Virus record (IMG/VR): IMGVR_UViG_3300033463_000086
Coordinates: 12,349 to 76,348 of that record
Length of the DNA stretch: 64,000 nucleotides
Direction: 5' to 3' (one strand)
From: a virus
Taxonomy: Duplodnaviria > Caudoviricetes
In this document: in pieces, positions 1 through 64,000 of the stretch
Layout: every line of letters starts with the position of its first letter
Position numbering within the stretch: the first letter of the stretch is position 1
The notes under the pieces: model-generated
What the model saw: the letters and a program-made list of their open reading frames with translations, nothing else
What the model was told of the DNA's origin: nothing
Database searches by the model: none
Made by a program: the position numbers and the translations under genes

Positions 1-311
1 AACATATCACGTGCGAAACCAAGCTCAACTTTGTAACAATCGAGCCTTGCCTGTGCTTCAAGAACCTTAGCGTTGAGTTCAGCAAACTCACTGATGGTCA
101 TGCTTCTGATGCACTCTTCGGAGTATTTAGCACCGAGTAGCTTTTCCTTGTAAAGTTCGGTACGCTTTCCGTGGCGCGCACTGTCATAGGCGGCAGTAAG
201 GTTTGCCAACTCGATTCTTGCGTTTTCGTAGTTGCTCATAGCTTTTGCGTAGTTGCATTTGAGCAGGTTCTTGTCGTTCAGTTCGATTGCAGATTCCATA
301 GCATCTGTCAT
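1..311 (-). CDS. Hypothetical coiled-coil protein, runs off the left edge (weakly UvsY-like)
   Basis: Manual translation from ATG at 311 with GGAG RBS: MTDAMESAIELNDKNLLKCNYAK...; open to position 1; promoter just upstream. Confidence 0.6.
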   Translation of the reverse strand, partial: MTDAMESAIELNDKNLLKCNYAKAMSNYENARIELANLTAAYDSARHGKRTELYKEKLLGAKYSEECIRSMTISEFAELNAKVLEAQARLDCYKVELGFARDM

Positions 312-349
312 TGTGGTTCTCCTCTATTGGGGTTGTGGGCTGCTTTAAG

Positions 350-383
350 TATAATATAGCACACTTAAAGCAAAAATCAAGCG
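350..383 (-). promoter_or_regulatory. Sigma70-type phage promoter
   Basis: Minus strand TTGATT-N16-TATATT with TGn extension; member of a repeated promoter family. Confidence 0.65.
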
Positions 384-406
384 AAAATCAATAAAAAGTT
401 GAAAAT

Positions 407-1714
407 TTATTCAGGTAAATCTCGAAAACCCTTGAAAATTGGGAATCTGAGGGAAGGTTTGCCTGTTGCATCGGTTGTTTCCTCGAAGTATTTCACGGTT
501 ATCTTGCGTCCGAGGTACTTATCAGGGTTGTTATAAAGGTCAATCCTAAGCTCGTCAGAAAGCCCACTGCCAACAGCTACAGGATTACCCTTATAACGAA
601 TAACCATAGCCCCAGCCAGTTTCGTTTCTTCCATCTGACCCGTTTTGACATTGAGGATATTCTTGGTGGTTCCTGTAATGTCCTCAATAATAAACTCGTC
701 ATCTGTGAACTTCTTGACCTTCAGCAAATCAGCAGTACGACCAGACTGATATGGAGCATCAGCACGAAGAATCAGACCCTCCCATCCCTTACGTTCGACA
801 AGCTGAGTTGCCTTATCGAAGTTCTCAGGTGTATACTTACAATGTCCAATCACGCTGAACTTAGAGCTTGTGAAATTCTGAAACATGAACTCCAAAGCAT
901 TTAATCTCAGGCGGTAGGGTCTGTCTGATTTGATACCCAAGAACTCCTCCGGGGTAAGCATATCGAACATCTTGTAGTGCGGTTTGAGCATTGTCTCGTG
1001 CCGTCTGATTTCCGATACTGCCTGTTTGAAGTTCTCCTTGTTATTCTCGTCAATGACACAAAGCTCACCATCGAGATAACAGGAAGTGCCGAATCTCTTG
1101 AACACAGGCAACAGAGCCTCACGAAGTAACTCCAAAGAAGTATAAGGATGCCCGATACGAGAGAAGAAGTTGACTGCATTTGTGCTTGCCTTATACTCAC
1201 AAATCAACCTTACTCCGTCCAGTTTACGTGTGATGATATAGGGGGTTGTTTCGACACGCTTGCTGAAGGTAGGGCTTTTATGAATATCGTGAGCTAAAGC
1301 AACCTCAAACACAGGTATCTTCAAGTCCATACAGGCATTGATAGTCTTGGTGTCTGCTCCGATTTTCAGGTCTTTATCGAAAATCTTATACAGCACATCT
1401 TCGTATTCATTACCTGCCTGACGAATGAAACTGGCACAGTAATCAAGAGCCTCGTTACCACTAAGCGCACGAGAAGCCAAGCGTTGTAGAATGTAGACCA
1501 AGCTCGTATCGTTGCTCATGGTGATTGACGGTGTGAACTTTCTGATTGAGTTGGAAGTAACACCGAGCGTAGTCATTGGGTTATACAAGATGGACAGAAG
1601 CTCACGTACTACTCCGTTTTTCGAGTAATACTTCAAGCATTCTTTCTTGTGGCTTTGCTTGTTGCTCGTGTTCATGGCACTCACAAACTGCTTGATAATT
1701 GGTAAAGTTTGCAT
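407..1714 (-). CDS. lig: ATP-dependent DNA ligase
   Basis: KLDG adenylation motif, EGLILR, LLKVK, C-terminal OB fold (VGSGLSD...LRFPIF); start moved to ATG 1714 behind AGGA. Confidence 0.93.
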   Translation of the reverse strand: MQTLPIIKQFVSAMNTSNKQSHKKECLKYYSKNGVVRELLSILYNPMTTLGVTSNSIRKFTPSITMSNDTSLVYILQRLASRALSGNEALDYCASFIRQAGNEYEDVLYKIFDKDLKIGADTKTINACMDLKIPVFEVALAHDIHKSPTFSKRVETTPYIITRKLDGVRLICEYKASTNAVNFFSRIGHPYTSLELLREALLPVFKRFGTSCYLDGELCVIDENNKENFKQAVSEIRRHETMLKPHYKMFDMLTPEEFLGIKSDRPYRLRLNALEFMFQNFTSSKFSVIGHCKYTPENFDKATQLVERKGWEGLILRADAPYQSGRTADLLKVKKFTDDEFIIEDITGTTKNILNVKTGQMEETKLAGAMVIRYKGNPVAVGSGLSDELRIDLYNNPDKYLGRKITVKYFEETTDATGKPSLRFPIFKGFRDLPE

Positions 1715-2048
1715 GATATTTAATCCTATCAAAGTTGTCGCATACGATTACTTGGTCTTCATAACTCAGGCGTTTCACTACGTCAAATAATGAAAGCAAA
1801 TACCTGACCAAGAAGTTTACATTATAATCGTTTGCAGTTAGTTGTTCGTTGAGTTGTTTTCTTGTTGTATTGACGTTTGAGTTGGTGAAATGTGACAGGA
1901 AATCAAGGTCGTGTGCCATAAGCAACCTTCTGTCCACCGAGTAGTTGATTTCGTTGCAAGTATCACATAGAAAATCAATTAGCTTGGTAGGATAGCGTTT
2001 CTTTACGGCACACAACATATCTATCGGGTCATAAAACAGAACTTCCAT
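1602..2048 (-). CDS. Hypothetical protein (3' end overlaps ligase start)
   Basis: ORF track; coupled to upstream gene. Confidence 0.5.
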   Translation of the reverse strand: MEVLFYDPIDMLCAVKKRYPTKLIDFLCDTCNEINYSVDRRLLMAHDLDFLSHFTNSNVNTTRKQLNEQLTANDYNVNFLVRYLLSLFDVVKRLSYEDQVIVCDNFDRIKYHANFTNYQAVCECHEHEQQAKPQERMLEVLLEKRSST

Positions 2049-2712
2049 TTTTCTTCATAAGTTCTATTTTGTGGTTGAGATACCAGACCGCTTTTTCCAA
2101 GTCCTCAACCGCATCACCCTTCTTCCCTGCTCTGAGGATATATTTGAGTGCGTTACCGACTGAGAAATCGTACTTGTCGGTAATCTCAATGACCTCAAGA
2201 CCGAAGGGTGTGTCGGTGTAGTGTTTGGGGTGATTCACTGCATCGGCTTTAGACAGGGCATGTTTCGGCTTCGGGCAATCCAAATAGGACGGATAGTTTT
2301 TGGTCGGTACTTCTTTAGCCAACTCAGCAATCGTTTTAACATTTGTGGTAGCTTTCTCCATAACTGCTGGCTTGTCATTCTCAAACTTATCCGAGGTAAT
2401 TTCCGCAGGGACAGTAAAGTTGTGGTCATCCAAGTAGAAATCACCATACACCTTACGTGGATTGTTCTGCCATTCTGCTTTAAGGCGGTCGAGATTATCG
2501 TTGACGGCATCAGGTTTAAGTCCGATACTTGTCAACCAATCCAAAGCCTCTTTCAGCCTGTCTCCTTCTCGCATCGTCCAAAGAATCCACTCGTTATGAG
2601 GAGAGTTTTGAACGTATTTCCGCAAGAAGTCCGTATTGCGTTTGATTTCCTTACCAATGGCAGGGAACTTATTTTCACACAACGTACCGTCAAAATCAAC
2701 AACAAAAATCAT
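2029..2712 (-). CDS. HAD-family hydrolase fused to DUF3310/SaV-like domain
   Basis: N-terminal VVDFDGTL, WTMR, YLDD HAD motifs; C-terminal VNHPKHY...GNALKYILRAGKK...EDLEKAVWYL; start coupled (TAATG) to upstream stop. Confidence 0.8.
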   Translation of the reverse strand: MIFVVDFDGTLCENKFPAIGKEIKRNTDFLRKYVQNSPHNEWILWTMREGDRLKEALDWLTSIGLKPDAVNDNLDRLKAEWQNNPRKVYGDFYLDDHNFTVPAEITSDKFENDKPAVMEKATTNVKTIAELAKEVPTKNYPSYLDCPKPKHALSKADAVNHPKHYTDTPFGLEVIEITDKYDFSVGNALKYILRAGKKGDAVEDLEKAVWYLNHKIELMKKNGSSVL

Positions 2713-3665
2713 TATTTCACCTCGAACGCACAGGCAAGCATATACGTCAGACCACACTTACCTGCATTGAAGAAAGGATTAAGGAAACACTCTGCAATAC
2801 GAACCATACGCGCTCTGTCTGTGGCGGATTTGGAGTTCATCATGCAAGCGTTGAGATAGCCAAGAATAGCCATACGGACTGTTTCTTCCTGTCCACTGTA
2901 CGCTTTCAGGAACGATACGATTTCTTCCCATGTACCTCTTTTGCTTACGATTGACTTGCAAAGAGCGCGTGTATCGGCTTCAAGTTTTTCACCTGTACCA
3001 CTCTGCATCTCAATAGCCTTATCAACGTTACCGCCATTGAGTGCATAGTTTTCAAGAATCTGCAACGATACTCTGGCAGACGATTCAGAGTTCAATGCAA
3101 TCTTCTTCATAGCCTCATCGTCAATCTTAATCCCGGTCTTTTCAACAACACGACCAAGATTCTTATAGATGGCAGACGGAGTTAAAGGCTTGATTGGCAG
3201 AACCTTACAACGGCTCTTCAATGCTTTAGGCATCTTGGAAGCATCGGTCGTACAGAAGAAAACAAACGTGCATGGCGGAACCTCTTCACAATTCCGCAAC
3301 AGAGCCTCGAAACAGATGGGAGTAAGACCCTGCATTTCGTCAATAATATAGACCCTGCCCTTAGAGGTTCTTGTCATAGGATAAGTACCCCACATGTCAA
3401 CAAAGGCTCTGATATTATCAATAGAACGGTCTTTACTGGCATCGAGAATCTGCACATCACCGAGTGAGGCATTACAACCAATCGCTTTAGCAAACACGTA
3501 AGCGGCTGTCGTTTTGCCACATCCAAACTGTCCTTCAAGCAGAAAGACCCTCGGCTGTGTTTTATCATCTGTGTGTTCTGCGACATGTTTCAGGATTGCC
3601 ACAGCTTCATCCTGACCTACAATTTCGTCAAAGGTGGTAGGTCTCATTTCGTTGTATAATGACAT
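2712..3665 (-). CDS. Clamp-loader AAA+ ATPase, DNA Pol III gamma/tau-like
   Basis: RPTTFDEIVGQ, Walker A GQFGCGKTT, Walker B IIDE, SRC motif. Confidence 0.9.
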   Translation of the reverse strand: MSLYNEMRPTTFDEIVGQDEAVAILKHVAEHTDDKTQPRVFLLEGQFGCGKTTAAYVFAKAIGCNASLGDVQILDASKDRSIDNIRAFVDMWGTYPMTRTSKGRVYIIDEMQGLTPICFEALLRNCEEVPPCTFVFFCTTDASKMPKALKSRCKVLPIKPLTPSAIYKNLGRVVEKTGIKIDDEAMKKIALNSESSARVSLQILENYALNGGNVDKAIEMQSGTGEKLEADTRALCKSIVSKRGTWEEIVSFLKAYSGQEETVRMAILGYLNACMMNSKSATDRARMVRIAECFLNPFFNAGKCGLTYMLACAFEVK

Positions 3666-3675
3666 TTACGTCTCC

Positions 3676-5040
3676 TTATGAATGTTTGATTTCGCCCATT
3701 TCTTCAAGGTCAGCCCAAGAAGCACCGGGTTTGCCTAAGTCAGCTTCAACGGCAATAGGATAAACAATCCATGACCATTCTTTTCTGACCTCGGCTTGAC
3801 TTTCGATGTAAAGGTCGCAGATTGTCTGATACTCGTTAGGAACAATATCCATAACGGCTGAATCGTGAATCTGCCCGATAATAAGTGATTTGAGTTTGTA
3901 CTTGATGAACTTGCGCTGAAGGTGAATCAGTGTGTTAAGCAGTACATGGAAAGCCGAACCCTGAACTACGGTGTTGATAGCCTGTGTTTTAGCCATCTTC
4001 ATCGTAACCCTGAATCCTGTAGGGTAGTCAAGATAACCCTGCTTCTTGTATAGCTCCCACTGCTTTTCCTTCCATTCACCGTAGAACTTGAACAGGTCAA
4101 ACCAGAACCATTCGTATTCCTTTTGAGTGTGGGTCAGCATATCGTCAAACGTATTGATTCCACGCTGTTTAAGGTGTTCGAGGATTGGCTGTCCTGTTCC
4201 TGTGTTCGGGTTGTCCTCTGTAACGAAGTCCCAAAGGTTACGCGCCATTGATTCAAACCCTGCACCGTAAAACCCTGCAAAGACGAATCTGCCTTTAACG
4301 GATTTACGTAGAGCTTTGCACATTTCGTTGTCTTGGAGCATGTAATAGTGCTTTTCGACCTCACTGTGCATATCGGCGTTCGGGTCTGACAGGAAACGTA
4401 ACATATTCGGGTCATGGTGAATCGAGCAACCACAGGAAACCTCATTGGCACGTAAGTCAAGTTCCACCAAGCATCTGTCTTTAGAGCGAGGTAAGAAACC
4501 TGTACGAACAATGTGTTTCTGGAAGTCGTTGTTCTTAGGCATCTGTTGTAGGTTCGGGTTGACACAGCTTGAGCGATAGGTACGTACTGTATGAAGCATA
4601 AACTCAGGGTGGATAAAACCGTTCTCATCCACTTCCTGAATAGACTTGCTGATAATGCTCTGCCACAGGATTTTGAGTTGGCTTCGCTTCAAGAGCAGAC
4701 TTGATTCCTCATAAGGCAGTTTTTCAATAACCGACTTGTCTACGGAATCATTACCTTTCTCTGTCTTGCGGAACTTATCAAAACCACTGGCTTGCAGTAC
4801 GTTACGGATTTGTGAAGAGCTGTCAATATCGGCTTTGTAACCGTACTTGCTCAACCATAACTGCCCCAATTTAGTCTCATTAAGAAACTTATCTTTGAGG
4901 TTATCGCACTCTTTGATAATCGTTTCCCTCTGAGATTGAAGGTAAGGAACGTCAATATACATGCCGTTATTGCTGACCTGTGTAAGAACGTCCTCACCTT
5001 GCATCAGGAGCTTAAATGCCTCTGGTGTACGTGGAATCAT
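3676..5040 (-). CDS. Family A DNA polymerase, polymerase domain only
   Basis: NPNLQQMP, motif A ELDLRANE, motif B RKSVKGRFVFAGFYG, motif C QIHDS; no exonuclease domain. Confidence 0.92.
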   Translation of the reverse strand: MIPRTPEAFKLLMQGEDVLTQVSNNGMYIDVPYLQSQRETIIKECDNLKDKFLNETKLGQLWLSKYGYKADIDSSSQIRNVLQASGFDKFRKTEKGNDSVDKSVIEKLPYEESSLLLKRSQLKILWQSIISKSIQEVDENGFIHPEFMLHTVRTYRSSCVNPNLQQMPKNNDFQKHIVRTGFLPRSKDRCLVELDLRANEVSCGCSIHHDPNMLRFLSDPNADMHSEVEKHYYMLQDNEMCKALRKSVKGRFVFAGFYGAGFESMARNLWDFVTEDNPNTGTGQPILEHLKQRGINTFDDMLTHTQKEYEWFWFDLFKFYGEWKEKQWELYKKQGYLDYPTGFRVTMKMAKTQAINTVVQGSAFHVLLNTLIHLQRKFIKYKLKSLIIGQIHDSAVMDIVPNEYQTICDLYIESQAEVRKEWSWIVYPIAVEADLGKPGASWADLEEMGEIKHS

Positions 5041-5213
5041 TTATACCTCTCAGTTCCGTATGGTGGTCTGACAATCGGAATAGTTACCTGATGAAGAATC
5101 TCACCGTACTTGTCTATAATTGCTTCGGCATACTCAGGTTGTCGTTCGGTTTCCCTTACAGCATCACAAAGTATGCTAAAAGCCTCTCCAAAGTCTACTA
5201 CCTCGATTGTCAT
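5037..5213 (-). CDS. 58-aa hypothetical between the two polymerase parts
   Basis: Manual translation MTIEVVDFGEAF...GTERYK; ATGA overlaps with both neighbours. Confidence 0.65.
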   Translation of the reverse strand: MTIEVVDFGEAFSILCDAVRETERQPEYAEAIIDKYGEILHQVTIPIVRPPYGTERYK

Positions 5214-6436
5214 TCTTCAATCTCCGGGAATGTTTCGTAGAAGTGTTTAAGTTGGTCAAGAAGTACGATTGCAGTGCGGTACTCAACCAAAGAATCTATT
5301 GCATTATAGGTCAGCAATATCCTCTTCGGTATGCGATGAATTGTGTTGATTGCATAAGTGCCGTACTGTTTAATATCTTTGTCGCTGGGTTTCAATTCAG
5401 CTTCAACGTTAGCGTTCCAAACCGTAGTACCAATGAAGATAGGTGCTAAGAACTTAATTGACAGACCGCCCATATCTCTGTTATCCAAGGCATGAGCAAG
5501 AAGCATGGTGTCGATATTCAGCAGAGCCGGATTCGTACCAAGTTTCACAATACTCCAAAGCCTCTCGAAGTGTGAGTTGTGTGCAATTTTTAGAATGTGT
5601 GTCGTTCTGAGCCACTCCGTAAATTTTGGAATCGTATTAGAATCCAACATAAAGGCGTAACTCAAATCACTGTTCTCGCAAATAGACACAGACCACAGCT
5701 TCGAGTTATGGTTGTAGGGGCGTAAGCAGTTTGTCTCATAGTCGAAAGCACTCATACGGCGTTTTGGATTCTTTATCATTTCGTCCATAACGCTGACAGC
5801 ATCCGAATCCGTAAGAATCTTGACGCACTCGGTTTCTTCCTTCCAAATGCGCCGAGGTTCTTTCAGGCTGTCAAGGGCGATTTTAATATCTCGTTTAATG
5901 AGCAAATCGTCTATACTGTCCGGTCTGTTGCCTTTCACGTTAGAGTGTGGAGTAAAAGTTGACATGATGTTACACTCAAACTCCCTGCTGTTGTGGAGCA
6001 AACCGTGAACAGCTTGACAGGATGCGTCTTTTTCGACAACTCTGCTGAACAGTACCTTTGCAGACAAATCACCGAAAGCTATGATAAGGTTTGGTTTGAG
6101 CTTCTTGATTGTCTGTTTCAGGTAAGGAAAACAGCATTGTGCCTGTGTAGCCGTAATTGTGTTTCCGTAGCAAGCCACCGTTGATGTAACCCAGCAATCC
6201 AAGGAGATGTCAACACCGTAAGAGGCTAACACGTCCTTAATCCAACTGAACCTGTCCCCAATAGCATACGTCTTGCTTGTCTGCTGAATCGGGTCTTGTT
6301 TTTCAAGTAGGATAAGGATGCGTTTCTTTCCCTCACCGTATAACATCAGCTTGGAGTTCTTGATTAGGTGGCATGACGCACAGTTAGGCTCGTCATACTC
6401 AACCCTGCTCATAGATGCTGGCATTACAATTTTCAT
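5210..6436 (-). CDS. Family-4 UDG-like domain fused to PolA-type 3'-5' exonuclease
   Basis: CASCHL...YGEG, VAC, QCCFPYLKQTIKKLKPNLIIAFG (UDG4 fold); Exo motifs AFDYET, AHNSHFE, YNAIDS. Confidence 0.85.
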   Translation of the reverse strand: MKIVMPASMSRVEYDEPNCASCHLIKNSKLMLYGEGKKRILILLEKQDPIQQTSKTYAIGDRFSWIKDVLASYGVDISLDCWVTSTVACYGNTITATQAQCCFPYLKQTIKKLKPNLIIAFGDLSAKVLFSRVVEKDASCQAVHGLLHNSREFECNIMSTFTPHSNVKGNRPDSIDDLLIKRDIKIALDSLKEPRRIWKEETECVKILTDSDAVSVMDEMIKNPKRRMSAFDYETNCLRPYNHNSKLWSVSICENSDLSYAFMLDSNTIPKFTEWLRTTHILKIAHNSHFERLWSIVKLGTNPALLNIDTMLLAHALDNRDMGGLSIKFLAPIFIGTTVWNANVEAELKPSDKDIKQYGTYAINTIHRIPKRILLTYNAIDSLVEYRTAIVLLDQLKHFYETFPEIEE

Positions 6437-7596
6437 TAGTCTTCCTCGTACAGAACAGCGATAGCCTTGAACAGAGGATTACCAGTAGGAGTACCATTAT
6501 CCGTACTGCCGATAACAGTGAGCTTGCCGTCATAGGTGCGGAAATATTCACCGTACTTAATCAGGGATTCGAGCAGTTTGAAGCTGACCGTGAATCTGAT
6601 TGTCTCATTGACTTTCGGAATATCACAGCGTTCATAGATACGGCTCCCATCTTCACGAACCGCAGTCAGGATAAAATAGGAAATGTCTGGCGGAGCCTCG
6701 ATTGTTTCCTGTTTCGTCTTGATTGTGTTGCAAATATGAACAGTAACGCGCTTGACCTTATTGTTGTTGCCGCTGAATGGGTTAGCCCTGTCCATAGCTT
6801 CTTCAACGCTCTTATTGATACGGAACACAGGACTATTGCCGGGTTCAAGCACAGATTCCATGTAGTTCGCATCGAAAGCGTTATCAGAGCGTGTCCTTGA
6901 AGAGAAGATAACACCGTCAGCAGTACGCATGTGAAGCCAACCGTTCTTGATGCAGTATTTCGGTCTGCCTTTCATGGGGTCGATAGCCATGTACTTCTGA
7001 ACGAAAGTCTGAGATTCGCTGTGGATAAAGACAGTTTCCTTGATGGAGAAAGCGTCAATACCCTGCTGTTTCATGTCAAAGCAAGCGAATCTGTCCTTTC
7101 CGTTATAGCCGTACATCTTGCCATCGTTCACTGCAACATGGCTGTACTGGTTATCACTTTTATCCGAAGCCCAAGCGGTATATTGCATAGCCGTAACAAA
7201 GGAATCGGGAAGCTCATGCCAGTTATCCTCGTCCGTTTCAAGGTATTCTTCATCAAAGTCAATATCGTCTCTGATTGCAAATTCGACACGGCTCTTATCA
7301 CCTGCTTTGACACCAAGAGTACCATTCGGCGTGACACCAACCATAATCTCTTTTTCTTTGAGTTTACGGAGATAGTCATACAGAAGGGCAAACTCAACGT
7401 CAATACATCTTGCGTCAAAGTTCAGCTCGGAAGGAATCACAAGCATAAACTGATTCGAGATACAGTGAATCCGACCATGTTGAATAATGACATATTTGGA
7501 GGGGTCGGTGTTCTCTGTGGTATCGGGTTTGATGATTTCCTTGATGATGCCCAGAGCCTTCAAAATGTCAGCCCGGTTGACGGTAGCTACGTTCAT
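6436..7596 (-). CDS. Sliding clamp, DnaN (beta)-like
   Basis: 386 aa, VNRADILKAL start as in beta clamps, beta-rich pattern, context next to clamp loader and polymerase. Confidence 0.7.
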   Translation of the reverse strand: MNVATVNRADILKALGIIKEIIKPDTTENTDPSKYVIIQHGRIHCISNQFMLVIPSELNFDARCIDVEFALLYDYLRKLKEKEIMVGVTPNGTLGVKAGDKSRVEFAIRDDIDFDEEYLETDEDNWHELPDSFVTAMQYTAWASDKSDNQYSHVAVNDGKMYGYNGKDRFACFDMKQQGIDAFSIKETVFIHSESQTFVQKYMAIDPMKGRPKYCIKNGWLHMRTADGVIFSSRTRSDNAFDANYMESVLEPGNSPVFRINKSVEEAMDRANPFSGNNNKVKRVTVHICNTIKTKQETIEAPPDISYFILTAVREDGSRIYERCDIPKVNETIRFTVSFKLLESLIKYGEYFRTYDGKLTVIGSTDNGTPTGNPLFKAIAVLYEED

Positions 7597-7605
7597 TGTT
7601 TCTCC

Positions 7606-8085
7606 TTAAAGTTTGGTTGTTAAGTTGAGTGAGTAAGTGTTTCCATCGCTTGTCGTGATAACTGAAACCCTCTTTGAGCCGAGCAGATTCAACATATCCT
7701 TGACTTCCTGTTCGAGTGCTTCACTTTCCGCACCCATTTTAGAGGCAAGCAGAGCAAGGATTTTTTCGATAGTGAAGAGGGATGCGTTTTGAAGCAAGAT
7801 AACCTCGACTACCATATCTTCAAGAGTTGTTTCTGTCTTGTTTTCCATGATAGATTCAGGTGTTTCAAGCCCAAGCTCGTTCTGCATAAAGGTTACGTCT
7901 TCCTTGTCGAATGAACGTACTTCCCTCTGCGATAACTGCTTGATTGTAGAACACAGGAGGCGTTTCAATCTGCCTGTGTTCGACTTATGCGCCGATTCAA
8001 TTTCCTTTGTTGAAAAATTGAATAACGAGGCTATCTTGTCAAATATCTCAATGAGTTTGCGGCGGTCTGTATCAGTCTTCGTCAT
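7606..8085 (-). CDS. Hypothetical protein
   Basis: Likely start MTKTDTDRRK at 8085, overlapping the upstream stop region. Confidence 0.6.
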   Translation of the reverse strand: MTKTDTDRRKLIEIFDKIASLFNFSTKEIESAHKSNTGRLKRLLCSTIKQLSQREVRSFDKEDVTFMQNELGLETPESIMENKTETTLEDMVVEVILLQNASLFTIEKILALLASKMGAESEALEQEVKDMLNLLGSKRVSVITTSDGNTYSLNLTTKL

Positions 8086-8389
8086 CGTCAACCTCTTCAG
8101 CATCAGTAATTTCAAGACTGTCACTGAGCATCTCAATAATAGCTTTTTTGACGAGATATGCCTGAGTTGCGTCAGTGTCTTCCTGAAGTTTACTGACAGT
8201 TTCTTCAAGTTTATCCATACGCTCACAGAGTTCATTAAGAACACCAATCGTGAACTTCTTGAAGTTGTTGTTACGCACATCAGCATTCAGCTCGTGGATT
8301 GCTTCTTTATCAACAATGCCGACCTTCTTGCAGACGTTAGCGAGTTTCTTTGCGGAGATTTTCTTGATAGTGAGTTTCATGTTTTTCAC
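8072..8389 (-). CDS. Hypothetical protein with acidic tail
   Basis: ORF track; ATGA coupling with helicase stop. Confidence 0.65.
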   Translation of the reverse strand: MKNMKLTIKKISAKKLANVCKKVGIVDKEAIHELNADVRNNNFKKFTIGVLNELCERMDKLEETVSKLQEDTDATQAYLVKKAIIEMLSDSLEITDAEEVDDDED

Positions 8390-9924
8390 CTCGTGGTTGG
8401 TTTTGGTAGTTCAGCGAAGTTATGGACACTTAGAATGTGAGGCGTTCCACAAGCCAAGCATCCGTAAAGTTTAGCCTGTTGTCGTTCATCATAAGGAGAT
8501 TCACGTTTAAGTAATGCCGCAATTCTCCAAATGTTCTTGATTCGCTCTTCTGGTGTCTGATTGATAGCGTAAAGAGCTGAACAGTTATCAATCTTTCGTT
8601 TATCCTCAGAGAACGATGCCAACGTCAAATCCTCTGTATTAAAGCCTGTTGCGTTGGATTGTGTAGCCGTAACAACAAGGCATTTGAATATATCGGCATA
8701 AGCACGTATTGACCGCCACCTCTGATTGACTGCCTCGCGTGGGTCTCTTCCCTCGGTTGCCATAGCGTCAATGTAGTCTATAACAACCACGTCAGGATGT
8801 TCCCAACCGAGCTTCTTGCAGATGTTCTTTGTCAGCGTAACCAGACCGCTATACGTAAGAGAACCTAATGGAAACTGCTCAACGTACAGACTGCCTTTGT
8901 GCTTCTGATTGACCCAAGAATCACGCATGAGTTTGGCAATTTCAGGTGTCAGAATCGGGTTATGCACCTGACGATAGGACACAGCTTCCTTATATTCCTT
9001 GCAAGCCTTATCATCACATGGGATATATTCGTCGCTTGTGATAACAGGTCTATCGGGAATATCGTTCCATTCGTTGAGAAGACTGCCACTGCCTTTACGC
9101 TCAAAACAAGTGCCTTTTTGGTTCTTTACGCAATCCAAACAAGGTATGAATTGTTTATCCGCATATTCAGGTGAGGTGGAAGTCTTGGCATCACCGCAGA
9201 GGATTCGTTTGTTGACCTGATTTTTGGTAAGGTCTCCGCAACTGATGAAGAGGGTTTTGTTTCCCTGATTACGTGCTACTCTGGCTGTGTAAATGAGCAT
9301 GTGAGATTTGCCCACTTTACCACGACCCTCAAACACGACAAAGGAATTTCGGGTAAGCGTATTGTTCATAAGCCTACCTAATTCACCCTCGAAGGAAATC
9401 AGCCGTTCATCCTCTTGACGGAACAAATCATCAATCTCGGAATCAGTGGCTTGCAGAATATCGGTTGAATTGACTACGACAGGCTTAATCTCATCAACAG
9501 AGTTAAGGAGTTGTTTAGCCTCATCGAGTTTACCTGATTCTACTAATGCACTGGCTTCTTCCGAGGACAGCTTGATGATTTGAGCCTGAAAGTAGTTGTA
9601 AGCCTCGTCAATCTCAACCTGAATGTCGGTAATCGGTTCCTGATTGGCAAACGAAGACAAGACAATCTGTATCTCTGATGCCACTTCGGGTTTGATTTTA
9701 CCTAATGCAACCTGATTCTTAAAGACGCGCTCGAACTTATCTTCCGGTGCGGTGTGGAACTTATTGAAGAAGACAATGCAGATACGAGCCATGACAGAGT
9801 AGTACCGATTCGACAGTACGCCCTGTTTGTATTTATCCGCAAACTCTTCAAGGAACTGTGTGGAGTTGACCATATCATAAACGATACGTAACTCCAAATC
9901 AGCCGTAGCCTCAATTATTTCCAT
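8386..9924 (-). CDS. Replicative helicase, DnaB-like (SF4)
   Basis: Walker A EGRGKVGKS, VVVIDYID, VVTATQSN. Confidence 0.88.
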   Translation of the reverse strand: MEIIEATADLELRIVYDMVNSTQFLEEFADKYKQGVLSNRYYSVMARICIVFFNKFHTAPEDKFERVFKNQVALGKIKPEVASEIQIVLSSFANQEPITDIQVEIDEAYNYFQAQIIKLSSEEASALVESGKLDEAKQLLNSVDEIKPVVVNSTDILQATDSEIDDLFRQEDERLISFEGELGRLMNNTLTRNSFVVFEGRGKVGKSHMLIYTARVARNQGNKTLFISCGDLTKNQVNKRILCGDAKTSTSPEYADKQFIPCLDCVKNQKGTCFERKGSGSLLNEWNDIPDRPVITSDEYIPCDDKACKEYKEAVSYRQVHNPILTPEIAKLMRDSWVNQKHKGSLYVEQFPLGSLTYSGLVTLTKNICKKLGWEHPDVVVIDYIDAMATEGRDPREAVNQRWRSIRAYADIFKCLVVTATQSNATGFNTEDLTLASFSEDKRKIDNCSALYAINQTPEERIKNIWRIAALLKRESPYDERQQAKLYGCLACGTPHILSVHNFAELPKPTTR

Positions 9925-10526
9925 TCGTTCACAACCTCGTATTGGTTAGTCATTTCAGCAAGACGCATGGCAATCTTAGGCTGTGCAGGTAATTCCGTTG
10001 CAGTCATAAGAAGTCGTTTCCCTGCACCGTGAAGCGTCTTGATAATGTAGTAGACGTAATCGTAGGTATAATTGTTATCAACGTAGAAATCGTCAATAGC
10101 AATAACACCGCAATTCAGCATGTCGTTCACAATATCACGGTACGCTTCCGGCTTACATCTGAGGGTACACATAACGCTGGACCAATCGCAGAACTTGACC
10201 TTAAAGCCAGTAAGGATAGCCTCTTTCAGCATACCAACCATTTGATAAGTTTTCCCTACACCTGATTCACCATACCAAATAGTACCTTTAACGAACTCAA
10301 GAGAGCTGAGGTCATACATGGCTGTTGTAAGGTGTGCGGCTCTGTAAATGTTTGGTACGCCGAGTTTTATCATAAGCTGAATCATGGCAACGTTGCTCAT
10401 TTCCTGCATACGGTTGAGTTTATTTGCATTACAGCTCGGACACCACTGAGTAAGCTCTTCCACCTTGCCGTCAATGAGAAAGCGGAAATCAAGTAAAGGG
10501 GTATTACACTTCGGGCATTGGTTCAT
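9915..10526 (-). CDS. DnaC/IstB-like helicase loader ATPase
   Basis: N-terminal CxxC pairs, GESGVGKT, IAIDD; directly upstream of DnaB-like gene. Confidence 0.8.
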   Translation of the reverse strand: MNQCPKCNTPLLDFRFLIDGKVEELTQWCPSCNANKLNRMQEMSNVAMIQLMIKLGVPNIYRAAHLTTAMYDLSSLEFVKGTIWYGESGVGKTYQMVGMLKEAILTGFKVKFCDWSSVMCTLRCKPEAYRDIVNDMLNCGVIAIDDFYVDNNYTYDYVYYIIKTLHGAGKRLLMTATELPAQPKIAMRLAEMTNQYEVVNEWK

Positions 10527-10842
10527 TTTTATACCTCACGATGACAAGGCGTTTCGGGTGGTAGTATTTGTTTACGGCTTCAAGTTCCTTTGTTCCTCCG
10601 GCTATGACAGAACGAACAATGTCCTCTTTCACTAACCGATTGAGGGAAAAGTATTCGTTATTAACCCATTGAGAAGTAGCGAGTTTCTTGAAGAATATAT
10701 CTAACTCGTCTCCTGTGAATGGTTTGAGGTATTCTTGCAGTTCAGCATGTTTCGTACCCCTCGGAATCGCCATAGCTTTGTTCGTTATCTTGATTACTCT
10801 CTTCACGAACTCCACTATTCCGCTGTTGTCGAATTGCGGCAT
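10504..10842 (-). CDS. Hypothetical protein (possible replication initiator fragment)
   Basis: ORF with AGGAG RBS; position before loader and helicase. Confidence 0.55.
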   Translation of the reverse strand: MPQFDNSGIVEFVKRVIKITNKAMAIPRGTKHAELQEYLKPFTGDELDIFFKKLATSQWVNNEYFSLNRLVKEDIVRSVIAGGTKELEAVNKYYHPKRLVIVRYKNEPMPEV

Positions 10843-10996
10843 AATGTCTCCTTTGTTCTTGTTTGATTTGTTTGACGTAACGGTATATGGTTGCAGAAGA
10901 ACGCCCTGTCCTTCTCACAATTTGAGGTTGACTGAAACCAAGATGAACAAGTTTCCTGATTTCTTCAACCTCTGATGGTGTTAAGGTATCTGGCAT
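10742..10996 (-). CDS. Helix-turn-helix DNA-binding protein
   Basis: GFSQPQIVRRTGRSSATIYRYVK, HTH_7-like; AGGAG RBS. Confidence 0.75.
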   Translation of the reverse strand: MPDTLTPSEVEEIRKLVHLGFSQPQIVRRTGRSSATIYRYVKQIKQEQRRHYAAIRQQRNSGVREESNQDNEQSYGDSEGYETC

Positions 10997-11010
10997 TATA
11001 TCTCCTTAGT

Positions 11011-11087
11011 TGGTCGGGGCAACAGGATTTGAACCTGCGACCTTATGCTCCCAAAGCACACGCTCTACCAACCTGAGCTATACCCCG
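11011..11087 (-). tRNA. tRNA-Pro(UGG), CCA encoded
   Basis: Acceptor CGGGGTA/TGCCCCG, anticodon loop TT-TGG-GA, GGTTCAAATCC T-arm. Confidence 0.95.
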
Positions 11088-11100
11088 AATTGTTACAATA

Positions 11101-11132
11101 TAATATACACCGCCAAACTACGAAAGTCAAGC
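11101..11132 (-). promoter_or_regulatory. Sigma70-type promoter before tRNA-Pro
   Basis: TTGACT-N17-TATATT. Confidence 0.7.
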
Positions 11133-11159
11133 GGTGTATCAAAGATTTTTCGGAAATTT

Positions 11160-12029
11160 TTAGAATGAACCACGGAAGTCTTTATAAGCAGGGAAGATAC
11201 CGTTTTTCGCCAAGCGTATAATCTCCAACGTTTCATTCTGTAGTGTAGGTCTGTAAATGGCATCCCAATAGTCAGCAGGGATTTCTTTCATTTTTATCCC
11301 TGCGTAACGACCAACCTTCATAATTGGTTCTTTGCTCATTGAGAACGTAAACAAACCGTCAGGGTCAATGAGATACTTGTCGTTATTTGACACTGTAAGG
11401 AACCATGAGAGTTCACGAGGTTTTCTTACACCGTCATTGAAACGCTCAAGTTGCTTCTCAAACACTTCCCGATAAAGCGTAGTGTGCATGTCAGGTTCGC
11501 CTCTCAACTCAGCCTTACGTGCATTGAAGCCGTAGGGAAATACATCGTTGTAAGCCATGCTGAGATATTGCTTGCCCCTGAAATGAAGACCACGAGCAAC
11601 CATTCTTATCCGGCTTATATCGAGCTTACCTGCAATACTGAAAGCACCTCGATTATCTGTCTGATATGCCTTACGGAGTGGCAGACAAACATCGTATTCA
11701 AGATTGTTACCGCACAGAATACAACCTTCAAGGTCATAATTCAGTTCGGTAGCAACAAGACAGAAAAACTCGCCCTGATTCTTGATGGTGCTGTAGGTTA
11801 ATCCAACATCAGACCAGCCGTTTTCCGCTTTTGTTATCTCGAACGGAGGATAAACAATGAACTGCTTGTTGTGAAGTACCTTGCTCTCATCGAACCTATA
11901 TTCCACAACCTTATACTCAATATAGACAGGGTACACGTCCTTAGTGCCTCGTGTACCTACCTTGTGAGCATAGCAACAGTGGATATAGGCTATCTTGTTT
12001 CCGTCAAGCCAATGGTTTACTTGGAACAT
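11160..12029 (-). CDS. DnaQ/exonuclease X-like protein, catalytic motifs degenerate
   Basis: ILCGNNLEYDV (ExoII-like), C-terminal GRYAGIKMKEIPADYW (ExoX C-terminal/DUF3820-like); ExoI DxE not seen. Confidence 0.55.
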   Translation of the reverse strand: MFQVNHWLDGNKIAYIHCCYAHKVGTRGTKDVYPVYIEYKVVEYRFDESKVLHNKQFIVYPPFEITKAENGWSDVGLTYSTIKNQGEFFCLVATELNYDLEGCILCGNNLEYDVCLPLRKAYQTDNRGAFSIAGKLDISRIRMVARGLHFRGKQYLSMAYNDVFPYGFNARKAELRGEPDMHTTLYREVFEKQLERFNDGVRKPRELSWFLTVSNNDKYLIDPDGLFTFSMSKEPIMKVGRYAGIKMKEIPADYWDAIYRPTLQNETLEIIRLAKNGIFPAYKDFRGSF

Positions 12030-13302
12030 TGATATTCTCCTGTTTGATTAGACGGTCGATTGCTCTTATTACACGCTCTGATGTAATGTTTCTGGTGCAT
12101 GAGAACTTTGTCGTTTCAAGTGCATCTCGTTCCTGTAGAAGCATGTTGCGCTCTTCCATCGTTGGTGCTTCGTAGATTTTCTTTGTAAGCTCGAAGACCT
12201 TTTTATCGACACGAGGACACCAAAGCCAAGCACTATGCCAGAAAGGAATCGTCATATCGCCCCAACAGTCTTTACACGGATTTTCTTCATTGAAAACACG
12301 GTAAGGAGTGTAGAACTCATTTTTAGGTGCTGTGAATCCTGAAATCATAACAACAGGTTTCTCACACGCCCAAGCAAGCCAAGACAGACCTGAAGTCATA
12401 CCGATAAAGAACTCAGCACCTCTTATCTGATTGACACGATGCTGTAAGGTATAATCACCAGTCCAGTCAATAGCTTCATGTGGAGCTTTCTGATATGAAC
12501 CCGGCAGACCAACGATGTTTGTTTTGTCAATGCACATCACGTCAAATCCAAGTTCGTTCAGGTGTTTTATCACGTCAGACCACCCATACGGATTCCACCA
12601 CAGCTTGCATCCTTTACTGCCTGAGAAACCGATACAGACATAAGGACGGTCTGTTTCAATCTGTTTGGTAGCTTTCAGGATAGGCGGTTTAGGTTCGATA
12701 TTGTTCGGCAGTCCCAATATGTTAGCCGCTAAACGATTCAAACCATGCTGTTGATAAGGAAGTTTACCCCATAGCGGCTCAACGTCCTTATCGAAGAAGA
12801 TGCCGATAAAATACGTTGCGTATATGGGTATCTCGGACAGCATTGATTCGTCAGACACCATTGTTATCTCAGGATAATGTGGCGCAAACAACTCCACGAA
12901 CCAAGGCTGTGCAAATACAATCGGCTTGCATTTGTGCTTTTCGATGAACGCGAGTATCTGCGAGAAGTGGGCAATACAATCACCCAGCGTTTTATGGGCG
13001 ATTCTGAACCTGACGTACCTGTCCTTGCAATCGAATGTGGTGGAGAAAACATTGTGGGACTTCGTGTTGAGAGCCACAATCTTCCACTTCACATAATATT
13101 TGGTTGGGGTGGCGAAGTAAGCACCGGGGGCAAGCTCTACATGATATAAGAGGTCCCCTGTGTCTTCATTGAAAAAGCTGACAGACCAAGTACCTTCAAC
13201 ATCCTTTGGTGTTTTTACCTCAGCCCCATAATTGAAACTGAACTGGATTCCGGTAACAGGGTCTTTCAACAGTTTCACATCATCTTCAAACTGTTCCATC
13301 AA
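12004..13302 (-). CDS. Autotransporter strand-loop-strand O-heptosyltransferase (Aah/TibC family)
   Basis: FNYGAEV, TLGD catalytic motif, KLWWNPYGW, FIGMTSGLSWLAWACEKPVVMISGFT...EF, iron-finger CxxC...WCPR...CTR. Confidence 0.92.
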   Translation of the reverse strand: MMEQFEDDVKLLKDPVTGIQFSFNYGAEVKTPKDVEGTWSVSFFNEDTGDLLYHVELAPGAYFATPTKYYVKWKIVALNTKSHNVFSTTFDCKDRYVRFRIAHKTLGDCIAHFSQILAFIEKHKCKPIVFAQPWFVELFAPHYPEITMVSDESMLSEIPIYATYFIGIFFDKDVEPLWGKLPYQQHGLNRLAANILGLPNNIEPKPPILKATKQIETDRPYVCIGFSGSKGCKLWWNPYGWSDVIKHLNELGFDVMCIDKTNIVGLPGSYQKAPHEAIDWTGDYTLQHRVNQIRGAEFFIGMTSGLSWLAWACEKPVVMISGFTAPKNEFYTPYRVFNEENPCKDCWGDMTIPFWHSAWLWCPRVDKKVFELTKKIYEAPTMEERNMLLQERDALETTKFSCTRNITSERVIRAIDRLIKQENINVPSKPLA

Positions 13303-14240
13303 TTTAACAGCTCCTTAATCTCGGCAAGTTCTTTTCTACCGTCCTTTGTTTTCAGGAGGTCATTCAGGTCTTTTCCATGCGACCAATGAATACGGTAGAC
13401 TTCTGTACGGTGTGAGAGTTGGTTTACGAGCTGATGTGCCGCAGATTCACCAGCCGAATCCATATCGTAGGCAACGTAGACCTTACCGAATGTAGCCAAC
13501 TCGTTTATTTGTTCTCTTGTGAAACAGCAACCGTGAGTATGAACAGCACCGTCACCAACAGACATGGCATCGTAGGCGGCTTCCGTAACGATAACAGTAT
13601 CAGCCGGAACATTATCAATACCCCACAGGAACGACTTGCATGGTATCAACTCTTCGTATTCGCAGGCGGTTATGTACTGTTTCTTGACGTAACTGCCACA
13701 CTGAAACGAAACAAGCTGACCCTGCAAGTAATTCGGTATTACAATGCAGTTGGCGTACTTGTTTGAATACCGCTGTTCCTTGACCGTCTTGTAGTATGTG
13801 AGGTACTGGTCTGCTATGCCTGTTGAACTGAGGTGGTACTTCCTGATTACATCGTCAGCACAATCAGGGAACCGCTTCATCAGGTACTCATAAGCACGAA
13901 GAAGCATAGCACCATTCCCCGGCAGTACAACTTCTTTAGGACGCAACGAAATCTCCTTCATATCCTGTTTGTCAATATTCTTGAACAAACCATGAAGGAT
14001 GTGCCTTGTTTCAGTTCGTTTCGTACCGAGCAAGTTGGAAAAGACTGCTACGGTGGAATGGTAGCCGCACTTGTAACAGTTGCAGTAACCTTCTTCCAAA
14101 TTGATACCAAGATGAAAGTTCGTATCACCAGACATGCAGAATGGGCAACAAATCTGAACCCATCCACGCCGACAGTGATGATTGCCTTCAAGTCGGTAGT
14201 CAATATGGTTATCCTCTAAAAAATCAATCACTCGGCTCAA
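13299..14240 (-). CDS. DnaG-type primase
   Basis: Zn finger CPFC...CYKC, TOPRIM VTEAAYD and YDMD. Confidence 0.88.
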   Translation of the reverse strand: MSRVIDFLEDNHIDYRLEGNHHCRRGWVQICCPFCMSGDTNFHLGINLEEGYCNCYKCGYHSTVAVFSNLLGTKRTETRHILHGLFKNIDKQDMKEISLRPKEVVLPGNGAMLLRAYEYLMKRFPDCADDVIRKYHLSSTGIADQYLTYYKTVKEQRYSNKYANCIVIPNYLQGQLVSFQCGSYVKKQYITACEYEELIPCKSFLWGIDNVPADTVIVTEAAYDAMSVGDGAVHTHGCCFTREQINELATFGKVYVAYDMDSAGESAAHQLVNQLSHRTEVYRIHWSHGKDLNDLLKTKDGRKELAEIKELLN

Positions 14241-14356
14241 GTCTCACCTCACCGTTGGATTTGATGTACATTTTCTTGAAAGTACCGTCTTCGTCCTTGT
14301 ATTCACCCACGTAAACATCGTAGGTATCGGGTGTAGTGTCTTCGGTGTTAATCTTT

Positions 14357-14560
14357 TTATCGGGCATAATTACCTCCTGTAGTTTTGAGTGTAGACGTCA
14401 AGTTTACGACATCCTCATTCTTTGCTGTAAAGCCGGGGTGTGTATTGAAGTTATCTGGAATGTACGAATAACCTGCACAGTCATACCCACATTCAGCTTG
14501 TGAGTTTGTCAGTTTGCAGTTCCCTGTATTCGGGTCGTATCGTGTGCAATTTGTCTTCAT
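14357..14560 (-). CDS. Small Cys-rich hypothetical protein
   Basis: Start MKTNCTRY behind GGAG. Confidence 0.55.
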   Translation of the reverse strand: MKTNCTRYDPNTGNCKLTNSQAECGYDCAGYSYIPDNFNTHPGFTAKNEDVVNLTSTLKTTGGNYAR

Positions 14561-14575
14561 AATTTCTCCAAAAAA

Positions 14576-14649
14576 TGGCAGTCCAGCATGGATTTGAACC
14601 ATGACCGACAGGACCAAAACCTGTTGTGCTACCGTTACACCACTGGACT
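14576..14649 (-). tRNA. tRNA-Gln(UUG), CCA encoded
   Basis: Acceptor AGTCCAG/CTGGACT, anticodon arm ACAGG-TTTTGGT-CCTGT. Confidence 0.93.
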
Positions 14650-14654
14650 GCGTG

Positions 14655-14885
14655 TTATTGTTCGTTTGTTACAGAGCCAGCCAACATATCATGTTTAGCC
14701 GCCGCACCAAGTTCTTTTGTTATTCCCGGTTCAAATGTATTCAATAGGTTTGCAATATCACCAATGGAATCCTGAAACCGACGCCCCCATGCATACGTAT
14801 CACACATGTAGCGATAGTATAACAATTTCAGCAGGTCAACACAGAAATGTAACCTCTCCGCTGTCGTGTAGGGTGGGACAATCAT
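14655..14885 (-). CDS. Hypothetical protein
   Basis: ORF coupled to methylase stop. Confidence 0.5.
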   Translation of the reverse strand: MIVPPYTTAERLHFCVDLLKLLYYRYMCDTYAWGRRFQDSIGDIANLLNTFEPGITKELGAAAKHDMLAGSVTNEQ

Positions 14886-15802
14886 TTTTGAAGTACCTCT
14901 ACTTGATGTTGAAGGTGGTAAGTTAAAAGGTCATATTGATGTTTAGGAACAAACAAACATTCTTTCACAGGGTGCATACACTTCGGTACAGGTCCGAATA
15001 TTGTGCGGTGGTCGAAAGAGGCAACCTTCAAGAATGTATCAGGCATTTCGTACTCTGATATGAAAGTCAACTGCTCCTGTTTACTGCACCAATCGTAAAA
15101 CGCCTCGTAATCGAACTTTTGATAGTTATACGTGCCTGTTCCCTTATACGGAATATCGCAGTAAACCACGCTGTAAGGCTTTATAACCACGTCCCGATAG
15201 TCAAGGGCAGTAATTATAGGTCTTTTGATATTAGCCAGCCTTAAAAGCCGTGTAAAAGCGTTGTAGTGTGGCAATACCAAATGAATCGTATCGACCGTAG
15301 ATGACTGCTCCCTGATAGCGTGTTGAACCTGACTGTATCGCATTTCCAGCGTATAGTAATCAAGGTTCTTCAGGTGTTTCAAGTCAATACCGTAACGCTT
15401 CATACCTGCTCCGTCACCAAAGAAGACGGCATTGTGGTACTGGCGTTTGTAGTCCTCAATCTCCCTGCTGTAAGCGTATGTCCTCCAATTATTACCGAAG
15501 GAGAAACAACATGAGATATAGGGGTCTGTTCTGCGCTTGTACTTGAACTCCGATATGTCAGCAAAGTGGTTCTCGTGTCTGAAACCATCACTGATTGCCC
15601 TGTCGAAGCTGTCCATAACGAACTTATCATTGTCGTTGGTGTAGACAGTGCCGAACTTCAGAGGCATAGTTGTAGCGTAGTGTGAAACGGAACCGCCACC
15701 TGCAAACAAATCATAAAAGTTATCTGCGGCTGGCATAACGTCAAGGATTTTTTCGGCTAACCTGCTTTTGCTACCCTGATAAGGCATACCGTATAGGTTC
15801 AT
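14882..15802 (-). CDS. N6-adenine DNA methyltransferase, Dam/D12-like
   Basis: PYQGSK, DLFAGGGSV (motif I), VYCDIPY (motif IV variant), EYEMP; start at ATG 15802 behind GGAGG. Confidence 0.85.
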   Translation of the reverse strand: MNLYGMPYQGSKSRLAEKILDVMPAADNFYDLFAGGGSVSHYATTMPLKFGTVYTNDNDKFVMDSFDRAISDGFRHENHFADISEFKYKRRTDPYISCCFSFGNNWRTYAYSREIEDYKRQYHNAVFFGDGAGMKRYGIDLKHLKNLDYYTLEMRYSQVQHAIREQSSTVDTIHLVLPHYNAFTRLLRLANIKRPIITALDYRDVVIKPYSVVYCDIPYKGTGTYNYQKFDYEAFYDWCSKQEQLTFISEYEMPDTFLKVASFDHRTIFGPVPKCMHPVKECLFVPKHQYDLLTYHLQHQVEVLQK

Positions 15803-15916
15803 TCCATACCTCCTGCGATAGCCAAAAGAAGAGTAAAGCCCAATATCCCTGCCGCAATCAGAAACACAAGCATGATACAGCATCTTACAAGGAACGCTGC
15901 ATCTTCCTGTTCTTGG

Positions 15917-16339
15917 TTAGGCATTATTGTATTCTCCTATTTGTAGTATGTAGCCAAGTTCTCTGAAAGCACGAACCAGTGTGTGCGGTGTTACATTCCT
16001 ACGTCTGCAACATCTACATGCGACCACAAAGGCACTTCTTCCTGAGCGTCTACGGCGTTGTGTGTCAAGAAACTCAAACAAGGCTTCGGCATCGTTCGTT
16101 ACGAGTTCCACCTTGTTCGTCAGGATGTTACGAATACCGAATATCAGACCCATGACGCGCATTTGTCTGCACAGGGTTCTAATTCTCGGATGGTATCTCC
16201 TGTTCAGAATCGAATGGACCGTCCCTGTGTTTGGAAGTTGTAATCTGTGCATAGCATAGGAGTAGATTCTATGACTGTACATTTGATTAAAACGGTCATA
16301 GAACTTATCCATGATGTACTTGCCAGCTTCTTCTTCCAT
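15917..16339 (-). CDS. Basic hypothetical protein, possible DNA binder
   Basis: ORF track; Arg-rich. Confidence 0.5.
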   Translation of the reverse strand: MEEEAGKYIMDKFYDRFNQMYSHRIYSYAMHRLQLPNTGTVHSILNRRYHPRIRTLCRQMRVMGLIFGIRNILTNKVELVTNDAEALFEFLDTQRRRRSGRSAFVVACRCCRRRNVTPHTLVRAFRELGYILQIGEYNNA

Positions 16340-16418
16340 AATCAGTGCCTTGGTTTCATGTCCATAGCGAAGAGAGTGAATAAAATCATAATCAAAAGTA
16401 TGTTTGTGAGATTAATCA

Positions 16419-16730
16419 TTACCCCTCCGTTACGTTATCAGGATTCTCTTCCATCGCTTCAAGGCAATCATCAATGCGCTGGATAAGACGGTACTCTTCT
16501 TCCATACCCTCCTTGAGTTCTCTGAATTTCATATCAAGGAACTCAACCCAAGGATATTCAGTACCGTCTTCGCTTTTGGCATAAACAGGAGGCGTCATAG
16601 CCATATAGCCCAGAATCTCGTTCCAGTACATAGCAATAAGGGCTTCTGACTGCTCTCGTTTACTGTGCAGTTCATGTTTACCTATCCGAGAAAGATAGCC
16701 GTCAAATTTGTAGTAAGTACCCCAACCCAT
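16419..16730 (-). CDS. Hypothetical protein
   Basis: ORF, TAATG coupling. Confidence 0.65.
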   Translation of the reverse strand: MGWGTYYKFDGYLSRIGKHELHSKREQSEALIAMYWNEILGYMAMTPPVYAKSEDGTEYPWVEFLDMKFRELKEGMEEEYRLIQRIDDCLEAMEENPDNVTEG

Positions 16731-16945
16731 TAAGTTGTCTCCTTATCGTTGTCGCTAACTTCCAAAATAAGTTTCAGCATCTCGTTAGCTTGGGATGCCA
16801 GTTTAACATACAAGAAAGCCTGATTGACAACCAAGTCCCTGCCAGTTTCTTTCCAACGGTAGGTCATGGCTTCGATTGTTGCAAGTGTATCACTGATTTC
16901 GTCTACATTTGCCTGAACACGTGAAACAATATTGTCGTTCGTCAT
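16730..16945 (-). CDS. Hypothetical protein
   Basis: Start MTNDNIV behind GGAGG. Confidence 0.55.
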   Translation of the reverse strand: MTNDNIVSRVQANVDEISDTLATIEAMTYRWKETGRDLVVNQAFLYVKLASQANEMLKLILEVSDNDKETT

Positions 16946-17229
16946 ATACAACCTCCACAGCATCCTTTTGGGATTTGCTCGTTCATAGCGTCAATCACAG
17001 CCTCCGCCATGCTGACTGTTATATTTTCGGGGATATAGTTTTTGTTCAACATCCAATCACCCTCGATAACATAGTAATTACCTTCGCTATCACAGGTTAT
17101 GGACCCGCCTGATTCCCAGAAAGGCTCGAATCTGTAATGCTTGCCGTCAATGTCACAATCAAGTGTACCACGACACCAGCACCATGTCGGACCTTCATAG
17201 GTAAGGTTCTCTACCTTGTGCTTTATCAT
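16942..17229 (-). CDS. Hypothetical protein ending CCGGCI
   Basis: GGAG RBS, immediately after a promoter. Confidence 0.7.
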   Translation of the reverse strand: MIKHKVENLTYEGPTWCWCRGTLDCDIDGKHYRFEPFWESGGSITCDSEGNYYVIEGDWMLNKNYIPENITVSMAEAVIDAMNEQIPKGCCGGCI

Positions 17230-17263
17230 TACAATCTCCTCTGTTATGATTGTTGTTTATAGA

Positions 17264-17294
17264 TAATATAGCACCTTTTTCTGTAAAGTCAAGC
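17264..17294 (-). promoter_or_regulatory. Sigma70-type promoter
   Basis: TTGACT-N16-TATATT with TGn and A/T-rich upstream element. Confidence 0.7.
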
Positions 17295-17378
17295 GGAAAA
17301 ACAAAAATTTCTCAAAAAATATAAGCGATATAGAGTATGACGAACAAGATAGCCCCGAAAACAAAGGGAATCAGGTCT

Positions 17379-17678
17379 TCACTTTGCATTTTTGCGCCTT
17401 TTTGTTTTATGTTTTTGCGGATAGAACATGTCACACTTACCGTTTTCGTCAGGCTTAAACCCACACATGCTGACAGGGTACGGATAATCTTTCAGCCTAT
17501 CGGTATTACGACCGCATTTAGGACGCAGTGGACATTCGTTATTGCCACAGAAGGTGATGTCATAATCCCAACTATCGACAACTTCTTCCGTGATGCCGTA
17601 CAAAGCACAAAGCAGTTCAAGAATATCGTTCATTTTGGGTTTAACTCCTCTTCTGCTCTCTTGGCGATACGGTTGCAC
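17379..17678 (-). CDS. Small Cys-rich hypothetical protein (true start probably internal, MNDILE)
   Basis: FCGNNECPLRPKC...GKC. Confidence 0.55.
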   Translation of the reverse strand: MQPYRQESRRGVKPKMNDILELLCALYGITEEVVDSWDYDITFCGNNECPLRPKCGRNTDRLKDYPYPVSMCGFKPDENGKCDMFYPQKHKTKRRKNAK

Positions 17679-17932
17679 ATATCACGCAAGGCAATCAGAG
17701 CATCGTGTTCAGTTGCGTAAAGTAACGACATTGGCATAAATACCGTACCAATCGCGCTGTTGATATAGACCTTTCCAATCGGGTCTATGTGCTTGGGATA
17801 AATGTCAGTGACCAAGACATGTTCAATAGTCAGGTCGGTTGTGCCAAATTTAATATCCGGCATAATCAACCAGTACGTTTTAGCCATCATACTCTTCCTC
17901 CATAGCCGCCTCAGAGAAATCCAAATCAGCAT
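17630..17932 (-). CDS. Hypothetical protein (true start probably MMAKTY)
   Basis: ORF track. Confidence 0.55.
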   Translation of the reverse strand: MLIWISLRRLWRKSMMAKTYWLIMPDIKFGTTDLTIEHVLVTDIYPKHIDPIGKVYINSAIGTVFMPMSLLYATEHDALIALRDMCNRIAKRAEEELNPK

Positions 17933-18584
17933 CGGGCTTGTCTGTTGTTCTCTTCGGTAGCGGTTCAGTTATGTGTTGACGTTTTGGTTTTGTGAGCGTG
18001 AAGCAAGTTGGGAAGCATATCAACTCTTTTGCAAGTTTCATAAATCCCCTGCGTTGCTGTAAGCTGTTGAAGGCAGGTAGACGTTTATTCATCACAAGAC
18101 AACCGACCATAGTACCGTGTTCGTTCTTGACACAAGCGGCACATGTACTGCAAATCTTGAAGTCTTTTTCGATGGACCTGCGTCTCGGTTTCTTCACGCC
18201 TTCATTCATTTTGGCGTAACTCTCACCTTCCCACAAAGGCAAATCAGGTGTGTACCATTGACCTTTGTGGTACTGAACGACATTACGAGGTATCAGGTTT
18301 TGAACTTTATCGAGGTAAACCCAATAAAGCACCTTGTATTTCTCGCAAAACTCATTCCACTCTTCATGGAAATGCGTATTGCAAGTAACAATTTCGACCT
18401 CATACCAGTAAGTCGATTCTCTGAAAAGCAAGATACGTTGACCACGATAGGGCATATGTCGTGGGTCGTTTAGCACTGAATAAAATTCCTTGTCCATTTG
18501 ATGTTTGTTTTGTTTTTGATTTGGATTAAAAGGTGAACGTACCGACTTGCGATACAATGAGGGCTTACAGAAGCACCGAAGCAC
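17880..18584 (-). CDS. Hypothetical protein with CxxCxxC cluster (true start probably MDKEFY)
   Basis: ORF track. Confidence 0.55.
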   Translation of the reverse strand: MLRCFCKPSLYRKSVRSPFNPNQKQNKHQMDKEFYSVLNDPRHMPYRGQRILLFRESTYWYEVEIVTCNTHFHEEWNEFCEKYKVLYWVYLDKVQNLIPRNVVQYHKGQWYTPDLPLWEGESYAKMNEGVKKPRRRSIEKDFKICSTCAACVKNEHGTMVGCLVMNKRLPAFNSLQQRRGFMKLAKELICFPTCFTLTKPKRQHITEPLPKRTTDKPDADLDFSEAAMEEEYDG

Positions 18585-18658
18585 AGCTCTTTAGAGAGTG
18601 GGCATTTTGTGCATTTATTCTCTGTAAGTCGTTGAAGCATAGAGTCAATTTTTCTCAT
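18470..18658 (-). CDS. Small Cys-rich protein (CxxCP family)
   Basis: KCTKCPL...LC. Confidence 0.5.
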   Translation of the reverse strand: MRKIDSMLQRLTENKCTKCPLSKELCFGASVSPHCIASRYVHLLIQIKNKTNIKWTRNFIQC

Positions 18659-18685
18659 AGCTACTCCGATATGGTTGTATGAAAA

Positions 18686-18937
18686 CTACAGATTTTCTAT
18701 AGTTCTGATACACATAGCCGCAGTGTGTGACAGCTCCTTGATGAGACAATCCTTGAGAAGTTTGCGTTCATCGTAAGTGGTTGCATTATCAATATCGTTT
18801 GCAACCTGTACTGCCTCACCTGCCTCTTCGGACATAATAGCAACCATCTTCACTACATCAGCAGGGAAAGTTTGGTGCTTACGTTTGGCAAGAGTAAGTT
18901 CGTTAAGGATGTTATCAACGATTTCTGTTTGTGTCAT
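18686..18937 (-). CDS. MazG-like NTP pyrophosphohydrolase fold protein
   Basis: AIMSEEAGEAVQ...IKELSHTAAM EExxE/E pattern. Confidence 0.65.
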   Translation of the reverse strand: MTQTEIVDNILNELTLAKRKHQTFPADVVKMVAIMSEEAGEAVQVANDIDNATTYDERKLLKDCLIKELSHTAAMCIRTIENL

Positions 18938-19093
18938 TTTGTCTCACCTTGTTGGTTTTTGGTTTATGGGTACGGCAGAAGTCCCCAGCGTCTCCGAGTT
19001 TCTGTTTGTATAACTTACATTCGGTTTTACACAGCTTGGCTTCTGCAATTTTTGGGTATTTGCATGGTCCAGTACAAAGAGAACATGCCCAAG

Positions 19094-19312
19094 TCATTTT
19101 GCCTTAGCTCCGTTCTCTAAGAGTTTGTTGAATGTATCTGCGGTTATCTTATCACAGTATTCGTTCTCTGCATCGAAGTATGTGTTAATCCAACCGCCAC
19201 CGGGAATACGAATGTAAGCAACAACCTGTCCGTCTTGGATGTCAACCTTTGCGTTGTGCCGTTCAAACACATCAGCAAGGTCTTTAAGAAGTGCTTTCAT
19301 TTTGTCAGTCAT
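19094..19312 (-). CDS. Hypothetical protein
   Basis: ORF track, coupled. Confidence 0.55.
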   Translation of the reverse strand: MTDKMKALLKDLADVFERHNAKVDIQDGQVVAYIRIPGGGWINTYFDAENEYCDKITADTFNKLLENGAKAK

Positions 19313-19530
19313 TGGTTTTCTCCTCTTAGTGTGGTGATGAGAGTTCCAAACTGTACCTCATCAAGTTTTACAGATATTGTAGTGTCATCGTAAGGCTTGA
19401 AATCTGGTGTAAATGCCTCTTTGATGTTGCCGTGATGGATGATAATAGGAATCCCAAATATCAGCGACAGAACGATTAGAAGAATCATACCAACCTCAGC
19501 CATGTCGGATAGGTTTTGTTTCAGTGTCAT
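19309..19530 (-). CDS. Small membrane protein
   Basis: One hydrophobic helix MILLIVLSLIFGIPIII. Confidence 0.55.
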   Translation of the reverse strand: MTLKQNLSDMAEVGMILLIVLSLIFGIPIIIHHGNIKEAFTPDFKPYDDTTISVKLDEVQFGTLITTLRGENQ

Positions 19531-19717
19531 TTTGTCTCACCTCAAAGTATAATGTCATCGTGGGGGTCGTGTTGTTTGGTTTTGATACCACGTTCAAGTT
19601 TCCATCGTTCCTGTCTGTATTCAAGAACAGCATGAATAACTGTCGTAGCGCATATAATAAATACGCAACCGACAAAGATACCTGCTACAATGAAAGCACC
19701 AAAGGTAGAATCGTCCA

Positions 19718-19927
19718 TTAATAATCGTCCTCCTCGTCAAAGTAAGAATATTCGCTGTCCTCTAACTCTTTGCTTATGCGTTCAAGAGCAGATTTAAGAC
19801 AGAACATGTGGTAATCGTCTCCGATGTGAAACGGACAGTAACCGCAATTACCTCTACATGATGCGTTGATTTGTAGAATAAGCAAATCGACTACCGCCTT
19901 TATTGTTAGGTTTTTATTTACTCGCAT
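19718..19927 (-). CDS. Small Cys-rich protein (CxxCP family)
   Basis: SCRGNCGYCPFH...FC. Confidence 0.6.
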   Translation of the reverse strand: MRVNKNLTIKAVVDLLILQINASCRGNCGYCPFHIGDDYHMFCLKSALERISKELEDSEYSYFDEEDDY

Positions 19928-20207
19928 CCTTCACTCCAATCGTTTCGTAGAGTTCGGTTTTAAGTTCATGGATAGCGTCATCAATGATTTCTTTAAGACG
20001 CTCATCACGAGGACCAAACCACTTCCTTTTGAAAGCACGAATGGTCTTATCGAGGGTATCTTTTCCAATATCGGAATCAATATACCACTCAACATCGTGA
20101 AGAACCTTAGCGAAATCAACACATAATGCACTGATTTCACGGTCTTGTATCTGCCGTGAAGCGTCCTCTACTTTATAATAGAGGTAGTCAAGAGAACCGC
20201 CACTCAT
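19914..20207 (-). CDS. Hypothetical phage protein
   Basis: MSGGSLDYLYYKVE start behind GGAG. Confidence 0.65.
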   Translation of the reverse strand: MSGGSLDYLYYKVEDASRQIQDREISALCVDFAKVLHDVEWYIDSDIGKDTLDKTIRAFKRKWFGPRDERLKEIIDDAIHELKTELYETIGVKDASK

Positions 20208-20373
20208 TTTTGTTTCTCCTTATGTTTGTTACAGTCAACGGAACACTCATACTCTAAGAGTTTGACGTTCCTCTTTTTAGCCAAGCAAAAGTGTGATTCA
20301 TGGATAGCCATAATCATACCACCTCTGCAACGTATATTTGCTTTTCTGATACACCAAGCGCAGGTTTTACAGG

Positions 20374-20577
20374 TCATTTCTTATCCTTGTTCATTTGTAA
20401 GAAGTCATAGATAAGTTTATACTCATCGTAAACACGGTCGAAATTCTCATCCCACTCTTCACAATGTGCATCAAGTACAGCCTGAAACTGTTTAGCGTGT
20501 TGTAAGATATTGATGATGAGAGCTTCCGGTCTTTCAATAGAGGTAGTAATTTTTATCGTGTAGGTTTTACGTTTCAT
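20374..20577 (-). CDS. Hypothetical protein
   Basis: ORF track, coupled. Confidence 0.5.
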   Translation of the reverse strand: MKRKTYTIKITTSIERPEALIINILQHAKQFQAVLDAHCEEWDENFDRVYDEYKLIYDFLQMNKDKK

Positions 20578-20804
20578 TTCTTATCCTTTCGTTGTTTTTC
20601 GTTCCAAGATACGATACCCCAAACAGCCAATGCAAGCTGAACCACGTCAAGCGTAGCCCTGTTGTAAAGACACATAGAGCAGTCGTAAGTGAGCCAAAGA
20701 ATGTTGCCAAGACACCAGAGGTAGAAGCAAAGAATGTTCATCTTCACATTCAACACAGTGCCAGTAAGACAAACAACAGTAGCCGCCCATGTTAGATAGT
20801 TCAT
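20574..20804 (-). CDS. Short PnuC-like (nicotinamide riboside transporter) membrane protein
   Basis: Three helices, WCLGNILW and WGIVSW motifs. Confidence 0.65.
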   Translation of the reverse strand: MNYLTWAATVVCLTGTVLNVKMNILCFYLWCLGNILWLTYDCSMCLYNRATLDVVQLALAVWGIVSWNEKQRKDKK

Positions 20805-21403
20805 GACAGAATCAGCTCCTTTGCGTAAGGAAGTGTTTCAATCCAACCGCAGAAACGATGCCATTCCTGAAGTTTGTGGTTCTTACGCTGTTTGTAGATA
20901 GTTCGTAACTGCATGTAATTGGTAACAACATGAGCCGTCAACTGCAAACCCATAGGACAGTGAGCAACAAAATCATCGTAAGTAATGTGACCGTTCTTAT
21001 ACTCACAAAGAGCATCGTTGAGGTTAGACCAATCAGCGTCACTCACATGTTCGGTTGCCACGTTACTTCCCATAAGCTGTTCAAGGCAGTGCATCTTAGA
21101 TTGGCTTGAAACAATCTGGATGAAGTGATACCGTTCAAACTGCATCCACCATGTATTAGTTGCAGTCACGTTGAACGACACCAAGATACCAGTGAGGAAA
21201 TTCTTATGACCGGAATTATCATCACCTGCTTTCACAAGACGGTCTGCCCTGTCTAATGCCAGCTTACCGACATTCAGTTCAGGGTTGTCGAAGTCTTTTA
21301 CTTGACTGTCGAATACCTCAGCACAAAAATTGCATCTGAACGGAAATCCAGATGCAACCAAGGCTTCTTTTAGGTTGTAGACGTTTGTGTTGCTGACGTT
21401 CAT
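20801..21403 (-). CDS. ThyX-like flavin-dependent thymidylate synthase homolog
   Basis: GHKNFL, QFERYH...SSQSKMH, PMG...TNYMQLRTIYKQRKNHKLQEW. Confidence 0.7.
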   Translation of the reverse strand: MNVSNTNVYNLKEALVASGFPFRCNFCAEVFDSQVKDFDNPELNVGKLALDRADRLVKAGDDNSGHKNFLTGILVSFNVTATNTWWMQFERYHFIQIVSSQSKMHCLEQLMGSNVATEHVSDADWSNLNDALCEYKNGHITYDDFVAHCPMGLQLTAHVVTNYMQLRTIYKQRKNHKLQEWHRFCGWIETLPYAKELILS

Positions 21404-21825
21404 TTCTTTCGTCTCCTTCTCGGTTTGGTTATTAGTTTAAGTTCTTTGAGGAAATGGGTTGTCATCGCCCCAAGTAGATAACAATGTGCTTCTGCGTTAC
21501 TGTCCTCTGCCTCAATACCACGAGGATGCAGAATATTTACCGTTGCATGTAGAAGTTCGTGTATAAGAGTTGACACATGCTCCGGTGTTTTATCAATCTT
21601 AGGCATGAAGATAACGTTGCCGAACAAGCCGCCATCACAGTCACGTAAATCCATAGTGATACCTTCCTTGTCCTTGCAGTCGTAAATCTTCTCTGTTTCT
21701 CTTTCATTCAGATGCAGATTCTCGACCATCCAATGAGCGCAGAAGGTAGGCGTTCCGGTGATAAGATAAACGTAAGACGTATACGTATCGTTATAATATT
21801 CGTAGACCTTGTTTGCCATAATCAC
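21400..21825 (-). CDS. HExxH metallopeptidase-like protein
   Basis: TLIHELLHAT...EAHCY. Confidence 0.55.
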   Translation of the reverse strand: MIMANKVYEYYNDTYTSYVYLITGTPTFCAHWMVENLHLNERETEKIYDCKDKEGITMDLRDCDGGLFGNVIFMPKIDKTPEHVSTLIHELLHATVNILHPRGIEAEDSNAEAHCYLLGAMTTHFLKELKLITKPRRRRKK

Positions 21826-21828
21826 TCC

Positions 21829-22431
21829 TTATGGTTTTGGCAGTACGTTATAATAAGCTATGGAGGTATTCACGAACTTGATGTTTCTTCCGTCCGTTTT
21901 ACACTTCATAAAGAACCAACCATCTTCGCCTCTTCCTGTAAGTCCGCCATGATAGACGTGAAGCTCTCTCATGGTTTTGACTTTTGTTAGGAAGTTAGCC
22001 CAATCAATATGACCGATAGGATTAAAGGCGTTCATTATATCAGGATTGCCCAAATGAGGCAGGTTGAATATCTTGAAGACAATCATATCCTGACCTTCAC
22101 ACTCATCGGCAATCGTCAGGAAACCACGATAAAGCAAGTTATCATCGTCAAGAATATACACATAGTCGTTATCAGAACCCACGTATTGTATAACCCTGTC
22201 AATCCACGATGAAAGCCACTCGTCATTTTCTTTCTTATCCGTAGCGTAAAAGACCGTAGTGTGTTCGTCATTGAATTGCGTAAACTCCGTGTAAGGTGTT
22301 CCAAAAGTCAAGTCAACGATAAGCGCATGTGTGTAGGTGTGGTGCGAATCCTTGAAGGCATACGCAATACTGTCCTTGACCTTTTGAATGTTGGTCGGTT
22401 TATAGCACCGGGTTATAAAGACAAAATTCAT
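21829..22431 (-). CDS. GT-A fold glycosyltransferase (GT2-like), paralog 2
   Basis: FITRCY start strand, YILDDDN DxD motif, IDWANF. Confidence 0.7.
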   Translation of the reverse strand: MNFVFITRCYKPTNIQKVKDSIAYAFKDSHHTYTHALIVDLTFGTPYTEFTQFNDEHTTVFYATDKKENDEWLSSWIDRVIQYVGSDNDYVYILDDDNLLYRGFLTIADECEGQDMIVFKIFNLPHLGNPDIMNAFNPIGHIDWANFLTKVKTMRELHVYHGGLTGRGEDGWFFMKCKTDGRNIKFVNTSIAYYNVLPKP

Positions 22432-22433
22432 GC

Positions 22434-23030
22434 TTACCTCTTCAATTTATTATAGTAAGCAAGTTCACGGTCTACGAATTTAACGGAACACTTCTCAACC
22501 CAAACTGCATTATTGAAGAAGTTGCCGTCAATTTCAGATGATTTCTTACCGTTTCTGAACACTTTGACACGCTTCATAACATCAGCTCTCGTGATAAAGT
22601 TAGCCCAATCAATATGTCTGATGGCGTTGCCAATGTCAGAACGACCCCAAGCCGGACGTCCTTTAACCTTGAACACGATTATATCTTCATCACTAATTTC
22701 TTTGCAGACGTCAAGAAAATCTGGATGAAGGATATTATCATCGTCAAGGATATAAACGTAGCTGTCATTCGGTACATTAAAAGCAATCAGAGCAGTATCA
22801 ATATCGGAAGCCATGAACTTATCTCCGTCAGTTTTGGAGTAGACATAGCTTATCTTATCCGCCTTATCTGCAAACGGCTTAAACTCTTCTTCCGTATGTC
22901 CTGATGTGCAGTCAACGATAAGGATATGCTGATACGTGTGTTCTGTCAAGCCGAATACGTTGCGTATACTGTCTTGTACCGCTTCAAGGTTATCAGGTCT
23001 TGAACACCTTGTGATGATTGTGAAGTGCAT
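22434..23030 (-). CDS. GT-A fold glycosyltransferase (GT2-like), paralog 1
   Basis: IITRCS, YILDDDN, IDWANF shared with neighbour. Confidence 0.7.
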   Translation of the reverse strand: MHFTIITRCSRPDNLEAVQDSIRNVFGLTEHTYQHILIVDCTSGHTEEEFKPFADKADKISYVYSKTDGDKFMASDIDTALIAFNVPNDSYVYILDDDNILHPDFLDVCKEISDEDIIVFKVKGRPAWGRSDIGNAIRHIDWANFITRADVMKRVKVFRNGKKSSEIDGNFFNNAVWVEKCSVKFVDRELAYYNKLKR

Positions 23031-23059
23031 ATTTTATCCTATATGTAGGTTGTTATCGT

Positions 23060-23135
23060 TGGTGGACTTGCTCGGACTTGAACCGAGATACTCTTACTTA
23101 TGAGGTAAGTGCTTTCACCTTTAAGCTACAAGTCC
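23060..23135 (-). tRNA. tRNA with CAU anticodon (Ile2 or elongator Met), CCA encoded
   Basis: Acceptor GGACTTG/CAAGTCC, anticodon arm CTTAC-CTCATAA-GTAAG; lacks the initiator GGG/CCC stem. Confidence 0.88.
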
Positions 23136-23139
23136 AATT

Positions 23140-23212
23140 AGCCGCCTGTCGGAATCGAACCAACAACCTGATGTTTACAAAACACCTGCTCTGCCTATTG
23201 AGCTAAGGCGGC
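23140..23212 (-). tRNA. tRNA-Thr(UGU), no encoded CCA
   Basis: GCCGCCT acceptor, GGTGT-TTTGTAA-ACATC anticodon arm, GGTTCGATTCC. Confidence 0.92.
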
Positions 23213-23351
23213 ATATCTAAGGTGCTGTCTTCGTTTATTTTGTAGCATACAGACAGCGGGGTACACTTGGGAGTCAGGTCTTATGCCAAACCTGTCGGGG
23301 TCTGATAAACGAACAGAAGTTATCCCGATACTCATATGGAAGTGGTTATCC

Positions 23352-23609
23352 TTAATCATAAACGACTGTAGCAGGTCCACCACATCCCGGACACATCGTC
23401 TTATTCCGGGAATGTGTAGCGATTGGTGTCAAATCATCAACGTCAGAATATCCGCAGTTAGGGCAGTAAATGCGAGGTTCTTTACACCCCCTGAAGAAAT
23501 CCTGAACGGTATAGTCACGTTCTGTTTCTTCCCAATCCATATCATAATCTTCGTGATGGGGCTTACCTTTACTGCCCCATTCCTTCTCGTGTCTCTTTGT
23601 TTTACCCAT
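23352..23609 (-). CDS. Small zinc-ribbon protein
   Basis: CPNCG...CPGCG; start MGKTK behind AGGAG. Confidence 0.65.
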   Translation of the reverse strand: MGKTKRHEKEWGSKGKPHHEDYDMDWEETERDYTVQDFFRGCKEPRIYCPNCGYSDVDDLTPIATHSRNKTMCPGCGGPATVVYD

Positions 23610-23640
23610 TTTTAGCTCCTGTTTGTGTTCGGGTTTACTA

Positions 23641-23671
23641 TAATATAGCACGACAAAGATAAAAGTCAAGC
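23641..23671 (-). promoter_or_regulatory. Sigma70-type promoter
   Basis: TTGACT-N16-TATATT with TGn. Confidence 0.7.
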
Positions 23672-23872
23672 GATTTTACGAAGATTTTTTGAAAATTTTT
23701 TGATGGGGTGTCTGCTCTCCTATGGGAAACCGTCAAGAAAACCATAGGAGGCAGACGTAGATGTATTTGTAGATTCGCTAAGGCACATACATCAGGCACT
23801 CTCGAAAGGAATGGGTGGGAAAAGTTAAGGAAACCCACCCTACCGCATCTACAAGGCGGCTCTTGTCGGGGT

Positions 23873-25393
23873 TTAACAACAAACGCCAGACTGAGTAATC
23901 ATATGTGAAAGTTTATCTGAATCGTTCATGGAAACACCGTCAAGCACCTCGGATAGAATGTTTGTCTTACGGTCAAGCATACGAGCAAGCCTTTCGTCAA
24001 GTGAGTTCTCGACAAAGTGAATGTAACAAACTACTGGTTCCGTTTGTCCATTCCTATCCAGACGTGCGTATAACTGATGCAAGTCACCGGGAGACCAGCA
24101 TAATTCACAGACCAATAACGTACTGCATACTGTCTGTAAACCGTCTAATCCTGTGCTAATAGACTGAATATTGCCTATTAACAACCTGCAATCAGGGTCG
24201 TTGATGAACTTCTGAACAGCATCGTCTTTCTTCTTGGTCGATACAGAACCATTAATCAAGACAGAGCAATCCTTGAAGTTATCATAAAGAATCTGACCGC
24301 ACTTCTCACGATGAACACAGGCAACCACAAGTTTATCATCGGTCTGTTCGAGGTAGTCTTTTATCCAACTTATCGTCAATGGCAACTTTATCCGAATTGC
24401 CTCCTGAAGATAAGCCTCGATAGACTGATTCATACGTGCGTTAGCCATGAATCTATCACGACTGCAAGCGTTCAGGTATTCGTGTTGCGCTCTGATTGCA
24501 TCCTGTTCGAGTTGTTTAATATCGTTGGATGCCACGTCAAGTGGTACAGCCCTTATCTGAACCTTTGGTACTTCCTGATAGATGTCCTTCTTGGTGCGTC
24601 TTATCATCGTACCGGATTCTATCAGCTTCTTGTGTAGTTCAAGCGTATTTATCGACACGGATGCACGATTATACTTATCCCTGTACGAATTGCAGTAACG
24701 CTGGTCATAAACAAAACGAGAAGGGAACAGGGATGGGTTGACCAGTTTTATCGTGTTATACATATCCGCGTTTCTATCCGTCAATGGAGTACCCGACAGG
24801 CAGATACAAGCCTTGACGTGTTTTCTTATCTCGAAGATGGCGCGTGTTCTGCCAGTGTTATCCGTTTTTATCTTCTGAGATTCGTCAAGTATCATCATAT
24901 CCCATTGAAACTCGCAAAGCGGTTCCATCCAAGCGTTGACTATATCATAATTTATAATAGTTATCCGCGATTTAGAGATTTCCATGAGGTCTGCTCTATC
25001 ATAAGTTGTCGAGTTGCAGACTTTCACATGTGGACACTTCTTTATCTCGTTTTGGAGGTTGCGTTTCCATTGGAGCTTGATATTGGAAGGAACAACAATG
25101 AGCGTCTTCTTGGAACCTGACGCAACATGACACGCAATAGCAGAGCTTGACTTACCTGCACCCATAACGTCAGCAATCAGCAGGTTCCAGCTATGCTTCG
25201 CGGCTTCAATAACGGATGTAAGCTGATAGTGATACAGTACACGATTCAGCTTGCCGCCTAAAGTACGCATGGATTTGGTGCTGTACCCTTTGCTTTCGAG
25301 GAGCTTCATGTTATCCTCGCTGTAAGGCATCCGATACAGCTTACCATCTCTTTTATAGTAGAGATAGCCTGATTTGTAGCAAACTTTTTTCAA
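23873..25393 (-). CDS. SNF2/HARP-like SF2 helicase
   Basis: IADVMGAGKS, ILDESQ, LSGTP, LDGLQ, QLYARLDRNGQ. Confidence 0.9.
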   Translation of the reverse strand: MKKVCYKSGYLYYKRDGKLYRMPYSEDNMKLLESKGYSTKSMRTLGGKLNRVLYHYQLTSVIEAAKHSWNLLIADVMGAGKSSSAIACHVASGSKKTLIVVPSNIKLQWKRNLQNEIKKCPHVKVCNSTTYDRADLMEISKSRITIINYDIVNAWMEPLCEFQWDMMILDESQKIKTDNTGRTRAIFEIRKHVKACICLSGTPLTDRNADMYNTIKLVNPSLFPSRFVYDQRYCNSYRDKYNRASVSINTLELHKKLIESGTMIRRTKKDIYQEVPKVQIRAVPLDVASNDIKQLEQDAIRAQHEYLNACSRDRFMANARMNQSIEAYLQEAIRIKLPLTISWIKDYLEQTDDKLVVACVHREKCGQILYDNFKDCSVLINGSVSTKKKDDAVQKFINDPDCRLLIGNIQSISTGLDGLQTVCSTLLVCELCWSPGDLHQLYARLDRNGQTEPVVCYIHFVENSLDERLARMLDRKTNILSEVLDGVSMNDSDKLSHMITQSGVCC

Positions 25394-25422
25394 GGTTATG
25401 GTCTCCGATTGTTTGTTTGCAA

Positions 25423-25455
25423 TTAATATACACCCTCATTTGGTGTTTGTCAAGC
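25423..25455 (-). promoter_or_regulatory. Promoter for helicase (divergent pair)
   Basis: TTGACA-N17-TATATT. Confidence 0.7.
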
Positions 25456-25489
25456 CAAAAATCAAAGAAAATCTAAAAATTTTTGTAAA

Positions 25490-25534
25490 TAAGTGTCATA
25501 TTTATTTGACTTCTGCATCAGTAAAGTTTATATT
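25490..25534 (+). promoter_or_regulatory. Late-class promoter for terS-GT8
   Basis: TAAGTGTCATAT-N4-TTGACT-N17-TATATT. Confidence 0.6.
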
Positions 25535-25565
25535 TTACTTGTGCAAGAGTAAAATGGAGACAACG

Positions 25566-26189
25566 ATGAACTTCACACGCAAAGACAATAACGGAAACGA
25601 AATCAAACCACCAGACGTGACGATGAATACACACACCGACAAAGGTAACGATGAAGACAAACGCGCATGTAACGACAAAGACATGCCGACAGATACATGC
25701 ACAGGCGTATTAGATGTTAGAGAGGCATTAATGACGGTGAAAGAAAATGAATCGCCAGATATGCCAATCGCTAATATGAAAGTTGAAACATTCCTCTGTA
25801 ACATAGCAGAACAATCATTACATGGGATGCCTGCACTTGTTGATGCATACAAACGGTGCGGCTTCAATGTAGATAAACCACCTGCGCTTGTCCGTAATGA
25901 TATTAGACGTCTGCTTTTCAATAAGCGCATAAAGGAACGTCTGGCATATCTAAAAGAGTGTGAATGGGAAATCAATAAGCCAGACTTATCATCCATTTGC
26001 AAGGAGTTCGAGAATATATTGAATGAAGAAGAGTTAGCTATGAACTCTCGTATCACTGCATTAAATTCCCTTGCAAAGTTAGCCGGATTACTTGAAAACA
26101 ATCAACATAAATCAGACACAAAGGTAGCGGTCATTTTCAACACGTCAGAAAAGCCGCCTATTGATGTGAAAGTAGAACAGGTGAACTAA
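25566..26189 (+). CDS. terS: Terminase small subunit (putative)
   Basis: DAYKRCGF...RRLLFNKRIKERLAYL...RITALNSLAKLAGL matches the TerS HTH and oligomerisation pattern; start behind GGAGA. Confidence 0.7.
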   Translation: MNFTRKDNNGNEIKPPDVTMNTHTDKGNDEDKRACNDKDMPTDTCTGVLDVREALMTVKENESPDMPIANMKVETFLCNIAEQSLHGMPALVDAYKRCGFNVDKPPALVRNDIRRLLFNKRIKERLAYLKECEWEINKPDLSSICKEFENILNEEELAMNSRITALNSLAKLAGLLENNQHKSDTKVAVIFNTSEKPPIDVKVEQVN

Positions 26190-27094
26190 TGAAAATTCAT
26201 ATCTGCCTCGTTACGAATGACAAGTGGTATCGTTTCATGCTCAGGACCATGTACGATATTATCATCCGCAAGAATCCTGAAACAGAAATCAAGTTCTATG
26301 TGCTTTTAGACCGTGTGGATAAGGCTGATGAACTTGACGCCTTTAACGCGATTGACGGCATTGAAGTTGTGAAGAAGAACATGGATTCCTATGAAGAGTT
26401 CGGTCAACTTAAAAGGTATCATTCGTATTGGGTCGGTCAGGAAAAGCATCTTAAATTCCTTATCCCTGAGCTTGACATTTTTGAAGGCGTTGACAGGGTT
26501 ATCTACATGGATATTGATATGCTTGCCCGAAAAGACCTGACTGATATTTACACGGTCAATCTGAATGACAAGCCTATTGGACTGTGCCGAGATTATTACA
26601 CGCTTCTCGATGGCTCATTTGCTCTGCCACCTGAAAGCCGTACAAAGCAACTGGAATCGGGTCTTATGGTTATGGACCTGCCGAAGTTGCGTGACATTCA
26701 ATTTACGAAACAGTGTAAAGACATCGCTCCTTATCACTGTGGGGATATGCCAGTGGTCAATACGATATGCACACCGATTGCACAGAAACTTGACCCGAAG
26801 TATCAGATTCCGTTCCATGAAATGAGTGTTATCGGAAACTTTAACATTATTGAACACTGGAACATTTTCAACAACACTGCCTACGAAAACATTCAGGAAC
26901 TTATCGACAAGAGTTATATATGGCATTTCTGTGGCGATAAGAAACATATGTACAATACAGTCAGTGTTGTCAGGATGGCATTCTATCTGTCTGAATCCCG
27001 TCTTTCTGCATTCCTCAAAACAGGGAATGTAATGGAATGGAAACCAGAAGATGATGCACCTCTTACGAATACATCAGATTTGAATGGTATCTGA
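26189..27094 (+). CDS. GT8 family glycosyltransferase (RfaJ/WaaJ-like)
   Basis: IHICLVTNDKW, RVIYMDIDML DxD, SGLMVMDL, WHFCGDKK. Confidence 0.88.
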   Translation: MKIHICLVTNDKWYRFMLRTMYDIIIRKNPETEIKFYVLLDRVDKADELDAFNAIDGIEVVKKNMDSYEEFGQLKRYHSYWVGQEKHLKFLIPELDIFEGVDRVIYMDIDMLARKDLTDIYTVNLNDKPIGLCRDYYTLLDGSFALPPESRTKQLESGLMVMDLPKLRDIQFTKQCKDIAPYHCGDMPVVNTICTPIAQKLDPKYQIPFHEMSVIGNFNIIEHWNIFNNTAYENIQELIDKSYIWHFCGDKKHMYNTVSVVRMAFYLSESRLSAFLKTGNVMEWKPEDDAPLTNTSDLNGI

Positions 27095-27107
27095 TAATTT
27101 ATGACCC

Positions 27108-27156
27108 GCCGTGGGATGCTGTCTGTGATGGCGCAAAAATCCCACGGCTTATTTTT
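27108..27156 (+). terminator. Intrinsic terminator after GT8
   Basis: GCCGTGGGAT...ATCCCACGGC stem followed by TTATTTTT. Confidence 0.6.
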
Positions 27157-27370
27157 GCGTATAATTGCTAATAAACCTACACAACTTGCTATAAATCGTG
27201 TAAGATAATGAGCGTTTTGGCATGGTTTTGTAAGTGTTTGATTACCAATACGTTATAACTTTGTAGTGCGTATATGGTAAATATATAGGGAAACAGGTAA
27301 CAATAACTTTGATATTATCATTGTTATAGTTTGGTGTTACTCTATTCTATTTGATTTATTTTTTCTATTT

Positions 27371-27565
27371 TTAATTCTCTTGTGTACGTGTGTATGTGCG
27401 CGTATCTATATTATACTTGGGTTCGTAGTATTGGCAATCATCCTCATGGGTTTGGTCATAAAGACAATACCAATACATTTCATCGCATTCGTAACCGTCT
27501 TTATCAATGTAATGACGGCGACAGTCAACACGATTCTTACATTTGAAGCAGGTTTCCAGTTTCAT
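27371..27565 (-). CDS. Small Cys/Tyr-rich hypothetical protein
   Basis: ORF with GAGGT RBS. Confidence 0.4.
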   Translation of the reverse strand: MKLETCFKCKNRVDCRRHYIDKDGYECDEMYWYCLYDQTHEDDCQYYEPKYNIDTRTYTRTQEN

Positions 27566-27736
27566 AAGGGCTTGACCTCGGACGGATTTGGTTTAGACGG
27601 CTTAACTAATTTTAACGCGATTTAAGACAAGGTAAACGACCGACCCGATAAAGATATAGGGTAACACTAAAACCGCGCTTAAAACGCCCTAAAACCGCCT
27701 TAAAAACGATTTACAAGTAGCATCGTAAAGTCGATA

Positions 27737-28039
27737 CTATTTCAATTTGATTTTCGACTGGTTAAAGGCTATGAAGGAATCAATATCACATCCTCCAATC
27801 ACAGCCTTTATGACTTCCTTCTCAAAATCAGAAAGCACGTCATAATTAACAGAACCGTCATTGTAAAATTTATACCTCGCTCTTAATGCAAACAGTTTGA
27901 GTATCTGTTTTTTATGCATTTGGTTTTCAGATACATTTAGATTGGAGTTTACATACATCAATGCAAGGATATAGTCAAGTACCGATGCATTTCCGTACTT
28001 TATCCTCTCAAACGTTATGAGAAATTGGTCGTGTGTCAT
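27737..28039 (-). CDS. Hypothetical protein
   Basis: ORF track, coupled. Confidence 0.55.
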   Translation of the reverse strand: MTHDQFLITFERIKYGNASVLDYILALMYVNSNLNVSENQMHKKQILKLFALRARYKFYNDGSVNYDVLSDFEKEVIKAVIGGCDIDSFIAFNQSKIKLK

Positions 28040-28623
28040 TGATAAGCATCCCTCTTACCTTCTGCAAGTTCAGCTATGAAAGTCTGCCTACTGGTCTCGA
28101 AGGTAATGTTATGTTTTCTGAGTGGTGCAAGACATGACGTATCGCAGTCTTGATAAATAAATGTAAATGGGTGGTGCTGGATTGTATTTATGAAGCGTAC
28201 AGGTAACGACATTCTCATAGGGCAGTAATCCCAATATGACCTTAGAGAACGACAGGTTGCCTCATATAGTTGGTCTGATTTGCCCATACTTTCTCTTGTA
28301 ATCAGCCCACGCAAATCATTTATGTCGTGCATCGTATTTGCCATATAAAATAGCAGGTCGTTTAGGTCCATCATCCTAAAGTTGAAAATGAAAATAGGCG
28401 GACAGTCCTCAATATCACATGTAAAAATGTCTATTGCGTTAAATTCATTAAGGTCAAAACTTGTTCTGCCATAATGCTTGAAGGTAACATAAACCTTATC
28501 CGCCTCAACAGCATTACCTTGGTTTTGACATGCCCTTGCGAAACATGGTCCGGCTTTTATGGAGATTGACCTGAATGGGCCACGAAGCAACGATGCAATC
28601 TCAGTGTTATCGTTGATTATCAT
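28036..28623 (-). CDS. Hypothetical protein, probable paralog family A
   Basis: VTFKHYGRTSF resembles the neighbour motif. Confidence 0.65.
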   Translation of the reverse strand: MIINDNTEIASLLRGPFRSISIKAGPCFARACQNQGNAVEADKVYVTFKHYGRTSFDLNEFNAIDIFTCDIEDCPPIFIFNFRMMDLNDLLFYMANTMHDINDLRGLITRESMGKSDQLYEATCRSLRSYWDYCPMRMSLPVRFINTIQHHPFTFIYQDCDTSCLAPLRKHNITFETSRQTFIAELAEGKRDAYQ

Positions 28624-28633
28624 TGTTATCTCC

Positions 28634-29299
28634 TTATTCGTTAGTGCATGTGAAGTTAATTAGTGTACTTGCGTCATCCCTGTTGTACTCTTCGTTGGCG
28701 ACCATATTCTGATAGATACGGCTCCATTCAGAATACGAGTAAGGCATGTCGGTAGTTGTAGCCATAGTTTTCTCAACTTTATAGGTACATGACCTTACCA
28801 CAGTAGTCCGACCATTAGTACGGTAATCTGAATCGCATAAGAACTGATATTGATACAAATGGTCAAATACCATCTTCAAAGACCTGCGAACAGCCCTATA
28901 GTATGGGTTATCACGTTGAAGCATGCTATACGTTTTCAGCATATAACAGCGCAATTTGAACAGGTTATCCTTTTCATAGTACGTATCGGGATTGCCTTGG
29001 TCATTCAATAGTTCTCTGAATTGGACCTCTCTTGTGTATTTTACGAACTCACGAAGAACGTCATGGACATAAGGCAGGTTCTCATAGCCCTGATAAATGA
29101 AAGGGATAGCCGGAGCCTTATTCTTATCAATCACGACGATGAAGGGATATAGATGTTCAATACCGTACCACCGCATATTCCATCTCATGCGTGACAGTCT
29201 TTTGAATCTTATCCCGAAATCAGGCATTTTTATCGTTGCCTGAACACGACCGAACTTAAACTTATCTTCAAGTTCAGGTATTAATGTGTTATCAGTCAT
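28634..29299 (-). CDS. Hypothetical protein, paralog family A
   Basis: PELEDKF, IKMPDFGIRF, AIPFI. Confidence 0.7.
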   Translation of the reverse strand: MTDNTLIPELEDKFKFGRVQATIKMPDFGIRFKRLSRMRWNMRWYGIEHLYPFIVVIDKNKAPAIPFIYQGYENLPYVHDVLREFVKYTREVQFRELLNDQGNPDTYYEKDNLFKLRCYMLKTYSMLQRDNPYYRAVRRSLKMVFDHLYQYQFLCDSDYRTNGRTTVVRSCTYKVEKTMATTTDMPYSYSEWSRIYQNMVANEEYNRDDASTLINFTCTNE

Positions 29300-29309
29300 T
29301 GTAAACTCC

Positions 29310-29903
29310 TTAGTATGTTAGACGTGGACCGAGGTTTGCTGTGATTGGCGCGGCATTGATTACGAGTGACGGTGATGCATCTTCAAGGTATCTGATGTTT
29401 AAGTCCTCGAAGTTACCATCGTCAACACGTACAGACATTAAAGAACGATATGACATTGGCTCTCCGTTCAGTGTGTAAAAAGCATTGTCACGAGAGCCAA
29501 TCCACATTTTATACAGTTTGTCATAAGTGTCCTTGTTGAATACCTCCATCATATTTATCTCTGACCGAAGAAGCCAACAGCATATCTGAAACGACACATC
29601 TGAAGCCATTGGTTGATAGTCGTTTAGATAATCTTCAACGATACCGTCATAATAAGCCTCTCCGCCGTATCTCAGAATGTCAACGAACATACTTTGAAGG
29701 CGAAGATTCCAGTTAGCCCATCTGTCAGCAAGTGAAATGAAAGGTACAGGCTCTTTGATGCCGGAATGCAACTTACACGCATAGACGTTGTAATTTGATA
29801 ACGACATTCTACCATGATACGTAACCGCCACGTCCATATCTTCAAGACGAATGAATCTGAGTGGCGGCGTGTCTAACATGTCTTTTATCATATCAGATTC
29901 CAT
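29310..29903 (-). CDS. Hypothetical protein, paralog family A
   Basis: IRLEDMDVAVTYHG, PVPFI. Confidence 0.7.
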   Translation of the reverse strand: MESDMIKDMLDTPPLRFIRLEDMDVAVTYHGRMSLSNYNVYACKLHSGIKEPVPFISLADRWANWNLRLQSMFVDILRYGGEAYYDGIVEDYLNDYQPMASDVSFQICCWLLRSEINMMEVFNKDTYDKLYKMWIGSRDNAFYTLNGEPMSYRSLMSVRVDDGNFEDLNIRYLEDASPSLVINAAPITANLGPRLTY

Positions 29904-29904
29904 G

Positions 29905-30426
29905 TTACCAACCCTCTAATTTGATTGTTTGGTTGAATGTGAAGAAGGTACAACTTAACGGTGAACGAAAATATGCAGTCCTATTTTCTACAAGTGCATT
30001 TTCATACCACCTAATCTTGTCGATGAAGTGATTCCTGTCAACAAATGAAGCCATACGGTGTCGATAACAAAGATATGCAAAGAAACTATCCCTACTCAAC
30101 CTATGAGAAAGCCGACGGTCGCTTGCAACATCTCTATTCAGTCCGTTATTTTCGGCATAGAATTTTAGATATTGCAGGATATACCATACACTAAGTTCCT
30201 GTCTTGGAAACGATGACTCTAATGCACAGTCGCAAATCTCATTCGTATCGAGGTTCATAATAGAGAAGAAGTAAATGTAAGTGTTATCATAGAAATCATC
30301 ACCGTAAAATTTGATTCCGATATTCATTTTTGGAATATAAATTTCGACGTGTGCATACTCATGAAACATCATCTTCTCTCTGAGTTTGACAGTAACCCAA
30401 TCATTCTTGAAAGGTTTACTTGCCAT
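29905..30426 (-). CDS. Hypothetical protein, paralog family A
   Basis: IYIPKMNIGIKFYG. Confidence 0.7.
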   Translation of the reverse strand: MASKPFKNDWVTVKLREKMMFHEYAHVEIYIPKMNIGIKFYGDDFYDNTYIYFFSIMNLDTNEICDCALESSFPRQELSVWYILQYLKFYAENNGLNRDVASDRRLSHRLSRDSFFAYLCYRHRMASFVDRNHFIDKIRWYENALVENRTAYFRSPLSCTFFTFNQTIKLEGW

Positions 30427-30700
30427 GAGGGTCCTTTCCGTATTTGAGTTTCATAAGGTTGATGTTGTAGAGTTTCAGCCCATCCAACACAGAGTAGAAT
30501 GAGCAACCACGAAAGGTTTTATGGTAGAACGGACAGCCATTACACTTGCGGAAGCCCTTTTTATTATGACGGCGACCACAAATGCCTTCAAAGGTTGTCA
30601 GAACATTCACGAGGTCTACTTTATCTTTACCTGTCATTGGATGCTCTCCTCTTGGTTCGAGCTTTATATGCTTCGTAAGAGAGGGTATCATTCCCATCAA
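30416..30700 (-). CDS. Small Cys-rich protein (CxxCP family)
   Basis: ICG...KCNGCPFY...GC. Confidence 0.6.
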   Translation of the reverse strand: MMGMIPSLTKHIKLEPRGEHPMTGKDKVDLVNVLTTFEGICGRRHNKKGFRKCNGCPFYHKTFRGCSFYSVLDGLKLYNINLMKLKYGKDPHGK

Positions 30701-31085
30701 AAAATGAAACAGGACCCGAACCGAGCATAAATTTCTTATGTGACTGTACGCTCTTCAAGATGCCGAGCAACAGATTTTCGAGTGCTTCTTTTGCATCTTC
30801 TCGTGTATCAAACAGCCACCATTCCGGTACGCATCTGACTGAATACATACCATTTGAAGCTACGCAACGAGTACCATAATCGTCAATAGGTACGACAATT
30901 ACATTACCCAATTCCTCATCCAATACCTCAACATGAAGGATTGAGTACCCCTGAAGATTAGGATGTGCGTGTAACATGAATTTACATTTATTCATCGAAA
31001 TAGTCCATTTTATGTTCTTCTTCGGCGTCATTGATTGCTTCACGCAGGTCATTGAGTTGCTCACAGTCGCTACCATAACCTGCAC
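30627..31085 (-). CDS. Hypothetical protein (true start probably MNKCKF)
   Basis: ORF track. Confidence 0.55.
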   Translation of the reverse strand: MQVMVATVSNSMTCVKQSMTPKKNIKWTISMNKCKFMLHAHPNLQGYSILHVEVLDEELGNVIVVPIDDYGTRCVASNGMYSVRCVPEWWLFDTREDAKEALENLLLGILKSVQSHKKFMLGSGPVSFFDGNDTLSYEAYKARTKRRASNDR

Positions 31086-31179
31086 CGTAAATGGCGATAC
31101 CGATAATCAGTTTTGCCATTTCTATCAAAAGTGTATCACGGGTTGTTTGTTTCATTGTTATCACCACCTCCAAGCTCAT
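30988..31179 (-). CDS. Hypothetical protein
   Basis: ORF track; GGAGGTG RBS before MKQTT. Confidence 0.5.
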   Translation of the reverse strand: MSLEVVITMKQTTRDTLLIEMAKLIIGIAIYGAGYGSDCEQLNDLREAINDAEEEHKMDYFDE

Positions 31180-31495
31180 TCATAAGAAACTCACTGATTG
31201 CTCTCCCAATGTCATCCATTTGAGTATCATCAGGAGGATTCACAATGACTGGTTCGACTTGCTTGTGTTTGTATGAGGCGTGTTTGTTCTGCCCATTCAA
31301 ATCATCGACTGCCCTGCGAATAAGAATGCTCTTATCCACAAGGTCATCCAATTGTGCTAAGAAACAACCGCTATGCAGATTGAACGGACACTGACTGCAC
31401 ATGAGAGTATGACAAGAAACACTGCCTGTCATAAAAATCATGTTAATGTTCTTAGCCACACTTTCAAGATAGGCTACCGATGGGTCTTTTGACAT
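31136..31495 (-). CDS. Small Cys-rich protein (CxxCP family)
   Basis: SCHTLMCSQCPFN...GCFL. Confidence 0.65.
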   Translation of the reverse strand: MSKDPSVAYLESVAKNINMIFMTGSVSCHTLMCSQCPFNLHSGCFLAQLDDLVDKSILIRRAVDDLNGQNKHASYKHKQVEPVIVNPPDDTQMDDIGRAISEFLMNELGGGDNNETNNP

Positions 31496-31499
31496 TTTA

Positions 31500-31763
31500 T
31501 TACCTTTCTTTTGCGTGTTTGCATTCGCTTCTTAGGGCGATTAATGCGTTATCAAGTTTAGGGGCGAGACTAATGGCTGCAAGCATTCTTACGAGAAAGC
31601 AACCATCTGAATGAGGAAAGTTTAACGGACACTGAGAACATATCCTGTTGGTACACATGCTTTCTGTCATAATTTGCAGTGTATAAACAGTCTTGATAAT
31701 GTTATCCCTGAGCGTTGTACATTCGTCTGTTGTTAGTGACATAAGGGGCATGGCACACCTCAT
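31500..31763 (-). CDS. Small Cys-rich protein (CxxCP family)
   Basis: MCTNRICSQCPLN...GCFL. Confidence 0.65.
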   Translation of the reverse strand: MRCAMPLMSLTTDECTTLRDNIIKTVYTLQIMTESMCTNRICSQCPLNFPHSDGCFLVRMLAAISLAPKLDNALIALRSECKHAKER

Positions 31764-32416
31764 AAGAAGTTATCAGGGTTAATGTACTCATCCCTTGAGT
31801 AGATGTAATCGTCAAGGTGCATACGGAAAGAGTATTCGTGTCCATGTGTGAATATAACACGACGGATGCCACGACCACTCCCAATCAATGACGCCTTAGC
31901 CAACAAATGTCCATCAAACTCAGAGGGCGGTTCGTAGATGCTGTACTGATGCCCATAAATACAACGGACACATGTATTGCCTACAACATCCACTAACATT
32001 CTGAACTTTTCCCGAAGAAGCCTGTATGACTGACACCTTGCGAACATATTACGACAGACACACTCGAACATCATGTCTTTATCGTCTTGAGATTCGTACT
32101 GTGTCATAGAGAAATCATCTTCAGGGTCTCCATATGTGAGAATCTTGCATAGGGGCCAGATGATATGGGCGAGGTTCAGTGGGATATTGTTGACATACAT
32201 AATAGGAACCACCATATCGAATGGTACGGTTCTCTTGCCGACTTTCTCATAGATAACCACAACCGCGTATCTTACATTGGTGGACGGGCTTTGAACTGAA
32301 CCACGATAAGCCAATGTAAGGTCGATTTGCGGAAAACAGAATGCAGAGAAAGGTATATGCCTCGACATACGCGACAAAAGCGTATCTGCAAACTTATCAT
32401 CAAAATCTGGAAGCAT
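31760..32416 (-). CDS. Hypothetical protein, paralog family A
   Basis: PDFDDKF, FCFPQIDLTLAYRG, TVPF. Confidence 0.7.
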   Translation of the reverse strand: MLPDFDDKFADTLLSRMSRHIPFSAFCFPQIDLTLAYRGSVQSPSTNVRYAVVVIYEKVGKRTVPFDMVVPIMYVNNIPLNLAHIIWPLCKILTYGDPEDDFSMTQYESQDDKDMMFECVCRNMFARCQSYRLLREKFRMLVDVVGNTCVRCIYGHQYSIYEPPSEFDGHLLAKASLIGSGRGIRRVIFTHGHEYSFRMHLDDYIYSRDEYINPDNFL

Positions 32417-32467
32417 AAGAAATCTCCATGAGGGGTGAGTTTATGTACCCACCCCTCTTACGTTATG

Positions 32468-33523
32468 TTATTTCTTGGCTGCGGTACTTTCGACATTCAG
32501 TTTGAAGTTCTTCTTGAACTCATTCCAAATTGCCTGTTTCGTATCGGGACCATACTCGTCCCAATGATTCGGATAACGGTCCTCGACATAGTGCTTGAAG
32601 AGAATCCCTGCATCAGATTCGTAATACGCATCGAGTTCACGTTCAGTAATGTTCTTGGCAAACATCTGACCGCTTTCCTCCATGTCGTAATACGCACCAT
32701 AGTATGCGTTGTAGATTTCCTCTTTTTGGTCAGCCGAGTAAGATTCCCATTCAGGCTCGTTGGCAATCACGTAAGCCATGAAATCTTCGTCACCCTCGGT
32801 GTATTCATCGATGAACTTTTCTTCATCGACACCGTAGTGAGTGCGATTCTTATACAATGCGTCAGACCAATCTCTCCGATAGTCTTCATAAGAATCGTAG
32901 CCGTACTCTTTCCACCATTCATTTGTGGACACGAGTCCTTTTCCCCAATAACCGCCACTGTAAATGGAGTATGAGTAGGTCTTGTTTGAATAGTAGACGC
33001 CCTTATCCTTAATCCAGTCACCCATAAGGTAGACTTTGACGCCGTTCATCAGGGCAATCTTGTTTGTTCCGAGGAAGCCATCAAAAGCGTCCTTAAACTT
33101 TTCGGATGTAAGACCAGATTCAGCAATCCTCAATGCCATTTCAGCGGTATCGGAGATGTTATTCTTGCGCGGCTCGATAGGCAAAACCCCATTGTGAATC
33201 AGGCAACGAGGGCATACCGTGTAAGTCTTGCCTAACTGCTTCACATTCGTCGTGATAGGGAACGGATGGGTGTTCTCTTTATTGATACCACCATGCGTGT
33301 GAATCCTGAAATGAATCAACACGTCATATCCGTTCAGTTTCTTGAGTTGGGAATCATAGACCTTTTCAAAGTCCTTCCAGTCCATGATACCTTTGTGGAT
33401 GTGGCACTGACCATCCTTTCGGACAGCATAACCGGCTCCGTCAGGATTCGATTCCCAACAATTCTCGAAAATGCTCAATTCAGGCATTTTCACGCCTTCG
33501 GGCTTGTAAATTGCGATGCACAT
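32468..33523 (-). CDS. Class II (Ntn) glutamine amidotransferase with acidic Tyr-rich C-terminal extension
   Basis: N-terminal Cys2 (MCIAIYKP), NPDGAG, HFRIHTHG, NTHPF, IHNG. Confidence 0.9.
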   Translation of the reverse strand: MCIAIYKPEGVKMPELSIFENCWESNPDGAGYAVRKDGQCHIHKGIMDWKDFEKVYDSQLKKLNGYDVLIHFRIHTHGGINKENTHPFPITTNVKQLGKTYTVCPRCLIHNGVLPIEPRKNNISDTAEMALRIAESGLTSEKFKDAFDGFLGTNKIALMNGVKVYLMGDWIKDKGVYYSNKTYSYSIYSGGYWGKGLVSTNEWWKEYGYDSYEDYRRDWSDALYKNRTHYGVDEEKFIDEYTEGDEDFMAYVIANEPEWESYSADQKEEIYNAYYGAYYDMEESGQMFAKNITERELDAYYESDAGILFKHYVEDRYPNHWDEYGPDTKQAIWNEFKKNFKLNVESTAAKK

Positions 33524-33526
33524 AAC

Positions 33527-34624
33527 TTATACACCTTTCCTTTCGATAAGAGCGTTAGCCTTATCATAGTTGTGTTCTTTGATGAACGTCTTGAACGAAG
33601 CAAATGCAGTTCTCGGCGTTTCAATGATGAGTTGGTCGAGGCACTCCGTATGAATGTGATGAACCCAACGAACAAGAGCGTCAATGAGTTCCAAATCTTC
33701 ATACAGAGTATTGATGTTCGTTGTGCTTGCGAACATTCTGAACTCGATTGTGTACTGGCTCGAATGATAGTTGACGGCACTGTATCTGTCCATGTCGTCA
33801 ATGTTGTTCGAGAAACTGCTGAATGAGCCGTAACTGTAATACTCGGCATAATCATTTCCTTCACGCCGAGCAAGTTGTTCAAAGCGTTCACTGTTCTCAT
33901 TCACAAACCAACCGACCATGTACCATTCGAGGCTGTCCATGAACTGTTTGGAGGCGTGGATATGAAGTCCGCACTTGTAATGAGCATGAAGACCCCAATC
34001 ACGAAGAAGGGCGAGAATATTGTTCCATTTCTTGAAGTCAGTACGATACTCTTCAAGCGTATGCGGAGTGCTGATGAGTTCAAACCCATAGTCGGGAATC
34101 GAACCGTCATGCTCAAGATAGAACATATCCTTGCTGCTGTCGTAGTTTTCGTCATCCTCGTCAGTGGCATTACGAAGAGGCTTCAATGCTTCGACACAGG
34201 AAAGCATATCATCTTCGCCAGTGTCGCCAGTTTCCAACTCAAAGCCGAACCGAAGTTTACCATCATCGGGAACTTGGTATTCGTGGGAATGATAACCACC
34301 GATTCCACCACGATGCCGTCTGATTTCATTGATGCACGAGTGACAGCACATCTGACCACGGTAGCGAGTGAGGTTATCCATAGTGAAATCGTTGCCGCAG
34401 TGTTCGCATTGTGCGCCGACGCTCTCGTAGCACTGGTCGCATACGTGCCTATCACCACGATTCATAGAATGGCGGTTGGTTGCCCTGTACCACTCGTGAC
34501 ATTCATCGCACTGGAAGTAGAGGATTGAATGGCACTGTTCGCAGAAAGCACCATCGTCATTGACGTAAGATGCTTGCCGTCCACAAATGATGCAGACGTC
34601 GGGGTTTTCATTTTCTTCCGGCAT
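33527..34624 (-). CDS. Putative amidoligase (COOH-NH2 ligase type) with N-terminal zinc-ribbon repeats, copy B
   Basis: FGFELE, HDGSI, GFELISTP, CGLHIH, RYSAVN, TIEFRMF. Confidence 0.88.
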   Translation of the reverse strand: MPEENENPDVCIICGRQASYVNDDGAFCEQCHSILYFQCDECHEWYRATNRHSMNRGDRHVCDQCYESVGAQCEHCGNDFTMDNLTRYRGQMCCHSCINEIRRHRGGIGGYHSHEYQVPDDGKLRFGFELETGDTGEDDMLSCVEALKPLRNATDEDDENYDSSKDMFYLEHDGSIPDYGFELISTPHTLEEYRTDFKKWNNILALLRDWGLHAHYKCGLHIHASKQFMDSLEWYMVGWFVNENSERFEQLARREGNDYAEYYSYGSFSSFSNNIDDMDRYSAVNYHSSQYTIEFRMFASTTNINTLYEDLELIDALVRWVHHIHTECLDQLIIETPRTAFASFKTFIKEHNYDKANALIERKGV

Positions 34625-34781
34625 AAGACTTGCCCTTTCTCTGTTTGGTTTTGAAGATGGACTTCATTTTGTTGTTGAACTCGATGCGCTTGAGGGCATT
34701 ACGCTCTCGCACATACTCGGCTTTTGTCATTACGGACACACTTCGCCCATAATTGACAACGACAAGTTCGGGACGTTCCAT
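34608..34781 (-). CDS. Small basic hypothetical protein
   Basis: TAATG coupling to GGCT stop; MERPELV... Confidence 0.5.
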   Translation of the reverse strand: MERPELVVVNYGRSVSVMTKAEYVRERNALKRIEFNNKMKSIFKTKQRKGKSYAGRK

Positions 34782-35182
34782 TACACATACTCCTGTGGGT
34801 AGTGTTGTTTGTGGTATGCTCTCCAATCCCCATTCGGAATAAGGATGAAAGAGCGTTGAATCTGTTCTCGCTTGAAGAAATAGACGAATCCATGAACATT
34901 GGCTCCGTCAAACGTCTTAGCAGTTATGAGCTTTCGCCCATACAGCTTCGGATAGCCCTCAAGCCTGTCAATGTCGGGAAGGGATGTTGGAGGCAGAATC
35001 ATAAGTTCCGCCTTAATCTGCGTATGTCCCTCAAGAACCAATGCAGGGAAGTTATACCTTGTATCGAACAATGTGCCGAAGAAGGTAACAGGAACGATAC
35101 CCATGCAATTACGGCAAAGGTAATGATTCCTCTGCCCCGACATAAGGGTTCCATACGTGATAATCTGTACTGAATCAGGCAT
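34781..35182 (-). CDS. Gamma-glutamylcyclotransferase (AIG2-like)
   Basis: ITYGTLM...NH, IDRLEGYPKLY. Confidence 0.88.
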   Translation of the reverse strand: MPDSVQIITYGTLMSGQRNHYLCRNCMGIVPVTFFGTLFDTRYNFPALVLEGHTQIKAELMILPPTSLPDIDRLEGYPKLYGRKLITAKTFDGANVHGFVYFFKREQIQRSFILIPNGDWRAYHKQHYPQEYV

Positions 35183-36335
35183 AACGACACCTCTTCATGG
35201 CTTCTTCGAGCTGTTCATTGACGCGACGATAGAGATAATTTGCATTTTTATCCCCATTCGTCTCTTCCATGCGCTTCTTATTCCAGTTGAACCAGTCATA
35301 AACTGCGCGGCGAGGCATTTCAACCATATGCAGATTACCGAGAGGCATTGTGTCCTTTGCCCACTCATACAATCCCTGAACAATGGCAAGATGTCCGAAG
35401 AAATCATCCGCACAATCCACAGGGCAGAAAATGCGAAACTCACAGGTAACATGAGTTGACGTGCAGAAAGACAATGCCGCATAGTGCGTATCGTCCTGTC
35501 TTTCCCAGAAACCCTCACGGTAATCATCGTCAGGGTCTCCATATTCAACCCAATCATTTTCTTCACGACCAGCCAGTTCCTCGAACAATGACTGATTCTT
35601 AGAAATGAACCACTGCAACGCTCTCCACGTCAATGCCGGAAGAGCCGCCTTAGTGATATGCACATGGAAACCACAGGAATAGTGCGGCTTCATATCGTGG
35701 TTGCTGAACGTATCATACAAGTTCTCAACCATGTTTTTGTGAGCAAGCCACCAGTCCCATGTGTAAGGATTGGAAATGGTCTCGAACCCATAGTCACGGA
35801 TAGAACCATCTTCTTCCATGACAAAGAAACGACCGAAGTCATTTTCAATCTCACCCGAACAACGGCGCATATCCTCGGAACAGGCATCGCCCATTTCGAG
35901 TTCCACACCGAGGTAAGGCATATCACCTTTTTTGAGTCTGGGGCAGTCATAATCGTGGGAATGATAACCACCAATGTCACCTGCCCTGTGTTGCTCGGAC
36001 TGATGCTCTTCGTAGCAATCATAGCAGAAGTCCTCTTCACAGTCCTCGCAGTAATAAATGTCGTCACTATGGACAACTTCACCGCAACGAGCGCAGGTGT
36101 AGTAATGGTCATCGTAGCACTCACGACACACGCAATCATAGCTGCCAATCTGCATCATTTCAGCAGAGGCAACGACATTACCGCAATCAGGACAAACGCA
36201 GAAATCGTCATCTTTGTTGTCCTCATAGCAGGTGTCACAGAGATGGTAGGTTTTCCCATCAATTTCGACAATGTGGATTTCATCATCGTCGCAGTTGTCC
36301 AAAGAGCAACCGCAGTCATAATAGTCGCAACGCAT
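35175..36335 (-). CDS. Putative amidoligase with N-terminal zinc-ribbon repeats, copy A
   Basis: LGVELE, EDGSI, GFETISNP, CGFHVH, TCEFRIF. Confidence 0.88.
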   Translation of the reverse strand: MRCDYYDCGCSLDNCDDDEIHIVEIDGKTYHLCDTCYEDNKDDDFCVCPDCGNVVASAEMMQIGSYDCVCRECYDDHYYTCARCGEVVHSDDIYYCEDCEEDFCYDCYEEHQSEQHRAGDIGGYHSHDYDCPRLKKGDMPYLGVELEMGDACSEDMRRCSGEIENDFGRFFVMEEDGSIRDYGFETISNPYTWDWWLAHKNMVENLYDTFSNHDMKPHYSCGFHVHITKAALPALTWRALQWFISKNQSLFEELAGREENDWVEYGDPDDDYREGFWERQDDTHYAALSFCTSTHVTCEFRIFCPVDCADDFFGHLAIVQGLYEWAKDTMPLGNLHMVEMPRRAVYDWFNWNKKRMEETNGDKNANYLYRRVNEQLEEAMKRCRYA

Positions 36336-36553
36336 AATCGTTACTCCATTATTTAGTTTGTTTTGGTTTGAAATGAACTTATCGACAAAGGTTTATGCCG
36401 ATAACGGTTTAGTTCCATATCCTCCTAAATATGGAAACGTTGGTTGATACTCTAACTTAAATCATAAAGCACCGAATGAACCGATGCCTTATGATTTAGA
36501 TTAGAATGTAGGCGGCAGTAATGAAACCACCGCCCATATCCAAGAACCGAATG

Positions 36554-37039
36554 TCAGAACTTATCATTGTCAACATAATGAAAGTTCAAATTGATGTCGC
36601 CCTGATTATGCAACCACTCATATGCAGGGTGGAAATCATACAGACTGGTCACATAAACGCGATTGTGAGCCACCTGAAACACATAGTTGCACAAAGGAGC
36701 CTCAACATATGCATCAGCCCACTGGTCATTGAATAAATCACGACCAACGACCTCTTCCATTACCAACGTGCCAGCCCATTTCAGATACAGGAAATTGTCA
36801 TGCATTAATGTAACTGCCGCCGTGTCCCTGATGTAGTCCACAAGTTCTTTCAGCGTCATTGTGAAACCTGCGCGAATGACGATAAACTCGCGTTCGCCAT
36901 ACTTATCCGTAAGATTGAACTTATGGATGCCGAACTCTTGACCCTCTCCGTATGTGGCTGAGGTGGAATGTACGTAAGACATTTTAATATCCACAATGTC
37001 GAACGTACCATCTTCGTTGATTTCGATTTCGTGTTGCAT
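36554..37039 (-). CDS. Hypothetical early protein
   Basis: AGGAG RBS. Confidence 0.7.
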   Translation of the reverse strand: MQHEIEINEDGTFDIVDIKMSYVHSTSATYGEGQEFGIHKFNLTDKYGEREFIVIRAGFTMTLKELVDYIRDTAAVTLMHDNFLYLKWAGTLVMEEVVGRDLFNDQWADAYVEAPLCNYVFQVAHNRVYVTSLYDFHPAYEWLHNQGDINLNFHYVDNDKF

Positions 37040-37057
37040 AGTTTTCTCCTTATGCGG

Positions 37058-37507
37058 TTAAATCCATGTTTCAAAGAGGTCATCGAAATTGAACATAATA
37101 GGAACCGTCAGCAAGTCATTCTTCTTGCCGTAGTCCATAATGCGCTTCAGTTCGCTGTCCTCAACATTGAATTTATTGTACGAAATGTGCTTGGCGACTG
37201 TGTATGCCCTTGACGTGAACCAGACATCCTTATGGTTAGTCGGTATCACCATTCTCTCCAACAGTTCCTTACAGAAAATGTCGTTGGGGATAGTGCTGAA
37301 TGTGCCTTTCTTTGCATGTTCGAGGAAATACCACAAATGTTCACGGTATGGATTTGCGAACAATGTCACCACAGTTATCGGTCTTTCCCATATTTGGAAC
37401 CGATGAACGTATCTTCTTTCCACATAGTCTTTTATCTTGACCGGGAATGAAGACGTTCCGTGATAGACCCCATAACCATTTGAGGTCAGTTGGAAGTCGT
37501 GTTGCAT
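37058..37507 (-). CDS. Hypothetical early protein
   Basis: AGGAG RBS. Confidence 0.7.
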   Translation of the reverse strand: MQHDFQLTSNGYGVYHGTSSFPVKIKDYVERRYVHRFQIWERPITVVTLFANPYREHLWYFLEHAKKGTFSTIPNDIFCKELLERMVIPTNHKDVWFTSRAYTVAKHISYNKFNVEDSELKRIMDYGKKNDLLTVPIMFNFDDLFETWI

Positions 37508-37525
37508 TAGATGTCTCCTTAATGA

Positions 37526-38005
37526 TTACGAAAGCGAACCAGCCCATACATACTGGCATGGGTGATTTTTCATATCTTTGAGGACGATGGGCTGAACCCA
37601 TTTGGAGTTGCCTTTATCCCATATTGTACGATAAGCGTTTACCATGATGAAACAGATAAGACGCCATTCTTCAGAAGTCATCCATCCATAAGCCCTCTCA
37701 TCCCAATCCAAATGAAACAGATGATAGGCAACGTACAAGCACATAAGAACCTCGACTTCATGACCTATGCAACCAGTCATATCGTAGTGTTTCTCATACG
37801 CAAGCCGGAAGAAGTAGTATAAGTCATTCGCAGTGGGTTTCTTTCCTTTCGGATGCGGAACTACGATTGATGTTTTGTAGACACCACGATAGACCACGGC
37901 ATAACTGGTGAATGTTATTGCCTTTTTGTACTTTTTCGGATAATTGCTCAACTTTGCATTACAGTCAAGCACATCCTCCAATTCTATGAAGTTTGTGTTT
38001 CTCAT
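37526..38005 (-). CDS. Hypothetical early protein
   Basis: ORF track. Confidence 0.65.
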   Translation of the reverse strand: MRNTNFIELEDVLDCNAKLSNYPKKYKKAITFTSYAVVYRGVYKTSIVVPHPKGKKPTANDLYYFFRLAYEKHYDMTGCIGHEVEVLMCLYVAYHLFHLDWDERAYGWMTSEEWRLICFIMVNAYRTIWDKGNSKWVQPIVLKDMKNHPCQYVWAGSLS

Positions 38006-38190
38006 TGAATACCGCCTTTCGTTTTCTTAATGCGGTCAATCGTATCGGCAATCCTGTCAGAAATGCCGAAGTCGTGAACATCTTCTTCAATCAGCATAAC
38101 GAGGAAGATGCAGGTGAAGAGAATTGGGATAGCGAAAATGACCAATTCCACAAATTGTTCAATGCTCATTTTGTTTCCTTTCTTGTTTGG

Positions 38191-38469
38191 TTAGATGTTG
38201 AAGAAACGCTCCATCGGGTCGAAGCCATAGTAATCTTCGACATACGAATCAGCAATTTCAGGTTCTTTCTGAATGTTCTTAACGAACTCAACAGCCTCAT
38301 CTATGGTGTTAAAGTAGTGTTGCCGTAATTCAATGTCATGGTCGTTGCAGGTGATATAAATGGAGTAAGAGAGTTCAGGGTCAAGTTCATAAATCTCAAA
38401 CTCTGCACCATTTTTAGTGATTGTCTTGACGAGTTTCATAATAACTCCAAAAGTAAAGCCCTGCCGCAT
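38191..38469 (-). CDS. Hypothetical early protein (true start probably MKLVKT)
   Basis: GGAG RBS. Confidence 0.6.
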   Translation of the reverse strand: MRQGFTFGVIMKLVKTITKNGAEFEIYELDPELSYSIYITCNDHDIELRQHYFNTIDEAVEFVKNIQKEPEIADSYVEDYYGFDPMERFFNI

Positions 38470-38485
38470 TTCTTTGGCAGGGCTT
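38456..38485. terminator. 10-bp hairpin (terminator or processing site)
   Basis: AAGCCCTGCC-N10-GGCAGGGCTT. Confidence 0.45.
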
Positions 38486-38504
38486 GTGTGGTTGTTTGAA
38501 TGAC

Positions 38505-38690
38505 TTACTCGTTACGCCATTCATCGAACTTGAAGTCGGGGTTCGCATCGCGTACAAGGTGCGACTCGTCCCACGCATTCTGAAGCCGATTGCGGAGGTC
38601 ATTCATGTTGATGGATTCGAGAAACTCCATCACATCGCAAACGGTCTGTTCTGCGTTTCTCATGGTTTCTTTGACGGTTTTGTTGCCCAT
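38505..38690 (-). CDS. Hypothetical early protein
   Basis: AAAGG RBS; first ORF after the long leader. Confidence 0.65.
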   Translation of the reverse strand: MGNKTVKETMRNAEQTVCDVMEFLESINMNDLRNRLQNAWDESHLVRDANPDFKFDEWRNE

Positions 38691-38719
38691 TTTAGTACCT
38701 TTCCTGTTTGGTGTTTATG

Positions 38720-39395
38720 GACTGATTAGAATGCACCGGATTGTGCATTCTTGACAATCTACAAACCCCCGTAGGGAATGGCGTATAGGGCTTATCTGCC
38801 GCAGCATGCTTATCTATACGCCATTGTTGTTGCAATATTTAGGACTCAATATTGCCATTCGTTAATCTATAGGGCGGAAGTATCATTGAATAATTATTAC
38901 GTTTTGATTTTAAGTTTATTGAATAATTTATCTTTGATACATTTTAATTTTTGTCGCTATTGTCAATCATAGCGGAGAATTAGGACTTATTCATCGGGGT
39001 TTGTGCCGAAAGTAATGGGCTGCCTTTCTCAATGCCGCTGATATTGTTGTATATCACCCATTCTCTCCTACTTTGCATCGCTTATTAGTGTAGTTTCTAT
39101 GCCCGTGTTCGCGTGTAAGTATTCTTGCATTTAACTATATTTCTCACTGACCGTATGCCAAAAGGTCTGCGATAGCATTTTGGACTTATGCCTTATCGCA
39201 GAGATAGGACAGAGTACATTCCATCACTATTCTGCTTTATGGGCTGACGGCTAACCCCCTACCGAAATGCAAGACCGTAGTCCTATTGCATACCGTAGTA
39301 TACTGCATTCGGAAATCGGGTATTACATAGGAATCCCCGTCAACCGAATGTCAAAGAACACCACCTGGGCGGCGAATGAACGCCCCGTCCCACAG
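38720..39395 (-). ncRNA. Candidate structured leader / ncRNA
   Basis: No ORF of gene size; at least 7 hairpins; starts just below promoter 39401-39433. Confidence 0.45.
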
Positions 39396-39400
39396 GATAC

Positions 39401-39603
39401 TATAATATAGCACTTCATTAGCCAAAGTCAAGCCCTCATTTTGACAATTTTCCGAATGTTTTTGAAATTTTTTATCGAAAGTTATCATTGTTACTTAACG
39501 TAAATGCTTAACGTATCTTTAACGTTACCTGTCTTCATAAATAAGGTATAGCACGTCATAATCAAAAGTCAAGCCCTCATTTTGACAATTTTCCGAATGT
39601 TTT
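39401..39603 (-). promoter_or_regulatory. Tandem early promoters sharing a 39-bp duplicated -35/UP block
   Basis: aaagtcaagccctcattttgacaattttccgaatgtttt at 39424-39462 and 39565-39603. Confidence 0.7.
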
Positions 39604-39720
39604 ACCCTATACGGAATCTTATCTACATTTGCGGTAAAACTCAAGCATTATCCGTATCGGCAGTGCATTAGTTATCCGCATTTGTATGAAGATTGTGTAT
39701 ATGTAAAGTTATCCTGATTA

Positions 39721-39780
39721 TACCCTATCGGGACTATTTTAGCCATTTTATCCGATTTTATACCCTATCGGGACTATTTT
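39721..39780. repeat. 20-bp direct repeat
   Basis: TACCCTATCGGGACTATTTT at 39721 and 39761. Confidence 0.9.
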
Positions 39781-39838
39781 ATCTATGGTCTAACATTAAT
39801 CATATGGTTGTTAATGACGGTTTATCGAATGTAATAAA

Positions 39839-40179
39839 AAGTTAGTCCAGCCTAAGTCATTCAAAGCGCCACTATTAGAGTTTACATTTGTTTTTTACTC
39901 GTTTTTAATGATAGGTGTGTTGGTGTAATAGTGATGCGGTGTACTATAACAGTAATACACCTATGGTATAAATTTAATTAATACTGAGTGTCATTTTGGT
40001 GGCAGTTTGTATTTATGGTGGCACTGTGTCATTATAAAAACAGGGTGTAAGTGTTCTCCGCCCGACACCAGCATTTCATAACTTAGGCTGGACTAACTTA
40101 TGTAAATAACTGACACTCAAATATTTACAACTTACATAACAATAAATACACATAAATGACTTAGGCTCAACTAACTTTT
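39839..40179. repeat. 19-bp inverted repeat plus a third imperfect copy
   Basis: AAGTTAGTCCAGCCTAAGT 39839-39857; reverse complement 40081-40099; 21/23 copy 40157-40179. Confidence 0.85.
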
Positions 40180-40600
40180 GAAGTATGTTATGTTTGAATA
40201 TACCGACAAAGGCATAATCATAAAATGAAATGCAACGACGAATGAAATGCCAGCCCTCATTTATAACAATATTATATAGTGTGCTAAACTGTTGCCTATG
40301 CCGATGGTTATAACGATGAACATTCTCAATTCCATTCAATGAAATGTCACCATTATTATCTCATCCACATAACGACAACGACAACGATGAAGATGAACAT
40401 TGAAAACGATAGCGAATGAAATGCCAATGCCGACGTTTACATTCCATAACGACAAAGACAACGATGAAGATGCCGACAGATAAAGCCATACCGACGATTA
40501 TGCCGATGACTATATACATTCACATTCGTTCGTATGACCTAATAGTTCGTTCATAAAAATATCTTTAATAGAAAAATAATAATTTGCAAAAAGGCGGCAA

Positions 40601-40632
40601 AAAATAAAAAGGCCGCCGCGAGAGCGGCGGCC
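40601..40632 (-). terminator. Intrinsic terminator
   Basis: GGCCGCCGC-TCTC-GCGGCGGCC followed by TTTTTATTTT on the minus strand. Confidence 0.8.
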
Positions 40633-40644
40633 TTGTCGGCCTTG

Positions 40645-40908
40645 TTAGAGCTGGCCTTTTGTCAATCTCGGCAAGATTGTATTTTCAAAGATAAAGCTCG
40701 CAATCTCGGCGGCTAAATTGTCGGCCTCGGCTTCGGCCTCAGTTTTTGCCGCTTCGGCCTCGGCTTCGGCTATCGCCTCGGCTTCGGCCTTTGACAAAAG
40801 ATAGATAGTTAAATCTAACTCTTGTTTCAACTCTTCGAGCTTATCTTCGAGCTTGTCTTTGTGACGTCTAAGAGTAGAGATTCTTTGTGATAACTTGTCG
40901 TTTTTCAC
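40645..40908 (-). CDS. Coiled-coil protein with EAEA repeats, GTG start
   Basis: AAAGGA RBS, GTG start, no internal Met. Confidence 0.65.
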   Translation of the reverse strand: MKNDKLSQRISTLRRHKDKLEDKLEELKQELDLTIYLLSKAEAEAIAEAEAEAAKTEAEAEADNLAAEIASFIFENTILPRLTKGQL

Positions 40909-40945
40909 TTTTGTTTTTCCTTTGTTTTAAGTTGTTTGTTTTTGT

Positions 40946-41720
40946 GCTATTGTGCTTTATTGTGCCGCTTGTCGGTTAGGTTTTTTGTTTGTTGTTGTTT
41001 GTTGTTGGAGTTGTTTACTTTGCGGCGGCCTTTTCGGCCTTGTCGGCGGCTTCGGCGGCCTTTTCAATAGCCGCTTTTAAGCTGTTGTTGTATTTTTCTA
41101 TTGTTGCGGCTTCGGAGAGCGGCACAATAACAACAGCAAAGCCGAGGAGGCGGAGAATAAGAATAAACCTTTTCCAGTAGCCGTACTGACCGCAACTTGT
41201 TGCACCTGAGTCGATAAGCTGTTTTTGTGTATAGTCAACAGCGAGGGCCGAAGAGAGAGCAACTGCGGCTTGCCGCAAGTCGTTTTTTGTGACTTGTTTG
41301 TCTTTTGCGGCCTTTTCGGCCTTGTCGGCTTCGGCCTTTGTGCCTTCAGAAGCTTTCTTTGCGGCTTCGGCCTTTGCCTTTGCTTCGGCGGCGGCTTTGT
41401 CGGCCTTTGCGGCTTCGGCCTTTGCGGCCTTTGCGGCTTCGGCGGCTTTGCTTGCCTTGTCAATCTTACCGCTTGAGAGCAACTCAAGAGCGGCGGCGGC
41501 CTTGTCGGCGGCTTCGGCCTTTGCGGCTTCGGCCTTGACTTCGGCGGCCTTTGCTACTAACTCAAGAGCGGCGGCGGCCTTGTCGGCTTCGGCGGCCTTT
41601 GCTTTGAGCTTTTCGAGAGCGGAGAGCGGAGAGAGAGAACGAACGAACGAAAAGATTGTTTCAAACGTAATCACTTTTTGACTGCACTTTCTAACAAGCG
41701 GCACAATAAAGCACAATAGC
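40946..41720. repeat. Perfect 27-bp inverted repeat pair enclosing an ORF
   Basis: GCTATTGTGCTTTATTGTGCCGCTTGT 40946-40972 and exact reverse complement 41694-41720. Confidence 0.92.
41015..41674 (-). CDS. Ala/Lys/Glu-rich repetitive protein (histone H1/TolA-like composition); start uncertain (GTG 41674 or upstream)
   Basis: AAEADKAAAALEL repeats; open frame over 650 nt; no Met codon. Confidence 0.55.
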   Translation of the reverse strand: MITFETIFSFVRSLSPLSALEKLKAKAAEADKAAAALELVAKAAEVKAEAAKAEAADKAAAALELLSSGKIDKASKAAEAAKAAKAEAAKADKAAAEAKAKAEAAKKASEGTKAEADKAEKAAKDKQVTKNDLRQAAVALSSALAVDYTQKQLIDSGATSCGQYGYWKRFILILRLLGFAVVIVPLSEAATIEKYNNSLKAAIEKAAEAADKAEKAAAK

Positions 41721-42238
41721 GAGAGAGTTGTATATTTTTCAAAGAGCAACAGCCGAAAAACAAGCGGCTTCACAAAAGAAAAGATTTTTAGAGTTATTTT
41801 ATACAGTTTTTATTGAATAAATTATAACGTTTACACAATACACTATAAATAAGCACGTTACAGAATACAGCAATAAACTAATAGTTCGGCATTCCTAATT
41901 ACTTTGCCGCAAAGAAAAAGTCTTAACCTATTGATAATCAAAGAGTTGCACCAAATTAGATTTAGTAAGGCGGCTGGGACCCTATAGAGTACCTCACACA
42001 TACAATCCACATTTTCAAAACCCATCAATAAAATCACTTACTGCAATTCCCTATAAATAAGTAAATTACAGTATAGGATTATTTGCACCAGTTTATAAAT
42101 CAAGGATATATGTATTAAACTGTCAAAGAACAAAACAAATTGACTTATGACAAAACGCTACTGAGAACTTTGCAATAATGAGCGTAAAGTTTGCATTATC
42201 GTCTACACTTATTGATATTTATAGACACTTTGGCGCAT

Positions 42239-42339
42239 AACTGGTACGAAAAATGTGCCAAATAACTGCAAAACTGGTTGGAAAAATGTGCCAAAGTGCC
42301 ATTTAAGGGTAATATTTGCACTTTGGATTGCACTTTGGA
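42239..42339. repeat. Iteron-like direct and inverted repeats
   Basis: GAAAAATGTGCCAAA x2 (33-bp period, each preceded by AACTGGT); TTGCACTTTGGA x2 tandem; CCAAAGTGC/GCACTTTGG inverted. Confidence 0.8.
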
Positions 42340-42609
42340 ATACTTGCTTCAAATACATCAAATATGACGCAATTCTTTATAAAATACGCTCGAAAATGCT
42401 ATATTTGATTGATTGTACGTTTGAAATTTAGTTGACATGTTGACCTAATTTCTAACAAAACAGCTATAATGATATAAAATTATGCACACAGAGGTAATGA
42501 CAACCATATGATTAATGTCTGTTTTTGGATTAATGTCTGTATAATAAAAAGACACGTACAGAAGCGGCAACTAATGTACGTGTCAAAGCAGAGGAGCCAA
42601 GATATGCGA

Positions 42610-42813
42610 TTAAGAATGTTTTTGTTTCAGTTCATAAAGAAGAATGGTATATGCGATAATTTCTTCAATGTACTTATATAGCCAGCGTTTATCGTCATCA
42701 TCAAGTTCAAATGGAATACGATTTATGAGTAATTTCTTTTTGAGTAGGTGGTTTTCATGTTTAAGTCGTGTGTTTTCTTGAATGTAGTATTGTTCATTCA
42801 TAGCTAATCTCAA
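42610..42813 (-). CDS. Hypothetical protein (true start probably MNEQYY)
   Basis: ORF coupled to the polymerase-like gene. Confidence 0.5.
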   Translation of the reverse strand: MRLAMNEQYYIQENTRLKHENHLLKKKLLINRIPFELDDDDKRWLYKYIEEIIAYTILLYELKQKHS

Positions 42814-44023
42814 TGTTATGGCGTGTAAGATTATGGTAGCAGTTTCTCATAAGGGTAATGACAGAGCTAACATCGGATTCACGGCAAATACAGGAATCGT
42901 GGACAGGAATGATTGGGATATTAATTGATTTGGCAAGTTCAAGGATAGAAAGCATCAGTTCGGAATCGGCGTTTTGAAGTCTGAGACCAAAGTTATCGTC
43001 AGCAAAGAAATGTTCACGGATAGCAGAATGACGTTCAAGCATTTTGGATATAGCAAGTTCAACATCAAGGTAGTTGTATTTGTTTTTGACGTAAGGATTT
43101 TCAAGGATGGCGTTAATGGCTTGATTTCGTGTTGTGCAGTTAAGAGAGATAAGGATGACCTTCTTGGCAAACTTACGGTCCGGTACGAAGTCATAAGCAT
43201 CGCCAACAAGTTCTTTTCCGTTAAGGTTATAGGCAAGATTGATATGGAGGCAGTGGAAATCCGGTTCGACTGTTGCTTCTCCGTTGATTTCTATGGTCTT
43301 GCGTTCAGATTTTTTGAGGGTCTGATATGTAAAACCGTTGCCATCAGTACAGGTAGCATACAATCTTCCACCATGTTCCCAATCCTCAGTATAGACAGAT
43401 TGAAGGTTGATGCGGAGGCGTTTCTTTTCGTTGTTCTTAATGCAGGTAACAAGGACAGAATCAGAGTAATAAGCGTTCAGGGATTCAATAGAGTGTTTTT
43501 TCGCTAAGATGTTGGTAGGTAAAGAGTTAAAATCAAGTTTAATGTCGTGTTTGTTCTTTTTAAGGCGTATGGTATTGGTGTGTTTGGTGTTGAAAATGTG
43601 TTTATGAGCTTTGTTCTTGGTATTGAAAATGAAAGTTAAGGCTTCAGTGGCAAAATATCTGGAACGGTAATTGTTTACATTGGAAATCAAGTCTTTATGC
43701 CCCTTGATTTCTTTAAGATAGCCACGATTGACAAGGAAATCAAGGACTGCATTGAGCTTGCGGACCGAGATTTTCTGTTCCTTTAAGGTGGTTGTCTTGT
43801 TGTATGCCGCCCAAACGTGACAATCTCTGGACACGTAGAAGCCAGTCCCGCACATTGACGTATAAAGAGCGTTGCACAGAACCATTGTAAGGTACTTCTT
43901 GGCGTCAACAGTATTAATTTCCTTGGCAAACCCATCAATAAGTGGTTCGACTTCCGGGAAATTGAGTTCTGCGATAACGTCAATCGGTTTGGCTTGTCTG
44001 ATTTGAGTTGTTTTCGTGTCCAT
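42794..44023 (-). CDS. Stand-alone superfamily-A polymerase-like protein (TV-Pol-like) with N-terminal winged-helix-like region
   Basis: GGRLY, motif A EPDFHCLH, motif B RKFAK, GLRLQNADS, motif C PVHDS; no exonuclease. Confidence 0.72.
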   Translation of the reverse strand: MDTKTTQIRQAKPIDVIAELNFPEVEPLIDGFAKEINTVDAKKYLTMVLCNALYTSMCGTGFYVSRDCHVWAAYNKTTTLKEQKISVRKLNAVLDFLVNRGYLKEIKGHKDLISNVNNYRSRYFATEALTFIFNTKNKAHKHIFNTKHTNTIRLKKNKHDIKLDFNSLPTNILAKKHSIESLNAYYSDSVLVTCIKNNEKKRLRINLQSVYTEDWEHGGRLYATCTDGNGFTYQTLKKSERKTIEINGEATVEPDFHCLHINLAYNLNGKELVGDAYDFVPDRKFAKKVILISLNCTTRNQAINAILENPYVKNKYNYLDVELAISKMLERHSAIREHFFADDNFGLRLQNADSELMLSILELAKSINIPIIPVHDSCICRESDVSSVITLMRNCYHNLTRHNIEISYE

Positions 44024-44051
44024 AGGTTGCCTTTTTGTGTTTTACGAGATA

Positions 44052-44172
44052 TAATATAGCACCGTTTCCGAAAAAGTCAAGCGAAAAAGCAACATTTCTA
44101 CAAACTTTTTTCGATTTTCTTTTTCTTGATTTGGTGTAGTATCTAATATAGCACAGAATCTCCAAAAGTCAA
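44052..44172 (-). promoter_or_regulatory. Two tandem promoters for the TV-Pol-like gene
   Basis: TTGACT...TGCTATATT at 44052-44083 and 44145-44172. Confidence 0.65.
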
Positions 44173-44451
44173 ATCTAAATCAAAGAAATAAATTAGAATA
44201 TTTGATATATAATTGTCGAATCCTACATATACTATTTACCATATACGCACTACAAGTCACAACCTCTTCATTCTCAGCTACTTACAAAAACACCCTCAAT
44301 TTCTGCTTATTTTACCTATTTACATTGATTTATGAGCAGGTTTTAGACGCATAGATATTACCGTTCGGGCATATTTTCGGTTTTCATTCGGTAAAATTTC
44401 AAAAATGTTACCGTTCGGGAATAAAAAATAAAAATCGAAAAAAGTTATAAA

Positions 44452-44495
44452 TATGTTACTTTTTTGCTTGACTATTTGGTTATTGGTGTTATAAT
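44452..44495 (+). promoter_or_regulatory. Late-class promoter of the terL operon
   Basis: TATGTTACTTTT-N4-TTGACT-N16-TATAAT. Confidence 0.6.
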
Positions 44496-44521
44496 ATGTG
44501 TTGACTTACTATAGGAGGACT

Positions 44522-44875
44522 ATGCAAAACATACCAATCGAGTTGAACAGACACTATCGGCATGATGAGATTTCCATACAGTGCGGCGAATCTGCATACA
44601 CTTTGGCATTAGAAAACCAAGATGATATTCGCAGACGGTTTGTTCGTAATGAAAACGTCCACTGGTATGTAACTGCAAAGCGTCGTGGGAAAACTACATT
44701 GAGTTATATCGTTGTTCATAAGAAAGACATAACAACTTCTCAGAATGCAGCGAAGCGTACTATCTTTATGAGTTATGAAGAAGCACGTGAAATTGCTAAC
44801 GAACTTATGCACTCTGAAATGTTTTATGCGGTAAATATTGTCGAATGCTATGACAGGGTGGGTGTATGCCTCTAA
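44522..44875 (+). CDS. Hypothetical protein
   Basis: AGGAGG RBS; overlaps terL start. Confidence 0.7.
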   Translation: MQNIPIELNRHYRHDEISIQCGESAYTLALENQDDIRRRFVRNENVHWYVTAKRRGKTTLSYIVVHKKDITTSQNAAKRTIFMSYEEAREIANELMHSEMFYAVNIVECYDRVGVCL

Positions 44876-46164
44876 AACTGACAGAAAAACAAAAATATGG
44901 CATGAAATTGCTGAATGACCCTAAATACACGAGAATTGCGTTTACTGGTGGTTCTCGTGCTGGTAAGTCTGTTGCATTTATGGAATTTCTGATGCAGAGA
45001 GCATTTCAATTCCCCGGTTCCAGACAACTCATATGCCGCAGAGCCTTGGTTGATGCAAGACGAGCTATTTGGGAAGACACCTTGAAGAAATACTTGACGG
45101 ACCAGATACCGGAATCAGAATATACGTTAATGAAATCTGAAATGAGAGTGGTATTCAAGAATGGGTCCACGATTGAGTTGGGTGGTTTGGATGGCGAGGA
45201 CCAGTTGCAGAAAATACTTGGTACTGAGTATCTTACAATATGGCTGAATGAAGCTACTGAAATGAGGTTTGAGGCTGTTACGATTCTGATTACTCGTCTG
45301 GCTCAATCCGTAAAGGACACCACAGGCACGTTTACAGGGATAAATAAGCTGATTGCTGACGCTAACCCCTCTTCCCCTCGTAATTGGGTCAAAAAGTGGT
45401 TTATTGACAACGTAGACCCCACCACAAGACCGCCAAAGAAGCTGAAAGACGCAGATAAGTTCGTTCACCTGCACTTTACCCCCTACGATAACGCTGAAAA
45501 CCTACCTCCGGGATATATCGAACAGCTTGACGCACTTCCTTACGAGATGCGTGAAAGAATGCTCAAAGGTAACTGGATTGGTGGTGAAGGTCAGATATTC
45601 AAAGAGTTCAATGCGGAGAAACACTTGATTGCTCCGTTTGAAATACCGAAAACATGGGAAAAGGTGAGAGCCATTGACTTTGGTTATAATCACCCTTGCG
45701 CCATTTTATATACGGCTTACGATTATTCAACAGATACTATATATGTATATGATGAATATAAGGAATCCGGTAAGACGATTGATGAGATTGCAAATTACAT
45801 GAACAGCGTGGAGCAGAAGAGGCACGAGTTCTATGATTGCACGTGGTCAGACCATGACAAATCAGACCGCGCTTTCTTGGCAAAACATGATATTGTCACA
45901 AGGGCGGCGAAAAAGTCTGTTCTGGACGGTATCAATGCAGTACGTCAGCGTCTTTCTGAGATAAGCCCCAAGACACACAAACCTAAACTGCTCATATTCA
46001 ACAACTTAGATGCCCTGATTGACGAAATGTACAGTTATGAATGGCATCAGTCCGAATCGGAGGTTATGGATAAGGACGCACCAGTCAAAATCAATGACGA
46101 CCTTGTTGATACATTGAGATATATTGTTTATGGTAGAGATAAAGACAACGGAATTTCATTATAA
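44866..46164 (+). CDS. terL: Terminase large subunit (PBSX-like)
   Basis: TGGSRAGKS, WLNEATE, IDFGYNHP, DDLVDTLRY. Confidence 0.95.
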   Translation: MPLKLTEKQKYGMKLLNDPKYTRIAFTGGSRAGKSVAFMEFLMQRAFQFPGSRQLICRRALVDARRAIWEDTLKKYLTDQIPESEYTLMKSEMRVVFKNGSTIELGGLDGEDQLQKILGTEYLTIWLNEATEMRFEAVTILITRLAQSVKDTTGTFTGINKLIADANPSSPRNWVKKWFIDNVDPTTRPPKKLKDADKFVHLHFTPYDNAENLPPGYIEQLDALPYEMRERMLKGNWIGGEGQIFKEFNAEKHLIAPFEIPKTWEKVRAIDFGYNHPCAILYTAYDYSTDTIYVYDEYKESGKTIDEIANYMNSVEQKRHEFYDCTWSDHDKSDRAFLAKHDIVTRAAKKSVLDGINAVRQRLSEISPKTHKPKLLIFNNLDALIDEMYSYEWHQSESEVMDKDAPVKINDDLVDTLRYIVYGRDKDNGISL

Positions 46165-46175
46165 GGAATTTGAAT

Positions 46176-47804
46176 ATGGATAGCACAATTACTGTAAACA
46201 CATCCACTGACGCACAGACCCCGAACGAGCGAATCTTCAATCGGGTCAATGCCTATTATCTTGCAACAAGAAATACTTGGCGAAAAGCTCTAAAGGCATA
46301 TAATGGCGGCACGGGTTATTTGAAGGAAACGCTTAGGAAACACCCATCCGAAACAGATGAAGAGTTTCAGGAGCGTGTGGACAACTCTTATAATATCAAC
46401 TTAATCAAATACAGCGTCAAGGAGTTCGGCAATTACATTTTCTCCAAGACACCGCGAAGAAACAACGCGGATGAGGAAATCGTAAAGGACTTTGACCGCC
46501 AACAGAAGCAGGTGAACGAAGTTATGTGGAATCTGTTTCTGTATCATAACCTTTGCGGTCTCACTTGGGCTTTGGTTGATATGCCGCAATTCAGAGGCAA
46601 CGAGATTGACATAAAGACCAAACAGGAGCAGAAGATTCGTCCGTGGTGTAAGGTACTTTCTCCGCTTGCCGTTCCTGACTGGTGCTTTGATAAGTTCGGC
46701 AACCTTGAATGGATTATTATTGAGGAGTTCGTTGTTGAGAAGGACAATCCGTTTGCGGAACCTAAACTCATAAAGAAACGCACCCTCTATACGAAGACCT
46801 ACTATCAGGTGTTCTCTGCTATTATTGCCAGCCCGACTGCATCTGTAAAAAACAATGAGATTCGGGTAGGCAGAAAGATTAGGAACACTATTGGTGTGGT
46901 TCCTGTCATTCCGTATAGCGACCTTCTGTTTGATAAGGACTTCAATACTCCTGAGATTGCTGACATCCTTACAATTTATGATGCGATTCTGGCAGGTGAA
47001 TCCGAGCTTCTCACCAATATCCTGAAGCAGACATACGGACAGCTTGTACTTCCCATGTCTTCGCACTCTATGGTGAGCAAAGTCAAGGCTCGTCTGTCTG
47101 AGGCTGGAATCGACCCAAATTCTCCGGCTACCACAGCAATCATAACTCAGGAAATCGGTATGGAGCTGTCTCGTACAAAGGCAATTTACGAAGACGAGGG
47201 CGAGAAACAGATTGCCCGGTACATCCAACCAGCCGGAGCTACCACGGAATCCATTATCAACCACAATGACCGTCTGCTTGCTCTTACAATGAAGATTACA
47301 GGCTTCCTTGTCGGTGTTTCCACTACACAGCGTGAATCGGCAGACAGCAAGGCGGTGGATAATGCTTCTCTTGCCGCACAGCTCATACGTATTGCAAGCC
47401 GACTTGAGGAGCTTGAGCTGAATATCTGGAAGCTGTTCAATATGTTTGACCCATCTATTCAGGTCCCGAAGGTTGTTTACAGCAAGGACTATGATATTCA
47501 CGAGTTCAAGGCTGTTATTGCTGGTATTGTTGAGCTTGCAAACGTCAATGGCGGCGACAATTTCAAACAGCAGGTACTTAGGACTGCGGTTCATGCTATG
47601 GACAGTATTCATCGGATTCCTGACGAAACATACGAACAGATTATGGATGATATTGAAAACGGCAAAACATCCGCACTTCCTCCTACTTTTTCCGGCAAGG
47701 CAGATTACATTTCAGATACCTCCGGGAGCAGACCTGACAGTGTAAGAGCCAAGACGGATTATGACGGCTCGAACGAAAAAATAGGAAAAACTGAAAAAAT
47801 TTAA
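46176..47804 (+). CDS. Portal protein
   Basis: Follows terL; ~540 aa; YLKETLRKHPSE...RVDNS, DFDR, PLAVPDW, ESADSK. Confidence 0.85.
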   Translation: MDSTITVNTSTDAQTPNERIFNRVNAYYLATRNTWRKALKAYNGGTGYLKETLRKHPSETDEEFQERVDNSYNINLIKYSVKEFGNYIFSKTPRRNNADEEIVKDFDRQQKQVNEVMWNLFLYHNLCGLTWALVDMPQFRGNEIDIKTKQEQKIRPWCKVLSPLAVPDWCFDKFGNLEWIIIEEFVVEKDNPFAEPKLIKKRTLYTKTYYQVFSAIIASPTASVKNNEIRVGRKIRNTIGVVPVIPYSDLLFDKDFNTPEIADILTIYDAILAGESELLTNILKQTYGQLVLPMSSHSMVSKVKARLSEAGIDPNSPATTAIITQEIGMELSRTKAIYEDEGEKQIARYIQPAGATTESIINHNDRLLALTMKITGFLVGVSTTQRESADSKAVDNASLAAQLIRIASRLEELELNIWKLFNMFDPSIQVPKVVYSKDYDIHEFKAVIAGIVELANVNGGDNFKQQVLRTAVHAMDSIHRIPDETYEQIMDDIENGKTSALPPTFSGKADYISDTSGSRPDSVRAKTDYDGSNEKIGKTEKI

Positions 47805-47852
47805 TACTTATGTTGCAGATTTACTTGCAATATACTCACTTTCCACTATATT
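47803..47852 (+). promoter_or_regulatory. Late-class promoter of scaffold/capsid
   Basis: TATGTTGCAGAT-N4-TTGCAA-N16-TATATT. Confidence 0.7.
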
Positions 47853-47909
47853 ATGTACCAGCAGACTAAACTGCGATAACAAATGATAACACAACATAGA
47901 GGATTCACA

Positions 47910-48542
47910 ATGACTTACGAAGAACTGTCCGCAAAACTCAAAAAAGGAGAACCTCTGACAGAAGAGGAGTTCAAAGAGTTCGGGAAAGTTACACGCCCGA
48001 CTGAACGCTTCAACGAGGTCTCCGCAGAAAAACAGAAACTTAACGACCAGATTAAGGAGTTGAACACACAGATTGAAACTCTCAATGCTGAAAAGCTCAA
48101 GCTCACTCAGCAGAATGATGATGCTTTCAATGCCAAGCTCTCCGAAATCACTGGCGCACTTGAGACGCTGAAAGGAGAAAATGAAAACCTGAAGAATGCA
48201 AATCAGAAATATGAGCGTCTTCAGAAGGTCAGTCAGATTGCTAACACAACCTGCAAGACCGTGGCAAATGCTACGTTCAAGGATGCTGACTATCTTTCTG
48301 TTCTCCTTGAAAGAAAAGGGGTGGACCTTACAAAAGAGGAGGATGTCAAAAAGGCTATCCTCGAAATCAAAGAGGAAAAGCCCGAACAGTTTGTCGTTAC
48401 AGTCAATTCCGGTTCTGGTGCAGGTGGAGAACCTAATAACCAGACATCGGGTGAAAAACCTGAGTTCAAAACACAAGAAGACCGAGTTGATTTCATAGCT
48501 AAACACGGCTTTGAAGAATATAAGAAACTTAAAGGAGATTGA
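47910..48542 (+). CDS. Capsid scaffolding protein
   Basis: Coiled coil, PEQF...GSGAGG, directly before the capsid gene. Confidence 0.8.
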   Translation: MTYEELSAKLKKGEPLTEEEFKEFGKVTRPTERFNEVSAEKQKLNDQIKELNTQIETLNAEKLKLTQQNDDAFNAKLSEITGALETLKGENENLKNANQKYERLQKVSQIANTTCKTVANATFKDADYLSVLLERKGVDLTKEEDVKKAILEIKEEKPEQFVVTVNSGSGAGGEPNNQTSGEKPEFKTQEDRVDFIAKHGFEEYKKLKGD

Positions 48543-48544
48543 TT

Positions 48545-49621
48545 ATGGCTATCACACTTCTTTCCGACCTTCTTCCGTATGCGAATCAGTTCCGTGAAGG
48601 TTACATTGATTCGATGGTTGAGGCTTCTCGCCTTTTCAATGAAGGCTCCAACGGCGCAATCCGCTTTACCGATTCTGATGCCAAGGGTACTCTGACCAAG
48701 ACTGCCTACTTCAAGGATTTCGGTACTGTCAGTCGGCGCGACATTACTTCTACTTCCGACCAGACCCCGGAAAAGATTGAACGTGCTGAACACACCATGT
48801 TCCGCACCTACTTCAAGCTGAATGCCATTGAATGGCAAGATGAGGCTTTCTGGACCTCTGACCGTATGCAACAGGACGCCATCATGTATATGATTGGCGG
48901 TCAGCTTGCCAAGAAGAAGATGCAGGAATCCATCAAACAGGCTATCAACATCGCCTCTACCGCGATTGTTTCTGGTGATGGTGCTACGCATAAGACCGTT
49001 CTTGACCTGACCTCCCCCAAGCAAAACTTCCTTCAGCCGCAGGTCAACCTTGCGCGTATGAAGTTTGGTGCTGAGTACGGTCGCCTCAAGATTATGGTCA
49101 TGCATTCCAGTGTGTTCTTCGCTCTGGTTCAGAATCAGACCCTCAACTACATGTATGACCTCGGCGGCGGCGTTACGCTCTACGGTGGCATCCCTGCTAC
49201 TATGGGTATGCCGTTCATCGTGTCCGACCAGCCGTCCCTCATCTACACCTCTGGTGATGATGTCTTCTACAAGACCCTCCTCCTGACTGATTCCGCCATT
49301 ACTCTGGCTGACGCAGGTCCTATCCGCGCCAACCTTCAGACTGTCGGCGGCAAGGAAAACATTTCCCATCTGTATCAGGCTGAATGGTCTATGTGGAACA
49401 ACGTCAAGGGCTATCAGCTCAAGGCTGCCGCTAACCCGGATTCCAATCCGTCTGACAGCACTCTGACCACATCCTCGAATTGGGAACAGTGGGTGGCTGA
49501 TACCAAGAATACCGCTGGTGTTCTTGTTAAGTCCATCGCTGACCCGGCTTCCATCCAGCAGGTCATTAACGTGCGTTACGTTTCTGATGACGCTGGCTCC
49601 GGCTCTGGTTCCGGCTCCTAA
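48545..49621 (+). CDS. Major capsid protein with C-terminal GSGSGS tail
   Basis: HK97-fold-like pattern (LFNEGSNGAI, SRRD, VMHSSVF, LLLTDSAI), strong C-ending codon bias, terminator downstream. Confidence 0.85.
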   Translation: MAITLLSDLLPYANQFREGYIDSMVEASRLFNEGSNGAIRFTDSDAKGTLTKTAYFKDFGTVSRRDITSTSDQTPEKIERAEHTMFRTYFKLNAIEWQDEAFWTSDRMQQDAIMYMIGGQLAKKKMQESIKQAINIASTAIVSGDGATHKTVLDLTSPKQNFLQPQVNLARMKFGAEYGRLKIMVMHSSVFFALVQNQTLNYMYDLGGGVTLYGGIPATMGMPFIVSDQPSLIYTSGDDVFYKTLLLTDSAITLADAGPIRANLQTVGGKENISHLYQAEWSMWNNVKGYQLKAAANPDSNPSDSTLTTSSNWEQWVADTKNTAGVLVKSIADPASIQQVINVRYVSDDAGSGSGSGS

Positions 49622-49632
49622 TCGGAACTGAT

Positions 49633-49676
49633 TGTGGGTGGTGTGGGACCTTGAAATCCCACACCATCTACATTTC
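49633..49676 (+). terminator. Terminator after capsid gene
   Basis: TGTGGGTGGTGTGGGA / TCCCACACCATCTACA stem. Confidence 0.6.
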
Positions 49677-49689
49677 ATAAGGAATTGAC

Positions 49690-50145
49690 ATGAAGTTTAG
49701 TATACCAACTATTCTGTACGACCCGGAAACATTCCCCCAAGCACAAATCTACGCAGAAGTATGGGGTATCTACGCAAAAGATTTATCCTCATTGTTAAAA
49801 TGGAATAGCATTAAGCCAGAGCATTTCGATTACGGTGATATTTACTTCGCTGTACGGAATGACAAATACAAACAAATTGAAGATGAACATAAGAAGTATT
49901 TTCACTGCGAGTACCTTGAAGACTTACCGGATTATAGGGGTTGCGATAGATACAAAAAGTATGCAGAATTAGTGAAGGCTGGACTTCATGTTTTTGAGGA
50001 CATGAGGAAAATGCTTGCAAACAGGGCTTACCAGAAAGAAGTAGCTGACCGGGAAAAGAATGGTGAGTATCTTGACGAAAAGCCAGATGAAAAGCTATCT
50101 CCGAAGGTCAAGAAATCGTTGAAGAAGAGAGGGTTACATGCTTAA
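49690..50145 (+). CDS. Hypothetical protein
   Basis: ORF track, RBS. Confidence 0.65.
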   Translation: MKFSIPTILYDPETFPQAQIYAEVWGIYAKDLSSLLKWNSIKPEHFDYGDIYFAVRNDKYKQIEDEHKKYFHCEYLEDLPDYRGCDRYKKYAELVKAGLHVFEDMRKMLANRAYQKEVADREKNGEYLDEKPDEKLSPKVKKSLKKRGLHA

Positions 50146-50683
50146 TACAGTTGAAATGGCGGATTCGTACTTTGCCTCTAATTTCTTCTACAAGGACACA
50201 TGGGCTGGTATTGAACTGGAAGATAAGAAGTCGCTCATTGAGACAGCAGAGAGAGACGTCAACGCTTATTTGATGGCTCAGGACGTTGACATTAATGTTG
50301 TATATAATACCTTTTTAAGCAGTAAGAAGACAAGTGAACTGACATTCTGGGTCTGCGGTAATCAGGCTATTTATTACAAGGATAATGTGACTTCTTGGGG
50401 CACACCAACAGCCACATTGGGTAATTTCAAACCTACTTGCTACCAGTGTGCGGTGTTCGAGTGGGCTATCTTTATTTTCATGCACAAGGACGCTATTCTT
50501 AGGGCGTTTGATGATATTGGACGTGATGCTACAAGCGTTAAGGTGGACAACATTGGTGCTGAGACTTATTGGACACGTAGAACTGACGGTTTGCAGTCTG
50601 ATAAATATATGCAGATTTTCAAGAAATCCCCTGCTATGCGCTTTTTAGATATGATACCAAAGAACATAAGGATTATACGCTGA
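50138..50683 (+). CDS. Head-tail adaptor (putative)
   Basis: TVEMADSYF...W...EDKKSLIETA pattern; position. Confidence 0.6.
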   Translation: MLNTVEMADSYFASNFFYKDTWAGIELEDKKSLIETAERDVNAYLMAQDVDINVVYNTFLSSKKTSELTFWVCGNQAIYYKDNVTSWGTPTATLGNFKPTCYQCAVFEWAIFIFMHKDAILRAFDDIGRDATSVKVDNIGAETYWTRRTDGLQSDKYMQIFKKSPAMRFLDMIPKNIRIIR

Positions 50684-51084
50684 TGTTTGAAGTTCTGAAA
50701 GAGCCTCGGAATCGAATGATAATCCGAGAGTGCGTTTATGATAGAGACGGTGATTTTGTTTGCAGTTTTGATATTGGTGAGTGTTACGGAATCTTTACGA
50801 AACGAGAAGCCGCTGATATTGAGGCAGATACAGCAAACAGAAACGCGAATGAATCTGTCGGCGTGTTCTATAAATACTTTGGTGTTCAGGAAAAGGTGAT
50901 TGACAAAAAGACCTATACTTCTACATTTGATGAGCCTTTTGTTACGACTGGCGAAAGAACCTGCGTTGCAATATGGAGAGGCAAGGCTTATACAATCACA
51001 AAGGTTGGTTACAGTTACGATGTTCACGGAAACTTTGTAGGCTTCAAGCTGTGGAGCAGTAATGAAAACGTGAAGTTCTATTGA
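50683..51084 (+). CDS. Head closure protein (putative)
   Basis: Position and beta-rich 133 aa. Confidence 0.5.
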   Translation: MFEVLKEPRNRMIIRECVYDRDGDFVCSFDIGECYGIFTKREAADIEADTANRNANESVGVFYKYFGVQEKVIDKKTYTSTFDEPFVTTGERTCVAIWRGKAYTITKVGYSYDVHGNFVGFKLWSSNENVKFY

Positions 51085-51092
51085 GGTTATAT

Positions 51093-52046
51093 ATGGGTGC
51101 AAATAGGTTTATCACAGGTAATGTAAATACTGTACTTCTTCGGTCTACACAACTGAAGGGTATGAGTGTTCAGCTTGTGGTTACAGAACGAGGTATGTCA
51201 CCAAAAAACGTGACAAACCTAATGCTGGCTTCTCACAAACGCTATATGCGTAAGATTGCACAGCTTATGGTATATGCTTCTCGTTGTCTTGCACCAACTT
51301 CTCACGGTGATGGTACATATCACGAGGGGTCTCTTACTGATAGTATTATAGCCCAATATAATCCAATGCAGGGTGGTAAGTATTCGTTTACAATCGGTGT
51401 TGACGGTACTAATTGGAACTCTGATTATGATGAACGCTATATGAAGCATTATCATAGAGAACCGCCTTGGGGTACATTGAAGACAAGTAAGAATAATATC
51501 CTTTACATTCTACATGACCACTGGAATTATCTTATTCAGCGTATGGAGAATTGGAGACAGAATACATACGGTTCTATCTTAAAAGACTTGCATCCGGGTG
51601 AATCCCTGAGCAGTGCTATTGCTGATATGAAAAGGCAGGGCTTGGCTGTACCCGGTACACGCAGTGGTCGTAGCCGCAAGTATGTTATGGATGAATATAC
51701 TGCCAAACAACGCGCTGAAAATAAGCAGAGTATGTGGGGAAGTTATTATACGGAGGTCTTACCGTTCATTAGTGGCTATAAAGTAGGTGAAAAATTCCTG
51801 TATAATGGTGTAAAGGCAATCTGGGATAATGCTTCTAAAACAAAAGAATATAAACATTTCTTTGAACAAACAATGAATATGAGTAAGGGTTTGTTATTTT
51901 CTCGACATGGTTTAACAGGTGATTTGGCTGGTCAGGTTGATGTGTATGATAGAGCTGTTGTTGCTGATTCTTGGGTAACAAAGGCACGTACTGTTAGACC
52001 ATATCATAAGAAATCTACACCAGAAATACCCGGACTGACGCGGTGA
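51093..52046 (+). CDS. Neck / tail-component protein (putative; start approximate)
   Basis: LAPTSHG...GSLTDSI, YILHDH as in gp10-like neck proteins. Confidence 0.5.
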   Translation: MGANRFITGNVNTVLLRSTQLKGMSVQLVVTERGMSPKNVTNLMLASHKRYMRKIAQLMVYASRCLAPTSHGDGTYHEGSLTDSIIAQYNPMQGGKYSFTIGVDGTNWNSDYDERYMKHYHREPPWGTLKTSKNNILYILHDHWNYLIQRMENWRQNTYGSILKDLHPGESLSSAIADMKRQGLAVPGTRSGRSRKYVMDEYTAKQRAENKQSMWGSYYTEVLPFISGYKVGEKFLYNGVKAIWDNASKTKEYKHFFEQTMNMSKGLLFSRHGLTGDLAGQVDVYDRAVVADSWVTKARTVRPYHKKSTPEIPGLTR

Positions 52047-52053
52047 GGTTAAT

Positions 52054-52443
52054 ATGAGTAATTCAAACAGAATAAAAAAAGTTGAAGATTTCATTTGTGA
52101 TAGGTTAGATGCAATTTTCAATGATTCTATCAAACTGCAAAAAGAGTTTGATGCATCTAAAGAGTGTCGCTCTGTCAGTATTGCTGGGTTGGGGCGCACC
52201 ACAGATGACCAGCATACGATGCTGGGTGGTACATTAGATTACATCGCTTGCCGTACAAAACGAAGTGATGCAGTAGCTGATATAGATAAAATACAAAAAA
52301 ACTTCAACATTTATAATACTTATGTTGCAGATGGACTTGTAATTTCAGTGGTTCTGGTATATATTACATCTCCAATGAGAACTATTGTGGATTCTCATTA
52401 CGGATGGACTTATACAGCGACTTTTGAAGTTACTACTACATAA
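52054..52443 (+). CDS. Tail terminator/completion protein (putative)
   Basis: Position before tail tube; YTATFEV end. Confidence 0.55.
   Translation: MSNSNRIKKVEDFICDRLDAIFNDSIKLQKEFDASKECRSVSIAGLGRTTDDQHTMLGGTLDYIACRTKRSDAVADIDKIQKNFNIYNTYVADGLVISVVLVYITSPMRTIVDSHYGWTYTATFEVTTT
52315..52365 (+). promoter_or_regulatory. Late-class promoter inside the completion gene, serving the tail tube gene
   Basis: AATACTTATGTTGCAGAT (18 bp identical to 47803-47820)-N4-TTGTAA-N17-TATATT. Confidence 0.65.
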
Positions 52444-52456
52444 AGGAGATATTACA

Positions 52457-52945
52457 ATGAGCAGACCTTCTTCCTTCACACCGAACCCAAACAAAATCAA
52501 AATGGGTCCTGCTATCGTGGTTTACGATAGCGCACAGCTCGGCTACACTATGAATGATAGTGTCAGCATCAATCTTACTCAGGAAACCACTCCGATTCAG
52601 CCTGACCAAGCCTCTGTGCCTATCGCTGACCGTGTTACTGGTATGGAATGTACTGTTGACATGGAACTTGGCGATACCAGCAAGGATATTATCAAGCTGA
52701 TTCCCGGCGGTGACGAAACTGGCGTGAAAGACCCGACTGGCATCGACATGCTTGCCACAGGTAAGGTTCTTGAGATTTATCCTCTTGACACCAATGACAC
52801 CCGCGTTTTCATCTTCCAGAAGGCTACACCCATTCTGAATGGTGCAATCAACTTTGCTCGTGAAACGCCGTCTGCCCTTCCGCTTCAGTTCAAGTGCTAC
52901 GTTGCCTCCGCTGGCGAGTACATTATGAAGTTCACGGAATCCTAA
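52457..52945 (+). CDS. Major tail tube protein
   Basis: KIKMGPA...LGYT, LEIYPL, LPLQFKC; AAGGAG RBS; biased codons. Confidence 0.75.
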   Translation: MSRPSSFTPNPNKIKMGPAIVVYDSAQLGYTMNDSVSINLTQETTPIQPDQASVPIADRVTGMECTVDMELGDTSKDIIKLIPGGDETGVKDPTGIDMLATGKVLEIYPLDTNDTRVFIFQKATPILNGAINFARETPSALPLQFKCYVASAGEYIMKFTES

Positions 52946-52977
52946 TCTCATAACTCAAATAAAGAGGTACATTATAC

Positions 52978-53523
52978 ATGAGTGAAGATGTTGTCGGTAT
53001 TGACTTTGAGGCTCTTAACACCTTCCGCGAAAATGTGGAGGCTAAACTGCCGAACGGTAAGCTCGTGAAACTGCCGCTTATCACCCTGCGTGATGCGGCT
53101 ACTGCGAACATTTACCTGCGTAAGTTTGACCTCCTCCGCACTAAGTATTCGCTCGAAGCAACCAAACTCATGGAGCTTGGTGAAGGGGCGAAGGAACAAG
53201 GTGAGGTGGAAGACAATGAAGCCAACATCAAACTGCTTTCCAAGGCTACTGACGCGGCTATGGAGGCTATCAATCGTTCTAAGGAGCTGATTGATGCTAC
53301 CAATGCCCTGATTGACGAGGTTCTTGTTTTCATGGAGCCTTACGTCAGCGATATTCAGGTTGATGAAAATACAGGATTCATTGGTTTCCTTCGTCAGTCC
53401 GAACCAACCTTCACGATTCGCGTCTTGCAGTGTATGATGTACGGTAAAGCCGCTATTGCTGACGAGGCAGAGGATTCCGAGGCTAAAGAGGAAGACGCAG
53501 ATGAAAAAAAAATGACGGAGTAG
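52978..53523 (+). CDS. Tail assembly chaperone (G)
   Basis: Between tail tube and tape measure; ends in an A9 slippery run. Confidence 0.8.
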   Translation: MSEDVVGIDFEALNTFRENVEAKLPNGKLVKLPLITLRDAATANIYLRKFDLLRTKYSLEATKLMELGEGAKEQGEVEDNEANIKLLSKATDAAMEAINRSKELIDATNALIDEVLVFMEPYVSDIQVDENTGFIGFLRQSEPTFTIRVLQCMMYGKAAIADEAEDSEAKEEDADEKKMTE

Positions 53524-53846
53524 TACCCGAATTTCTTGACGTTGAGTACATGTGCATCGTCATAATGAGGGTCTTTTCCGCCTACACAATGAATCTGCTA
53601 CTGGAACTGCCTTTCTGTCATGTATTGGCTTTATACCACATGGCAGAAAAGGCAGTATCTTTATTTAGGTTTGACATTTTAATTGGCAACGCTTCTCTGC
53701 ATGATGAACAAATGGCAAAAGGGTTACAGAGAGTTGCCAAAACTGCTACAATAGCTGACCGCCAGAAGATGAAGGAATTGACATCTAAACGGAATAGAGA
53801 GGCAATCATGAAGAGAGCCAGAGAGAAGAGGTTAGTCCATGCCTAA
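53505..53846 (+). CDS. Frameshifted GT extension of the tail assembly chaperone
   Basis: A AAA AAA at 53505-53511; -1 frame open through 53846. Confidence 0.75.
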   Translation, partial: KKNDGVVPEFLDVEYMCIVIMRVFSAYTMNLLLELPFCHVLALYHMAEKAVSLFRFDILIGNASLHDEQMAKGLQRVAKTATIADRQKMKELTSKRNREAIMKRAREKRLVHA

Positions 53847-56800
53847 TATTCTTGACCTGTCTGCGCGTTTAAGTGCTGACGTTAGACCTTTTGTAAATTC
53901 TATGGCGTCTGGGGCTAATGCGTCCCATACGACATTTCAGAATATAGCGCAAGCCGCAACAATGTACCTTGGGGCGCGTGGTCTCTTAGGTACGCTTAAT
54001 CGTGCAAACCAAGCCTCAATGGAATTTGGGCAGAGCTTGGCTGACGCATCCGCAATCTCCACCCTCAGTGTGAAAGAGATTGGGGACGCTCTTATGTCTC
54101 TGGATAACGTTTTCGGTCGTGTCTCCAAGGCGTCTCAGTCCATGTACCGCATCCTTTCGTCCGGCTTTAGTCAACTGGATGCAAGTCAGTTGGTGCAGTT
54201 TCAGAAAGCAGTTGGTATTTCTGCTAAGGTTATTCGTGCTGACCTGTATAACACAGCAGACGTCATGACCACTATCGCCAATGCTTACCAACTGAATATC
54301 AAGGAAATCGAAAAATTACAGGACTGGTTCTACATTACAGTCCGTGAAGGTAAAGCTCAGGGTCAGGATTTGGCTCGTACCCTCGGTCTTGTCATTAACA
54401 GTGCGTCCGAGGCTGGTGTGTCCCTGAATGAGTTAGGCGCGGCTATTGCTGTGCTTTCTCGTACTCAGTCTGTTTCGCAGTCCATGATTGGCTTGAACCA
54501 GATGCTAAACGCCTTCATCAAACCGACCCTTCAAGCCCAAGCCGCTGCACGTAAATGGGGTATCGAAATCAGTGCTACGGCGTTACAGGAAAAAGGTCTT
54601 ACCAATATCCTGACAGAGCTGAATCAGAAGGTTGGCGGTAATGTTGAAGCACTTGAAAAGATGTTCGGTAACATTCGTGCCGGACGCGCTATCCTTTCTC
54701 TTACTGGTAAGCAGTTCCATAACTACCTGAACGTGGTTGACATGTATAACCACGAGGCTGGTGCTGGCATGGAGGCGTTTGAAAAGCAGATTGATACTGT
54801 TCAGAACGCTTATGAGAGATTACAGGCACAGCAAGAGAAAACGCTTATCACTGTTGGTGATGATTGGGGTAACGTCAGGAAAGCGATTTACAATACTGGT
54901 GAAGTGCTTCTTAAAGCATTTTCTGATACAAGCTCGATTGCAAGATGGAGTGTGTACCTTACTGGTATCAATTTGGCTGTAAAAAATATTATAGCAGTCA
55001 TAAATAATTTGAGGGATTCAGTCAACAGCGTAACGCGCTCTGTTGATAGGATGACTGCTTCATTCACAAGAGCCTCTGCTACGTCTTATGGTATCGGTAA
55101 TGGTGTGATTCGTGCTGACATAGCAAAATTACGTAAAAAAGCGGCAAATGCGAATCTTGCTCTGACTGGTGATTTCAAACCACTTCTGGAAAGAAATGAC
55201 CAGATTCTTCGTGGTGCAACTCCGTGGTTTAATCTGAAAAACCAACATGGTATTGCACAGAAAAATAACCCATATTCTGTTATAGCGCAGAATACCCTCA
55301 GCCCATACGTTCGTGAGCATCAGGTTATAGCGCATAATATTGCCAGAAACTTTATGAAGCAGTATTTTGTGAAGTACGAAGACATTACTGACCCGGTTAC
55401 TGGCAAGGTAGTTGATTGGAAAGTCAAAAACGCTGAAACAGGCTTCAAGTATAAAGCAACGCATAATCAACTTGAAAAACAGCTTACAAAGAGTGTGTTC
55501 ATACAGAATGAAAAGAGTATGAACGTGCTTAGGAAGTATATAAACTCTGCGCGTCAGACAAAAATTTCTGCTGAAAGTGCTGAGAAGAGGTTGATAAATG
55601 AATCCAATATGCGTGTCGGCAATTTTTATGCACAGCCACACGGTTTCAGAACAGGTACAATCAACCGTCTTTACAGGAATCAGAGTTCTCTTGACCGCCT
55701 TGCTGATATGAAGCAAGCTCGTTTTGCCAAGAGCCATCGTATAATGAACTGGATGGGCATGAATCCTTACGACAGGGGTTCTGGTATCGGTCGTTGGTGG
55801 ATGCAACATTCTATGGGTCGTTCCTTCCAGTATCGTGGTAAAACGCTTGTGCAAGAACCGCATTGGTTCTTCAAGGCTGGTAACAAGATTGGTTCTGGAA
55901 TAGGTAAAGAGCTTGGCAAATTTACAGGTTCCATAGGTAAAACTATGGGTGTTGCCTTTAATGCTGTTGCTACTGTTGGTCTGATGAAGTTTGCTTGGGA
56001 TTTTGGGAAGAAAATCGGTGAAAGCATAGGTGAATCCCTGAATCTGAAAGACACAGAATTTTTCCAGTGGTTAGGTCGCGCAGTCACAACAGGCGATTGG
56101 ATGGGTCTTGGACCATCTACAGCACAGGTTGAAGCACGAAACATTCACTCTAACGCACAAGCAAGAAACAATACGTTCAACAAGCTGATTGATGATATGC
56201 GTAAGGCTAAAATCTCTCCTGATAAGATTTTGACATATCAGGAACAGATGGCAGAACAGTACATCAAGGCTATGGGTAAAGACCTCAAATCCGCACAAGA
56301 AGCAACTGAGGCTATGAATGCCATTATTGACAATATCGTTCAGGACCTCAAGGATTACAGAGAAACAGTCAATGCGCGTACTCAGCTTGAAGAGGCGTAT
56401 CGTGCGCTTCGTCCTGTTGACCGTGAAAAAGAACTTAATACCGCAGAGAAGTCGTACATCAGGAGTTATATGTCCAGAGAGGGTATGGCTATGAACGGTG
56501 TTACACGCGGTCTGTTTGAAGAATTTATGAAGAACCCTCAAGGTTTCACAAAAGCATTTAGTAAGTTCAACGCTTTTGAGTATAATGAAGCTGGTCTGAA
56601 GCAGTATTTTGATGAACTCGGTATTGACGCAAGTAATATCGCCTTGAATAATAGACTTTTGCTGAATGAGGGAATCAAGGAAGTTCTTTCGGTGTCCAAT
56701 CTTATGCGACAGGACAAGGCAGTACAAAAGGCGAATCAGCAGGTCCAGCGGAATAAGGTAATCAATGCAAGCAGCCGAGCCGCCGCCAACTCCCTGTCTG

Positions 56801-58224
56801 CATTTAACAAAGCCCTTGATAGACGCAGTAAGGATGTTGAGTATAATGATGTTCAGTCTGAGTATTTTGACAATCTTGCTGAACTTGATAATAGGACAGG
56901 GCTTGGCTCTGCGCGTCTGAATAAGGCGATTGAACAGGAAAATGAGGCACGAAACACCCTTGAATTTCTCACTGCAAGACGTACACAAGCTGAGAGTGAG
57001 ATGTATAAGGACATTGAACGTCAGCGTAAGGAAAAGGGTTCGCTTTCACAGGCTGAACTTACACTGATTCAGAACAGGTGGCGTGATGAGGCGTTCATTT
57101 CTATGGACAAGCAGATTATTGAGGCACAGAAATCGGTAATCAAGGCATCTACTACTACACAGAATGAGCGTGACAGGCAGAAGAAGAATCGGGTGAAAGA
57201 AATATCCGATGTACTTGAACATCAGCTTGAAACAAGTGCTGTCGGTTCGCTTTCTATGCTGTATGAACGCGCACAAAGCCAGCTAAAGAAGAATCTTGGT
57301 GATTATAAGCTGAAGACTACACCGGAAGAGGCTCGTGATGCTGAAAAGGCGTTGCAGAATATCTACATAAAAGGCATGAAGAGTCGTTTTGAGAACCTTG
57401 GTCAGAGCATGAGTGGTATTTCTGTTGAACAAGCCAGCGGTGCAATCAGCAGAAAAACAGCTATCGCCCAGCAGAAAGAAATCATTGGCGCACAGTGGAG
57501 GCTTTATGCTGAGGCTCTTCGTGGCTTAGACCCAACACGTGATATGGAGGCTATACGCGAGTTCAGACAGGCGGCTGACAGCGCAGCTGAAAGTTGGAAT
57601 AGACTGGCTGTAAGCGAGATGGCTCTGTCTATCGAGAACATTACAAAAGGTCTTGATACTGTTGAACTTGCAAGAGCGCAACACAGAATAACTGATAGAA
57701 CAGCAAACAAGAGGCAGATGGCGATTTACCGTAATATGCGTAAGGAAATCGTCAAACAGATGCGTAATTATGCTGAAGGTTCTGAGCAGTATGAGACACA
57801 CCGTAGACAGCTACATGATGTTGACATGAATATCGCTCGTCTGAAGGATGCGATACAGAATGACGTAAATGAGGCGCGTCAGGGTTTGCTTTCTGCATTT
57901 AGTGACGTAATCAGCAGTAATCTGCAAGGAGACAGACTTTCCAACTATGGTCTGTATCACGCGACAAACCTGCTTGCTCGTCTTGCTCCGGCTCTCAACA
58001 TCCAACAGAAGGGTGTAAGTCTTTCTGCTGTGCTTGCGAACGCCAATGCTCGTTATAGTGGTTCTACACCAGATACTTCAAGAGCCATGAGACAGCAACA
58101 GAGGCTTTCGACAATCATGGATTCCTATATCGCATCGAAGCAGTATCAGGATGCAGGTATCGGTAAGAACGTCCAGACTATCGTAACAATCATGGGTAAA
58201 CGTACACCCTTATTCTTAAATTGA
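53839..58224 (+). CDS. Tape measure protein (TP901-like core)
   Basis: 1461 aa, helical; TVREGKAQGQDLA, NSASEAGVSLNELGAAIA, MFGNIRAG. Confidence 0.92.
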   Translation: MPNILDLSARLSADVRPFVNSMASGANASHTTFQNIAQAATMYLGARGLLGTLNRANQASMEFGQSLADASAISTLSVKEIGDALMSLDNVFGRVSKASQSMYRILSSGFSQLDASQLVQFQKAVGISAKVIRADLYNTADVMTTIANAYQLNIKEIEKLQDWFYITVREGKAQGQDLARTLGLVINSASEAGVSLNELGAAIAVLSRTQSVSQSMIGLNQMLNAFIKPTLQAQAAARKWGIEISATALQEKGLTNILTELNQKVGGNVEALEKMFGNIRAGRAILSLTGKQFHNYLNVVDMYNHEAGAGMEAFEKQIDTVQNAYERLQAQQEKTLITVGDDWGNVRKAIYNTGEVLLKAFSDTSSIARWSVYLTGINLAVKNIIAVINNLRDSVNSVTRSVDRMTASFTRASATSYGIGNGVIRADIAKLRKKAANANLALTGDFKPLLERNDQILRGATPWFNLKNQHGIAQKNNPYSVIAQNTLSPYVREHQVIAHNIARNFMKQYFVKYEDITDPVTGKVVDWKVKNAETGFKYKATHNQLEKQLTKSVFIQNEKSMNVLRKYINSARQTKISAESAEKRLINESNMRVGNFYAQPHGFRTGTINRLYRNQSSLDRLADMKQARFAKSHRIMNWMGMNPYDRGSGIGRWWMQHSMGRSFQYRGKTLVQEPHWFFKAGNKIGSGIGKELGKFTGSIGKTMGVAFNAVATVGLMKFAWDFGKKIGESIGESLNLKDTEFFQWLGRAVTTGDWMGLGPSTAQVEARNIHSNAQARNNTFNKLIDDMRKAKISPDKILTYQEQMAEQYIKAMGKDLKSAQEATEAMNAIIDNIVQDLKDYRETVNARTQLEEAYRALRPVDREKELNTAEKSYIRSYMSREGMAMNGVTRGLFEEFMKNPQGFTKAFSKFNAFEYNEAGLKQYFDELGIDASNIALNNRLLLNEGIKEVLSVSNLMRQDKAVQKANQQVQRNKVINASSRAAANSLSAFNKALDRRSKDVEYNDVQSEYFDNLAELDNRTGLGSARLNKAIEQENEARNTLEFLTARRTQAESEMYKDIERQRKEKGSLSQAELTLIQNRWRDEAFISMDKQIIEAQKSVIKASTTTQNERDRQKKNRVKEISDVLEHQLETSAVGSLSMLYERAQSQLKKNLGDYKLKTTPEEARDAEKALQNIYIKGMKSRFENLGQSMSGISVEQASGAISRKTAIAQQKEIIGAQWRLYAEALRGLDPTRDMEAIREFRQAADSAAESWNRLAVSEMALSIENITKGLDTVELARAQHRITDRTANKRQMAIYRNMRKEIVKQMRNYAEGSEQYETHRRQLHDVDMNIARLKDAIQNDVNEARQGLLSAFSDVISSNLQGDRLSNYGLYHATNLLARLAPALNIQQKGVSLSAVLANANARYSGSTPDTSRAMRQQQRLSTIMDSYIASKQYQDAGIGKNVQTIVTIMGKRTPLFLN

Positions 58225-58232
58225 GGTGGATA

Positions 58233-60314
58233 ATGGCAGATACAACATATACAACTAAGTGCTATCTAAAGGGTAGTGTTCAGACCTCGATTGACAATTC
58301 GGGGAACATTACGAAGAACTTTACTTGGATGGTGCTTAATGCAAACGAAACCAATACCTTACTGGAATGGTTGGCGTTTCAGGATTATGTAGAGACTGAA
58401 TGGGCAGGTAAATCTGGCGACAACTGGAAGAAACCTGTTCAGCAGGCTGGAAGCAAGGAATGTACTGCTTTTGATAGTACGGACGATAGCTTCATTGTTG
58501 CAGACCTGACCATTGAAACACCTCCGGGCAGAACGCATGTTGAGGTTACTTATACCTGCACTGGAAACCCGAATAAAATCAAGCACTTTACGGATGGTGG
58601 TCTTTCCATCAACTCTTCGGATGAGCGTACCAAGTCTTTCAGCTTCAAGTATGTTATCCCAGAAAAGCAGGTTACGCTTGGTGATGATACTTGGACTGCA
58701 CCTGATTTGGAGACGGTCGAAACTACTATTGACGGTCTTTTCAAGATAAACGATAATGTCACTTGGGCTGATTCTGAAGGTCACACTTACGTTGTTGATA
58801 ACGTTTCTGTAAGCCAAGAATCTCCAAGTGTTTACAACGTCACTGTGTCCCTTAAAGACATGGCTAAGATGCGTGTCGGTCTGATTTCCGTGAATGAAGA
58901 CAGTTACGGACAGAAGACAATTTCGATTACTTGGCGGCTCTCTAAGGAAGAATATGACGAAACTGACCTGCCCAATTCCGGTGATGCTGTAGGTACTTGG
59001 GTTGGTGAGGGCTATGACGGCGTTGGTTATGACAATTACGTTGTGACTGGTGTTGAGCATAGTCCTGACGGTAATCTCGGCTACCTTGTTACAATCAGTG
59101 CAAAAGACACCACATTTACCAGACTTCATACCCAGCGTGATTACAAGTGGAACGGTACAGGTCTTGAGAAATCTGCCAATGTTGTTTATCAGCTTCATAG
59201 CAAAGAGGACGCAGAACAGTTCCTCAATAACCTTGGTCGTGAGACGCTGGATGTTGATGGTGAATCATTTACGGTAAGAGACGCCAATATTACCCAAAGC
59301 GGTAAAGACGATTATGAGCTGTCCCTTTCGCTCTCTGATGATTTGACACCGCTTATCGTCAACATCGGCAGCAACACCCCTGATGATTTGGACAAGGATA
59401 TTCAGGTTTCTATGACTTACGGTACTTTCAGACTTACTCCTCATCAGTGTGGTCTGTTCCGCAGTCTGTCCAATCTTGCTTACTATCCAATCAATAATCC
59501 GCCTAACACCAAATTCAACACACGGATTTTGGTTTCCGACCTGCAAGAAATGGATAGCAGGTGGACAAACGCTATGCTAACAAACATTATAACAAGCCCT
59601 AATCCTCGTATCGGTTTTTCTGACATTGTGGCTTGCTATGACGGCAGTGACAATAAGGTGAAGAAAGAGCTGTGGAGTACATATCCTGTGGGTGAAGCAA
59701 GCGGTGTTGGCTCCAAGTTCATTAACAGCTTCAAACTTTCTCAATACGTTTATCCACAGCCCACATTTACGGAATCTTCTTATGGTGAAACACCCAAATA
59801 CAGTGAGTTCTTTGTTCCGTGGGTTGCGAAGAATGACTTGCTGATTATTCCCGGTGGCAGTACATACAACGGCAGAACACTTAATACCGACCTGAGTAAT
59901 TATCCGAAGTATGATAACGGTCTTGATATGGCTCTTCCGCAGAGATGGCTCAACAGGAAGATACCTTACATGGATTGCACAGTCACCATGAACTATCGTG
60001 GCAACCTTCAATCCAACATTAAGAAGAATTGGGATGATTACTTCCTGAAAGCAATCAAGCAAATCTGTAAGGAAGCCGAGTTGATTGGTAAAGATTCCAG
60101 CTCCAACTTCAACAAATACTTTATGATGCCTTACGAAAAAGCCGCAAGGAATCATAGCCAATACCCACTTACCAGCTTCAAACGCACTGGTATGTCTGTT
60201 CAGCGGATTATTGACACCAAGGGTCACGAATGGACGCAAATCACAATGAACATTCAGGCTCTTTGTGGTGATTACTGGAACTACAACTACAAAGATAAGG
60301 TTGACTTTGAATGA
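58233..60314 (+). CDS. Tail protein with internal repeated beta modules
   Basis: Follows tape measure; repeats of YVV-NVS...YNVTVS-KD type. Confidence 0.6.
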   Translation: MADTTYTTKCYLKGSVQTSIDNSGNITKNFTWMVLNANETNTLLEWLAFQDYVETEWAGKSGDNWKKPVQQAGSKECTAFDSTDDSFIVADLTIETPPGRTHVEVTYTCTGNPNKIKHFTDGGLSINSSDERTKSFSFKYVIPEKQVTLGDDTWTAPDLETVETTIDGLFKINDNVTWADSEGHTYVVDNVSVSQESPSVYNVTVSLKDMAKMRVGLISVNEDSYGQKTISITWRLSKEEYDETDLPNSGDAVGTWVGEGYDGVGYDNYVVTGVEHSPDGNLGYLVTISAKDTTFTRLHTQRDYKWNGTGLEKSANVVYQLHSKEDAEQFLNNLGRETLDVDGESFTVRDANITQSGKDDYELSLSLSDDLTPLIVNIGSNTPDDLDKDIQVSMTYGTFRLTPHQCGLFRSLSNLAYYPINNPPNTKFNTRILVSDLQEMDSRWTNAMLTNIITSPNPRIGFSDIVACYDGSDNKVKKELWSTYPVGEASGVGSKFINSFKLSQYVYPQPTFTESSYGETPKYSEFFVPWVAKNDLLIIPGGSTYNGRTLNTDLSNYPKYDNGLDMALPQRWLNRKIPYMDCTVTMNYRGNLQSNIKKNWDDYFLKAIKQICKEAELIGKDSSSNFNKYFMMPYEKAARNHSQYPLTSFKRTGMSVQRIIDTKGHEWTQITMNIQALCGDYWNYNYKDKVDFE

Positions 60315-61318
60315 GCGCACTTAGAGACAAGTACCAATCTGTAAGTCAGTTCTTCAAGGACGTTAAGCGCGTCATTGAGGATATAGTTACACGCCTGTCT
60401 GATGTTGAAGCCACTATGGACAACTTCGGTGGTGGCGGTATTCCTCAAGAAGAAGACTTACCAGCGTATGAGGCAGGTGAGGGTATTGCTATTGATGACG
60501 AACAAATCAGCCTGAATTATGATGGTCCGTTTGCTGTTCACGTAGACCATTATGACGAAACCACACCAACCACAATGTACGTACAGGCAAATTCCGGGCG
60601 TATTATGATTGACCAGACTTCGGTGTTCTCTACTGCTCCGGCTGAGGGTGTTTATACAGCGTTAGGTTCAGGTCAGGTTATGTGGTTAAAAGTCAACTTT
60701 ACCACAATGACAAGCATTACAACTGAATACTTGGCGGCTTCTGAGACGTATTATACTGATACTCAAAACATTATATACATCAGACTTGCCAAAAACGTTG
60801 ATGGTACGCTTCGTCAGTATCAGTTCGGTGACATAAAATACAGACGGCAGGGTGTTTCAAAACTGTCGAGTACAAACACAAGTACAGCCGCTATTTCAAC
60901 ACAGGCTGGTTATAATGAAGGTACTGGTCCGCTGAATCTTACTGTGTATAGCGGCAGTACGCCAACACCTCCTACACCCCCCACACCTTACAGCAGTGGT
61001 GGAATGATGTTCCCGAATTACATGAACCTTGCTGATACTTCTCCATACGGCACTTCAATGTATGAGGGTGTTACTTATACAATGGGTAACGCAGGTTGGA
61101 TTCGTTTTACTTGTTTCGGTACTACATTAGCTGGTGCTTGTGAGTTTATACACATCGACAACAATGCAATCGGTATGTATAAGGGTGGCGGTGGTGGTTA
61201 TACTACATTCTTACCTGTAAGCAGTGGTGCTGTTGTTTACTATACTGGTGGTGTTCCGTGTCTTGTTAAATTCGACGGTTATGCGACAAGTAATGGCATA
61301 GTTTCCAGTACGGCGTAA
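60311..61318 (+). CDS. Tail/baseplate-associated protein, S/T/G/Y-rich
   Basis: YEAGEGIAI, PTPPTPP linker, C-terminal MFPNY...AGW domain. Confidence 0.55.
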   Translation: MSALRDKYQSVSQFFKDVKRVIEDIVTRLSDVEATMDNFGGGGIPQEEDLPAYEAGEGIAIDDEQISLNYDGPFAVHVDHYDETTPTTMYVQANSGRIMIDQTSVFSTAPAEGVYTALGSGQVMWLKVNFTTMTSITTEYLAASETYYTDTQNIIYIRLAKNVDGTLRQYQFGDIKYRRQGVSKLSSTNTSTAAISTQAGYNEGTGPLNLTVYSGSTPTPPTPPTPYSSGGMMFPNYMNLADTSPYGTSMYEGVTYTMGNAGWIRFTCFGTTLAGACEFIHIDNNAIGMYKGGGGGYTTFLPVSSGAVVYYTGGVPCLVKFDGYATSNGIVSSTA

Positions 61319-61340
61319 ATTTCCTGAAATAAACTATAAT

Positions 61341-61384
61341 TATGTTGCAGATACATTTGACTTTTAAGTTTTCCAAAGTATATT
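61341..61384 (+). promoter_or_regulatory. Late-class promoter
   Basis: TATGTTGCAGAT-N4-TTGACT-N16-TATATT. Confidence 0.7.
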
Positions 61385-61406
61385 TAGATACCAACAGGAG
61401 GACGAA

Positions 61407-62366
61407 ATGCAGAAAACATTAGTCAACATTGATATAAACACACGAAGTCAGATTACACAGACAGGGCAGTTTGTGAATCGACAGGCTGATTACGTGCGTA
61501 TTGAACGTGCATCTTGGTCTGTCCTGTGCTTTCAGTTCTATGACAGGCAGATAACGGACGAGGGTGGTGTTGTTCTTACCCCCTACCCCATTACTAATCT
61601 TTCGTTGGAGCTTCTGGTTGATAATGACTTTACAACCGAAACGCCAGTGATGATTAAATCTGTTGCTTCGGCTACCGTATTCGACCCAACCCAACCATCC
61701 GAATCCAACATGGTGAATATTGCCGGAGACTGGATTGACGGTGGTAATGCAGACCCGCTTCTTGGTCAGGTCTCCATTCGTATTTATTCCGGTACTGAAC
61801 GTCTTGAACAGGAATTTCAACCATCTGGAAGGACACCGCCATCTGAACTGAAAAACTGTTACCTCAGTCTGCGTCAGAAAGACCTTGAGGTTGCAACGAC
61901 TACACCTCTTGTATGGATTCCTGTTATTCCGTATAACACCATTCTTGAGGAAATGCCCACTGAATATGTGATACCGCCTACTGAGGTTCTTTCACAGGCA
62001 CTCGCGGCTTATTTCACTCAGCCATTCACACTCAGCTACGCACAAACGGCTGATGCGACAAATTGGCACAGTACACCACAACCTGACGATAATTTCATGG
62101 TTTTCAATCTCGGTCAGGTTGGTGCGATTCCTTCTGCACATTCGGGTCCTCTTCCAATCCCGAAACGCAGTATTGTCCGTTACAGTGTAGATGATGACCC
62201 ACAGAGTATGGACGATGTTCTTGAGGAACCCAACGCTAATACTTACTTTGTGGCAATCATCAGCACAATAAAGGATGAAGCGGACCTCGAACTCAGTGAT
62301 TTTCAAAACAAGTGGTATCAGGCAAGAGCTTATGCAACTGAACCTATTTGGCAAACTGGAAACTGA
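61407..62366 (+). CDS. Virion structural protein (baseplate upper-protein-like, putative)
   Basis: AGGAGG RBS; position before the fibre gene. Confidence 0.55.
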   Translation: MQKTLVNIDINTRSQITQTGQFVNRQADYVRIERASWSVLCFQFYDRQITDEGGVVLTPYPITNLSLELLVDNDFTTETPVMIKSVASATVFDPTQPSESNMVNIAGDWIDGGNADPLLGQVSIRIYSGTERLEQEFQPSGRTPPSELKNCYLSLRQKDLEVATTTPLVWIPVIPYNTILEEMPTEYVIPPTEVLSQALAAYFTQPFTLSYAQTADATNWHSTPQPDDNFMVFNLGQVGAIPSAHSGPLPIPKRSIVRYSVDDDPQSMDDVLEEPNANTYFVAIISTIKDEADLELSDFQNKWYQARAYATEPIWQTGN

Positions 62367-62396
62367 TAACATATATTAAAATAAGGAGCTTTTATT

Positions 62397-64000
62397 ATGG
62401 CTACTGGTTCCCCTGTTTCTTTCTGGTACGGTACTCGCGCACAGTTTGACAGTATCGCTACCAAACTCGACACAACCCTCTATTTCATTACGGACGAACA
62501 GGCTCTTTACAAGGGTTCTATCAAGTTCTCCGGCTCTGGTGTTGATACCCTGCTTTCTGTTGGTACTTCGGCTCCGGCATCCAACCAGCCGTATGACAAG
62601 TATTTCAACACAAGCACCGGTCTCATTTACGTTCTGAGTGCTACTGGTTCTACCGTTTCCAGTTACACCCCTGCAAATGGCGCACTGTATTACAACGCTG
62701 ATTCCAAGAGATTCATTACCCTTACTTACGATGGTTCTGCTTGGTCTGAAAACGACCTGTATGACGCAGGTATCAGTGTTGAGGACGGCACTGGTCTGTA
62801 TCTGTCCGGCACTACCATTGGCGGTCTTGATGCTACAACTTCCTCCAAGGGTGTTGTTCAGATTGGCAACAACATCACCGTAACGAATGGCACTATCTCT
62901 GTTCCTGTTGCCGCGAGTAACGTTTTTGGTGTTGTGAAGATTGGCGATAACATCACTAATGCCAGCGGTACTATTTCTGTTGCCAAGGCTACATCTTCCT
63001 CGCTTGGTGTGGTTAAGACTGGTACTTCGACTGACACTGGCATTAGTATTGACGCAACAGGTCTTATTAGTGTTGTTACTGCAAGTGCCTCTGTTCGTGG
63101 TGCTGTTAAAATCGGCACTAACATCAATGTAAGTTCTGCTGGTGTTATCTCTGTAAATGACGCGACACAGGGTCAGAAGGGTCTTGTTACCCTGCTGATT
63201 GCTTTTGATGCAAACAACCTGCCTCCGGGGTCTTATTGGAGTACGGATTCCGCAAGCAAATACGCCACAACCCTTACCGCAGTTAGAAATTATGCTGAGG
63301 CTGTTCTTGATAACAGTACGGTTGGTCTCAGCATCAACTCTTCGACTGGAAAGGCTCAGATTGCAAATGCCTCTGCTTCTCAGAAGGGCGTGGTTAAAAT
63401 CGGTACTAACATTGACGCGGCTGATGGTGTGATTTCTGTTAAGGACGCCAGCACAGCAGATAAAGGTATTGTTGCTCTTGTCAATAATGCCTCTTCCAGT
63501 GATATGAGTTCCGAGGTCAAGGCTATCACTCCTTATGCGGTCAGTCAGGTTGCGGAAGGTCTGAATACTGAAATCAACACCAAACAAAATTCCCTCACAC
63601 CCGGTTTCGACATTACACTTACTTCCGGTTCTACAATCAGTGTTCCTCGGTATCGTGATGTTGTGAATGTGACTGGTTCTTCCGTTACGCTTCAGGCTGG
63701 TTACGCTTACAAGATTCAGGCTACTACTGGCGCGAAGAAGCTGTTTACCGAGACCATTCCTTCCGGTCAGTTCGGTATGGAAGGTCATGCTGAAATCTAC
63801 GTGACTGATACTGGTTACATTCAGACAGACACCAATGTTGTTCTTGTTGACGCTCTTGAACCGAACTCTGTGAATAACTGCACAATCCGTTTCCATAACG
63901 GTCTGTGCCTCATCAGCATCGAAGACCATGTTGCAGGTTATGTTGTTCGCACTGCCACAGGTACAGCTAACGGCTCCATTTACTACGGCATGACCACTGA
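62397..64000 (+). CDS. Tail fibre, partial (runs off the right edge)
   Basis: Manual translation MATGSPVSFWYGTRAQFDSI...; ~25-aa repeats ASASQKGVVKIGTNI...GVISV; open to 64000. Confidence 0.85.
   Translation, partial: MATGSPVSFWYGTRAQFDSIATKLDTTLYFITDEQALYKGSIKFSGSGVDTLLSVGTSAPASNQPYDKYFNTSTGLIYVLSATGSTVSSYTPANGALYYNADSKRFITLTYDGSAWSENDLYDAGISVEDGTGLYLSGTTIGGLDATTSSKGVVQIGNNITVTNGTISVPVAASNVFGVVKIGDNITNASGTISVAKATSSSLGVVKTGTSTDTGISIDATGLISVVTASASVRGAVKIGTNINVSSAGVISVNDATQGQKGLVTLLIAFDANNLPPGSYWSTDSASKYATTLTAVRNYAEAVLDNSTVGLSINSSTGKAQIANASASQKGVVKIGTNIDAADGVISVKDASTADKGIVALVNNASSSDMSSEVKAITPYAVSQVAEGLNTEINTKQNSLTPGFDITLTSGSTISVPRYRDVVNVTGSSVTLQAGYAYKIQATTGAKKLFTETIPSGQFGMEGHAEIYVTDTGYIQTDTNVVLVDALEPNSVNNCTIRFHNGLCLISIEDHVAGYVVRTATGTANGSIYYGMTT

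Follow-up and report, generated by a model that had tools for sequence, protein, structure and literature searches.

An Aah/TibC-type protein O-heptosyltransferase gene within the replisome operon of a rumen phage lineage

Introduction

To our knowledge, the only proteins known to be O-heptosylated are autotransporter adhesins of Gram-negative bacteria, in which the modification is linked to virulence. One member of the responsible enzyme family (BAHT), BimC of Burkholderia, is reportedly a binding or scaffold factor. Among phages, mycobacteriophages use their own glycosyltransferases to modify capsid and tail subunits, whose acceptor tails are rich in Ser and Thr, and the T4 glucosyltransferases act on hydroxymethylcytosine.

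The closest described enzymes are TibC of ETEC and Aah of DAEC (PDB 4rap, 4rb4; PMC4358343), in which a beta-barrel, a GT-B core of family GT9, a thumb and a four-Cys finger follow one another. The key residues of TibC are the base D110, together with T226, K230, R286 and W305, and the finger cysteines at 339, 342, 358 and 370 (PMC4358343). At the tip of its thumb, F265 and V266 form a hydrophobic pair on which both the assembly of the dodecamer and activity depend; its iron finger contacts the acceptor beta-helix and also the partner protomer, following a helical path on the substrate which the authors likened to that of zinc fingers on DNA (PMC4358343).

Here we describe a BAHT gene in a 76-kb phage genome from cattle rumen; positions refer to the 64,000-nucleotide stretch of this genome that was analysed (the window). 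The phage protein has the same domain order as TibC and Aah, the catalytic Asp (TLGD), the ADP-heptose-binding residues and roughly 33-40% identity to them, but it differs in being encoded by a phage, within a replisome operon and without an autotransporter or AIDA-repeat partner gene. The GT9 enzymes of the LPS core, WaaC and WaaF, share its GT-B fold and ADP-heptose donor family, but they have no beta-barrel, thumb or iron finger and their acceptor is a lipid-linked sugar rather than a protein. Like this protein, the T4 alpha- and beta-glucosyltransferases are phage GT-B enzymes that use a host sugar nucleotide; however, they are structurally distant (Foldseek TM 0.26, 1y6f), have no accessory domains in common with it and belong to a hydroxymethyl-base pathway that we did not find here. 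The mycobacteriophage system resembles this one in its phage-encoded glycosyltransferases and in their cytoplasmic action on structural proteins, which we propose here; it differs in enzyme families, sugars and hosts, and virion glycosylation has been demonstrated there, whereas here it is predicted.

Results

The heptosyltransferase gene and its replisome neighborhood

A preliminary description of the window had read one ORF amid the replisome genes as a heptosyltransferase with all motifs intact. We could verify both parts of this reading: the TLGD Asp, the sugar-binding residues and the four Cys are present, and the gene lies with a primase on one side and the helicase loader and DnaB-like helicase on the other (Table 1). 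The product matched the NCBIfam equivalog hepto_Aah_TibC (TIGR04414) at 339.5 bits (cut-off 200; 333.7 bits in a six-frame search) and the LPS heptosyltransferase I model TIGR02193 at only 25 bits (cut-off 185). Its Pfam matches were TibC_1st (Table 1) and Glyco_transf_9 (E 5.5e-8), and in a phmmer search of the PDB, residues 18-379 were aligned with TibC (4rap; E 2.3e-67). When its AF2 model (pLDDT 94.1) was compared by Foldseek, TibC aligned at TM 0.80/0.90 and LPS heptosyltransferases at TM 0.35-0.58. The alternative raised at the outset, that this is an LPS-type GT9 enzyme, fails on these profile, PDB and fold scores. On sequence and predicted structure, then, the gene is confirmed as encoding a full-length Aah/TibC-type (BAHT) protein O-heptosyltransferase. 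A megablast search of the BAHT region against cultured phages gave no match.

Table 1. Features of the window discussed in the text.
Feature	Position	Strand	Remarks
DnaB-like helicase	8386-9924	-	Downstream end of conserved block
IstB-like helicase loader	9915-10526	-	Downstream end of conserved block
tRNA-Pro(TGG)	11011..11087	-	92-93% identical to Lentisphaeria tRNA-Pro genes
289-aa protein	11160..12029	-	Start 26 nt inside BAHT 3' end
BAHT (Aah/TibC-family) protein O-heptosyltransferase gene	12004..13302	-	431-432 aa; ORF open over 432 codons
Iron-finger module, Cys343 and Cys346 via Cys362 to Cys402	12097..12276	-	Alignment; iron binding predicted
Clade-specific insertion between Cys3 and Cys4, aa about 364-399	12106..12213	-	Alignment, tree, AF2 block pLDDT 93-98
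N-terminal flattened beta-barrel domain (TibC_1st, aa 17-101)	13000..13254	-	PF21129 E 2.1e-9; eight strands aa 20-101 in AF2 model
DnaG-type primase (Toprim)	13299..14240	-	Stop codon overlaps BAHT start
Divergent ThyX-fold protein	20801..21403	-	Conserved across lineage
Two paralogous 200-aa proteins, 41% identical	21829..23030	-	Only in this phage and G001
GT8 glycosyltransferase	26189..27094	+	E 4e-18; only in this phage and G001
Major capsid protein (Gp13-like), C-terminal Gly-Ser tail	48539..49621	+	Candidate acceptor, this phage only
Tail fiber, first 534 aa of 1190	62397..64000	+	Candidate acceptor, this phage only

From the sequence around the two possible start codons, the ATG at 13299-13297 is more likely than the TTG at 13302; the ATG shares a TGATG overlap with the stop codon of the primase gene, and an AAGGAG Shine-Dalgarno sequence precedes it. 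The 289-aa protein encoded downstream has weak homology (26% over 223 aa) to a protein with an RNase_T exonuclease that relatives encode in the equivalent place, and it looks like a replication-side protein. We considered it as an acceptor or partner of the BAHT and rejected it, given this weak homology and its lack of repeats or any Ser-rich feature. The BAHT gene was covered by contigs of RNA libraries from three studies; such contigs are silent on strand, level and transcript ends, and because the evidence consists of contigs only, DNA carry-over into the libraries is possible.

Active site, iron finger and thumb

In an alignment with TibC, D110 corresponds to D108 (TLGD), T226 to S229, K230 to K233, R286 to R289 and W305 to W308, and the finger cysteines 339/342/358/370 correspond to C343/346/362/402. 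Within the clade of 24 insertion-bearing sequences described below, D108 is kept in 23, while all 24 retain the four Cys as well as K233, R289 and W308; the four finger Cys were found in every other aligned BAHT too. Ala or Thr stands at the site of TibC Pro300 and Aah Ser294, which would predict an Aah-like tolerance towards ADP-L,D- and ADP-D,D-heptose.

The finger itself differs from that of TibC. The preliminary description had pointed to an unusually long gap between the third and fourth Cys, and this gap proved exact and real, with 39 residues (C362 to C402) against 11 in TibC (C358 to C370). It corresponds to a 28-residue insertion which AF2 predicts to fold as a two-helix hairpin (H363-378 and H382-396). 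The model includes a beta-hairpin thumb (strands 263-264 and 271-272), but its tip reads G-L-P-G-S in place of the TibC G-Q-G-F-V, so that G268/S269 stand where TibC has its hydrophobic pair; the clade consensus at the tip is G[ML]PGS or IAPL, versus G.G[FLI][VN] in bacteria. Given the hairpin in the iron finger and the replaced thumb tip, the acceptor, and perhaps the oligomer, would be expected to differ from those of the AIDA/TibA type.

A phage-only clade under purifying selection

The 24 insertion-bearing sequences were monophyletic with support 1.0 in a tree built without the insertion columns, and by this comparison the insertion marks an old, previously undescribed, phage-only branch of the BAHT family. 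Wherever the genomic context of a clade member is known, the BAHT gene lies between the primase and the helicase loader or DnaB, and the primase-BAHT-...-DnaB order is retained even where BAHT identity has dropped to 37%. A phylogenetic profile meant to reveal a co-varying partner gave no usable contrast: the gene is carried by almost all relatives for which sufficient sequence is available, with L169 and L170, both of which stop near the region, as possible exceptions. Compared with the near-identical relative G001, our phage has flanking genes that are 98-100% identical and a BAHT allele that is 84% identical, with 131 synonymous-codon and 70 amino-acid differences distributed evenly along the gene. 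Because synonymous changes predominate and are not clustered, we conclude that the G001 allele was swapped in by recombination, and on the same grounds we rejected positive selection as its origin. The pattern of codon differences indicates that the gene is evolving under purifying selection, and because the catalytic and sugar-binding residues are all kept under such selection, catalysis is the favored function.

This retention argues against a reading in which heptose goes to some other phage protein of the cytoplasm, from the replisome or a regulatory one, or in which the BAHT is mainly a binding or scaffold factor. The tight translational packing with the primase and the downstream replication-side protein would fit such a role, as would the position of the BAHT as a core gene of the replisome block and its remodeled recognition finger. 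However, no replisome protein has a repeat or a Ser-rich feature and the role is without precedent, and we consider it quite improbable.

Candidate acceptors and additional glycosyltransferases

The preliminary description had placed the BAHT at the core of a virion-glycosylation system with three further glycosyltransferases and Ser-rich virion targets. With respect to the enzymes, this was right for the GT8 gene, which is solid; the two 200-aa paralogues matched Pfam GT2 at E 1.6e-3, below the cut-off, and had an atlas feature score of 0.98 to viral GT2 clusters, and on this weak evidence they are probably small GT2-like glycosyltransferases. All three genes are absent from G002-G005, four complete or near-complete relatives which keep the BAHT, and the idea of a multi-enzyme core is not supported by this comparison. 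The proposed targets fared no better. The 1190-aa fiber, which runs past the artificial end of the genome as far as genome position 2081, contains 9.9% Ser and 11.9% Thr and has fiber-type repeats at aa about 140-400, but neither the fiber nor the capsid Gly-Ser tail is present in the BAHT-bearing relatives G002 or G004, and we rejected both as conserved acceptors. Without them in the relatives, a conserved BAHT would need an acceptor that is either conserved or very loosely defined. The preliminary description had suggested looking for AIDA-like repeats beyond the window; PF16168 had no match at E<=10 in the phage, and none in five relatives.

These data also bear on a dedicated pathway in which the BAHT would prime Ser residues of capsid or fiber and the GT8 and the two GT2-like enzymes would extend the glycan. 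In its favor are the solid GT8 gene and the GT2-like paralogues, together with two features specific to this phage, the Gly-Ser tail of the capsid protein and the S/T-rich fiber, and the mycobacteriophages offer a precedent. But the extra glycosyltransferases, the tail and the fiber are missing from BAHT-bearing relatives, and the genes belong to different operons spread across 15 kb. We regard this pathway as unlikely, and at best as a lineage-specific add-on.

BAHT genes on other viral contigs

The BAHT family is common on uncultured viral contigs, with at least 573 stretches confirmed in IMG/VR, but almost invisible in resources for cultured phages. These contained no PHROG for BAHT and only 4 distant matches among 50,697 phage records, of which the one in a cultured phage is annotated as a methyltransferase. 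We found no report of viral BAHTs in the literature searched. At about 11 viral loci, the BAHT gene directly adjoins that of an AIDA-repeat protein (PF16168 E 3.4e-28) for which a barrel domain was not detected; at the locus examined, the tape measure is followed by this pair at a distance of five genes. Elsewhere, BAHT-like arrays adjoin a 1304-aa tail sheath, and in Microcystis phage Mel-JY01 the domain adjoins a 'structural protein'. The pairs (for example L014, L015 and L018) share with our phage their location on viral contigs and the same catalytic and Cys residues, but their BAHTs lack the iron-finger insertion and fall outside the insertion-bearing clade. They are part of a tail module and directly follow the AIDA-repeat protein, which is an obvious candidate acceptor. 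With such pairs downstream of the tape measure in other viral lineages, virion glycosylation is still plausible for this phage.

Heptose donor, probable host and host acceptors

As the preliminary description had stated for the window, ADP-heptose synthesis genes are absent, and this extends to the whole 76-kb genome, where GmhA, HldE domain I and HldE domain II had no match at E<=1. Any heptose donor would therefore come from the host. By indirect assignment, the host is probably a ruminant-gut member of the Lentisphaeria: this group has a full-length heptose kinase and tRNA-Pro genes close to that of the phage (Table 1), and the nearest bacterial relatives of the phage BAHT, with 40-42% identity, come from ruminant-gut Victivallaceae/Lentisphaeria. 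A search for CRISPR-spacer-like matches between 301 Lentisphaeria genomes and 20 kb of phage DNA gave only tRNA or conserved-gene matches among the matches listed. A Paludibacteraceae host was also considered, an idea that came from a MAG bin containing a phage contig (L084); we disfavor it because an HldE-type kinase was found in 0 of 41 genomes of that family and its tRNA-Pro genes are only 72-79% identical, with one match at 86%.

Some Lentisphaeria BAHT genes adjoin genes for very large S/G-rich or AIDA-like proteins, and surface proteins of this kind are examples of what the phage enzyme could heptosylate if its acceptor belongs to the host. That the gene sits in an early or middle replisome operon would agree with a host acceptor, and a BAHT which is conserved while fibers vary fits a constant, non-phage target; the kinship of the closest bacterial BAHTs, the tRNA-Pro match and the heptose kinase suggest Lentisphaeria as the bearer of such a target. 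However, a host of this kind carries a BAHT itself, which makes the phage copy redundant unless its specificity differs. In addition, surface remodeling is slow within a lytic cycle, no lysogeny genes were seen in the phage, and other viral lineages tie the BAHT to virion genes rather than to host-directed genes. We therefore view a host acceptor as possible but doubtful, and with it the conceivable effects, which are receptor masking (for superinfection exclusion or to keep progeny off debris) or a rewiring of the infected cell.

The ThyX-fold gene and DNA as an acceptor

A divergent ThyX-fold gene adjoins primase-BAHT in relatives and the GT2-like genes in this phage. Its product was identified by fold search; a profile of the ThyX-like family had no match among PDB sequences. 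The usual neighbors of the family are dUTPase, ribonucleotide reductases and ligase, which amounts to ordinary dTMP supply, and none of 73 other phage loci with the family has a BAHT, GT2-like or GT8 homologue within 4 kb. The protein most likely serves thymidylate synthesis, and this family context makes a weak case for DNA hypermodification through it.

We also asked whether the BAHT might heptosylate phage DNA at a hypermodified base, in the manner of the T4 glucosyltransferases. Its position amid replication genes, the proximity of the conserved ThyX-fold gene and the zinc-finger comparison made for the TibC iron finger (PMC4358343) could all be cited for this. Against it, the ThyX-fold protein, the sole candidate here for a pathway to a hydroxylated or hydroxymethylated base, belongs to a family that keeps no such company at the other loci, and no genes for a hydroxymethylase, a TET enzyme or a kinase turned up in the phage. 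Moreover, the BAHT is acidic (clade median pI 5.9), its insertion is neutral to acidic and the protein-binding beta-barrel is retained. DNA as the acceptor is, in our estimate, highly improbable.

Discussion

We infer that the phage BAHT would be an active, iron-binding GT-B glycosyltransferase and that its donor would be drawn from the ADP-heptose pool of the host. It would be transcribed and translated within a replisome operon consisting of primase, BAHT, 289-aa protein, tRNA-Pro, loader and DnaB. Asp108 would act as the base, Ser229, Lys233, Arg289 and Trp308 would hold the sugar nucleotide, and heptose would be transferred in the cytoplasm to Ser hydroxyls of a folded protein. Our leading guess for that protein, ahead of a host protein and with a probability of roughly 45%, is a component of the phage's own virion. 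Capsid, tail tube, distal tail or fiber proteins would be modified before assembly, and the resulting heptose coat could serve in shielding or adhesion. Candidates among these include the 186-aa tail tube protein and tail proteins of 697 and 319 aa.

Several observations weigh against a virion acceptor. The gene belongs to a replication operon and not to a late operon, there is no AIDA-repeat protein in the phage or the five relatives, the other glycosyltransferases are not co-conserved, and the tip of the thumb does not keep the residues on which dodecamer formation and activity depend in TibC.

It is also conceivable, though we think it unlikely, that the finger hairpin re-aims the BAHT from beta-helix adhesins to a conserved cytoplasmic protein of phage or host or, least likely, to DNA. 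If so, O-heptosylation would be a regulatory or anti-defense modification during infection and not a surface decoration. For virion heptosylation, the pairing of a BAHT with an AIDA-repeat tail protein in one viral lineage predicts that heptosylated phage adhesins exist. Naming the acceptor would either widen the scope of virion glycosylation, which would then include a new sugar and phages of Gram-negative gut bacteria, or reveal a new use of heptosylation in infection. In either case, the insertion is a natural experiment on substrate choice and assembly in the BAHT family.

The phage and its heptosyltransferase gene

The IMG/VR record totals 76,348 bp, of which the window covers bases 12349-76348; it is rated complete and has an exact terminal repeat of 127 bp. 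It represents a siphovirus whose plus strand encodes the large terminase, portal, scaffold, a Gp13-like major capsid protein and a 1461-aa tape measure. A long minus-strand block encodes an ATP-dependent ligase, a clamp-loader-like protein and a split family-A polymerase with exonuclease, together with DnaB, an IstB-like loader, primase, a Dam-type methylase and an SNF2 helicase. DNA of this phage or close variants was present in bovine and other ruminant gut metagenomes (19 studies, 2011-2025). Contigs from a bovine metatranscriptome library have unrelated sequence of similar length at the tRNA-Gln flanks (14380-14855) and at 17420-17878, and these are strain-variable cassettes.

Features of the phage discussed in the text (window coordinates unless marked genome)
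Feature	Coordinates	Strand	Remark
BAHT	12004-13302	-	432 open codons
ThyX-fold protein	20801-21403	-	200 aa; no Pfam match; resembles divergent viral ThyX clusters
GT2-like paralogues	21829-23030	-	200 aa each
GT8	26189-27094	+	
Major capsid protein	48539-49621	+	Gly-Ser tail ...DDAGSGSGSGS
517-aa ORF	62376-63929	-	Probable shadow ORF
Tail fibre	62385-64000, continuing to genome 1-2081 (L083:129-2081)	+	Circularised ORF

A preliminary description had placed an Aah/TibC-type protein O-heptosyltransferase (BAHT) among the replisome genes. Its probable start ATG (13299-13297) is overlapped by the primase stop TGA (TGATG), with AAGGAG 11 nt upstream, and the ATG of the downstream gene (12029) lies 26 nt within its 3' end, so BAHT is packed tightly in the replisome operon. 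The protein matched the TibC N-terminal domain and GT9 in Pfam, and it scored 339.5 bits against the NCBIfam Aah/TibC equivalog (cut-off, 200 bits) and 25 against the LPS heptosyltransferase I model. TibC came first both in phmmer against PDB sequences (E 2.3e-67) and in a Foldseek search (TM 0.80 by query length and 0.90 by target length, E 5e-39) with an AlphaFold2 model made from a 90-sequence alignment (pLDDT 94.1, pTM 0.91); WaaF, Veillonella GT9 and WaaC followed at TM 0.35-0.58. In TibC the catalytic base is D110, the sugar nucleotide is bound by T226, K230, R286 and W305, and ferric iron is bound by C339/342/358/370 (PMC4358343); the phage counterparts are D108, S229, K233, R289 and W308, and C343/346/362/402. 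Two sites differ: the thumb tip, F265/V266 in TibC and required there for the dodecamer (PMC4358343), is G268/S269 in the phage protein, and position 303, equivalent to the heptose stereoselectivity site (P300 in TibC, Ser294 in Aah; PMC4358343), is Thr in the phage, Ala in most of its clade and Ser in most bacterial relatives. We conclude that this gene is a genuine BAHT, with TibC and not the LPS enzymes of GT9 as its best match.

A phage-only clade with an altered iron finger

The long gap between the third and fourth cysteines, which the preliminary description had pointed out, was borne out as a 19-28-residue insertion between "WCPR" and "F.CT" in 24 of 121 aligned BAHTs: this phage, its metagenomic relatives P0003-P0016, viral loci L004-L010 and L013, and the MAG-derived phage fragment L084. 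The other 97 bacterial and viral proteins in the alignment, including enterobacterial TibC/Aah-like and Victivallaceae proteins, do not have it. FastTree, run with the insertion columns left out, placed all 24 carriers in one clade (support 1.0). In the AlphaFold2 model the insertion forms a helix-turn-helix (H363-378 and H382-396; block pLDDT 93-98), and it is neutral to acidic (net charge -5 to +1; clade median pI 5.9). Because the iron finger of TibC serves both back-to-back dimerisation and recognition of the TibA beta-helix (PMC4358343), we think it reasonable to infer that the acceptor of this clade, its assembly, or both would have changed relative to TibC.

Where the context is known, clade members share a gene order of SNF2, a few small genes, primase, BAHT, an exonuclease-type protein, small proteins, loader and DnaB, which is kept down to 37-39% BAHT identity. 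BAHT also belongs to the core common to the complete relatives G002 and G004, alongside the replisome, terminase, portal, capsid, tail tube and tape measure. When we compared this phage with its near-identical relative G001, the BAHTs were only 83.6% identical (L002:10001-11296 in the relative), whereas proteins of the flanking genes were 98-100% identical. The 131 synonymous-codon and 70 amino-acid differences are evenly spread, and these counts give a rough dN/dS estimate of ~0.1. Divergence that is even and mostly synonymous, between phages otherwise this similar, has the pattern of a whole allele exchanged by recombination and kept under purifying selection. Identity between the two phages also falls to 81-91% in small nearby genes (9915-10842, 15917-16339 and 17337-17720).

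The replisome location of BAHT led us to look for a base-modification pathway, in which BAHT would glycosylate phage DNA. A conserved protein modelled with a ThyX fold (pLDDT 93.1, TM 0.66-0.71, E ~1e-6), its flavin/dUMP motif changed to RYH...SSQSK, is probably a highly divergent thymidylate synthase; its gene adjoins the GT2-like genes in the window and lies directly upstream of primase-BAHT in relatives. However, the family, found in >531 IMG/VR stretches, keeps company with dUTPase (19 loci), anaerobic and aerobic ribonucleotide reductases, ligase and recombination genes, and no BAHT, GT2-like or GT8 homologue occurred within 4 kb of it in 73 other viral loci. Its neighbours point to ordinary dTMP supply. 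Since BAHT is moreover acidic and keeps its protein-binding domains, we consider DNA a very improbable acceptor.

Sugar donor and host

Searching the complete phage genome in six frames, we found no GmhA, HldE kinase or HldE adenylyltransferase domain at E<=1, which extends beyond the window the earlier statement that heptose-synthesis genes are absent; ADP-heptose of the host is the probable donor. Among bacterial BAHTs, the closest (40-42% identical) come from ruminant-gut Victivallaceae/Lentisphaeria MAGs, and five of five such genomes have a full-length heptose-kinase match (313-341 bits, just below the 345-bit cut-off); none of 41 Paludibacteraceae genomes scored above 62 bits. The phage tRNA-Pro matches tRNA-Pro genes of at least nine Lentisphaeria genomes at 92-93% identity, versus 72-79%, with one match of 86%, for 31 Paludibacteraceae, and a small protein of the phage DGR region has a 57%-identical counterpart on a Lentisphaeria MAG contig. 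GC content (43% in the phage, 44-57% in Lentisphaeria loci) does not decide the host. L084 (JAQVJY010000018.1), a 27-kb phage fragment with the replisome gene order of the window, sits in a 'Paludibacteraceae' MAG; the heptose-kinase and tRNA results speak against this Bacteroidales placement, which may be a binning artefact. On balance, we lean towards ruminant-gut Lentisphaeria as the host.

Candidate acceptors in this phage

Bacterial BAHT acceptors are usually encoded by the adjoining gene. As a control, we searched 64 bacterial BAHT loci with phmmer and detected an AIDA-like neighbour within 1.5 kb at 18. In the phage, BAHT adjoins primase and a 289-aa protein, and we regard another phage protein as acceptor, or a scaffold role for BAHT, as quite improbable. 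The 289-aa protein was rejected as acceptor; it has no repeats and shows weak homology to the exonuclease-containing protein that relatives encode there. The Pfam AIDA model gave no match in the phage at E<=10 and none in five relatives.

The preliminary description had proposed Ser-rich virion targets, and this phage does encode virion proteins rich in Ser/Thr. The tail fibre gene crosses the artificial ends of the record; once circularised, the right-edge open frame and the first genome gene make one 1190-aa fibre with an N-terminal phage tail-tip domain, fibre-type repeats (aa ~140-400) and a DGR-diversified C-terminal tip, which leaves the opposite-strand 517-aa ORF as a probable shadow. 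The capsid protein has an S/T-rich patch at aa 301-325 in addition to its Gly-Ser tail. G002 and G004 lack both the fibre feature and the capsid tail, and their capsid proteins (48% identical) end ...VRIVS. A host protein we rank second, as a less likely acceptor than virion proteins.

The further glycosyltransferases fared similarly. GT8 is a solid assignment, but the GT2-like pair (41% identical to each other) is identified from a sub-threshold Pfam match and an atlas feature score of 0.98, and all are confined to this phage and G001. The data therefore do not support a conserved virion-glycosylation system of several enzymes; the extra enzymes are at most a lineage-specific elaboration, and the full system, a special case of virion modification, is unlikely. 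Metatranscriptomic contigs of three studies cover BAHT at 95-99% identity, which is at most compatible with expression, since contigs, one of them 23 kb long, may stem from DNA carry-over.

BAHTs in other phages

A pattern scan confirmed at least 573 IMG/VR stretches encoding BAHT relatives; cultured-phage records gave only four distant matches, and there is no PHROGs family. A non-exhaustive literature search found no report of a phage-encoded member. Clustering the best 80 of these loci gave three contexts, of which Group A is the replisome-embedded insertion clade.

Group B loci (L052-L058, L062-L063, L066, L069 and L072-L081) carry arrays of 2-5 BAHT-like genes, whose 300-940-aa products include tandem fusions, next to the gene of a 1304-aa tail sheath that has a Ser/Thr/Gly-rich N-terminal extension of ~1000 aa. 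Elsewhere (L034-L036, L044), a 386-aa 2OG-Fe(II) oxygenase of a prolyl-hydroxylase-type Pfam family is directly upstream of a BAHT-like gene pair and may form a hydroxylation-plus-glycosylation cassette with it. The cultured Microcystis phage Mel-JY01 (L195, PP395634.1 4750-8430) encodes a 1226-aa protein, annotated "methyltransferase FkbM", that has a C-terminal BAHT domain (30% identity) and adjoins a "structural protein"; a 640-aa 'cytidylyltransferase like protein' 3 kb downstream may belong to a sugar-nucleotide pathway.

In Group C (about 11 loci; IMG/VR contigs L011-L019, L021, L047 and L061), BAHT adjoins a Ser/Gly/Val-rich protein of 418-1756 aa. In the one member that was scanned, four AIDA repeats (PF16168, E 3.4e-28) and no autotransporter barrel domain were detected, and in L014 the tape measure (phrog_1533, E 1.9e-75) precedes the AIDA-repeat protein by five genes. 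Some Lentisphaeria and Verrucomicrobia MAG contigs (L113, L119, L132 and L162) encode near-identical proteins. This arrangement looks like a BAHT-acceptor pair in the tail module.

Virion proteins are thus the commonest putative target of phage BAHTs, and mainly for this reason (Groups B and C and Mel-JY01) we rank them first as the acceptor here, with a probability of about 0.45. The earlier observation is confirmed, and its interpretation is partly supported. Group C would form a class of heptosylated tail proteins in phages. The gene studied here, which lies within a replisome operon, is the founding example, as seen in this analysis, of a BAHT subclade that is confined to phages and has a remodelled iron finger.

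Follow-up and report, generated by a model that had tools for sequence, protein, structure and literature searches.

Organization of the gene cassette

Five tightly packed minus-strand genes form a cassette in an uncultured 76-kb phage, of which a 64,000-nucleotide stretch (the window) was analyzed. In the order of transcription they encode amidoligase A, a gamma-glutamyl cyclotransferase (GGCT), a small basic protein, amidoligase B, and a class II glutamine amidotransferase (GATase)-type hydrolase.

36336..36553, minus strand: structured leader, 218 nt, upstream of amidoligase A
35175..36335, minus strand: amidoligase A, 386 aa, pI 4.4; PF12224 match just under the cut-off; paralog of B
34781..35182, minus strand: GGACT/AIG2-type gamma-glutamyl(amine) cyclotransferase (GGCT), 133 aa; PF06094, 7.7e-19
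34608..34781, minus strand: conserved basic protein, 57 aa, pI 10.6; kept in relatives L006 and L007
33527..34624, minus strand: amidoligase B, 365 aa, pI 4.9; PF12224, 7.9e-9
32468..33523, minus strand: class II GATase-type Ntn amidohydrolase, 351 aa; assigned by fold match and Cys nucleophile

Going from A to the GATase, adjacent genes overlap by 8 nt, meet in a TAATG stop/start overlap, overlap by 17 nt, and are separated by 3 nt; all five are translationally coupled behind the conserved structured leader. The ORF positions bear out the order and coordinates given in a first-pass annotation, and profile and fold matches support all of its family assignments. It had also called the set an early operon; the tightly coupled block stands, and the word early derives from gene position alone.

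The 218-nt leader 5′ of amidoligase A is a newly noticed, highly conserved, and strongly structured element. Its minimum free energy is −75 kcal/mol (z = −7.2 versus 200 shuffles), and it contains the following elements.

36536-36509, minus strand: GC-rich hairpin
36507-36449, minus strand: long hairpin of about 26 bp
36435-36414, minus strand: hairpin with AGGAGG
36404-36379, minus strand: hairpin, followed by the Shine-Dalgarno sequence GGAG and the ATG at 36335
36418-36353, minus strand: possible leader ORF, 21 aa by translation

The leader DNA is 87–90% identical to that of L006 and L096 over about 210 nt. For comparison, identity in the neighboring DNA is about 70% to the near-identical relative L095, and between protein A and its L006 counterpart it is 61%. 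The hairpins are preserved, and in 7 of their pairs both bases have changed; the leader had no Rfam match.

Amidoligases A and B

Amidoligase B matches PF12224 (Amidoligase_2) above the Pfam cut-off, and amidoligase A falls just short of it (2.6e-4, 21.4 bits against a 22-bit cut-off) but matches the PHROG amidoligase families phrog_7469/2443. The two proteins are 32% identical over 320 aa (E 4e-37) and have the IGGYHSH junction in common, which bears out the earlier proposal that they are paralogs. That proposal also placed 5–7 N-terminal CxxC units in each ligase; there are six in each, all before the catalytic domain. The zinc-finger region of A (aa 1–115, nt 35991-36335) contains 18 Cys, and in that of B (aa 1–105, nt 34310-34624) the CxxC units are enough for three Zn sites. 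The arrays have diverged to about 20% identity. Their Pfam matches are sub-threshold only (DZR, 0.0037; DUF7685, 0.06), and the nearest Atlas clusters are LIM-like, which serves as a lead.

C-terminal to the zinc fingers in both proteins is a glutamine-synthetase-fold carboxylate-amine ligase domain. The invariant columns of the ligase alignment in B are E129/E131, D173, E182, H221/H223, R254, and E294/R296, and A keeps each of them. Misalignment of the catalytic Glu, His, and Arg residues had been named as grounds for rejecting the first-pass reading; they align, and the metal/ATP residues are intact in A and B. The AlphaFold model of B (pLDDT 92.8, pTM 0.77) gave YbdK/GCS2 (1r8g, 1tt4), glutamine synthetases, Dop, and plant GCL as top Foldseek matches. 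Each ligase combines a LIM-like N-terminal zinc-finger array with an intact glutamine-synthetase/GCS2-fold catalytic core.

The GATase

The only sequence match of the GATase is to PF13230, at 0.084 (Pfam). The protein begins Met-Cys, and the nucleophile is Cys2 (mature Cys1). Its catalytic domain spans aa 1–187 (nt 32963-33523), and M1, C2, R73, H110, N111, G112, and D125 are invariant among 30 homologs. In the AlphaFold model most of residues 1–185 have a pLDDT above 90, with blocks of 81–89 around 71–80, 111–120, and 141–150, and Foldseek matched the model to the GlmS/GFAT glutaminase domain, EgtC, and PurF. The alignment and fold matches identify the protein as a predicted Ntn hydrolase that bears the class II signature for glutamine/gamma-glutamyl binding.

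The C-terminal region (aa 188–351) ends in a conserved AAKK. It had been described as a long acidic Tyr-rich tail. The acidic, Tyr/Trp-rich composition is confirmed (164 aa, pI 4.4, 37 D/E, 21 Tyr, 7 Trp), but the region is not all tail: residues about 245–340 are modeled as helices with pLDDT mostly about 78–92, dipping to about 50–65 at 278–287. In the model, only residues 189–234 and the last 10 look disordered.

GGCT and the 57-aa basic protein

GGCT covers profile positions 2–119 of 120 in PF06094 and matches phrog_2520 (2.8e-22). YGTL lies at residues 10–13 and Glu75 in DRLEG, and the GGACT cyclotransferase of the cassette is intact. The protein is 77% identical in L006, is absent from L007, and was found in 2 of 84 loci searched, namely its own window and the close relative L006. 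This distribution places GGCT outside the conserved core of the module, and because it is missing from nearly all relatives, including L007, the core chemistry cannot depend on it.

For the small ORF, the most likely start is the ATG at 34781 (57 aa), not the TTG at 34826, since the part from the ATG onward is conserved in relatives. Its start overlaps the GGCT stop, and its 3′ end overlaps the start of B. The protein is 80% identical in L006 and 38% identical over 39 aa in L007. There were no Pfam, PHROG, PADLOC, NCBIfam, or Atlas matches, and only 5 related clusters were found in 5.8 billion proteins; the protein is clade-restricted.

A widespread two-gene module

The cassette is a genuine copy of a gene set present in thousands of phages and known from genome comparison. 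The first-pass annotation had noted that ligase, GATase, and GGCT neighborhoods are known in this way with functions only predicted, and the literature agrees; we found no biochemical or genetic characterization of any module member in it. The cassette very probably belongs to the widespread phage module in which a class II GATase-type Cys1 hydrolase comes after Amidoligase_2, and the best explanation of its present form is a lineage-specific elaboration of these two genes. Eighty IMG/VR loci were chosen on the GATase alone, and a same-strand amidoligase lies upstream in all 78 that have upstream DNA, so the pair is an obligate module. The two genes are immediately adjacent in most, with gaps mostly 0–40 nt, and 1–2.5 kb apart in about ten. 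IMG/VR holds at least 538 such stretches, and a profile made from the alignment of A and B with relatives matches 25,265 protein cluster representatives.

Family ligases carry 0 to 13 CxxC units, with 8 the commonest count among 56 partner ligases. LIM domains match in 14 of 67 family members, and P0011, P0015, and P0016 have LIM or ankyrin fusions. The acidic aromatic GATase tail is present in 85 of about 96 homologs, and more than one ligase per locus also occurs in other phages. Zinc-finger arrays, acidic aromatic tails, and multiple ligases are therefore ordinary for the family rather than special to this phage.

Clustering of the neighbors in 84 loci found no third partner in common, a result that counts against the idea that the cassette tailors the bases of the phage's own DNA. 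The model for this idea is the metavirome clusters in which an amidoligase and a glutamine amidotransferase co-occur with the hypermodification genes 5-HMUDK, aGPT-Pplase, or TET/JBP (Lee et al., NAR 2021; PMC8989533). The phage does encode a Dam-like methylase and three glycosyltransferases, and the zinc fingers could bind DNA. However, the genome is complete (direct terminal repeats, 100% completeness). A search with positive controls found no thymidylate-synthase-like hydroxymethylase in it, a search run without a positive control found no TET/JBP, and in Pfam scans of the larger ORFs neither a kinase nor a DNA transferase turned up, whether beside the cluster or elsewhere. This genome offers DNA hypermodification no support, and we regard that reading as very improbable.

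Proposed chemistry: gamma-glutamyl ligation or amidation

Our preferred reading, to which we assign a probability of roughly 0.4, is that the ligases join the gamma-carboxylate of glutamate to amines on macromolecular targets picked by the LIM-like zinc fingers. GS, GCL/GCS2, PuuA, GmaS, and PafA all activate this carboxylate. Because each characterized enzyme of the ligase fold does so, A and B would use ATP to convert it to an acyl phosphate. The carboxylate would then be joined to an amine of a macromolecule, most likely a host or phage protein. The array of each ligase would choose the target, and the two diverged arrays suggest two targets or two sites. The product would be a gamma-glutamyl amide with free alpha-amino and alpha-carboxyl groups. 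EgtC is a GAT-II-fold gamma-glutamyl hydrolase, and GGACT converts gamma-glutamyl amines to 5-oxoproline and amine. The product is the substrate type of both enzymes, so the GATase and GGACT, each cutting gamma-glutamyl amides, would trim, reverse, or clean up; they may keep chains short, dispose of off-target products, or recycle glutamate. The 57-aa basic protein may be an accessory that serves as adaptor or regulator.

The glutamate-centered partner genes elsewhere (LUZ24, UFV-P2, Clostridium prophages, C75C1) favor this reading, and the LIM matches, LIM/ankyrin fusions, and variable CxxC number suggest that the zinc fingers are a targeting module. Against it, it is odd to find a writer and its erasers together in a single operon, nearly all relatives lack GGCT, the zinc-finger regions in the window reach only sub-threshold Pfam matches, and zinc fingers of this kind can bind nucleic acids too. 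The one-to-one pairing of ligase and GATase also fits a glutamine-dependent amidotransferase at least as simply.

That two-component amidotransferase is the main alternative, and we consider it somewhat less likely than the preferred reading. The GATase would hydrolyze free glutamine and pass ammonia to the ligase, which would convert a target carboxylate through an acyl phosphate to a carboxamide, for example protein Glu to Gln or an amidated cell-wall or metabolite carboxylate; both ligases would draw on one GATase, and GGCT would be a peripheral add-on. The first-pass reading, in which the two ligases would act in sequence and the system would serve superinfection exclusion or counter a host defense, blends two distinct models, this ammonia donor and a gamma-glutamyl writer and eraser. 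Amidation accounts for the strict ligase-then-GATase order with its short gaps, and the minimal module is exactly the two parts needed. The canonical class II glutamine-site residues (Cys1, Arg73, Asn-Gly, Asp125) are invariant, the top structural neighbors, GlmS/GFAT and PurF, are true amidotransferase glutaminase domains, and the GATase has a C-terminal domain of its own that might dock on the ligase. A free N-terminal Cys is indispensable to a GAT-II domain, which would explain why the GATase is always a separate downstream gene. However, all class II amidotransferases known to us have the glutaminase fused to the synthase, and no GAT-II::amidoligase fusion was found among the long family members checked. 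Amidation leaves GGCT, the GAT-II-GGCT fusion of phage C75C1, and the Clostridium prophage amidoligase and GGCT sets listed without a GATase with no part to play, and the pure hydrolase EgtC is about as good a match to the GATase model as the amidotransferases are.

The enzymes might instead act in small-molecule or envelope chemistry, synthesizing or remodeling a peptide or amine conjugate that contains glutamate (glutathione-like, polyamine, or peptidoglycan stem peptide), and so alter the cell wall to exclude other phages or redirect host nitrogen/thiol metabolism. The nearest solved ligase folds are gamma-glutamylcysteine-ligase-type enzymes, and ATP-grasp/'glutathione synthase'-like ligases occur in the cassettes of LUZ24 (gp21), UFV-P2 (ORF28), DES1, and Phage-ZRK32. 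The idea of a cell-wall, superinfection-exclusion role for phiEco32, which favors this chemistry, is credited to Iyer et al. 2009 by the citing papers PMC10580990 and PMC11318856. A small substrate is hard to square with arrays of three to six zinc fingers or with paralog-variable LIM/ankyrin fusions, the cluster has no membrane, export, or cell-wall genes, and the Phage-ZRK32 nitrogen-metabolism claim is indirect. We judge this chemistry improbable.

Comparison with known systems

The closest described cassettes are those of the LUZ24-like Pseudomonas phages and phiEco32, known from comparative genomics (Iyer, Abhiman, Burroughs and Aravind 2009, as cited in PMC10580990 and PMC11318856). LUZ24 gp18-gp22 are an amidoligase, GAT-II, a small protein, a RimK-like ATP-grasp enzyme, and GGCT. 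Both there and in the window, one same-strand block beside replication genes holds Amidoligase_2 followed by a GATase of class II, a small protein, and GGCT. UFV-P2 (ORF21-28) adds a second GS-like ligase and so resembles the window with its two. Clostridium prophages have two amidoligases and GGCT, with no GATase listed for them in the published table. BLASTP of B against LUZ24 gp18 and of the GATase against gp19 gave nothing significant, so these are family-level relatives only. The window has a second Amidoligase_2 paralog in place of the RimK-like ligase, its ligases have zinc-finger arrays whereas gp18 lacks them, as the B-gp18 alignment suggests, its GATase is shorter (351 versus 510 aa), the small proteins are unrelated, and the gene order differs.

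The same two-gene core occurs in IMG/VR uncultured phages, Mycobacterium phage Marvin-type gp105/gp106, and the Methylophilales phages MEP401/402. In these pairs of zinc-finger ligase and short GAT-II the intergenic gap is tiny in most, the ligases usually have 6–10 CxxC, and the GATase starts MC(I/V) and usually carries the acidic aromatic tail. To this core the window adds a second ligase, GGACT, and the 57-aa protein; only L006 has all five genes, and L007 lacks GGACT.

PafA (ligase) and Dop (deamidase/depupylase) are GS-fold enzymes that form and cleave a gamma-glutamyl-lysine isopeptide on proteins. Structures of Dop are among the fold matches of ligase B, but weakly (TM about 0.3). The window has no Pup-like tag ending in Gly-Gly-Gln/Glu (the small ORF ends AGRK), and its candidate eraser, an Ntn hydrolase or GGACT, differs in fold from Dop. 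MurT/GatD, AsnB, GlmS, and PurF resemble the cassette in that its ATP-using ligase and a glutaminase would make up a self-sufficient amidation machine, and GlmS/PurF glutaminase domains are the top fold matches of the GATase. MurT has the fold of a Mur ligase and GatD belongs to the class I GATases, unlike the window enzymes, and in AsnB, GlmS, and PurF the glutaminase is fused N-terminally to the synthase, whereas in the window family it is always a separate downstream gene.

In ergothioneine synthesis, EgtA is a gamma-glutamylcysteine ligase, and the gamma-glutamyl group is removed by EgtC, an Ntn hydrolase of GAT-II fold. Their substrate is a small molecule, they have no zinc fingers, and EgtB and EgtD have no counterpart in the window. 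Like the cassette, the pair is made up of a GS-superfamily ligase and a stand-alone hydrolase of class II GATase fold, and the EgtC structures 4zfj, 4zfk, and 4zfl are among the best fold matches of the GATase, at about 16–17% identity.

Organization of the cassette

The source genome is complete at 76,348 bp with direct terminal repeats, and the window corresponds to its bases 12349-76348. Genes for the structural proteins (terminase, portal, major head, and tape-measure) are on the plus strand from ~44.9 kb, the replication genes are on the minus strand, and the phage is siphovirus-like. The cassette consists of five minus-strand ORFs, each located at exactly the position that the first-pass annotation had assigned to it.

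35175-36335 (-), amidoligase A
34781-35182 (-), GGCT of the GGACT/AIG2 type
34608-34781 (-), small ORF
33527-34624 (-), amidoligase B
32468-33523 (-), GATase, a class II glutamine amidotransferase (GAT-II) type gene

The genes are tightly packed. Amidoligase A and GGCT overlap by 8 nt, GGCT and the small ORF are joined by a TAATG stop-start overlap, the small ORF and amidoligase B overlap by 17 nt, and amidoligase B is separated from the GATase by a 3-nt gap. A near-identity DNA search of GenBank phages returned no match. The cassette is not a known defence component because PADLOC matched none of its five proteins, and the sole NCBIfam result for the five was a far sub-threshold GlmS hit to the GATase (17 bits against a cut-off of 381). 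Searching the PDB by sequence with amidoligase B, the GATase, and GGCT gave nothing meaningful, so a fold comparison was needed for amidoligase B and the GATase.

Other genes in the window were recorded alongside the cassette. They include three glycosyltransferase genes, and the GT8 member is also conserved in L006, the close relative with all five cassette genes.

28036-32416 (-), eight ORFs of 87-221 aa directly downstream of the cassette, none with a Pfam match
26189-27094 (+), GT8 glycosyltransferase (PF01501, 4e-18)
22434-23030 (-), weak GT2-like glycosyltransferase
12004-13302 (-), TibC/heptosyltransferase-like GT9 glycosyltransferase (PF21129 and PF01075)
14882-15883 (-), D12-class N6-adenine DNA methyltransferase (PF02086, 1e-13)
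5210-6436 (-), 408-aa protein with a uracil-DNA-glycosylase-superfamily region and a PolA-type 3'-5' exonuclease
3676-5040, separate polymerase gene adjoining the 408-aa glycosylase/exonuclease gene

Amidoligases A and B are paralogs with intact catalytic columns

Amidoligase B matches PF12224 (Amidoligase_2) with 36.2 bits against a cut-off of 22, and amidoligase A alone scores 21.4 bits, just below that cut-off. The two proteins align over 320 residues with 32% identity (E 4e-37), and the IGGYHSH junction described in the first-pass annotation as common to both lies within this pairwise alignment. All aligned relatives (67/67, A included) match PF12224 at E <= 0.01. Residues E129, E131, D173, E182, H221, H223, R254, E294, and R296 (numbered as in amidoligase B) are invariant in the 67 sequences, which include A and B, and both ligases keep the same invariant catalytic columns in a second alignment of 16 relatives. 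The catalytic residues, whose misalignment would have counted against the first-pass interpretation, thus line up in both the 16- and the 67-sequence alignment. By analogy with glutamine synthetase (GS), the invariant columns would be metal and phosphate ligands.

The AlphaFold model of amidoligase B has a pLDDT of 92.8, and its top Foldseek matches were YbdK 1r8g, 1tt4, several glutamine synthetases, Dop, and plant GCL. The match probabilities were 0.97-1.0, yet the TM scores were just 0.3-0.43. The model predicts a GS/GCS2 fold for amidoligase B.

Each ligase contains six CxxC units, within the range of five to seven counted earlier, and the N-terminal paired cysteines are kept in A and B in the alignments of 16 and 67 relatives. 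These regions, which the first-pass annotation called zinc ribbons, probably resemble LIM-like double zinc fingers more closely. PF00412 (LIM) is matched by 14 of the 67 family members (best E 3.3e-10), LIM or ankyrin fusions occur in other ligase relatives, and the nearest Atlas clusters are LIM-like with a score of 0.88, below the 0.9 line. In Pfam, the finger regions of A and B gave only sub-threshold matches of the zinc-ribbon type (DZR, 0.0037; DUF7685, 0.06).

The GATase belongs to a divergent phage subfamily

The GATase begins with MCIA, and M1, C2, R73, H110-N111-G112, and D125 are invariant in 30 homologs. An MC start is found in ~94 of ~96 viral GATase homologs, the exceptions being two paralogous GATase-like genes without an N-terminal Cys at locus L086, on a contig of a large phage. 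Judging from the motif context (HNG, SDT), we take R73, the Asn-Gly pair, and the Asp to be the equivalents of Arg73, Asn-Gly, and Asp in PurF/GlmS. On this motif assignment, R73 would contact the alpha-carboxylate, Asn-Gly would form the oxyanion hole, and D125 would contact the alpha-amino group in a glutamine/gamma-glutamyl site.

Residues 1-185 were modeled by AlphaFold mostly with pLDDT above 90, and Foldseek matched the model to GFAT-1, GlmS, EgtC, and PurF with a probability of 1.0. The catalytic domain is therefore modeled as an Ntn-hydrolase fold. The score against PF13230 was 12.2 bits, under the cut-off of 23, and the protein matches phrog_25883 at 4.9e-8. The GATase is a member of a divergent phage subfamily that lies beyond Pfam detection. 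The acidic, Tyr-rich tail noted in the first pass was borne out: the C-terminal 164 residues have a pI of 4.4 and contain 21 Tyr and 7 Trp. Much of this C-terminal region is predicted to be helical by AlphaFold, and an AAK(E)K sequence is conserved at the extreme C terminus.

GGCT and the small ORF have a narrow distribution

GGCT scores 68.9 bits against PF06094 (cut-off 22.8) and covers positions 2-119 of the 120 in the profile. Its translation has YGTL at residues 10-13 and Glu75 within DRLEG; by analogy with human GGACT, Glu75 would be the catalytic Glu. Judged by these features, GGCT is a clear member of the AIG2/GGACT family, and a sequence search reached no solved homolog. Within the compared loci, GGCT is found only in the window and in L006. 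Of the five cassette genes, L007, a further relative, lacks only GGCT.

The small ORF is a real gene. It shares 80% identity with its L006 counterpart, a recognisable version is present in L007, and five related protein clusters have it called as a gene. The start is most likely the ATG at 34781, which gives a 57-aa product. Searches detected no relatives outside its own clade and no Atlas match, and it is unrelated to gp20, the small protein of the LUZ24 cassette. The idea that the small ORF is a Pup-like or RiPP-like substrate was set aside because the ORF is conserved in its N-terminal half, has a variable and basic C terminus, and is absent from almost all modules.

A structured leader precedes amidoligase A

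The 218 nt between the cassette and the upstream genes are non-coding and form a leader immediately 5' of gene A.

36336-36553 (-), structured leader of the cassette

The leader folds far better than shuffled controls (z = -7.2) into four hairpins, one of them GC-rich, one of 26 bp, and two smaller. Besides the 26-bp hairpin, the 17.5-kb early block has only two other long inverted repeats. The hairpins are kept in five sequences, with seven pairs changed on both sides. Leader DNA is 87-90% identical to L006 and to L096, another of the compared viral loci. By comparison, identity is ~70% for the adjoining DNA (against the near-identical relative L095) and 61% for protein A (against L006). The leader is more conserved than the flanking genes. 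One hairpin contains AGGAGG, and the 21-codon ORF that comes after it runs up to the ribosome-binding site of gene A; an alternative pairing of the AGGAGG segment with this ribosome-binding site is predicted in a four-sequence alignment. The leader had no Rfam match, and promoter and terminator consensus scans around the cassette gave matches at chance level only. These data suggest that the cassette forms its own unit, subject to RNase III processing and/or to control at the level of translation.

The core of the system is a two-gene module

The distribution of the module was determined from 80 viral loci chosen by the GATase alone; IMG/VR holds at least 538 such stretches. An amidoligase gene lies upstream on the same strand in 78/78 loci with upstream sequence, and three other loci are at a contig edge. 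The ligase-GATase gaps are mostly 0-40 nt (56 adjacent pairs measured). Clustering the neighbours in 84 loci yielded no third conserved partner, and none of ten long ligase family members carries an N-terminal GAT-II fusion. The core therefore comprises only two genes, and a second ligase, GGACT, and the small protein have been added to it in this clade.

A glutamine-dependent amidotransferase would be the simplest account of such strict ligase/GATase pairing. However, it leaves GGCT, a GAT-II-GGCT fusion protein, and the sets of amidoligase plus GGCT that have no GATase without a role, and we consider this chief rival explanation somewhat unlikely.

A profile built from the ligase alignment matches 25,265 representatives of clusters formed at 50% identity; 5,831 of these matches fall below 1e-30, and most matches span the finger region and the catalytic domain. 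The commonest CxxC count among 56 distinct partner ligases is eight. A GATase tail of at least 30 aa is present in 85 of ~96 homologs (mean 18% Asp+Glu, 16% aromatic), and several loci have two to four ligases or repeated pairs. The zinc fingers, the acidic aromatic tail, and the extra ligase, which the first-pass annotation had singled out as special, are family norms. The weak correlation of zinc-finger number with GATase tail length (rho 0.34, p 0.011), calculated with relatedness ignored, is a lead only. The cassette represents one more case of a phage system that is known, very common, and as yet uncharacterised.

In some large phages (L086, L088, and L049), several ligase/GATase pairs stand in tandem. 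A 12.7-kb stretch of the L086 locus (IMGVR_UViG_3300001528_000580, a 440,868-bp contig) encodes at least four ligases along with five GATase-like genes. Another locus, L092, has a reverse transcriptase gene at 2562-3590 (genome coordinates, outside the window; RVT_1, 5e-16) directly downstream of a 654-aa ORF without a family match; the two may together form a diversity-generating retroelement that targets a tail protein.

A proposed convergence of the cassette enzymes on the gamma-glutamyl amide bond

The active-site residues are intact in both ligases, the GATase, and the GGACT. To our knowledge, every characterised ligase with the glutamine synthetase fold (GS, the gamma-glutamylcysteine ligases, PuuA, GmaS, and PafA) activates the gamma-carboxylate of glutamate. 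The ligands of class II GATase domains are glutamine or a gamma-glutamyl amide, held by residues of the kind conserved here, EgtC uses the GAT-II fold purely as a gamma-glutamyl hydrolase, and GGACT converts gamma-glutamyl amines to 5-oxoproline and the amine. The established enzymology of the three types thus has ligase, GATase, and GGACT meeting at one bond, the gamma-glutamyl amide. All module partners are enzymes of glutamate/gamma-glutamyl chemistry, and the variable zinc-finger arrays suggest that the targets are macromolecules. Reasoning by analogy, we favor, with a probability of roughly 0.4, a mechanism in which the ligases would attach gamma-glutamyl groups to amines of macromolecules selected by the fingers, and the GATase and GGACT would act as editors of the resulting gamma-glutamyl amides.

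Small-molecule or envelope chemistry fits the ATP-grasp partners seen in other cassettes but is a poor fit to the finger arrays, and is improbable. DNA hypermodification, a possibility raised by the work of Lee et al. (2021; PMC8989533) on clusters of thymidine-hypermodification genes, is very improbable. As candidate sources of 5-hydroxymethyl-dU, the complete genome has no thymidylate-synthase-like (dUMP) hydroxymethylase (PF00303 search, controls positive) and no PF12851 match for TET/JBP, in a search where no control gave a signal. Neither a 5-HMUDK kinase nor an aGPT-Pplase DNA transferase appeared in general Pfam scans of 45 larger ORFs, several of which matched no family at all.

The zinc-finger amidoligases could be a modular phage protein-tagging system acting early in infection, although this reading is rather doubtful. 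In such a system, the LIM-like array of each ligase would direct it to a different host protein, where it would attach glutamate or amidate a carboxylate, and the dedicated Ntn hydrolase and cyclotransferase would edit the product. If true, phages would have their own equivalent of pupylation or tubulin glutamylation, and the diverged copies that are numerous in jumbo phages would provide a panel of target specificities.

Comparison with known cassettes

Among the functionally uncharacterised enzyme pairs encoded in the early regions of phages, the ligase/GATase module is one of the commonest. A literature search found no experimental study of the module. Papers citing Iyer et al. 2009 (PMC10580990, PMC11318856) repeat its proposals of cell-wall modification and superinfection exclusion, or of secondary metabolism, and call the function unknown. 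The present comparison narrows the question of what the module makes: the obligate core is two genes, to which GGCT, ATP-grasp ligases, or extra ligases are added interchangeably.

Bacterial contexts, and the statement in Pfam that AIG2 takes the place of GAT-II in Firmicutes, were compared through one paper, which lists two amidoligases plus GGCT in Clostridium clostridioforme prophages. Phage C75C1 (L011 4001-4897, OQ984151.1) encodes a single 298-aa protein in which a GAT-II domain is fused to a GGCT domain. The C-terminal part of the fusion matches the window GGCT at 2.6e-8, and an amidoligase gene lies 0.85 kb upstream. Xanthomonas phage DES1 has GGCT, GAT-II, and an ATP-grasp enzyme together.

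Related cassettes are also found in cultured phages (LUZ24, phiEco32, and Marvin), whereas the phage studied here is uncultured. LUZ24 encodes amidoligase gp18, GAT-II gp19, small protein gp20, RimK-like ATP-grasp gp21, and GGCT gp22 beside its own primase/helicase, and UFV-P2 has a second GS-like ligase (PF14395). A RimK-like ATP-grasp ligase is present in LUZ24 (gp21) and UFV-P2 (ORF28), whereas the five cassette genes and 20 neighbouring ORFs of the window gave no match to one. The window proteins are family-level relatives only of their LUZ24 counterparts. The window resembles the phiEco32/LUZ24-type cassette in that amidoligase B is followed on the same strand by GAT-II, 3 nt apart, and a GGCT lies in the block both in the window (at 34781-35182) and in LUZ24 (gp22).

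Follow-up and report, generated by a model that had tools for sequence, protein, structure and literature searches.

A hypervariable phage transcription unit devoid of ATG and CAT, possibly shaped by selection on duplex DNA

Motif avoidance in phages is normally the trace that host restriction leaves on the whole genome. The GGCC-poor Bacillus phages, which face BsuRI, and the GATC-free phages are examples of such restriction-site avoidance. PAMs and primase sites are words of 2-4 bp that are read on both strands. Among modification enzymes, relaxed-specificity prophage adenine methyltransferases also read very short words (Drozdz et al. 2012, PMC3299994). Here, a 64,000-nt stretch (the window) of the 76-kb genome of an uncultured phage was found to contain a motif loss confined to a single transcription unit. 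The word that has been erased there has three letters and takes in the universal start codon. Its loss is felt in amino-acid content, in the choice of start codons, at synonymous sites and in promoter DNA. A literature search for ATG-devoid or AUG-less phage regions found none.

The segment from 40553 to 41889 (1337 nt) contains no ATG and no CAT and is bounded by CATs at 40552 and 41890, in a window that holds 1203 ATG and 1310 CAT trinucleotides. An earlier note, made by reading the letters, had reported this absence for 40555-41889 together with about three TGG/CCA and one GGG/CCC, and the counts bear it out (TGG 2, CCA 1, GGG 1, CCC 0). The few dozen ATG/CAT that it expected from base composition come to 43 when computed. 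The resulting gap of 1338 nt, compared with 285 nt for the next longest ATG/CAT gap, is the longest of any strand-symmetric trinucleotide in the genome. Multiplied by word density, the gap scores 51.6; CCA/TGG comes second with 21, also at this locus. Windows of 1300 nt across the rest of the genome have observed-to-expected ratios (O/E) for ATG/CAT of 0.81-1.79.

Further null models lowered the expectation without bringing it to zero. An order-1 Markov model predicted 18 ATG+CAT (0/1000 simulations gave zero), and shuffles within blocks of 15-50 nt predicted 22-32, with a minimum of 9 over 5000 shuffles. Codon permutation, which holds the amino-acid sequence and the codon usage fixed, predicted 5.1 in gene 1 (P0 = 0.001) and 2.2-2.8 in gene 2 (P0 ~0.03). 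Dinucleotide shuffles of the three non-coding pieces gave P0 values of 0.09, 0.48 and 0.001, the last belonging to the 215-nt piece with the leader and the promoter. The codon-aware and dinucleotide nulls combined predict ~15 occurrences, with a joint P of ~1e-9 uncorrected and ~1e-6 once corrected for 32 words x 57 windows, where the permutation null assumes an independence that the in-frame repeats violate. The absence of ATG/CAT from 40553-41889 is not chance. The earlier view that protein composition alone is insufficient was thus upheld, and the Markov or codon-aware null that had been named as its possible refutation failed to explain the depletion. A mutational origin was rejected: C-to-T changes at CAT and A-to-G changes at ATG would be expected to enrich TAT/ATA or GTG/CAC, and neither enrichment is present.

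The limits of the gap match the promoter-to-terminator anatomy of a unit. As judged from its sequence elements, the segment is predicted to be one complete minus-strand transcription unit with a promoter, a 5' leader, two GTG-started genes and a terminator. The promoter-like site (41821-41849, minus strand) comprises TTTATA, a 17-nt spacer and TATAAT, with 10/12 matches to the consensus. Consensus matching also identified a second similar site at 42099-42070 and a plus-strand site at 40519-40546 that points into the unit. The predicted intrinsic terminator (40599-40634, minus strand) has an 11-bp G+C stem with two GGCC sites, followed by a T run. An 11-nt direct repeat, CTAATAGTTCG, has only two copies in the whole window, one at each edge of the ATG/CAT-free segment (plus strand; right copy at 41878-41888, the upstream edge, and left copy at 40539-40549, the downstream edge). 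An IS-like mobile element was rejected, as the direct repeats are accompanied by neither terminal inverted repeats nor a transposase. Searches for Rfam families across 38000-44600 found none near threshold. The unit has the packaging genes on one side and the early block on the other. Its distance from the genes for the small and large terminase is 2.6-4 kb, and its transcription runs away from them.

Gene 1 (41015-41674, minus strand) starts at GTG and encodes a protein of 219 aa, which contains no Met and no His and belongs to an orphan phage family. Its start was placed by homology to ATG-started relatives; public gene calls use a GTG further upstream, which lengthens the protein to 252 aa. 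A long helical hairpin of Ala/Lys/Glu precedes a conserved C-terminal domain, for which alignments of relatives gave the signature D..Q.A...Y(T/K/E)Q..L...G...GQ(F/Y)GY.(K/R)R. BLASTP detects the homologue in lineage L001 at E = 2e-19, and the family has 19 representatives among 1.8 billion proteins. Searches found no Pfam or PHROG family, no fold match and no usable match in the ESM Atlas; the AlphaFold model, although confident (pLDDT 86.8), matches only generic helical hairpins such as PspA/Vipp1, with E of at least 0.2. There are no prophage or host relatives in 185,579 species genomes and no close DNA relatives in the annotated phage collection, and IMG/VR holds one related contig only. 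Gene 2 (40645-40908, minus strand), also GTG-started, encodes a helical protein of 87 aa with Glu/Ala repeats. Its slot is occupied by other small genes in relatives, and homology matches of gene 2 and the neighbouring small genes are coiled-coil noise only. Both cassette proteins are helical, and they are Met-free, as the earlier note had anticipated from the missing ATG. Independence of Met-tRNA, which it also proposed, does not follow, since initiation at GTG likewise depends on the initiator tRNA. Some relatives have non-ATG starts as well (GTG twice in L005, TTG in L001).

Gene 1 is bracketed by a perfect 27-nt inverted repeat. The 5' arm (41694-41720, minus strand) ends 19 nt before the start codon, and the 3' arm (40946-40972, minus strand) lies 42 nt past the stop codon in an A/C-rich spacer. 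The bracket is present in 12/12 loci, with arms of 15-34 nt and 0-2 mismatches, and in every one of them the 5' arm ends 14-19 nt ahead of the start codon. The arm sequences differ between the lineages of these 12 loci, so that the pairing is kept by compensatory change, and a 28-bp stem is retained in both the MFE and the centroid folds of the 1341-nt transcript. The repeat most likely forms a long-range RNA stem, which may act as a processing or stabilising stalk of the RNase III type or as a translational control element. The 5' arm of several relatives can also pair with the spacer beside the start codon, which suggests translational control. DNA inversion is a less likely reading. The flanking inverted repeats of an inverton are present; however, no serine or tyrosine recombinase (PF00239, PF00589) was matched in the complete phage genome, although a host enzyme is possible. 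Among the listed contigs that carry the identical ORF, the order and orientation of genes 1 and 2 relative to each other are constant, and 12/12 related loci have the same orientation relative to the flanks. Inversion was rejected on the lack of a phage recombinase and the single orientation seen. The protein family of gene 1 is small and new, and in each of its loci the gene is surrounded by a covarying predicted long-range RNA stem, which is an unusual packaging of a phage mRNA.

Set against its relatives, the unit is a hypervariable, swappable cassette with a conserved anchor on either side (one at 41994-42035, the other running left from 40520). One relative has flanks of 93-97% identity, whereas the cassette itself is unalignable with it. 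The relatives carry a weaker form of the same ATG/CAT bias. That relatives might show ATG freely had been set out as grounds for refutation, and this is half the case: ATG is present, but across 11 related loci ATG/CAT has an O/E of only 0.16-0.69. Amino-acid composition accounts for most of the relatives' raw depletion. In the homologous cassettes of eight other lineages, synonymous and non-coding sites have about half the ATG and CAT expected. In 12 cassette genes from relatives, synonymous sites show sense ATG 26 times vs. 41 expected (Z = -4.7) and sense CAT 25 times vs. 43 expected (Z = -3.7), and the non-coding parts of these units have 19 ATG/CAT vs. 40 expected. The ratio of observed to permuted counts is 0.96-1.00 in other genes of the phage genome and 1.10-1.14 in early-block genes. 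The depletion in relatives holds in ordinary A+T-rich cassettes too; lineage L012 shows no synonymous ATG/CAT depletion. The words CCA, ACC and CTG/CAG have a synonymous-site depletion comparable to that of ATG/CAT. CC/GG is not avoided in the related loci (O/E 0.72-1.13), and few CC/GG occur in the window once GCC/GGC is set aside (O/E 0.14).

The reading that we prefer, with a probability of roughly 0.4, is that an immediate-early cassette is kept ATG/CAT-poor by selection at the DNA level, with the GGCC cluster as a by-product and the inverted repeat as an RNA stem. The depletion is strand-symmetric, extends into non-coding DNA and contrasts with a symmetric ATG/CAT enrichment of the early block; its likeliest cause is therefore selection acting at the DNA level. 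The same inference had been drawn in the earlier note, and it holds up in the relatives, whose synonymous and non-coding sites are depleted of the word on both strands. Selection on duplex DNA, and the kind of reader, are what we infer. The cassette would be poor in the duplex word ATG/CAT throughout its family, and in the present allele the word would have been lost entirely. At the protein level, the purge would account for Met-free proteins with almost no His; at the start codons, for GTG in place of ATG in both genes; at the codon level, for T-poor codons in the Ala/Lys/Glu repeats and for synonymous choices at codon junctions; and in non-coding DNA, for the clean promoter and leader. The cassette would thereby lie beyond the reach of a putative factor in the infected cell for which ATG/CAT, alone or as part of a short motif, is the word recognised on double-stranded DNA. 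Motif-specific modification of DNA is one candidate, and a DNA-binding protein that silences the early block is another. If the word is read at the DNA level, the cassette points to the reader.

The early gene block (25400-39700, both strands) is enriched 1.55x in ATG/CAT relative to the rest of the genome, and throughout these 14 kb ATG/CAT is the top enriched strand-symmetric trinucleotide. The enrichment comes from more Met and His, from CAT over CAC and from an excess at codon junctions. A different evolutionary origin of the block, rather than function, is a possible cause. Next to the cassette, a conserved array (40200-40552, no assigned strand) contains 34 ATG/CAT in ~350 nt, and its repeated words include ATGCCGA and AATGAAATGC. 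It is conceivable, if rather doubtful, that ATG/CAT, or for example AATG/CATT, is a genome-wide address on duplex DNA that was erased from one cassette, which alone would thus stay unmarked and expressed, or would escape a modification-dependent host defence. The address would be read by a motif-specific modification enzyme or by a coating or silencing protein, and it would be the word whose density is raised ~1.5-fold across the early block and which crowds the adjacent array. The only candidate 'writer' found is a divergent D12-class N6-adenine DNA methyltransferase (14882-15883, minus strand), whose presence is its sole link to ATG/CAT, and we know of no enzyme with ATG/CAT specificity. The phage encodes no C5 or N4/N6 (PF01555) methyltransferase. 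It has no thymidylate-synthase-like or TGT/DpdA-like gene either, and thus no candidates for a T-hypermodification or deazaguanine pathway. GATC (0 vs. 270 expected) and CTAG (0 vs. 81 expected) are absent from the genome, and CATG is mildly low genome-wide (269 vs. 372 expected).

The absence could also have arisen as a by-product, without selection on the word, from low-complexity helical proteins, T-poor codons ending in C or G and repeat expansion, with the remaining absences due to post hoc chance. The proteins are rich in Ala, Lys, Glu and Leu and lack Met, His, Pro and Trp, and weak GTG starts would hold their dose low. The genes contain in-frame repeats of 6-24 nt, and about half of the segment is T-poor on the sense strand, which excludes both ATG and CAT there on both strands. 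With codons taken into account, sense ATG is expected only 0.4 times in gene 1 and ~1.1 times in both genes together. Many other trinucleotides likewise reach their longest genome gap at this locus, and the segment was chosen by eye from 64 kb. However, sense CAT is expected 4.8 times in gene 1 (P = 0.002) and 1.5 times in gene 2, and the leader and promoter piece and the corrected joint P are hard to reconcile with chance. A low-complexity coding repeat failed as a full explanation when amino acids, codon usage and local composition were held fixed. The A+T-rich cassettes of relatives are depleted at synonymous and non-coding sites all the same, and no such effect is seen in other genes of the genome. 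A by-product without selection is thus unlikely.

Selection on RNA is an improbable alternative, in which any AUG, whichever transcript carried it, would give rise to long junk proteins, or the transcript would escape a word-specific endoribonuclease. The unit is perhaps strongly transcribed, maybe on both strands, given the plus-strand promoter-like site directed into it. In the repeat region all six frames run without stop codons, and across 41098-41681 both strands have ORFs of 77-130 codons in several frames; their products would be hydrophobic Ala/Phe/Ser or Pro/Lys/Arg runs. The A/C-rich unstructured spacers would favour spurious initiation, the start codons themselves are GTG or TTG in several lineages, and the covarying long-range stem indicates that the RNA is under structural selection. 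However, selection on RNA requires two avoidances, of AUG and of CAU, or else a hypothetical antisense transcript. The leader is full of stop codons, and avoidance of junk proteins cannot explain why it is clean. The symmetric enrichment in the early block is left unexplained as well, and no RNase emerged as a candidate.

It is very unlikely that the cassette is first-entering DNA that has lost a host motif (restriction, BREX or CRISPR PAM) or a primase triplet so as to survive until its products act. The position of the unit and its direction of transcription resemble those of early genes at a leading end, hypervariable small genes are typical of anti-defence loci, and the word has the length of a PAM or a primase site. 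However, the terminal repeat of the record is a 127-nt assembly overlap and hence marks no physical end. The unit is separated from the terminase genes by a 409-aa gene, for which a polymerase identity has no Pfam or PDB sequence support and whose ATG/CAT density is normal; as this gene would enter before the unit, the earlier suggestion of first-injected DNA is unsupported. A site-free 1.3 kb would leave the other 75 kb unprotected, the early-block enrichment of the same word argues against a host weapon, and the unit is loaded with GGCC, which is purged from the rest of the genome. The proposed purge of a restriction or BREX motif found no support either, as the three-base non-palindromic word matches no known motif of this kind; we know of no restriction, BREX or Type I motif of that form.

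The GGCC sites are best explained by the way the proteins are encoded. The window contains 27 GGCC, of which 25 lie at 40611-41594, as the earlier note had counted; its two occurrences elsewhere hold for the window, and in the whole genome outside the segment GGCC occurs 4 times vs. 142 expected. The two genes contain 22 of the 25 cassette sites, 21 of them at xxG-GCC codon junctions, and two more lie in the terminator stem. The cluster would be a by-product of Lys-Ala and Glu-Ala pairs written AAG-GCC and GAG-GCC and multiplied by in-frame expansion of 9-24-nt repeats, together with the two sites in the G+C stem of the terminator. The distant relative L014 has a similar cluster: its homologous unit contains 23 GGCC. 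Exchange with relatives that do not avoid GGCC, or evolution in the manner of such relatives, is the probable history of the cassette. Twenty-five GGCC sites in an otherwise GGCC-purged genome would be hard to square with this reading if the hosts restrict GGCC. That the sites are themselves functional, as a decoy, loading or cleavage site for a GGCC-reading enzyme, is most improbable: the reciprocal pattern of genome-wide purge and local concentration, and counts above the codon-permutation expectation in gene 1 (17 vs. 11.7, P = 0.012) and more strongly in its L014 homologue (15 vs. 6.3, P < 0.0003), speak for it, but GGCC is wholly missing from the homologous units of seven of the lineages examined and is avoided in those of L004 and L011, amplification of a single xxG-GCC unit could give the excess, the phage has no C5 methyltransferase, and a cleavable decoy would be lethal to the phage. 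The decoy array suggested in the earlier note is thus unnecessary.

The cassette resembles several known systems in part. RNase III stems around 16S and 23S rRNA and the sites in T7 early mRNA have a counterpart in the near-perfect duplex of 15-34 bp that flanks gene 1; however, the stem here brackets a protein-coding phage gene, and its cleavage is a conjecture by analogy. Phage DNA modification, such as 7-deazaguanine at short motifs or Mom, similarly involves very short words read across a phage genome, and the present phage has its D12-class methyltransferase although it is GATC-free. In contrast to those systems, modification at ATG/CAT is hypothetical for the present phage, and a literature search found no description of a modification-free island. 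The first-step-transfer region of T5 and the leading early region of T7-like phages are also small early units near the packaging genes, with small fast-evolving genes and their own promoter and terminator. In contrast, the gene between the present unit and the terminases is unpurged, the unit carries its 25 GGCC sites, and its order of entry and position at a genome end are conjectural. ACA-less mRNAs that escape MazF, and mRNAs without GGAG that escape T4 RegB, which cuts early mRNAs at this word, are parallels for a message that lacks a word of 3-4 nt and for the unusual codon and start choices that a missing word forces, whereas here the complement is missing to the same degree, and promoter DNA that is not transcribed is free of the word as well. 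Classical restriction-site avoidance is alike in that a short word is removed by selection, synonymous sites included, and the present genome shows its classical form for GATC, CTAG and GGCC. There the word is an enzyme site, either a palindrome of at least 4 bp or a defined asymmetric motif, and the avoidance extends over the whole genome. ATG/CAT, a non-palindromic word of 3 bp, conforms to neither: it is purged from one 1.3-kb unit, and in the rest of the genome its frequency is normal or raised.

The 64,000-nt window contains 1203 ATG and 1310 CAT trinucleotides, and a direct count found neither of them in 40553-41889, between the bordering CATs at 40552 and 41890. The gap spans 1338 nt, and the second-longest spans 285 nt. 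Scoring of the longest gap of each strand-symmetric trinucleotide times its density over the 76,348-bp genome gave 51.6 for ATG/CAT, followed by CCA/TGG with 21 at the same locus. The earlier note had reported this absence on either strand, along with about three TGG/CCA, one GGG/CCC and a concentration of GGCC sites in the segment; the counts bear it out on each, with 25 of the window's 27 GGCC sites located at 40611-41594.

The gap corresponds to an early transcription unit that is discrete and swappable. The genome record, of a tailed phage, is complete, with the large terminase (44866-46164) and the portal (46170-47804) on the plus strand and helicases and other early and replication genes on the minus strand. 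The ATG/CAT-free stretch is a single minus-strand transcription unit that runs from a predicted promoter through a predicted terminator. A promoter-like site (TTTATA-17-TATAAT, 41849-41821) and a leader precede gene 1 (41674-41015), an A/C-rich spacer of 106 nt, gene 2 (40908-40645) and a strong predicted terminator with a T run (40634-40609), all on the minus strand. Both genes start with GTG. The alignment of its VITFETIFSF with N termini of the METITFTLALVF type in the relatives fixes the start of gene 1; public gene calls place it at an upstream GTG, giving 252 aa. The 11-mer CTAATAGTTCG has only two copies in the window, at 40539-40549 and 41878-41888, exactly at both gap edges. The neighbouring minus-strand gene of 409 aa (42794-44023) has a sole match to PHROG 4756, of unknown function; its assignment as a minimal PolA/T7-RNAP-like polymerase was rejected, with no Pfam or PDB sequence match.

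From base composition, 43 ATG plus CAT are expected in the region, and from its order-1 Markov model, 18. Shuffling in 15-50-nt blocks, which preserves how G+C-rich repeats alternate with A+T-rich spacers, predicts 26-32, with a minimum of 9 over 5000 trials. When synonymous codons were permuted under a fixed amino-acid sequence and the codon usage of each gene, the expectation was 5.1 for gene 1 (zero-count P = 0.001) and 2.2-2.8 for gene 2 (zero-count P about 0.03). By strand, the expectation for both genes together is only about 1.1 for sense ATG and 6.3 for sense CAT (ATG when read on the plus strand). For the three non-coding pieces, shuffles that keep dinucleotide counts gave zero-count P values of 0.09, 0.48 and 0.001; the last belongs to the 215-nt promoter and leader. 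The failure of the codon-permutation and dinucleotide nulls to account for the gap agrees with the earlier proposal that protein composition is insufficient to explain the depletion. The product of the P values is ~1e-9, or ~1e-6 after correction for 32 words and ~57 windows; it leaves out the zero Met in 306 residues and the two GTG starts, and, for part of gene 1, in-frame repeats break the independence on which the permutation null relies. The ATG/CAT gap is genuine, and its statistics are robust.

Gene 1 encodes a member of a small orphan family, which has 19 representatives in a set of 1.8 billion proteins, and searches of Pfam, PHROG, PDB folds and the atlas returned no match. Members of the family consist of an N-terminal helix that is short and hydrophobic, a helical hairpin of Ala/Lys/Glu and a conserved C-terminal domain in which D, GQ, Y and R are invariant; the structure model of gene 1 is confident and all-helical. 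A perfect 27-nt inverted repeat (40946-40972 and 41694-41720) brackets gene 1. The bracket is found in all 12 loci examined, with arms of 15-34 nt and 0-2 mismatches; 5' arms end 14-19 nt ahead of the start codon, and 3' arms start 13-44 nt past the stop codon. The arm sequences vary by lineage, showing covariation, and the stem is present in the MFE as well as the centroid structure of the folded transcript. Since the phage genome encodes no serine or tyrosine recombinase and the gene 1 segment was seen in one orientation only, we prefer an RNA stem to DNA inversion, whether as a stalk for processing or stabilisation or as an element that controls translation. The 5' arm of several relatives (…TATTGTGTA…; L002 360-406, L005 199-246 and L014 1963-2012) has further complementarity to the spacer immediately ahead of the start codon (…TACACAAT…). 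It could thus pair either locally, beside the start codon, or with the 3' arm farther away, a possible translational switch. Another inverted repeat, also perfect and 19 nt long (ACATTAATCATATGGTTGT, 39793-39811 and 42500-42518, 2.7 kb apart), surrounds the cassette, the adjacent array and the flanking non-coding DNA.

The cassette is hypervariable. Comparison with L001, a 76-kb IMG/VR contig, showed 93-97% identity on both sides of the cassette and no BLASTN alignment over window positions 39981-42158. Anchors at 41994-42035 and leftwards from 40520 are conserved in several relatives. The gene 1 homologue of L001 has 41% identity (E = 2e-19) and an ATG start, and the small genes downstream of it differ. 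The identical 252-aa ORF is present in nine contigs of several samples, with gene 2 behind it in every case. Several public contigs with the identical cassette end at about 42420-42460, 590-690 nt upstream of that ORF, which suggests strain-variable or repeated sequence there; tandem GGTACGAAAAATGTGCCAAA-like repeats lie nearby at 42235-42295. In relatives, a hydrophobic peptide gene of 28-33 codons with the C terminus ...GL(Y/V)(Y/W)IANN directly follows gene 1 (L001 12667-12753, L005 781-867, L004 816-917 and L014 about 2626-2712), and the window allele lacks it. Asn-Asn-stop (AACAACTAA) ends many genes of these units.

Relative to 20-nt block shuffles, the ATG/CAT O/E of the homologous units is 0.00 in the window, 0.16 in L015, 0.18 in L008 and L011, 0.20 in L005, 0.29 in L001, 0.36 in L010, 0.39 in L002, 0.42 in L009, 0.57 in L004, 0.62 in L014 and 0.69 in L012, compared with 0.81-1.79 in 1300-nt windows of the rest of the window phage's genome. 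Much of this depletion reflects amino-acid composition, because the helical proteins are nearly devoid of Met, His, Pro and Trp. With the proteins fixed, 12 cassette genes from eight lineages, the window left out, contain 26 sense ATG vs. 41 expected (Z = -4.7) and 25 sense CAT vs. 43 expected (Z = -3.7); the observed-to-permuted ratio is 0.96-1.00 in the other genes of the window phage and 1.10-1.14 in its early-block genes. The relatives' non-coding leader and spacer pieces hold 19 ATG/CAT vs. 40.2 expected, and non-ATG starts recur (GTG twice in L005, TTG in L001). Sense CCA and ACC, as well as CTG/CAG, show comparable depletion, a search across the loci found no general depletion of CC/GG, and one lineage, L012, has no synonymous depletion.

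The neighbouring early block (25.4-39.7 kb, 14 kb) shows the opposite bias. Against the rest of the genome, no symmetric trinucleotide is more enriched there than ATG/CAT (1.55x, with the second at 1.27x); the enrichment affects both strands, and all ATG-containing tetramers are raised. Met reaches 3.3% vs. 2.6% elsewhere and His 3.35% vs. 2.1%, CAT:CAC is 68:45 vs. 77:82, and codon junctions show a 1.10-1.14 excess. Directly beside the cassette, an array (40200-40552) packs 34 ATG/CAT into about 350 nt, with the repeated words ATGCCGA/TCGGCAT, CGATGA and AATGAAATGC in a rhythm of roughly 6 nt. The array is conserved in relatives with unrelated adjacent cassettes (L001 13330-13700, L004 1300-1700 and L005 1370-1835) and may serve as an origin, for packaging or as a platform for protein binding. 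The genome has its cumulative GC-skew minimum nearby, at 40848.

Outside the segment, the whole genome has four GGCC vs. 142 expected, and GATC and CTAG are absent (270 and 81 expected); in the relatives' loci, GATC is likewise missing, and CTAG nearly always is. Gene 1 holds 17 GGCC, 16 at Lys-Ala as AAG|GCC and one at Ser-Ala, and gene 2 holds five (three Glu-Ala as GAG|GCC, one Lys-Ala and one GGC|CAG); two lie in the terminator stem and one just ahead of it. GCC makes up 42 of the 66 Ala codons here vs. 21% genome-wide. The region is made of degenerate in-frame repeats of 6-24 nt, including one 78-nt duplication, and codon permutation predicts 11.7 GGCC in gene 1, which the 17 seen exceed modestly (P = 0.012); repeat amplification can generate an excess of this kind. 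The unit of L014, a distant relative, has 23 GGCC, again as AAG|GCC, GAG|GCC and in the terminator, with three in its flanks vs. roughly four by our own base-composition estimate; seven other lineages have none in the unit, and L004 and L011 avoid it. The GGCC cluster is thus an allele-specific coding by-product, probably acquired from, or evolved like, lineages unexposed to GGCC restriction.

The ATG/CAT purge is very probably the result of selection, most likely at the level of DNA. Selection on the duplex is the simplest account because the bias is strand-symmetric, reaches promoter DNA and start codons, is limited to one transcription unit and is inverted in the neighbouring block. Selection on RNA, to avoid spurious starts in a stretch open in all six frames or to escape a sequence-specific RNase, is possible and requires a putative antisense transcript or two independent avoidances. 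The earlier suggestion of leading-end DNA purged of a restriction or PAM motif is weakened by the unpurged 409-aa gene between the unit and the terminase genes, the ATG/CAT enrichment of the early block, the heavy GGCC load of the unit and the terminal repeat of the record, a 127-nt assembly overlap. A search of the phage genome for thymidylate-synthase-like, TGT-like, C5 or PF01555 enzymes came back empty, and the only candidate writer, with no connection to ATG/CAT seen, is a divergent D12-class (Dam-family) N6-adenine DNA methyltransferase (14882-15883, minus strand; 48.8 bits to PF02086). It scores far under the Dam equivalog cut-off and, since the genome lacks GATC, probably has a specificity other than GATC or a target other than the phage.
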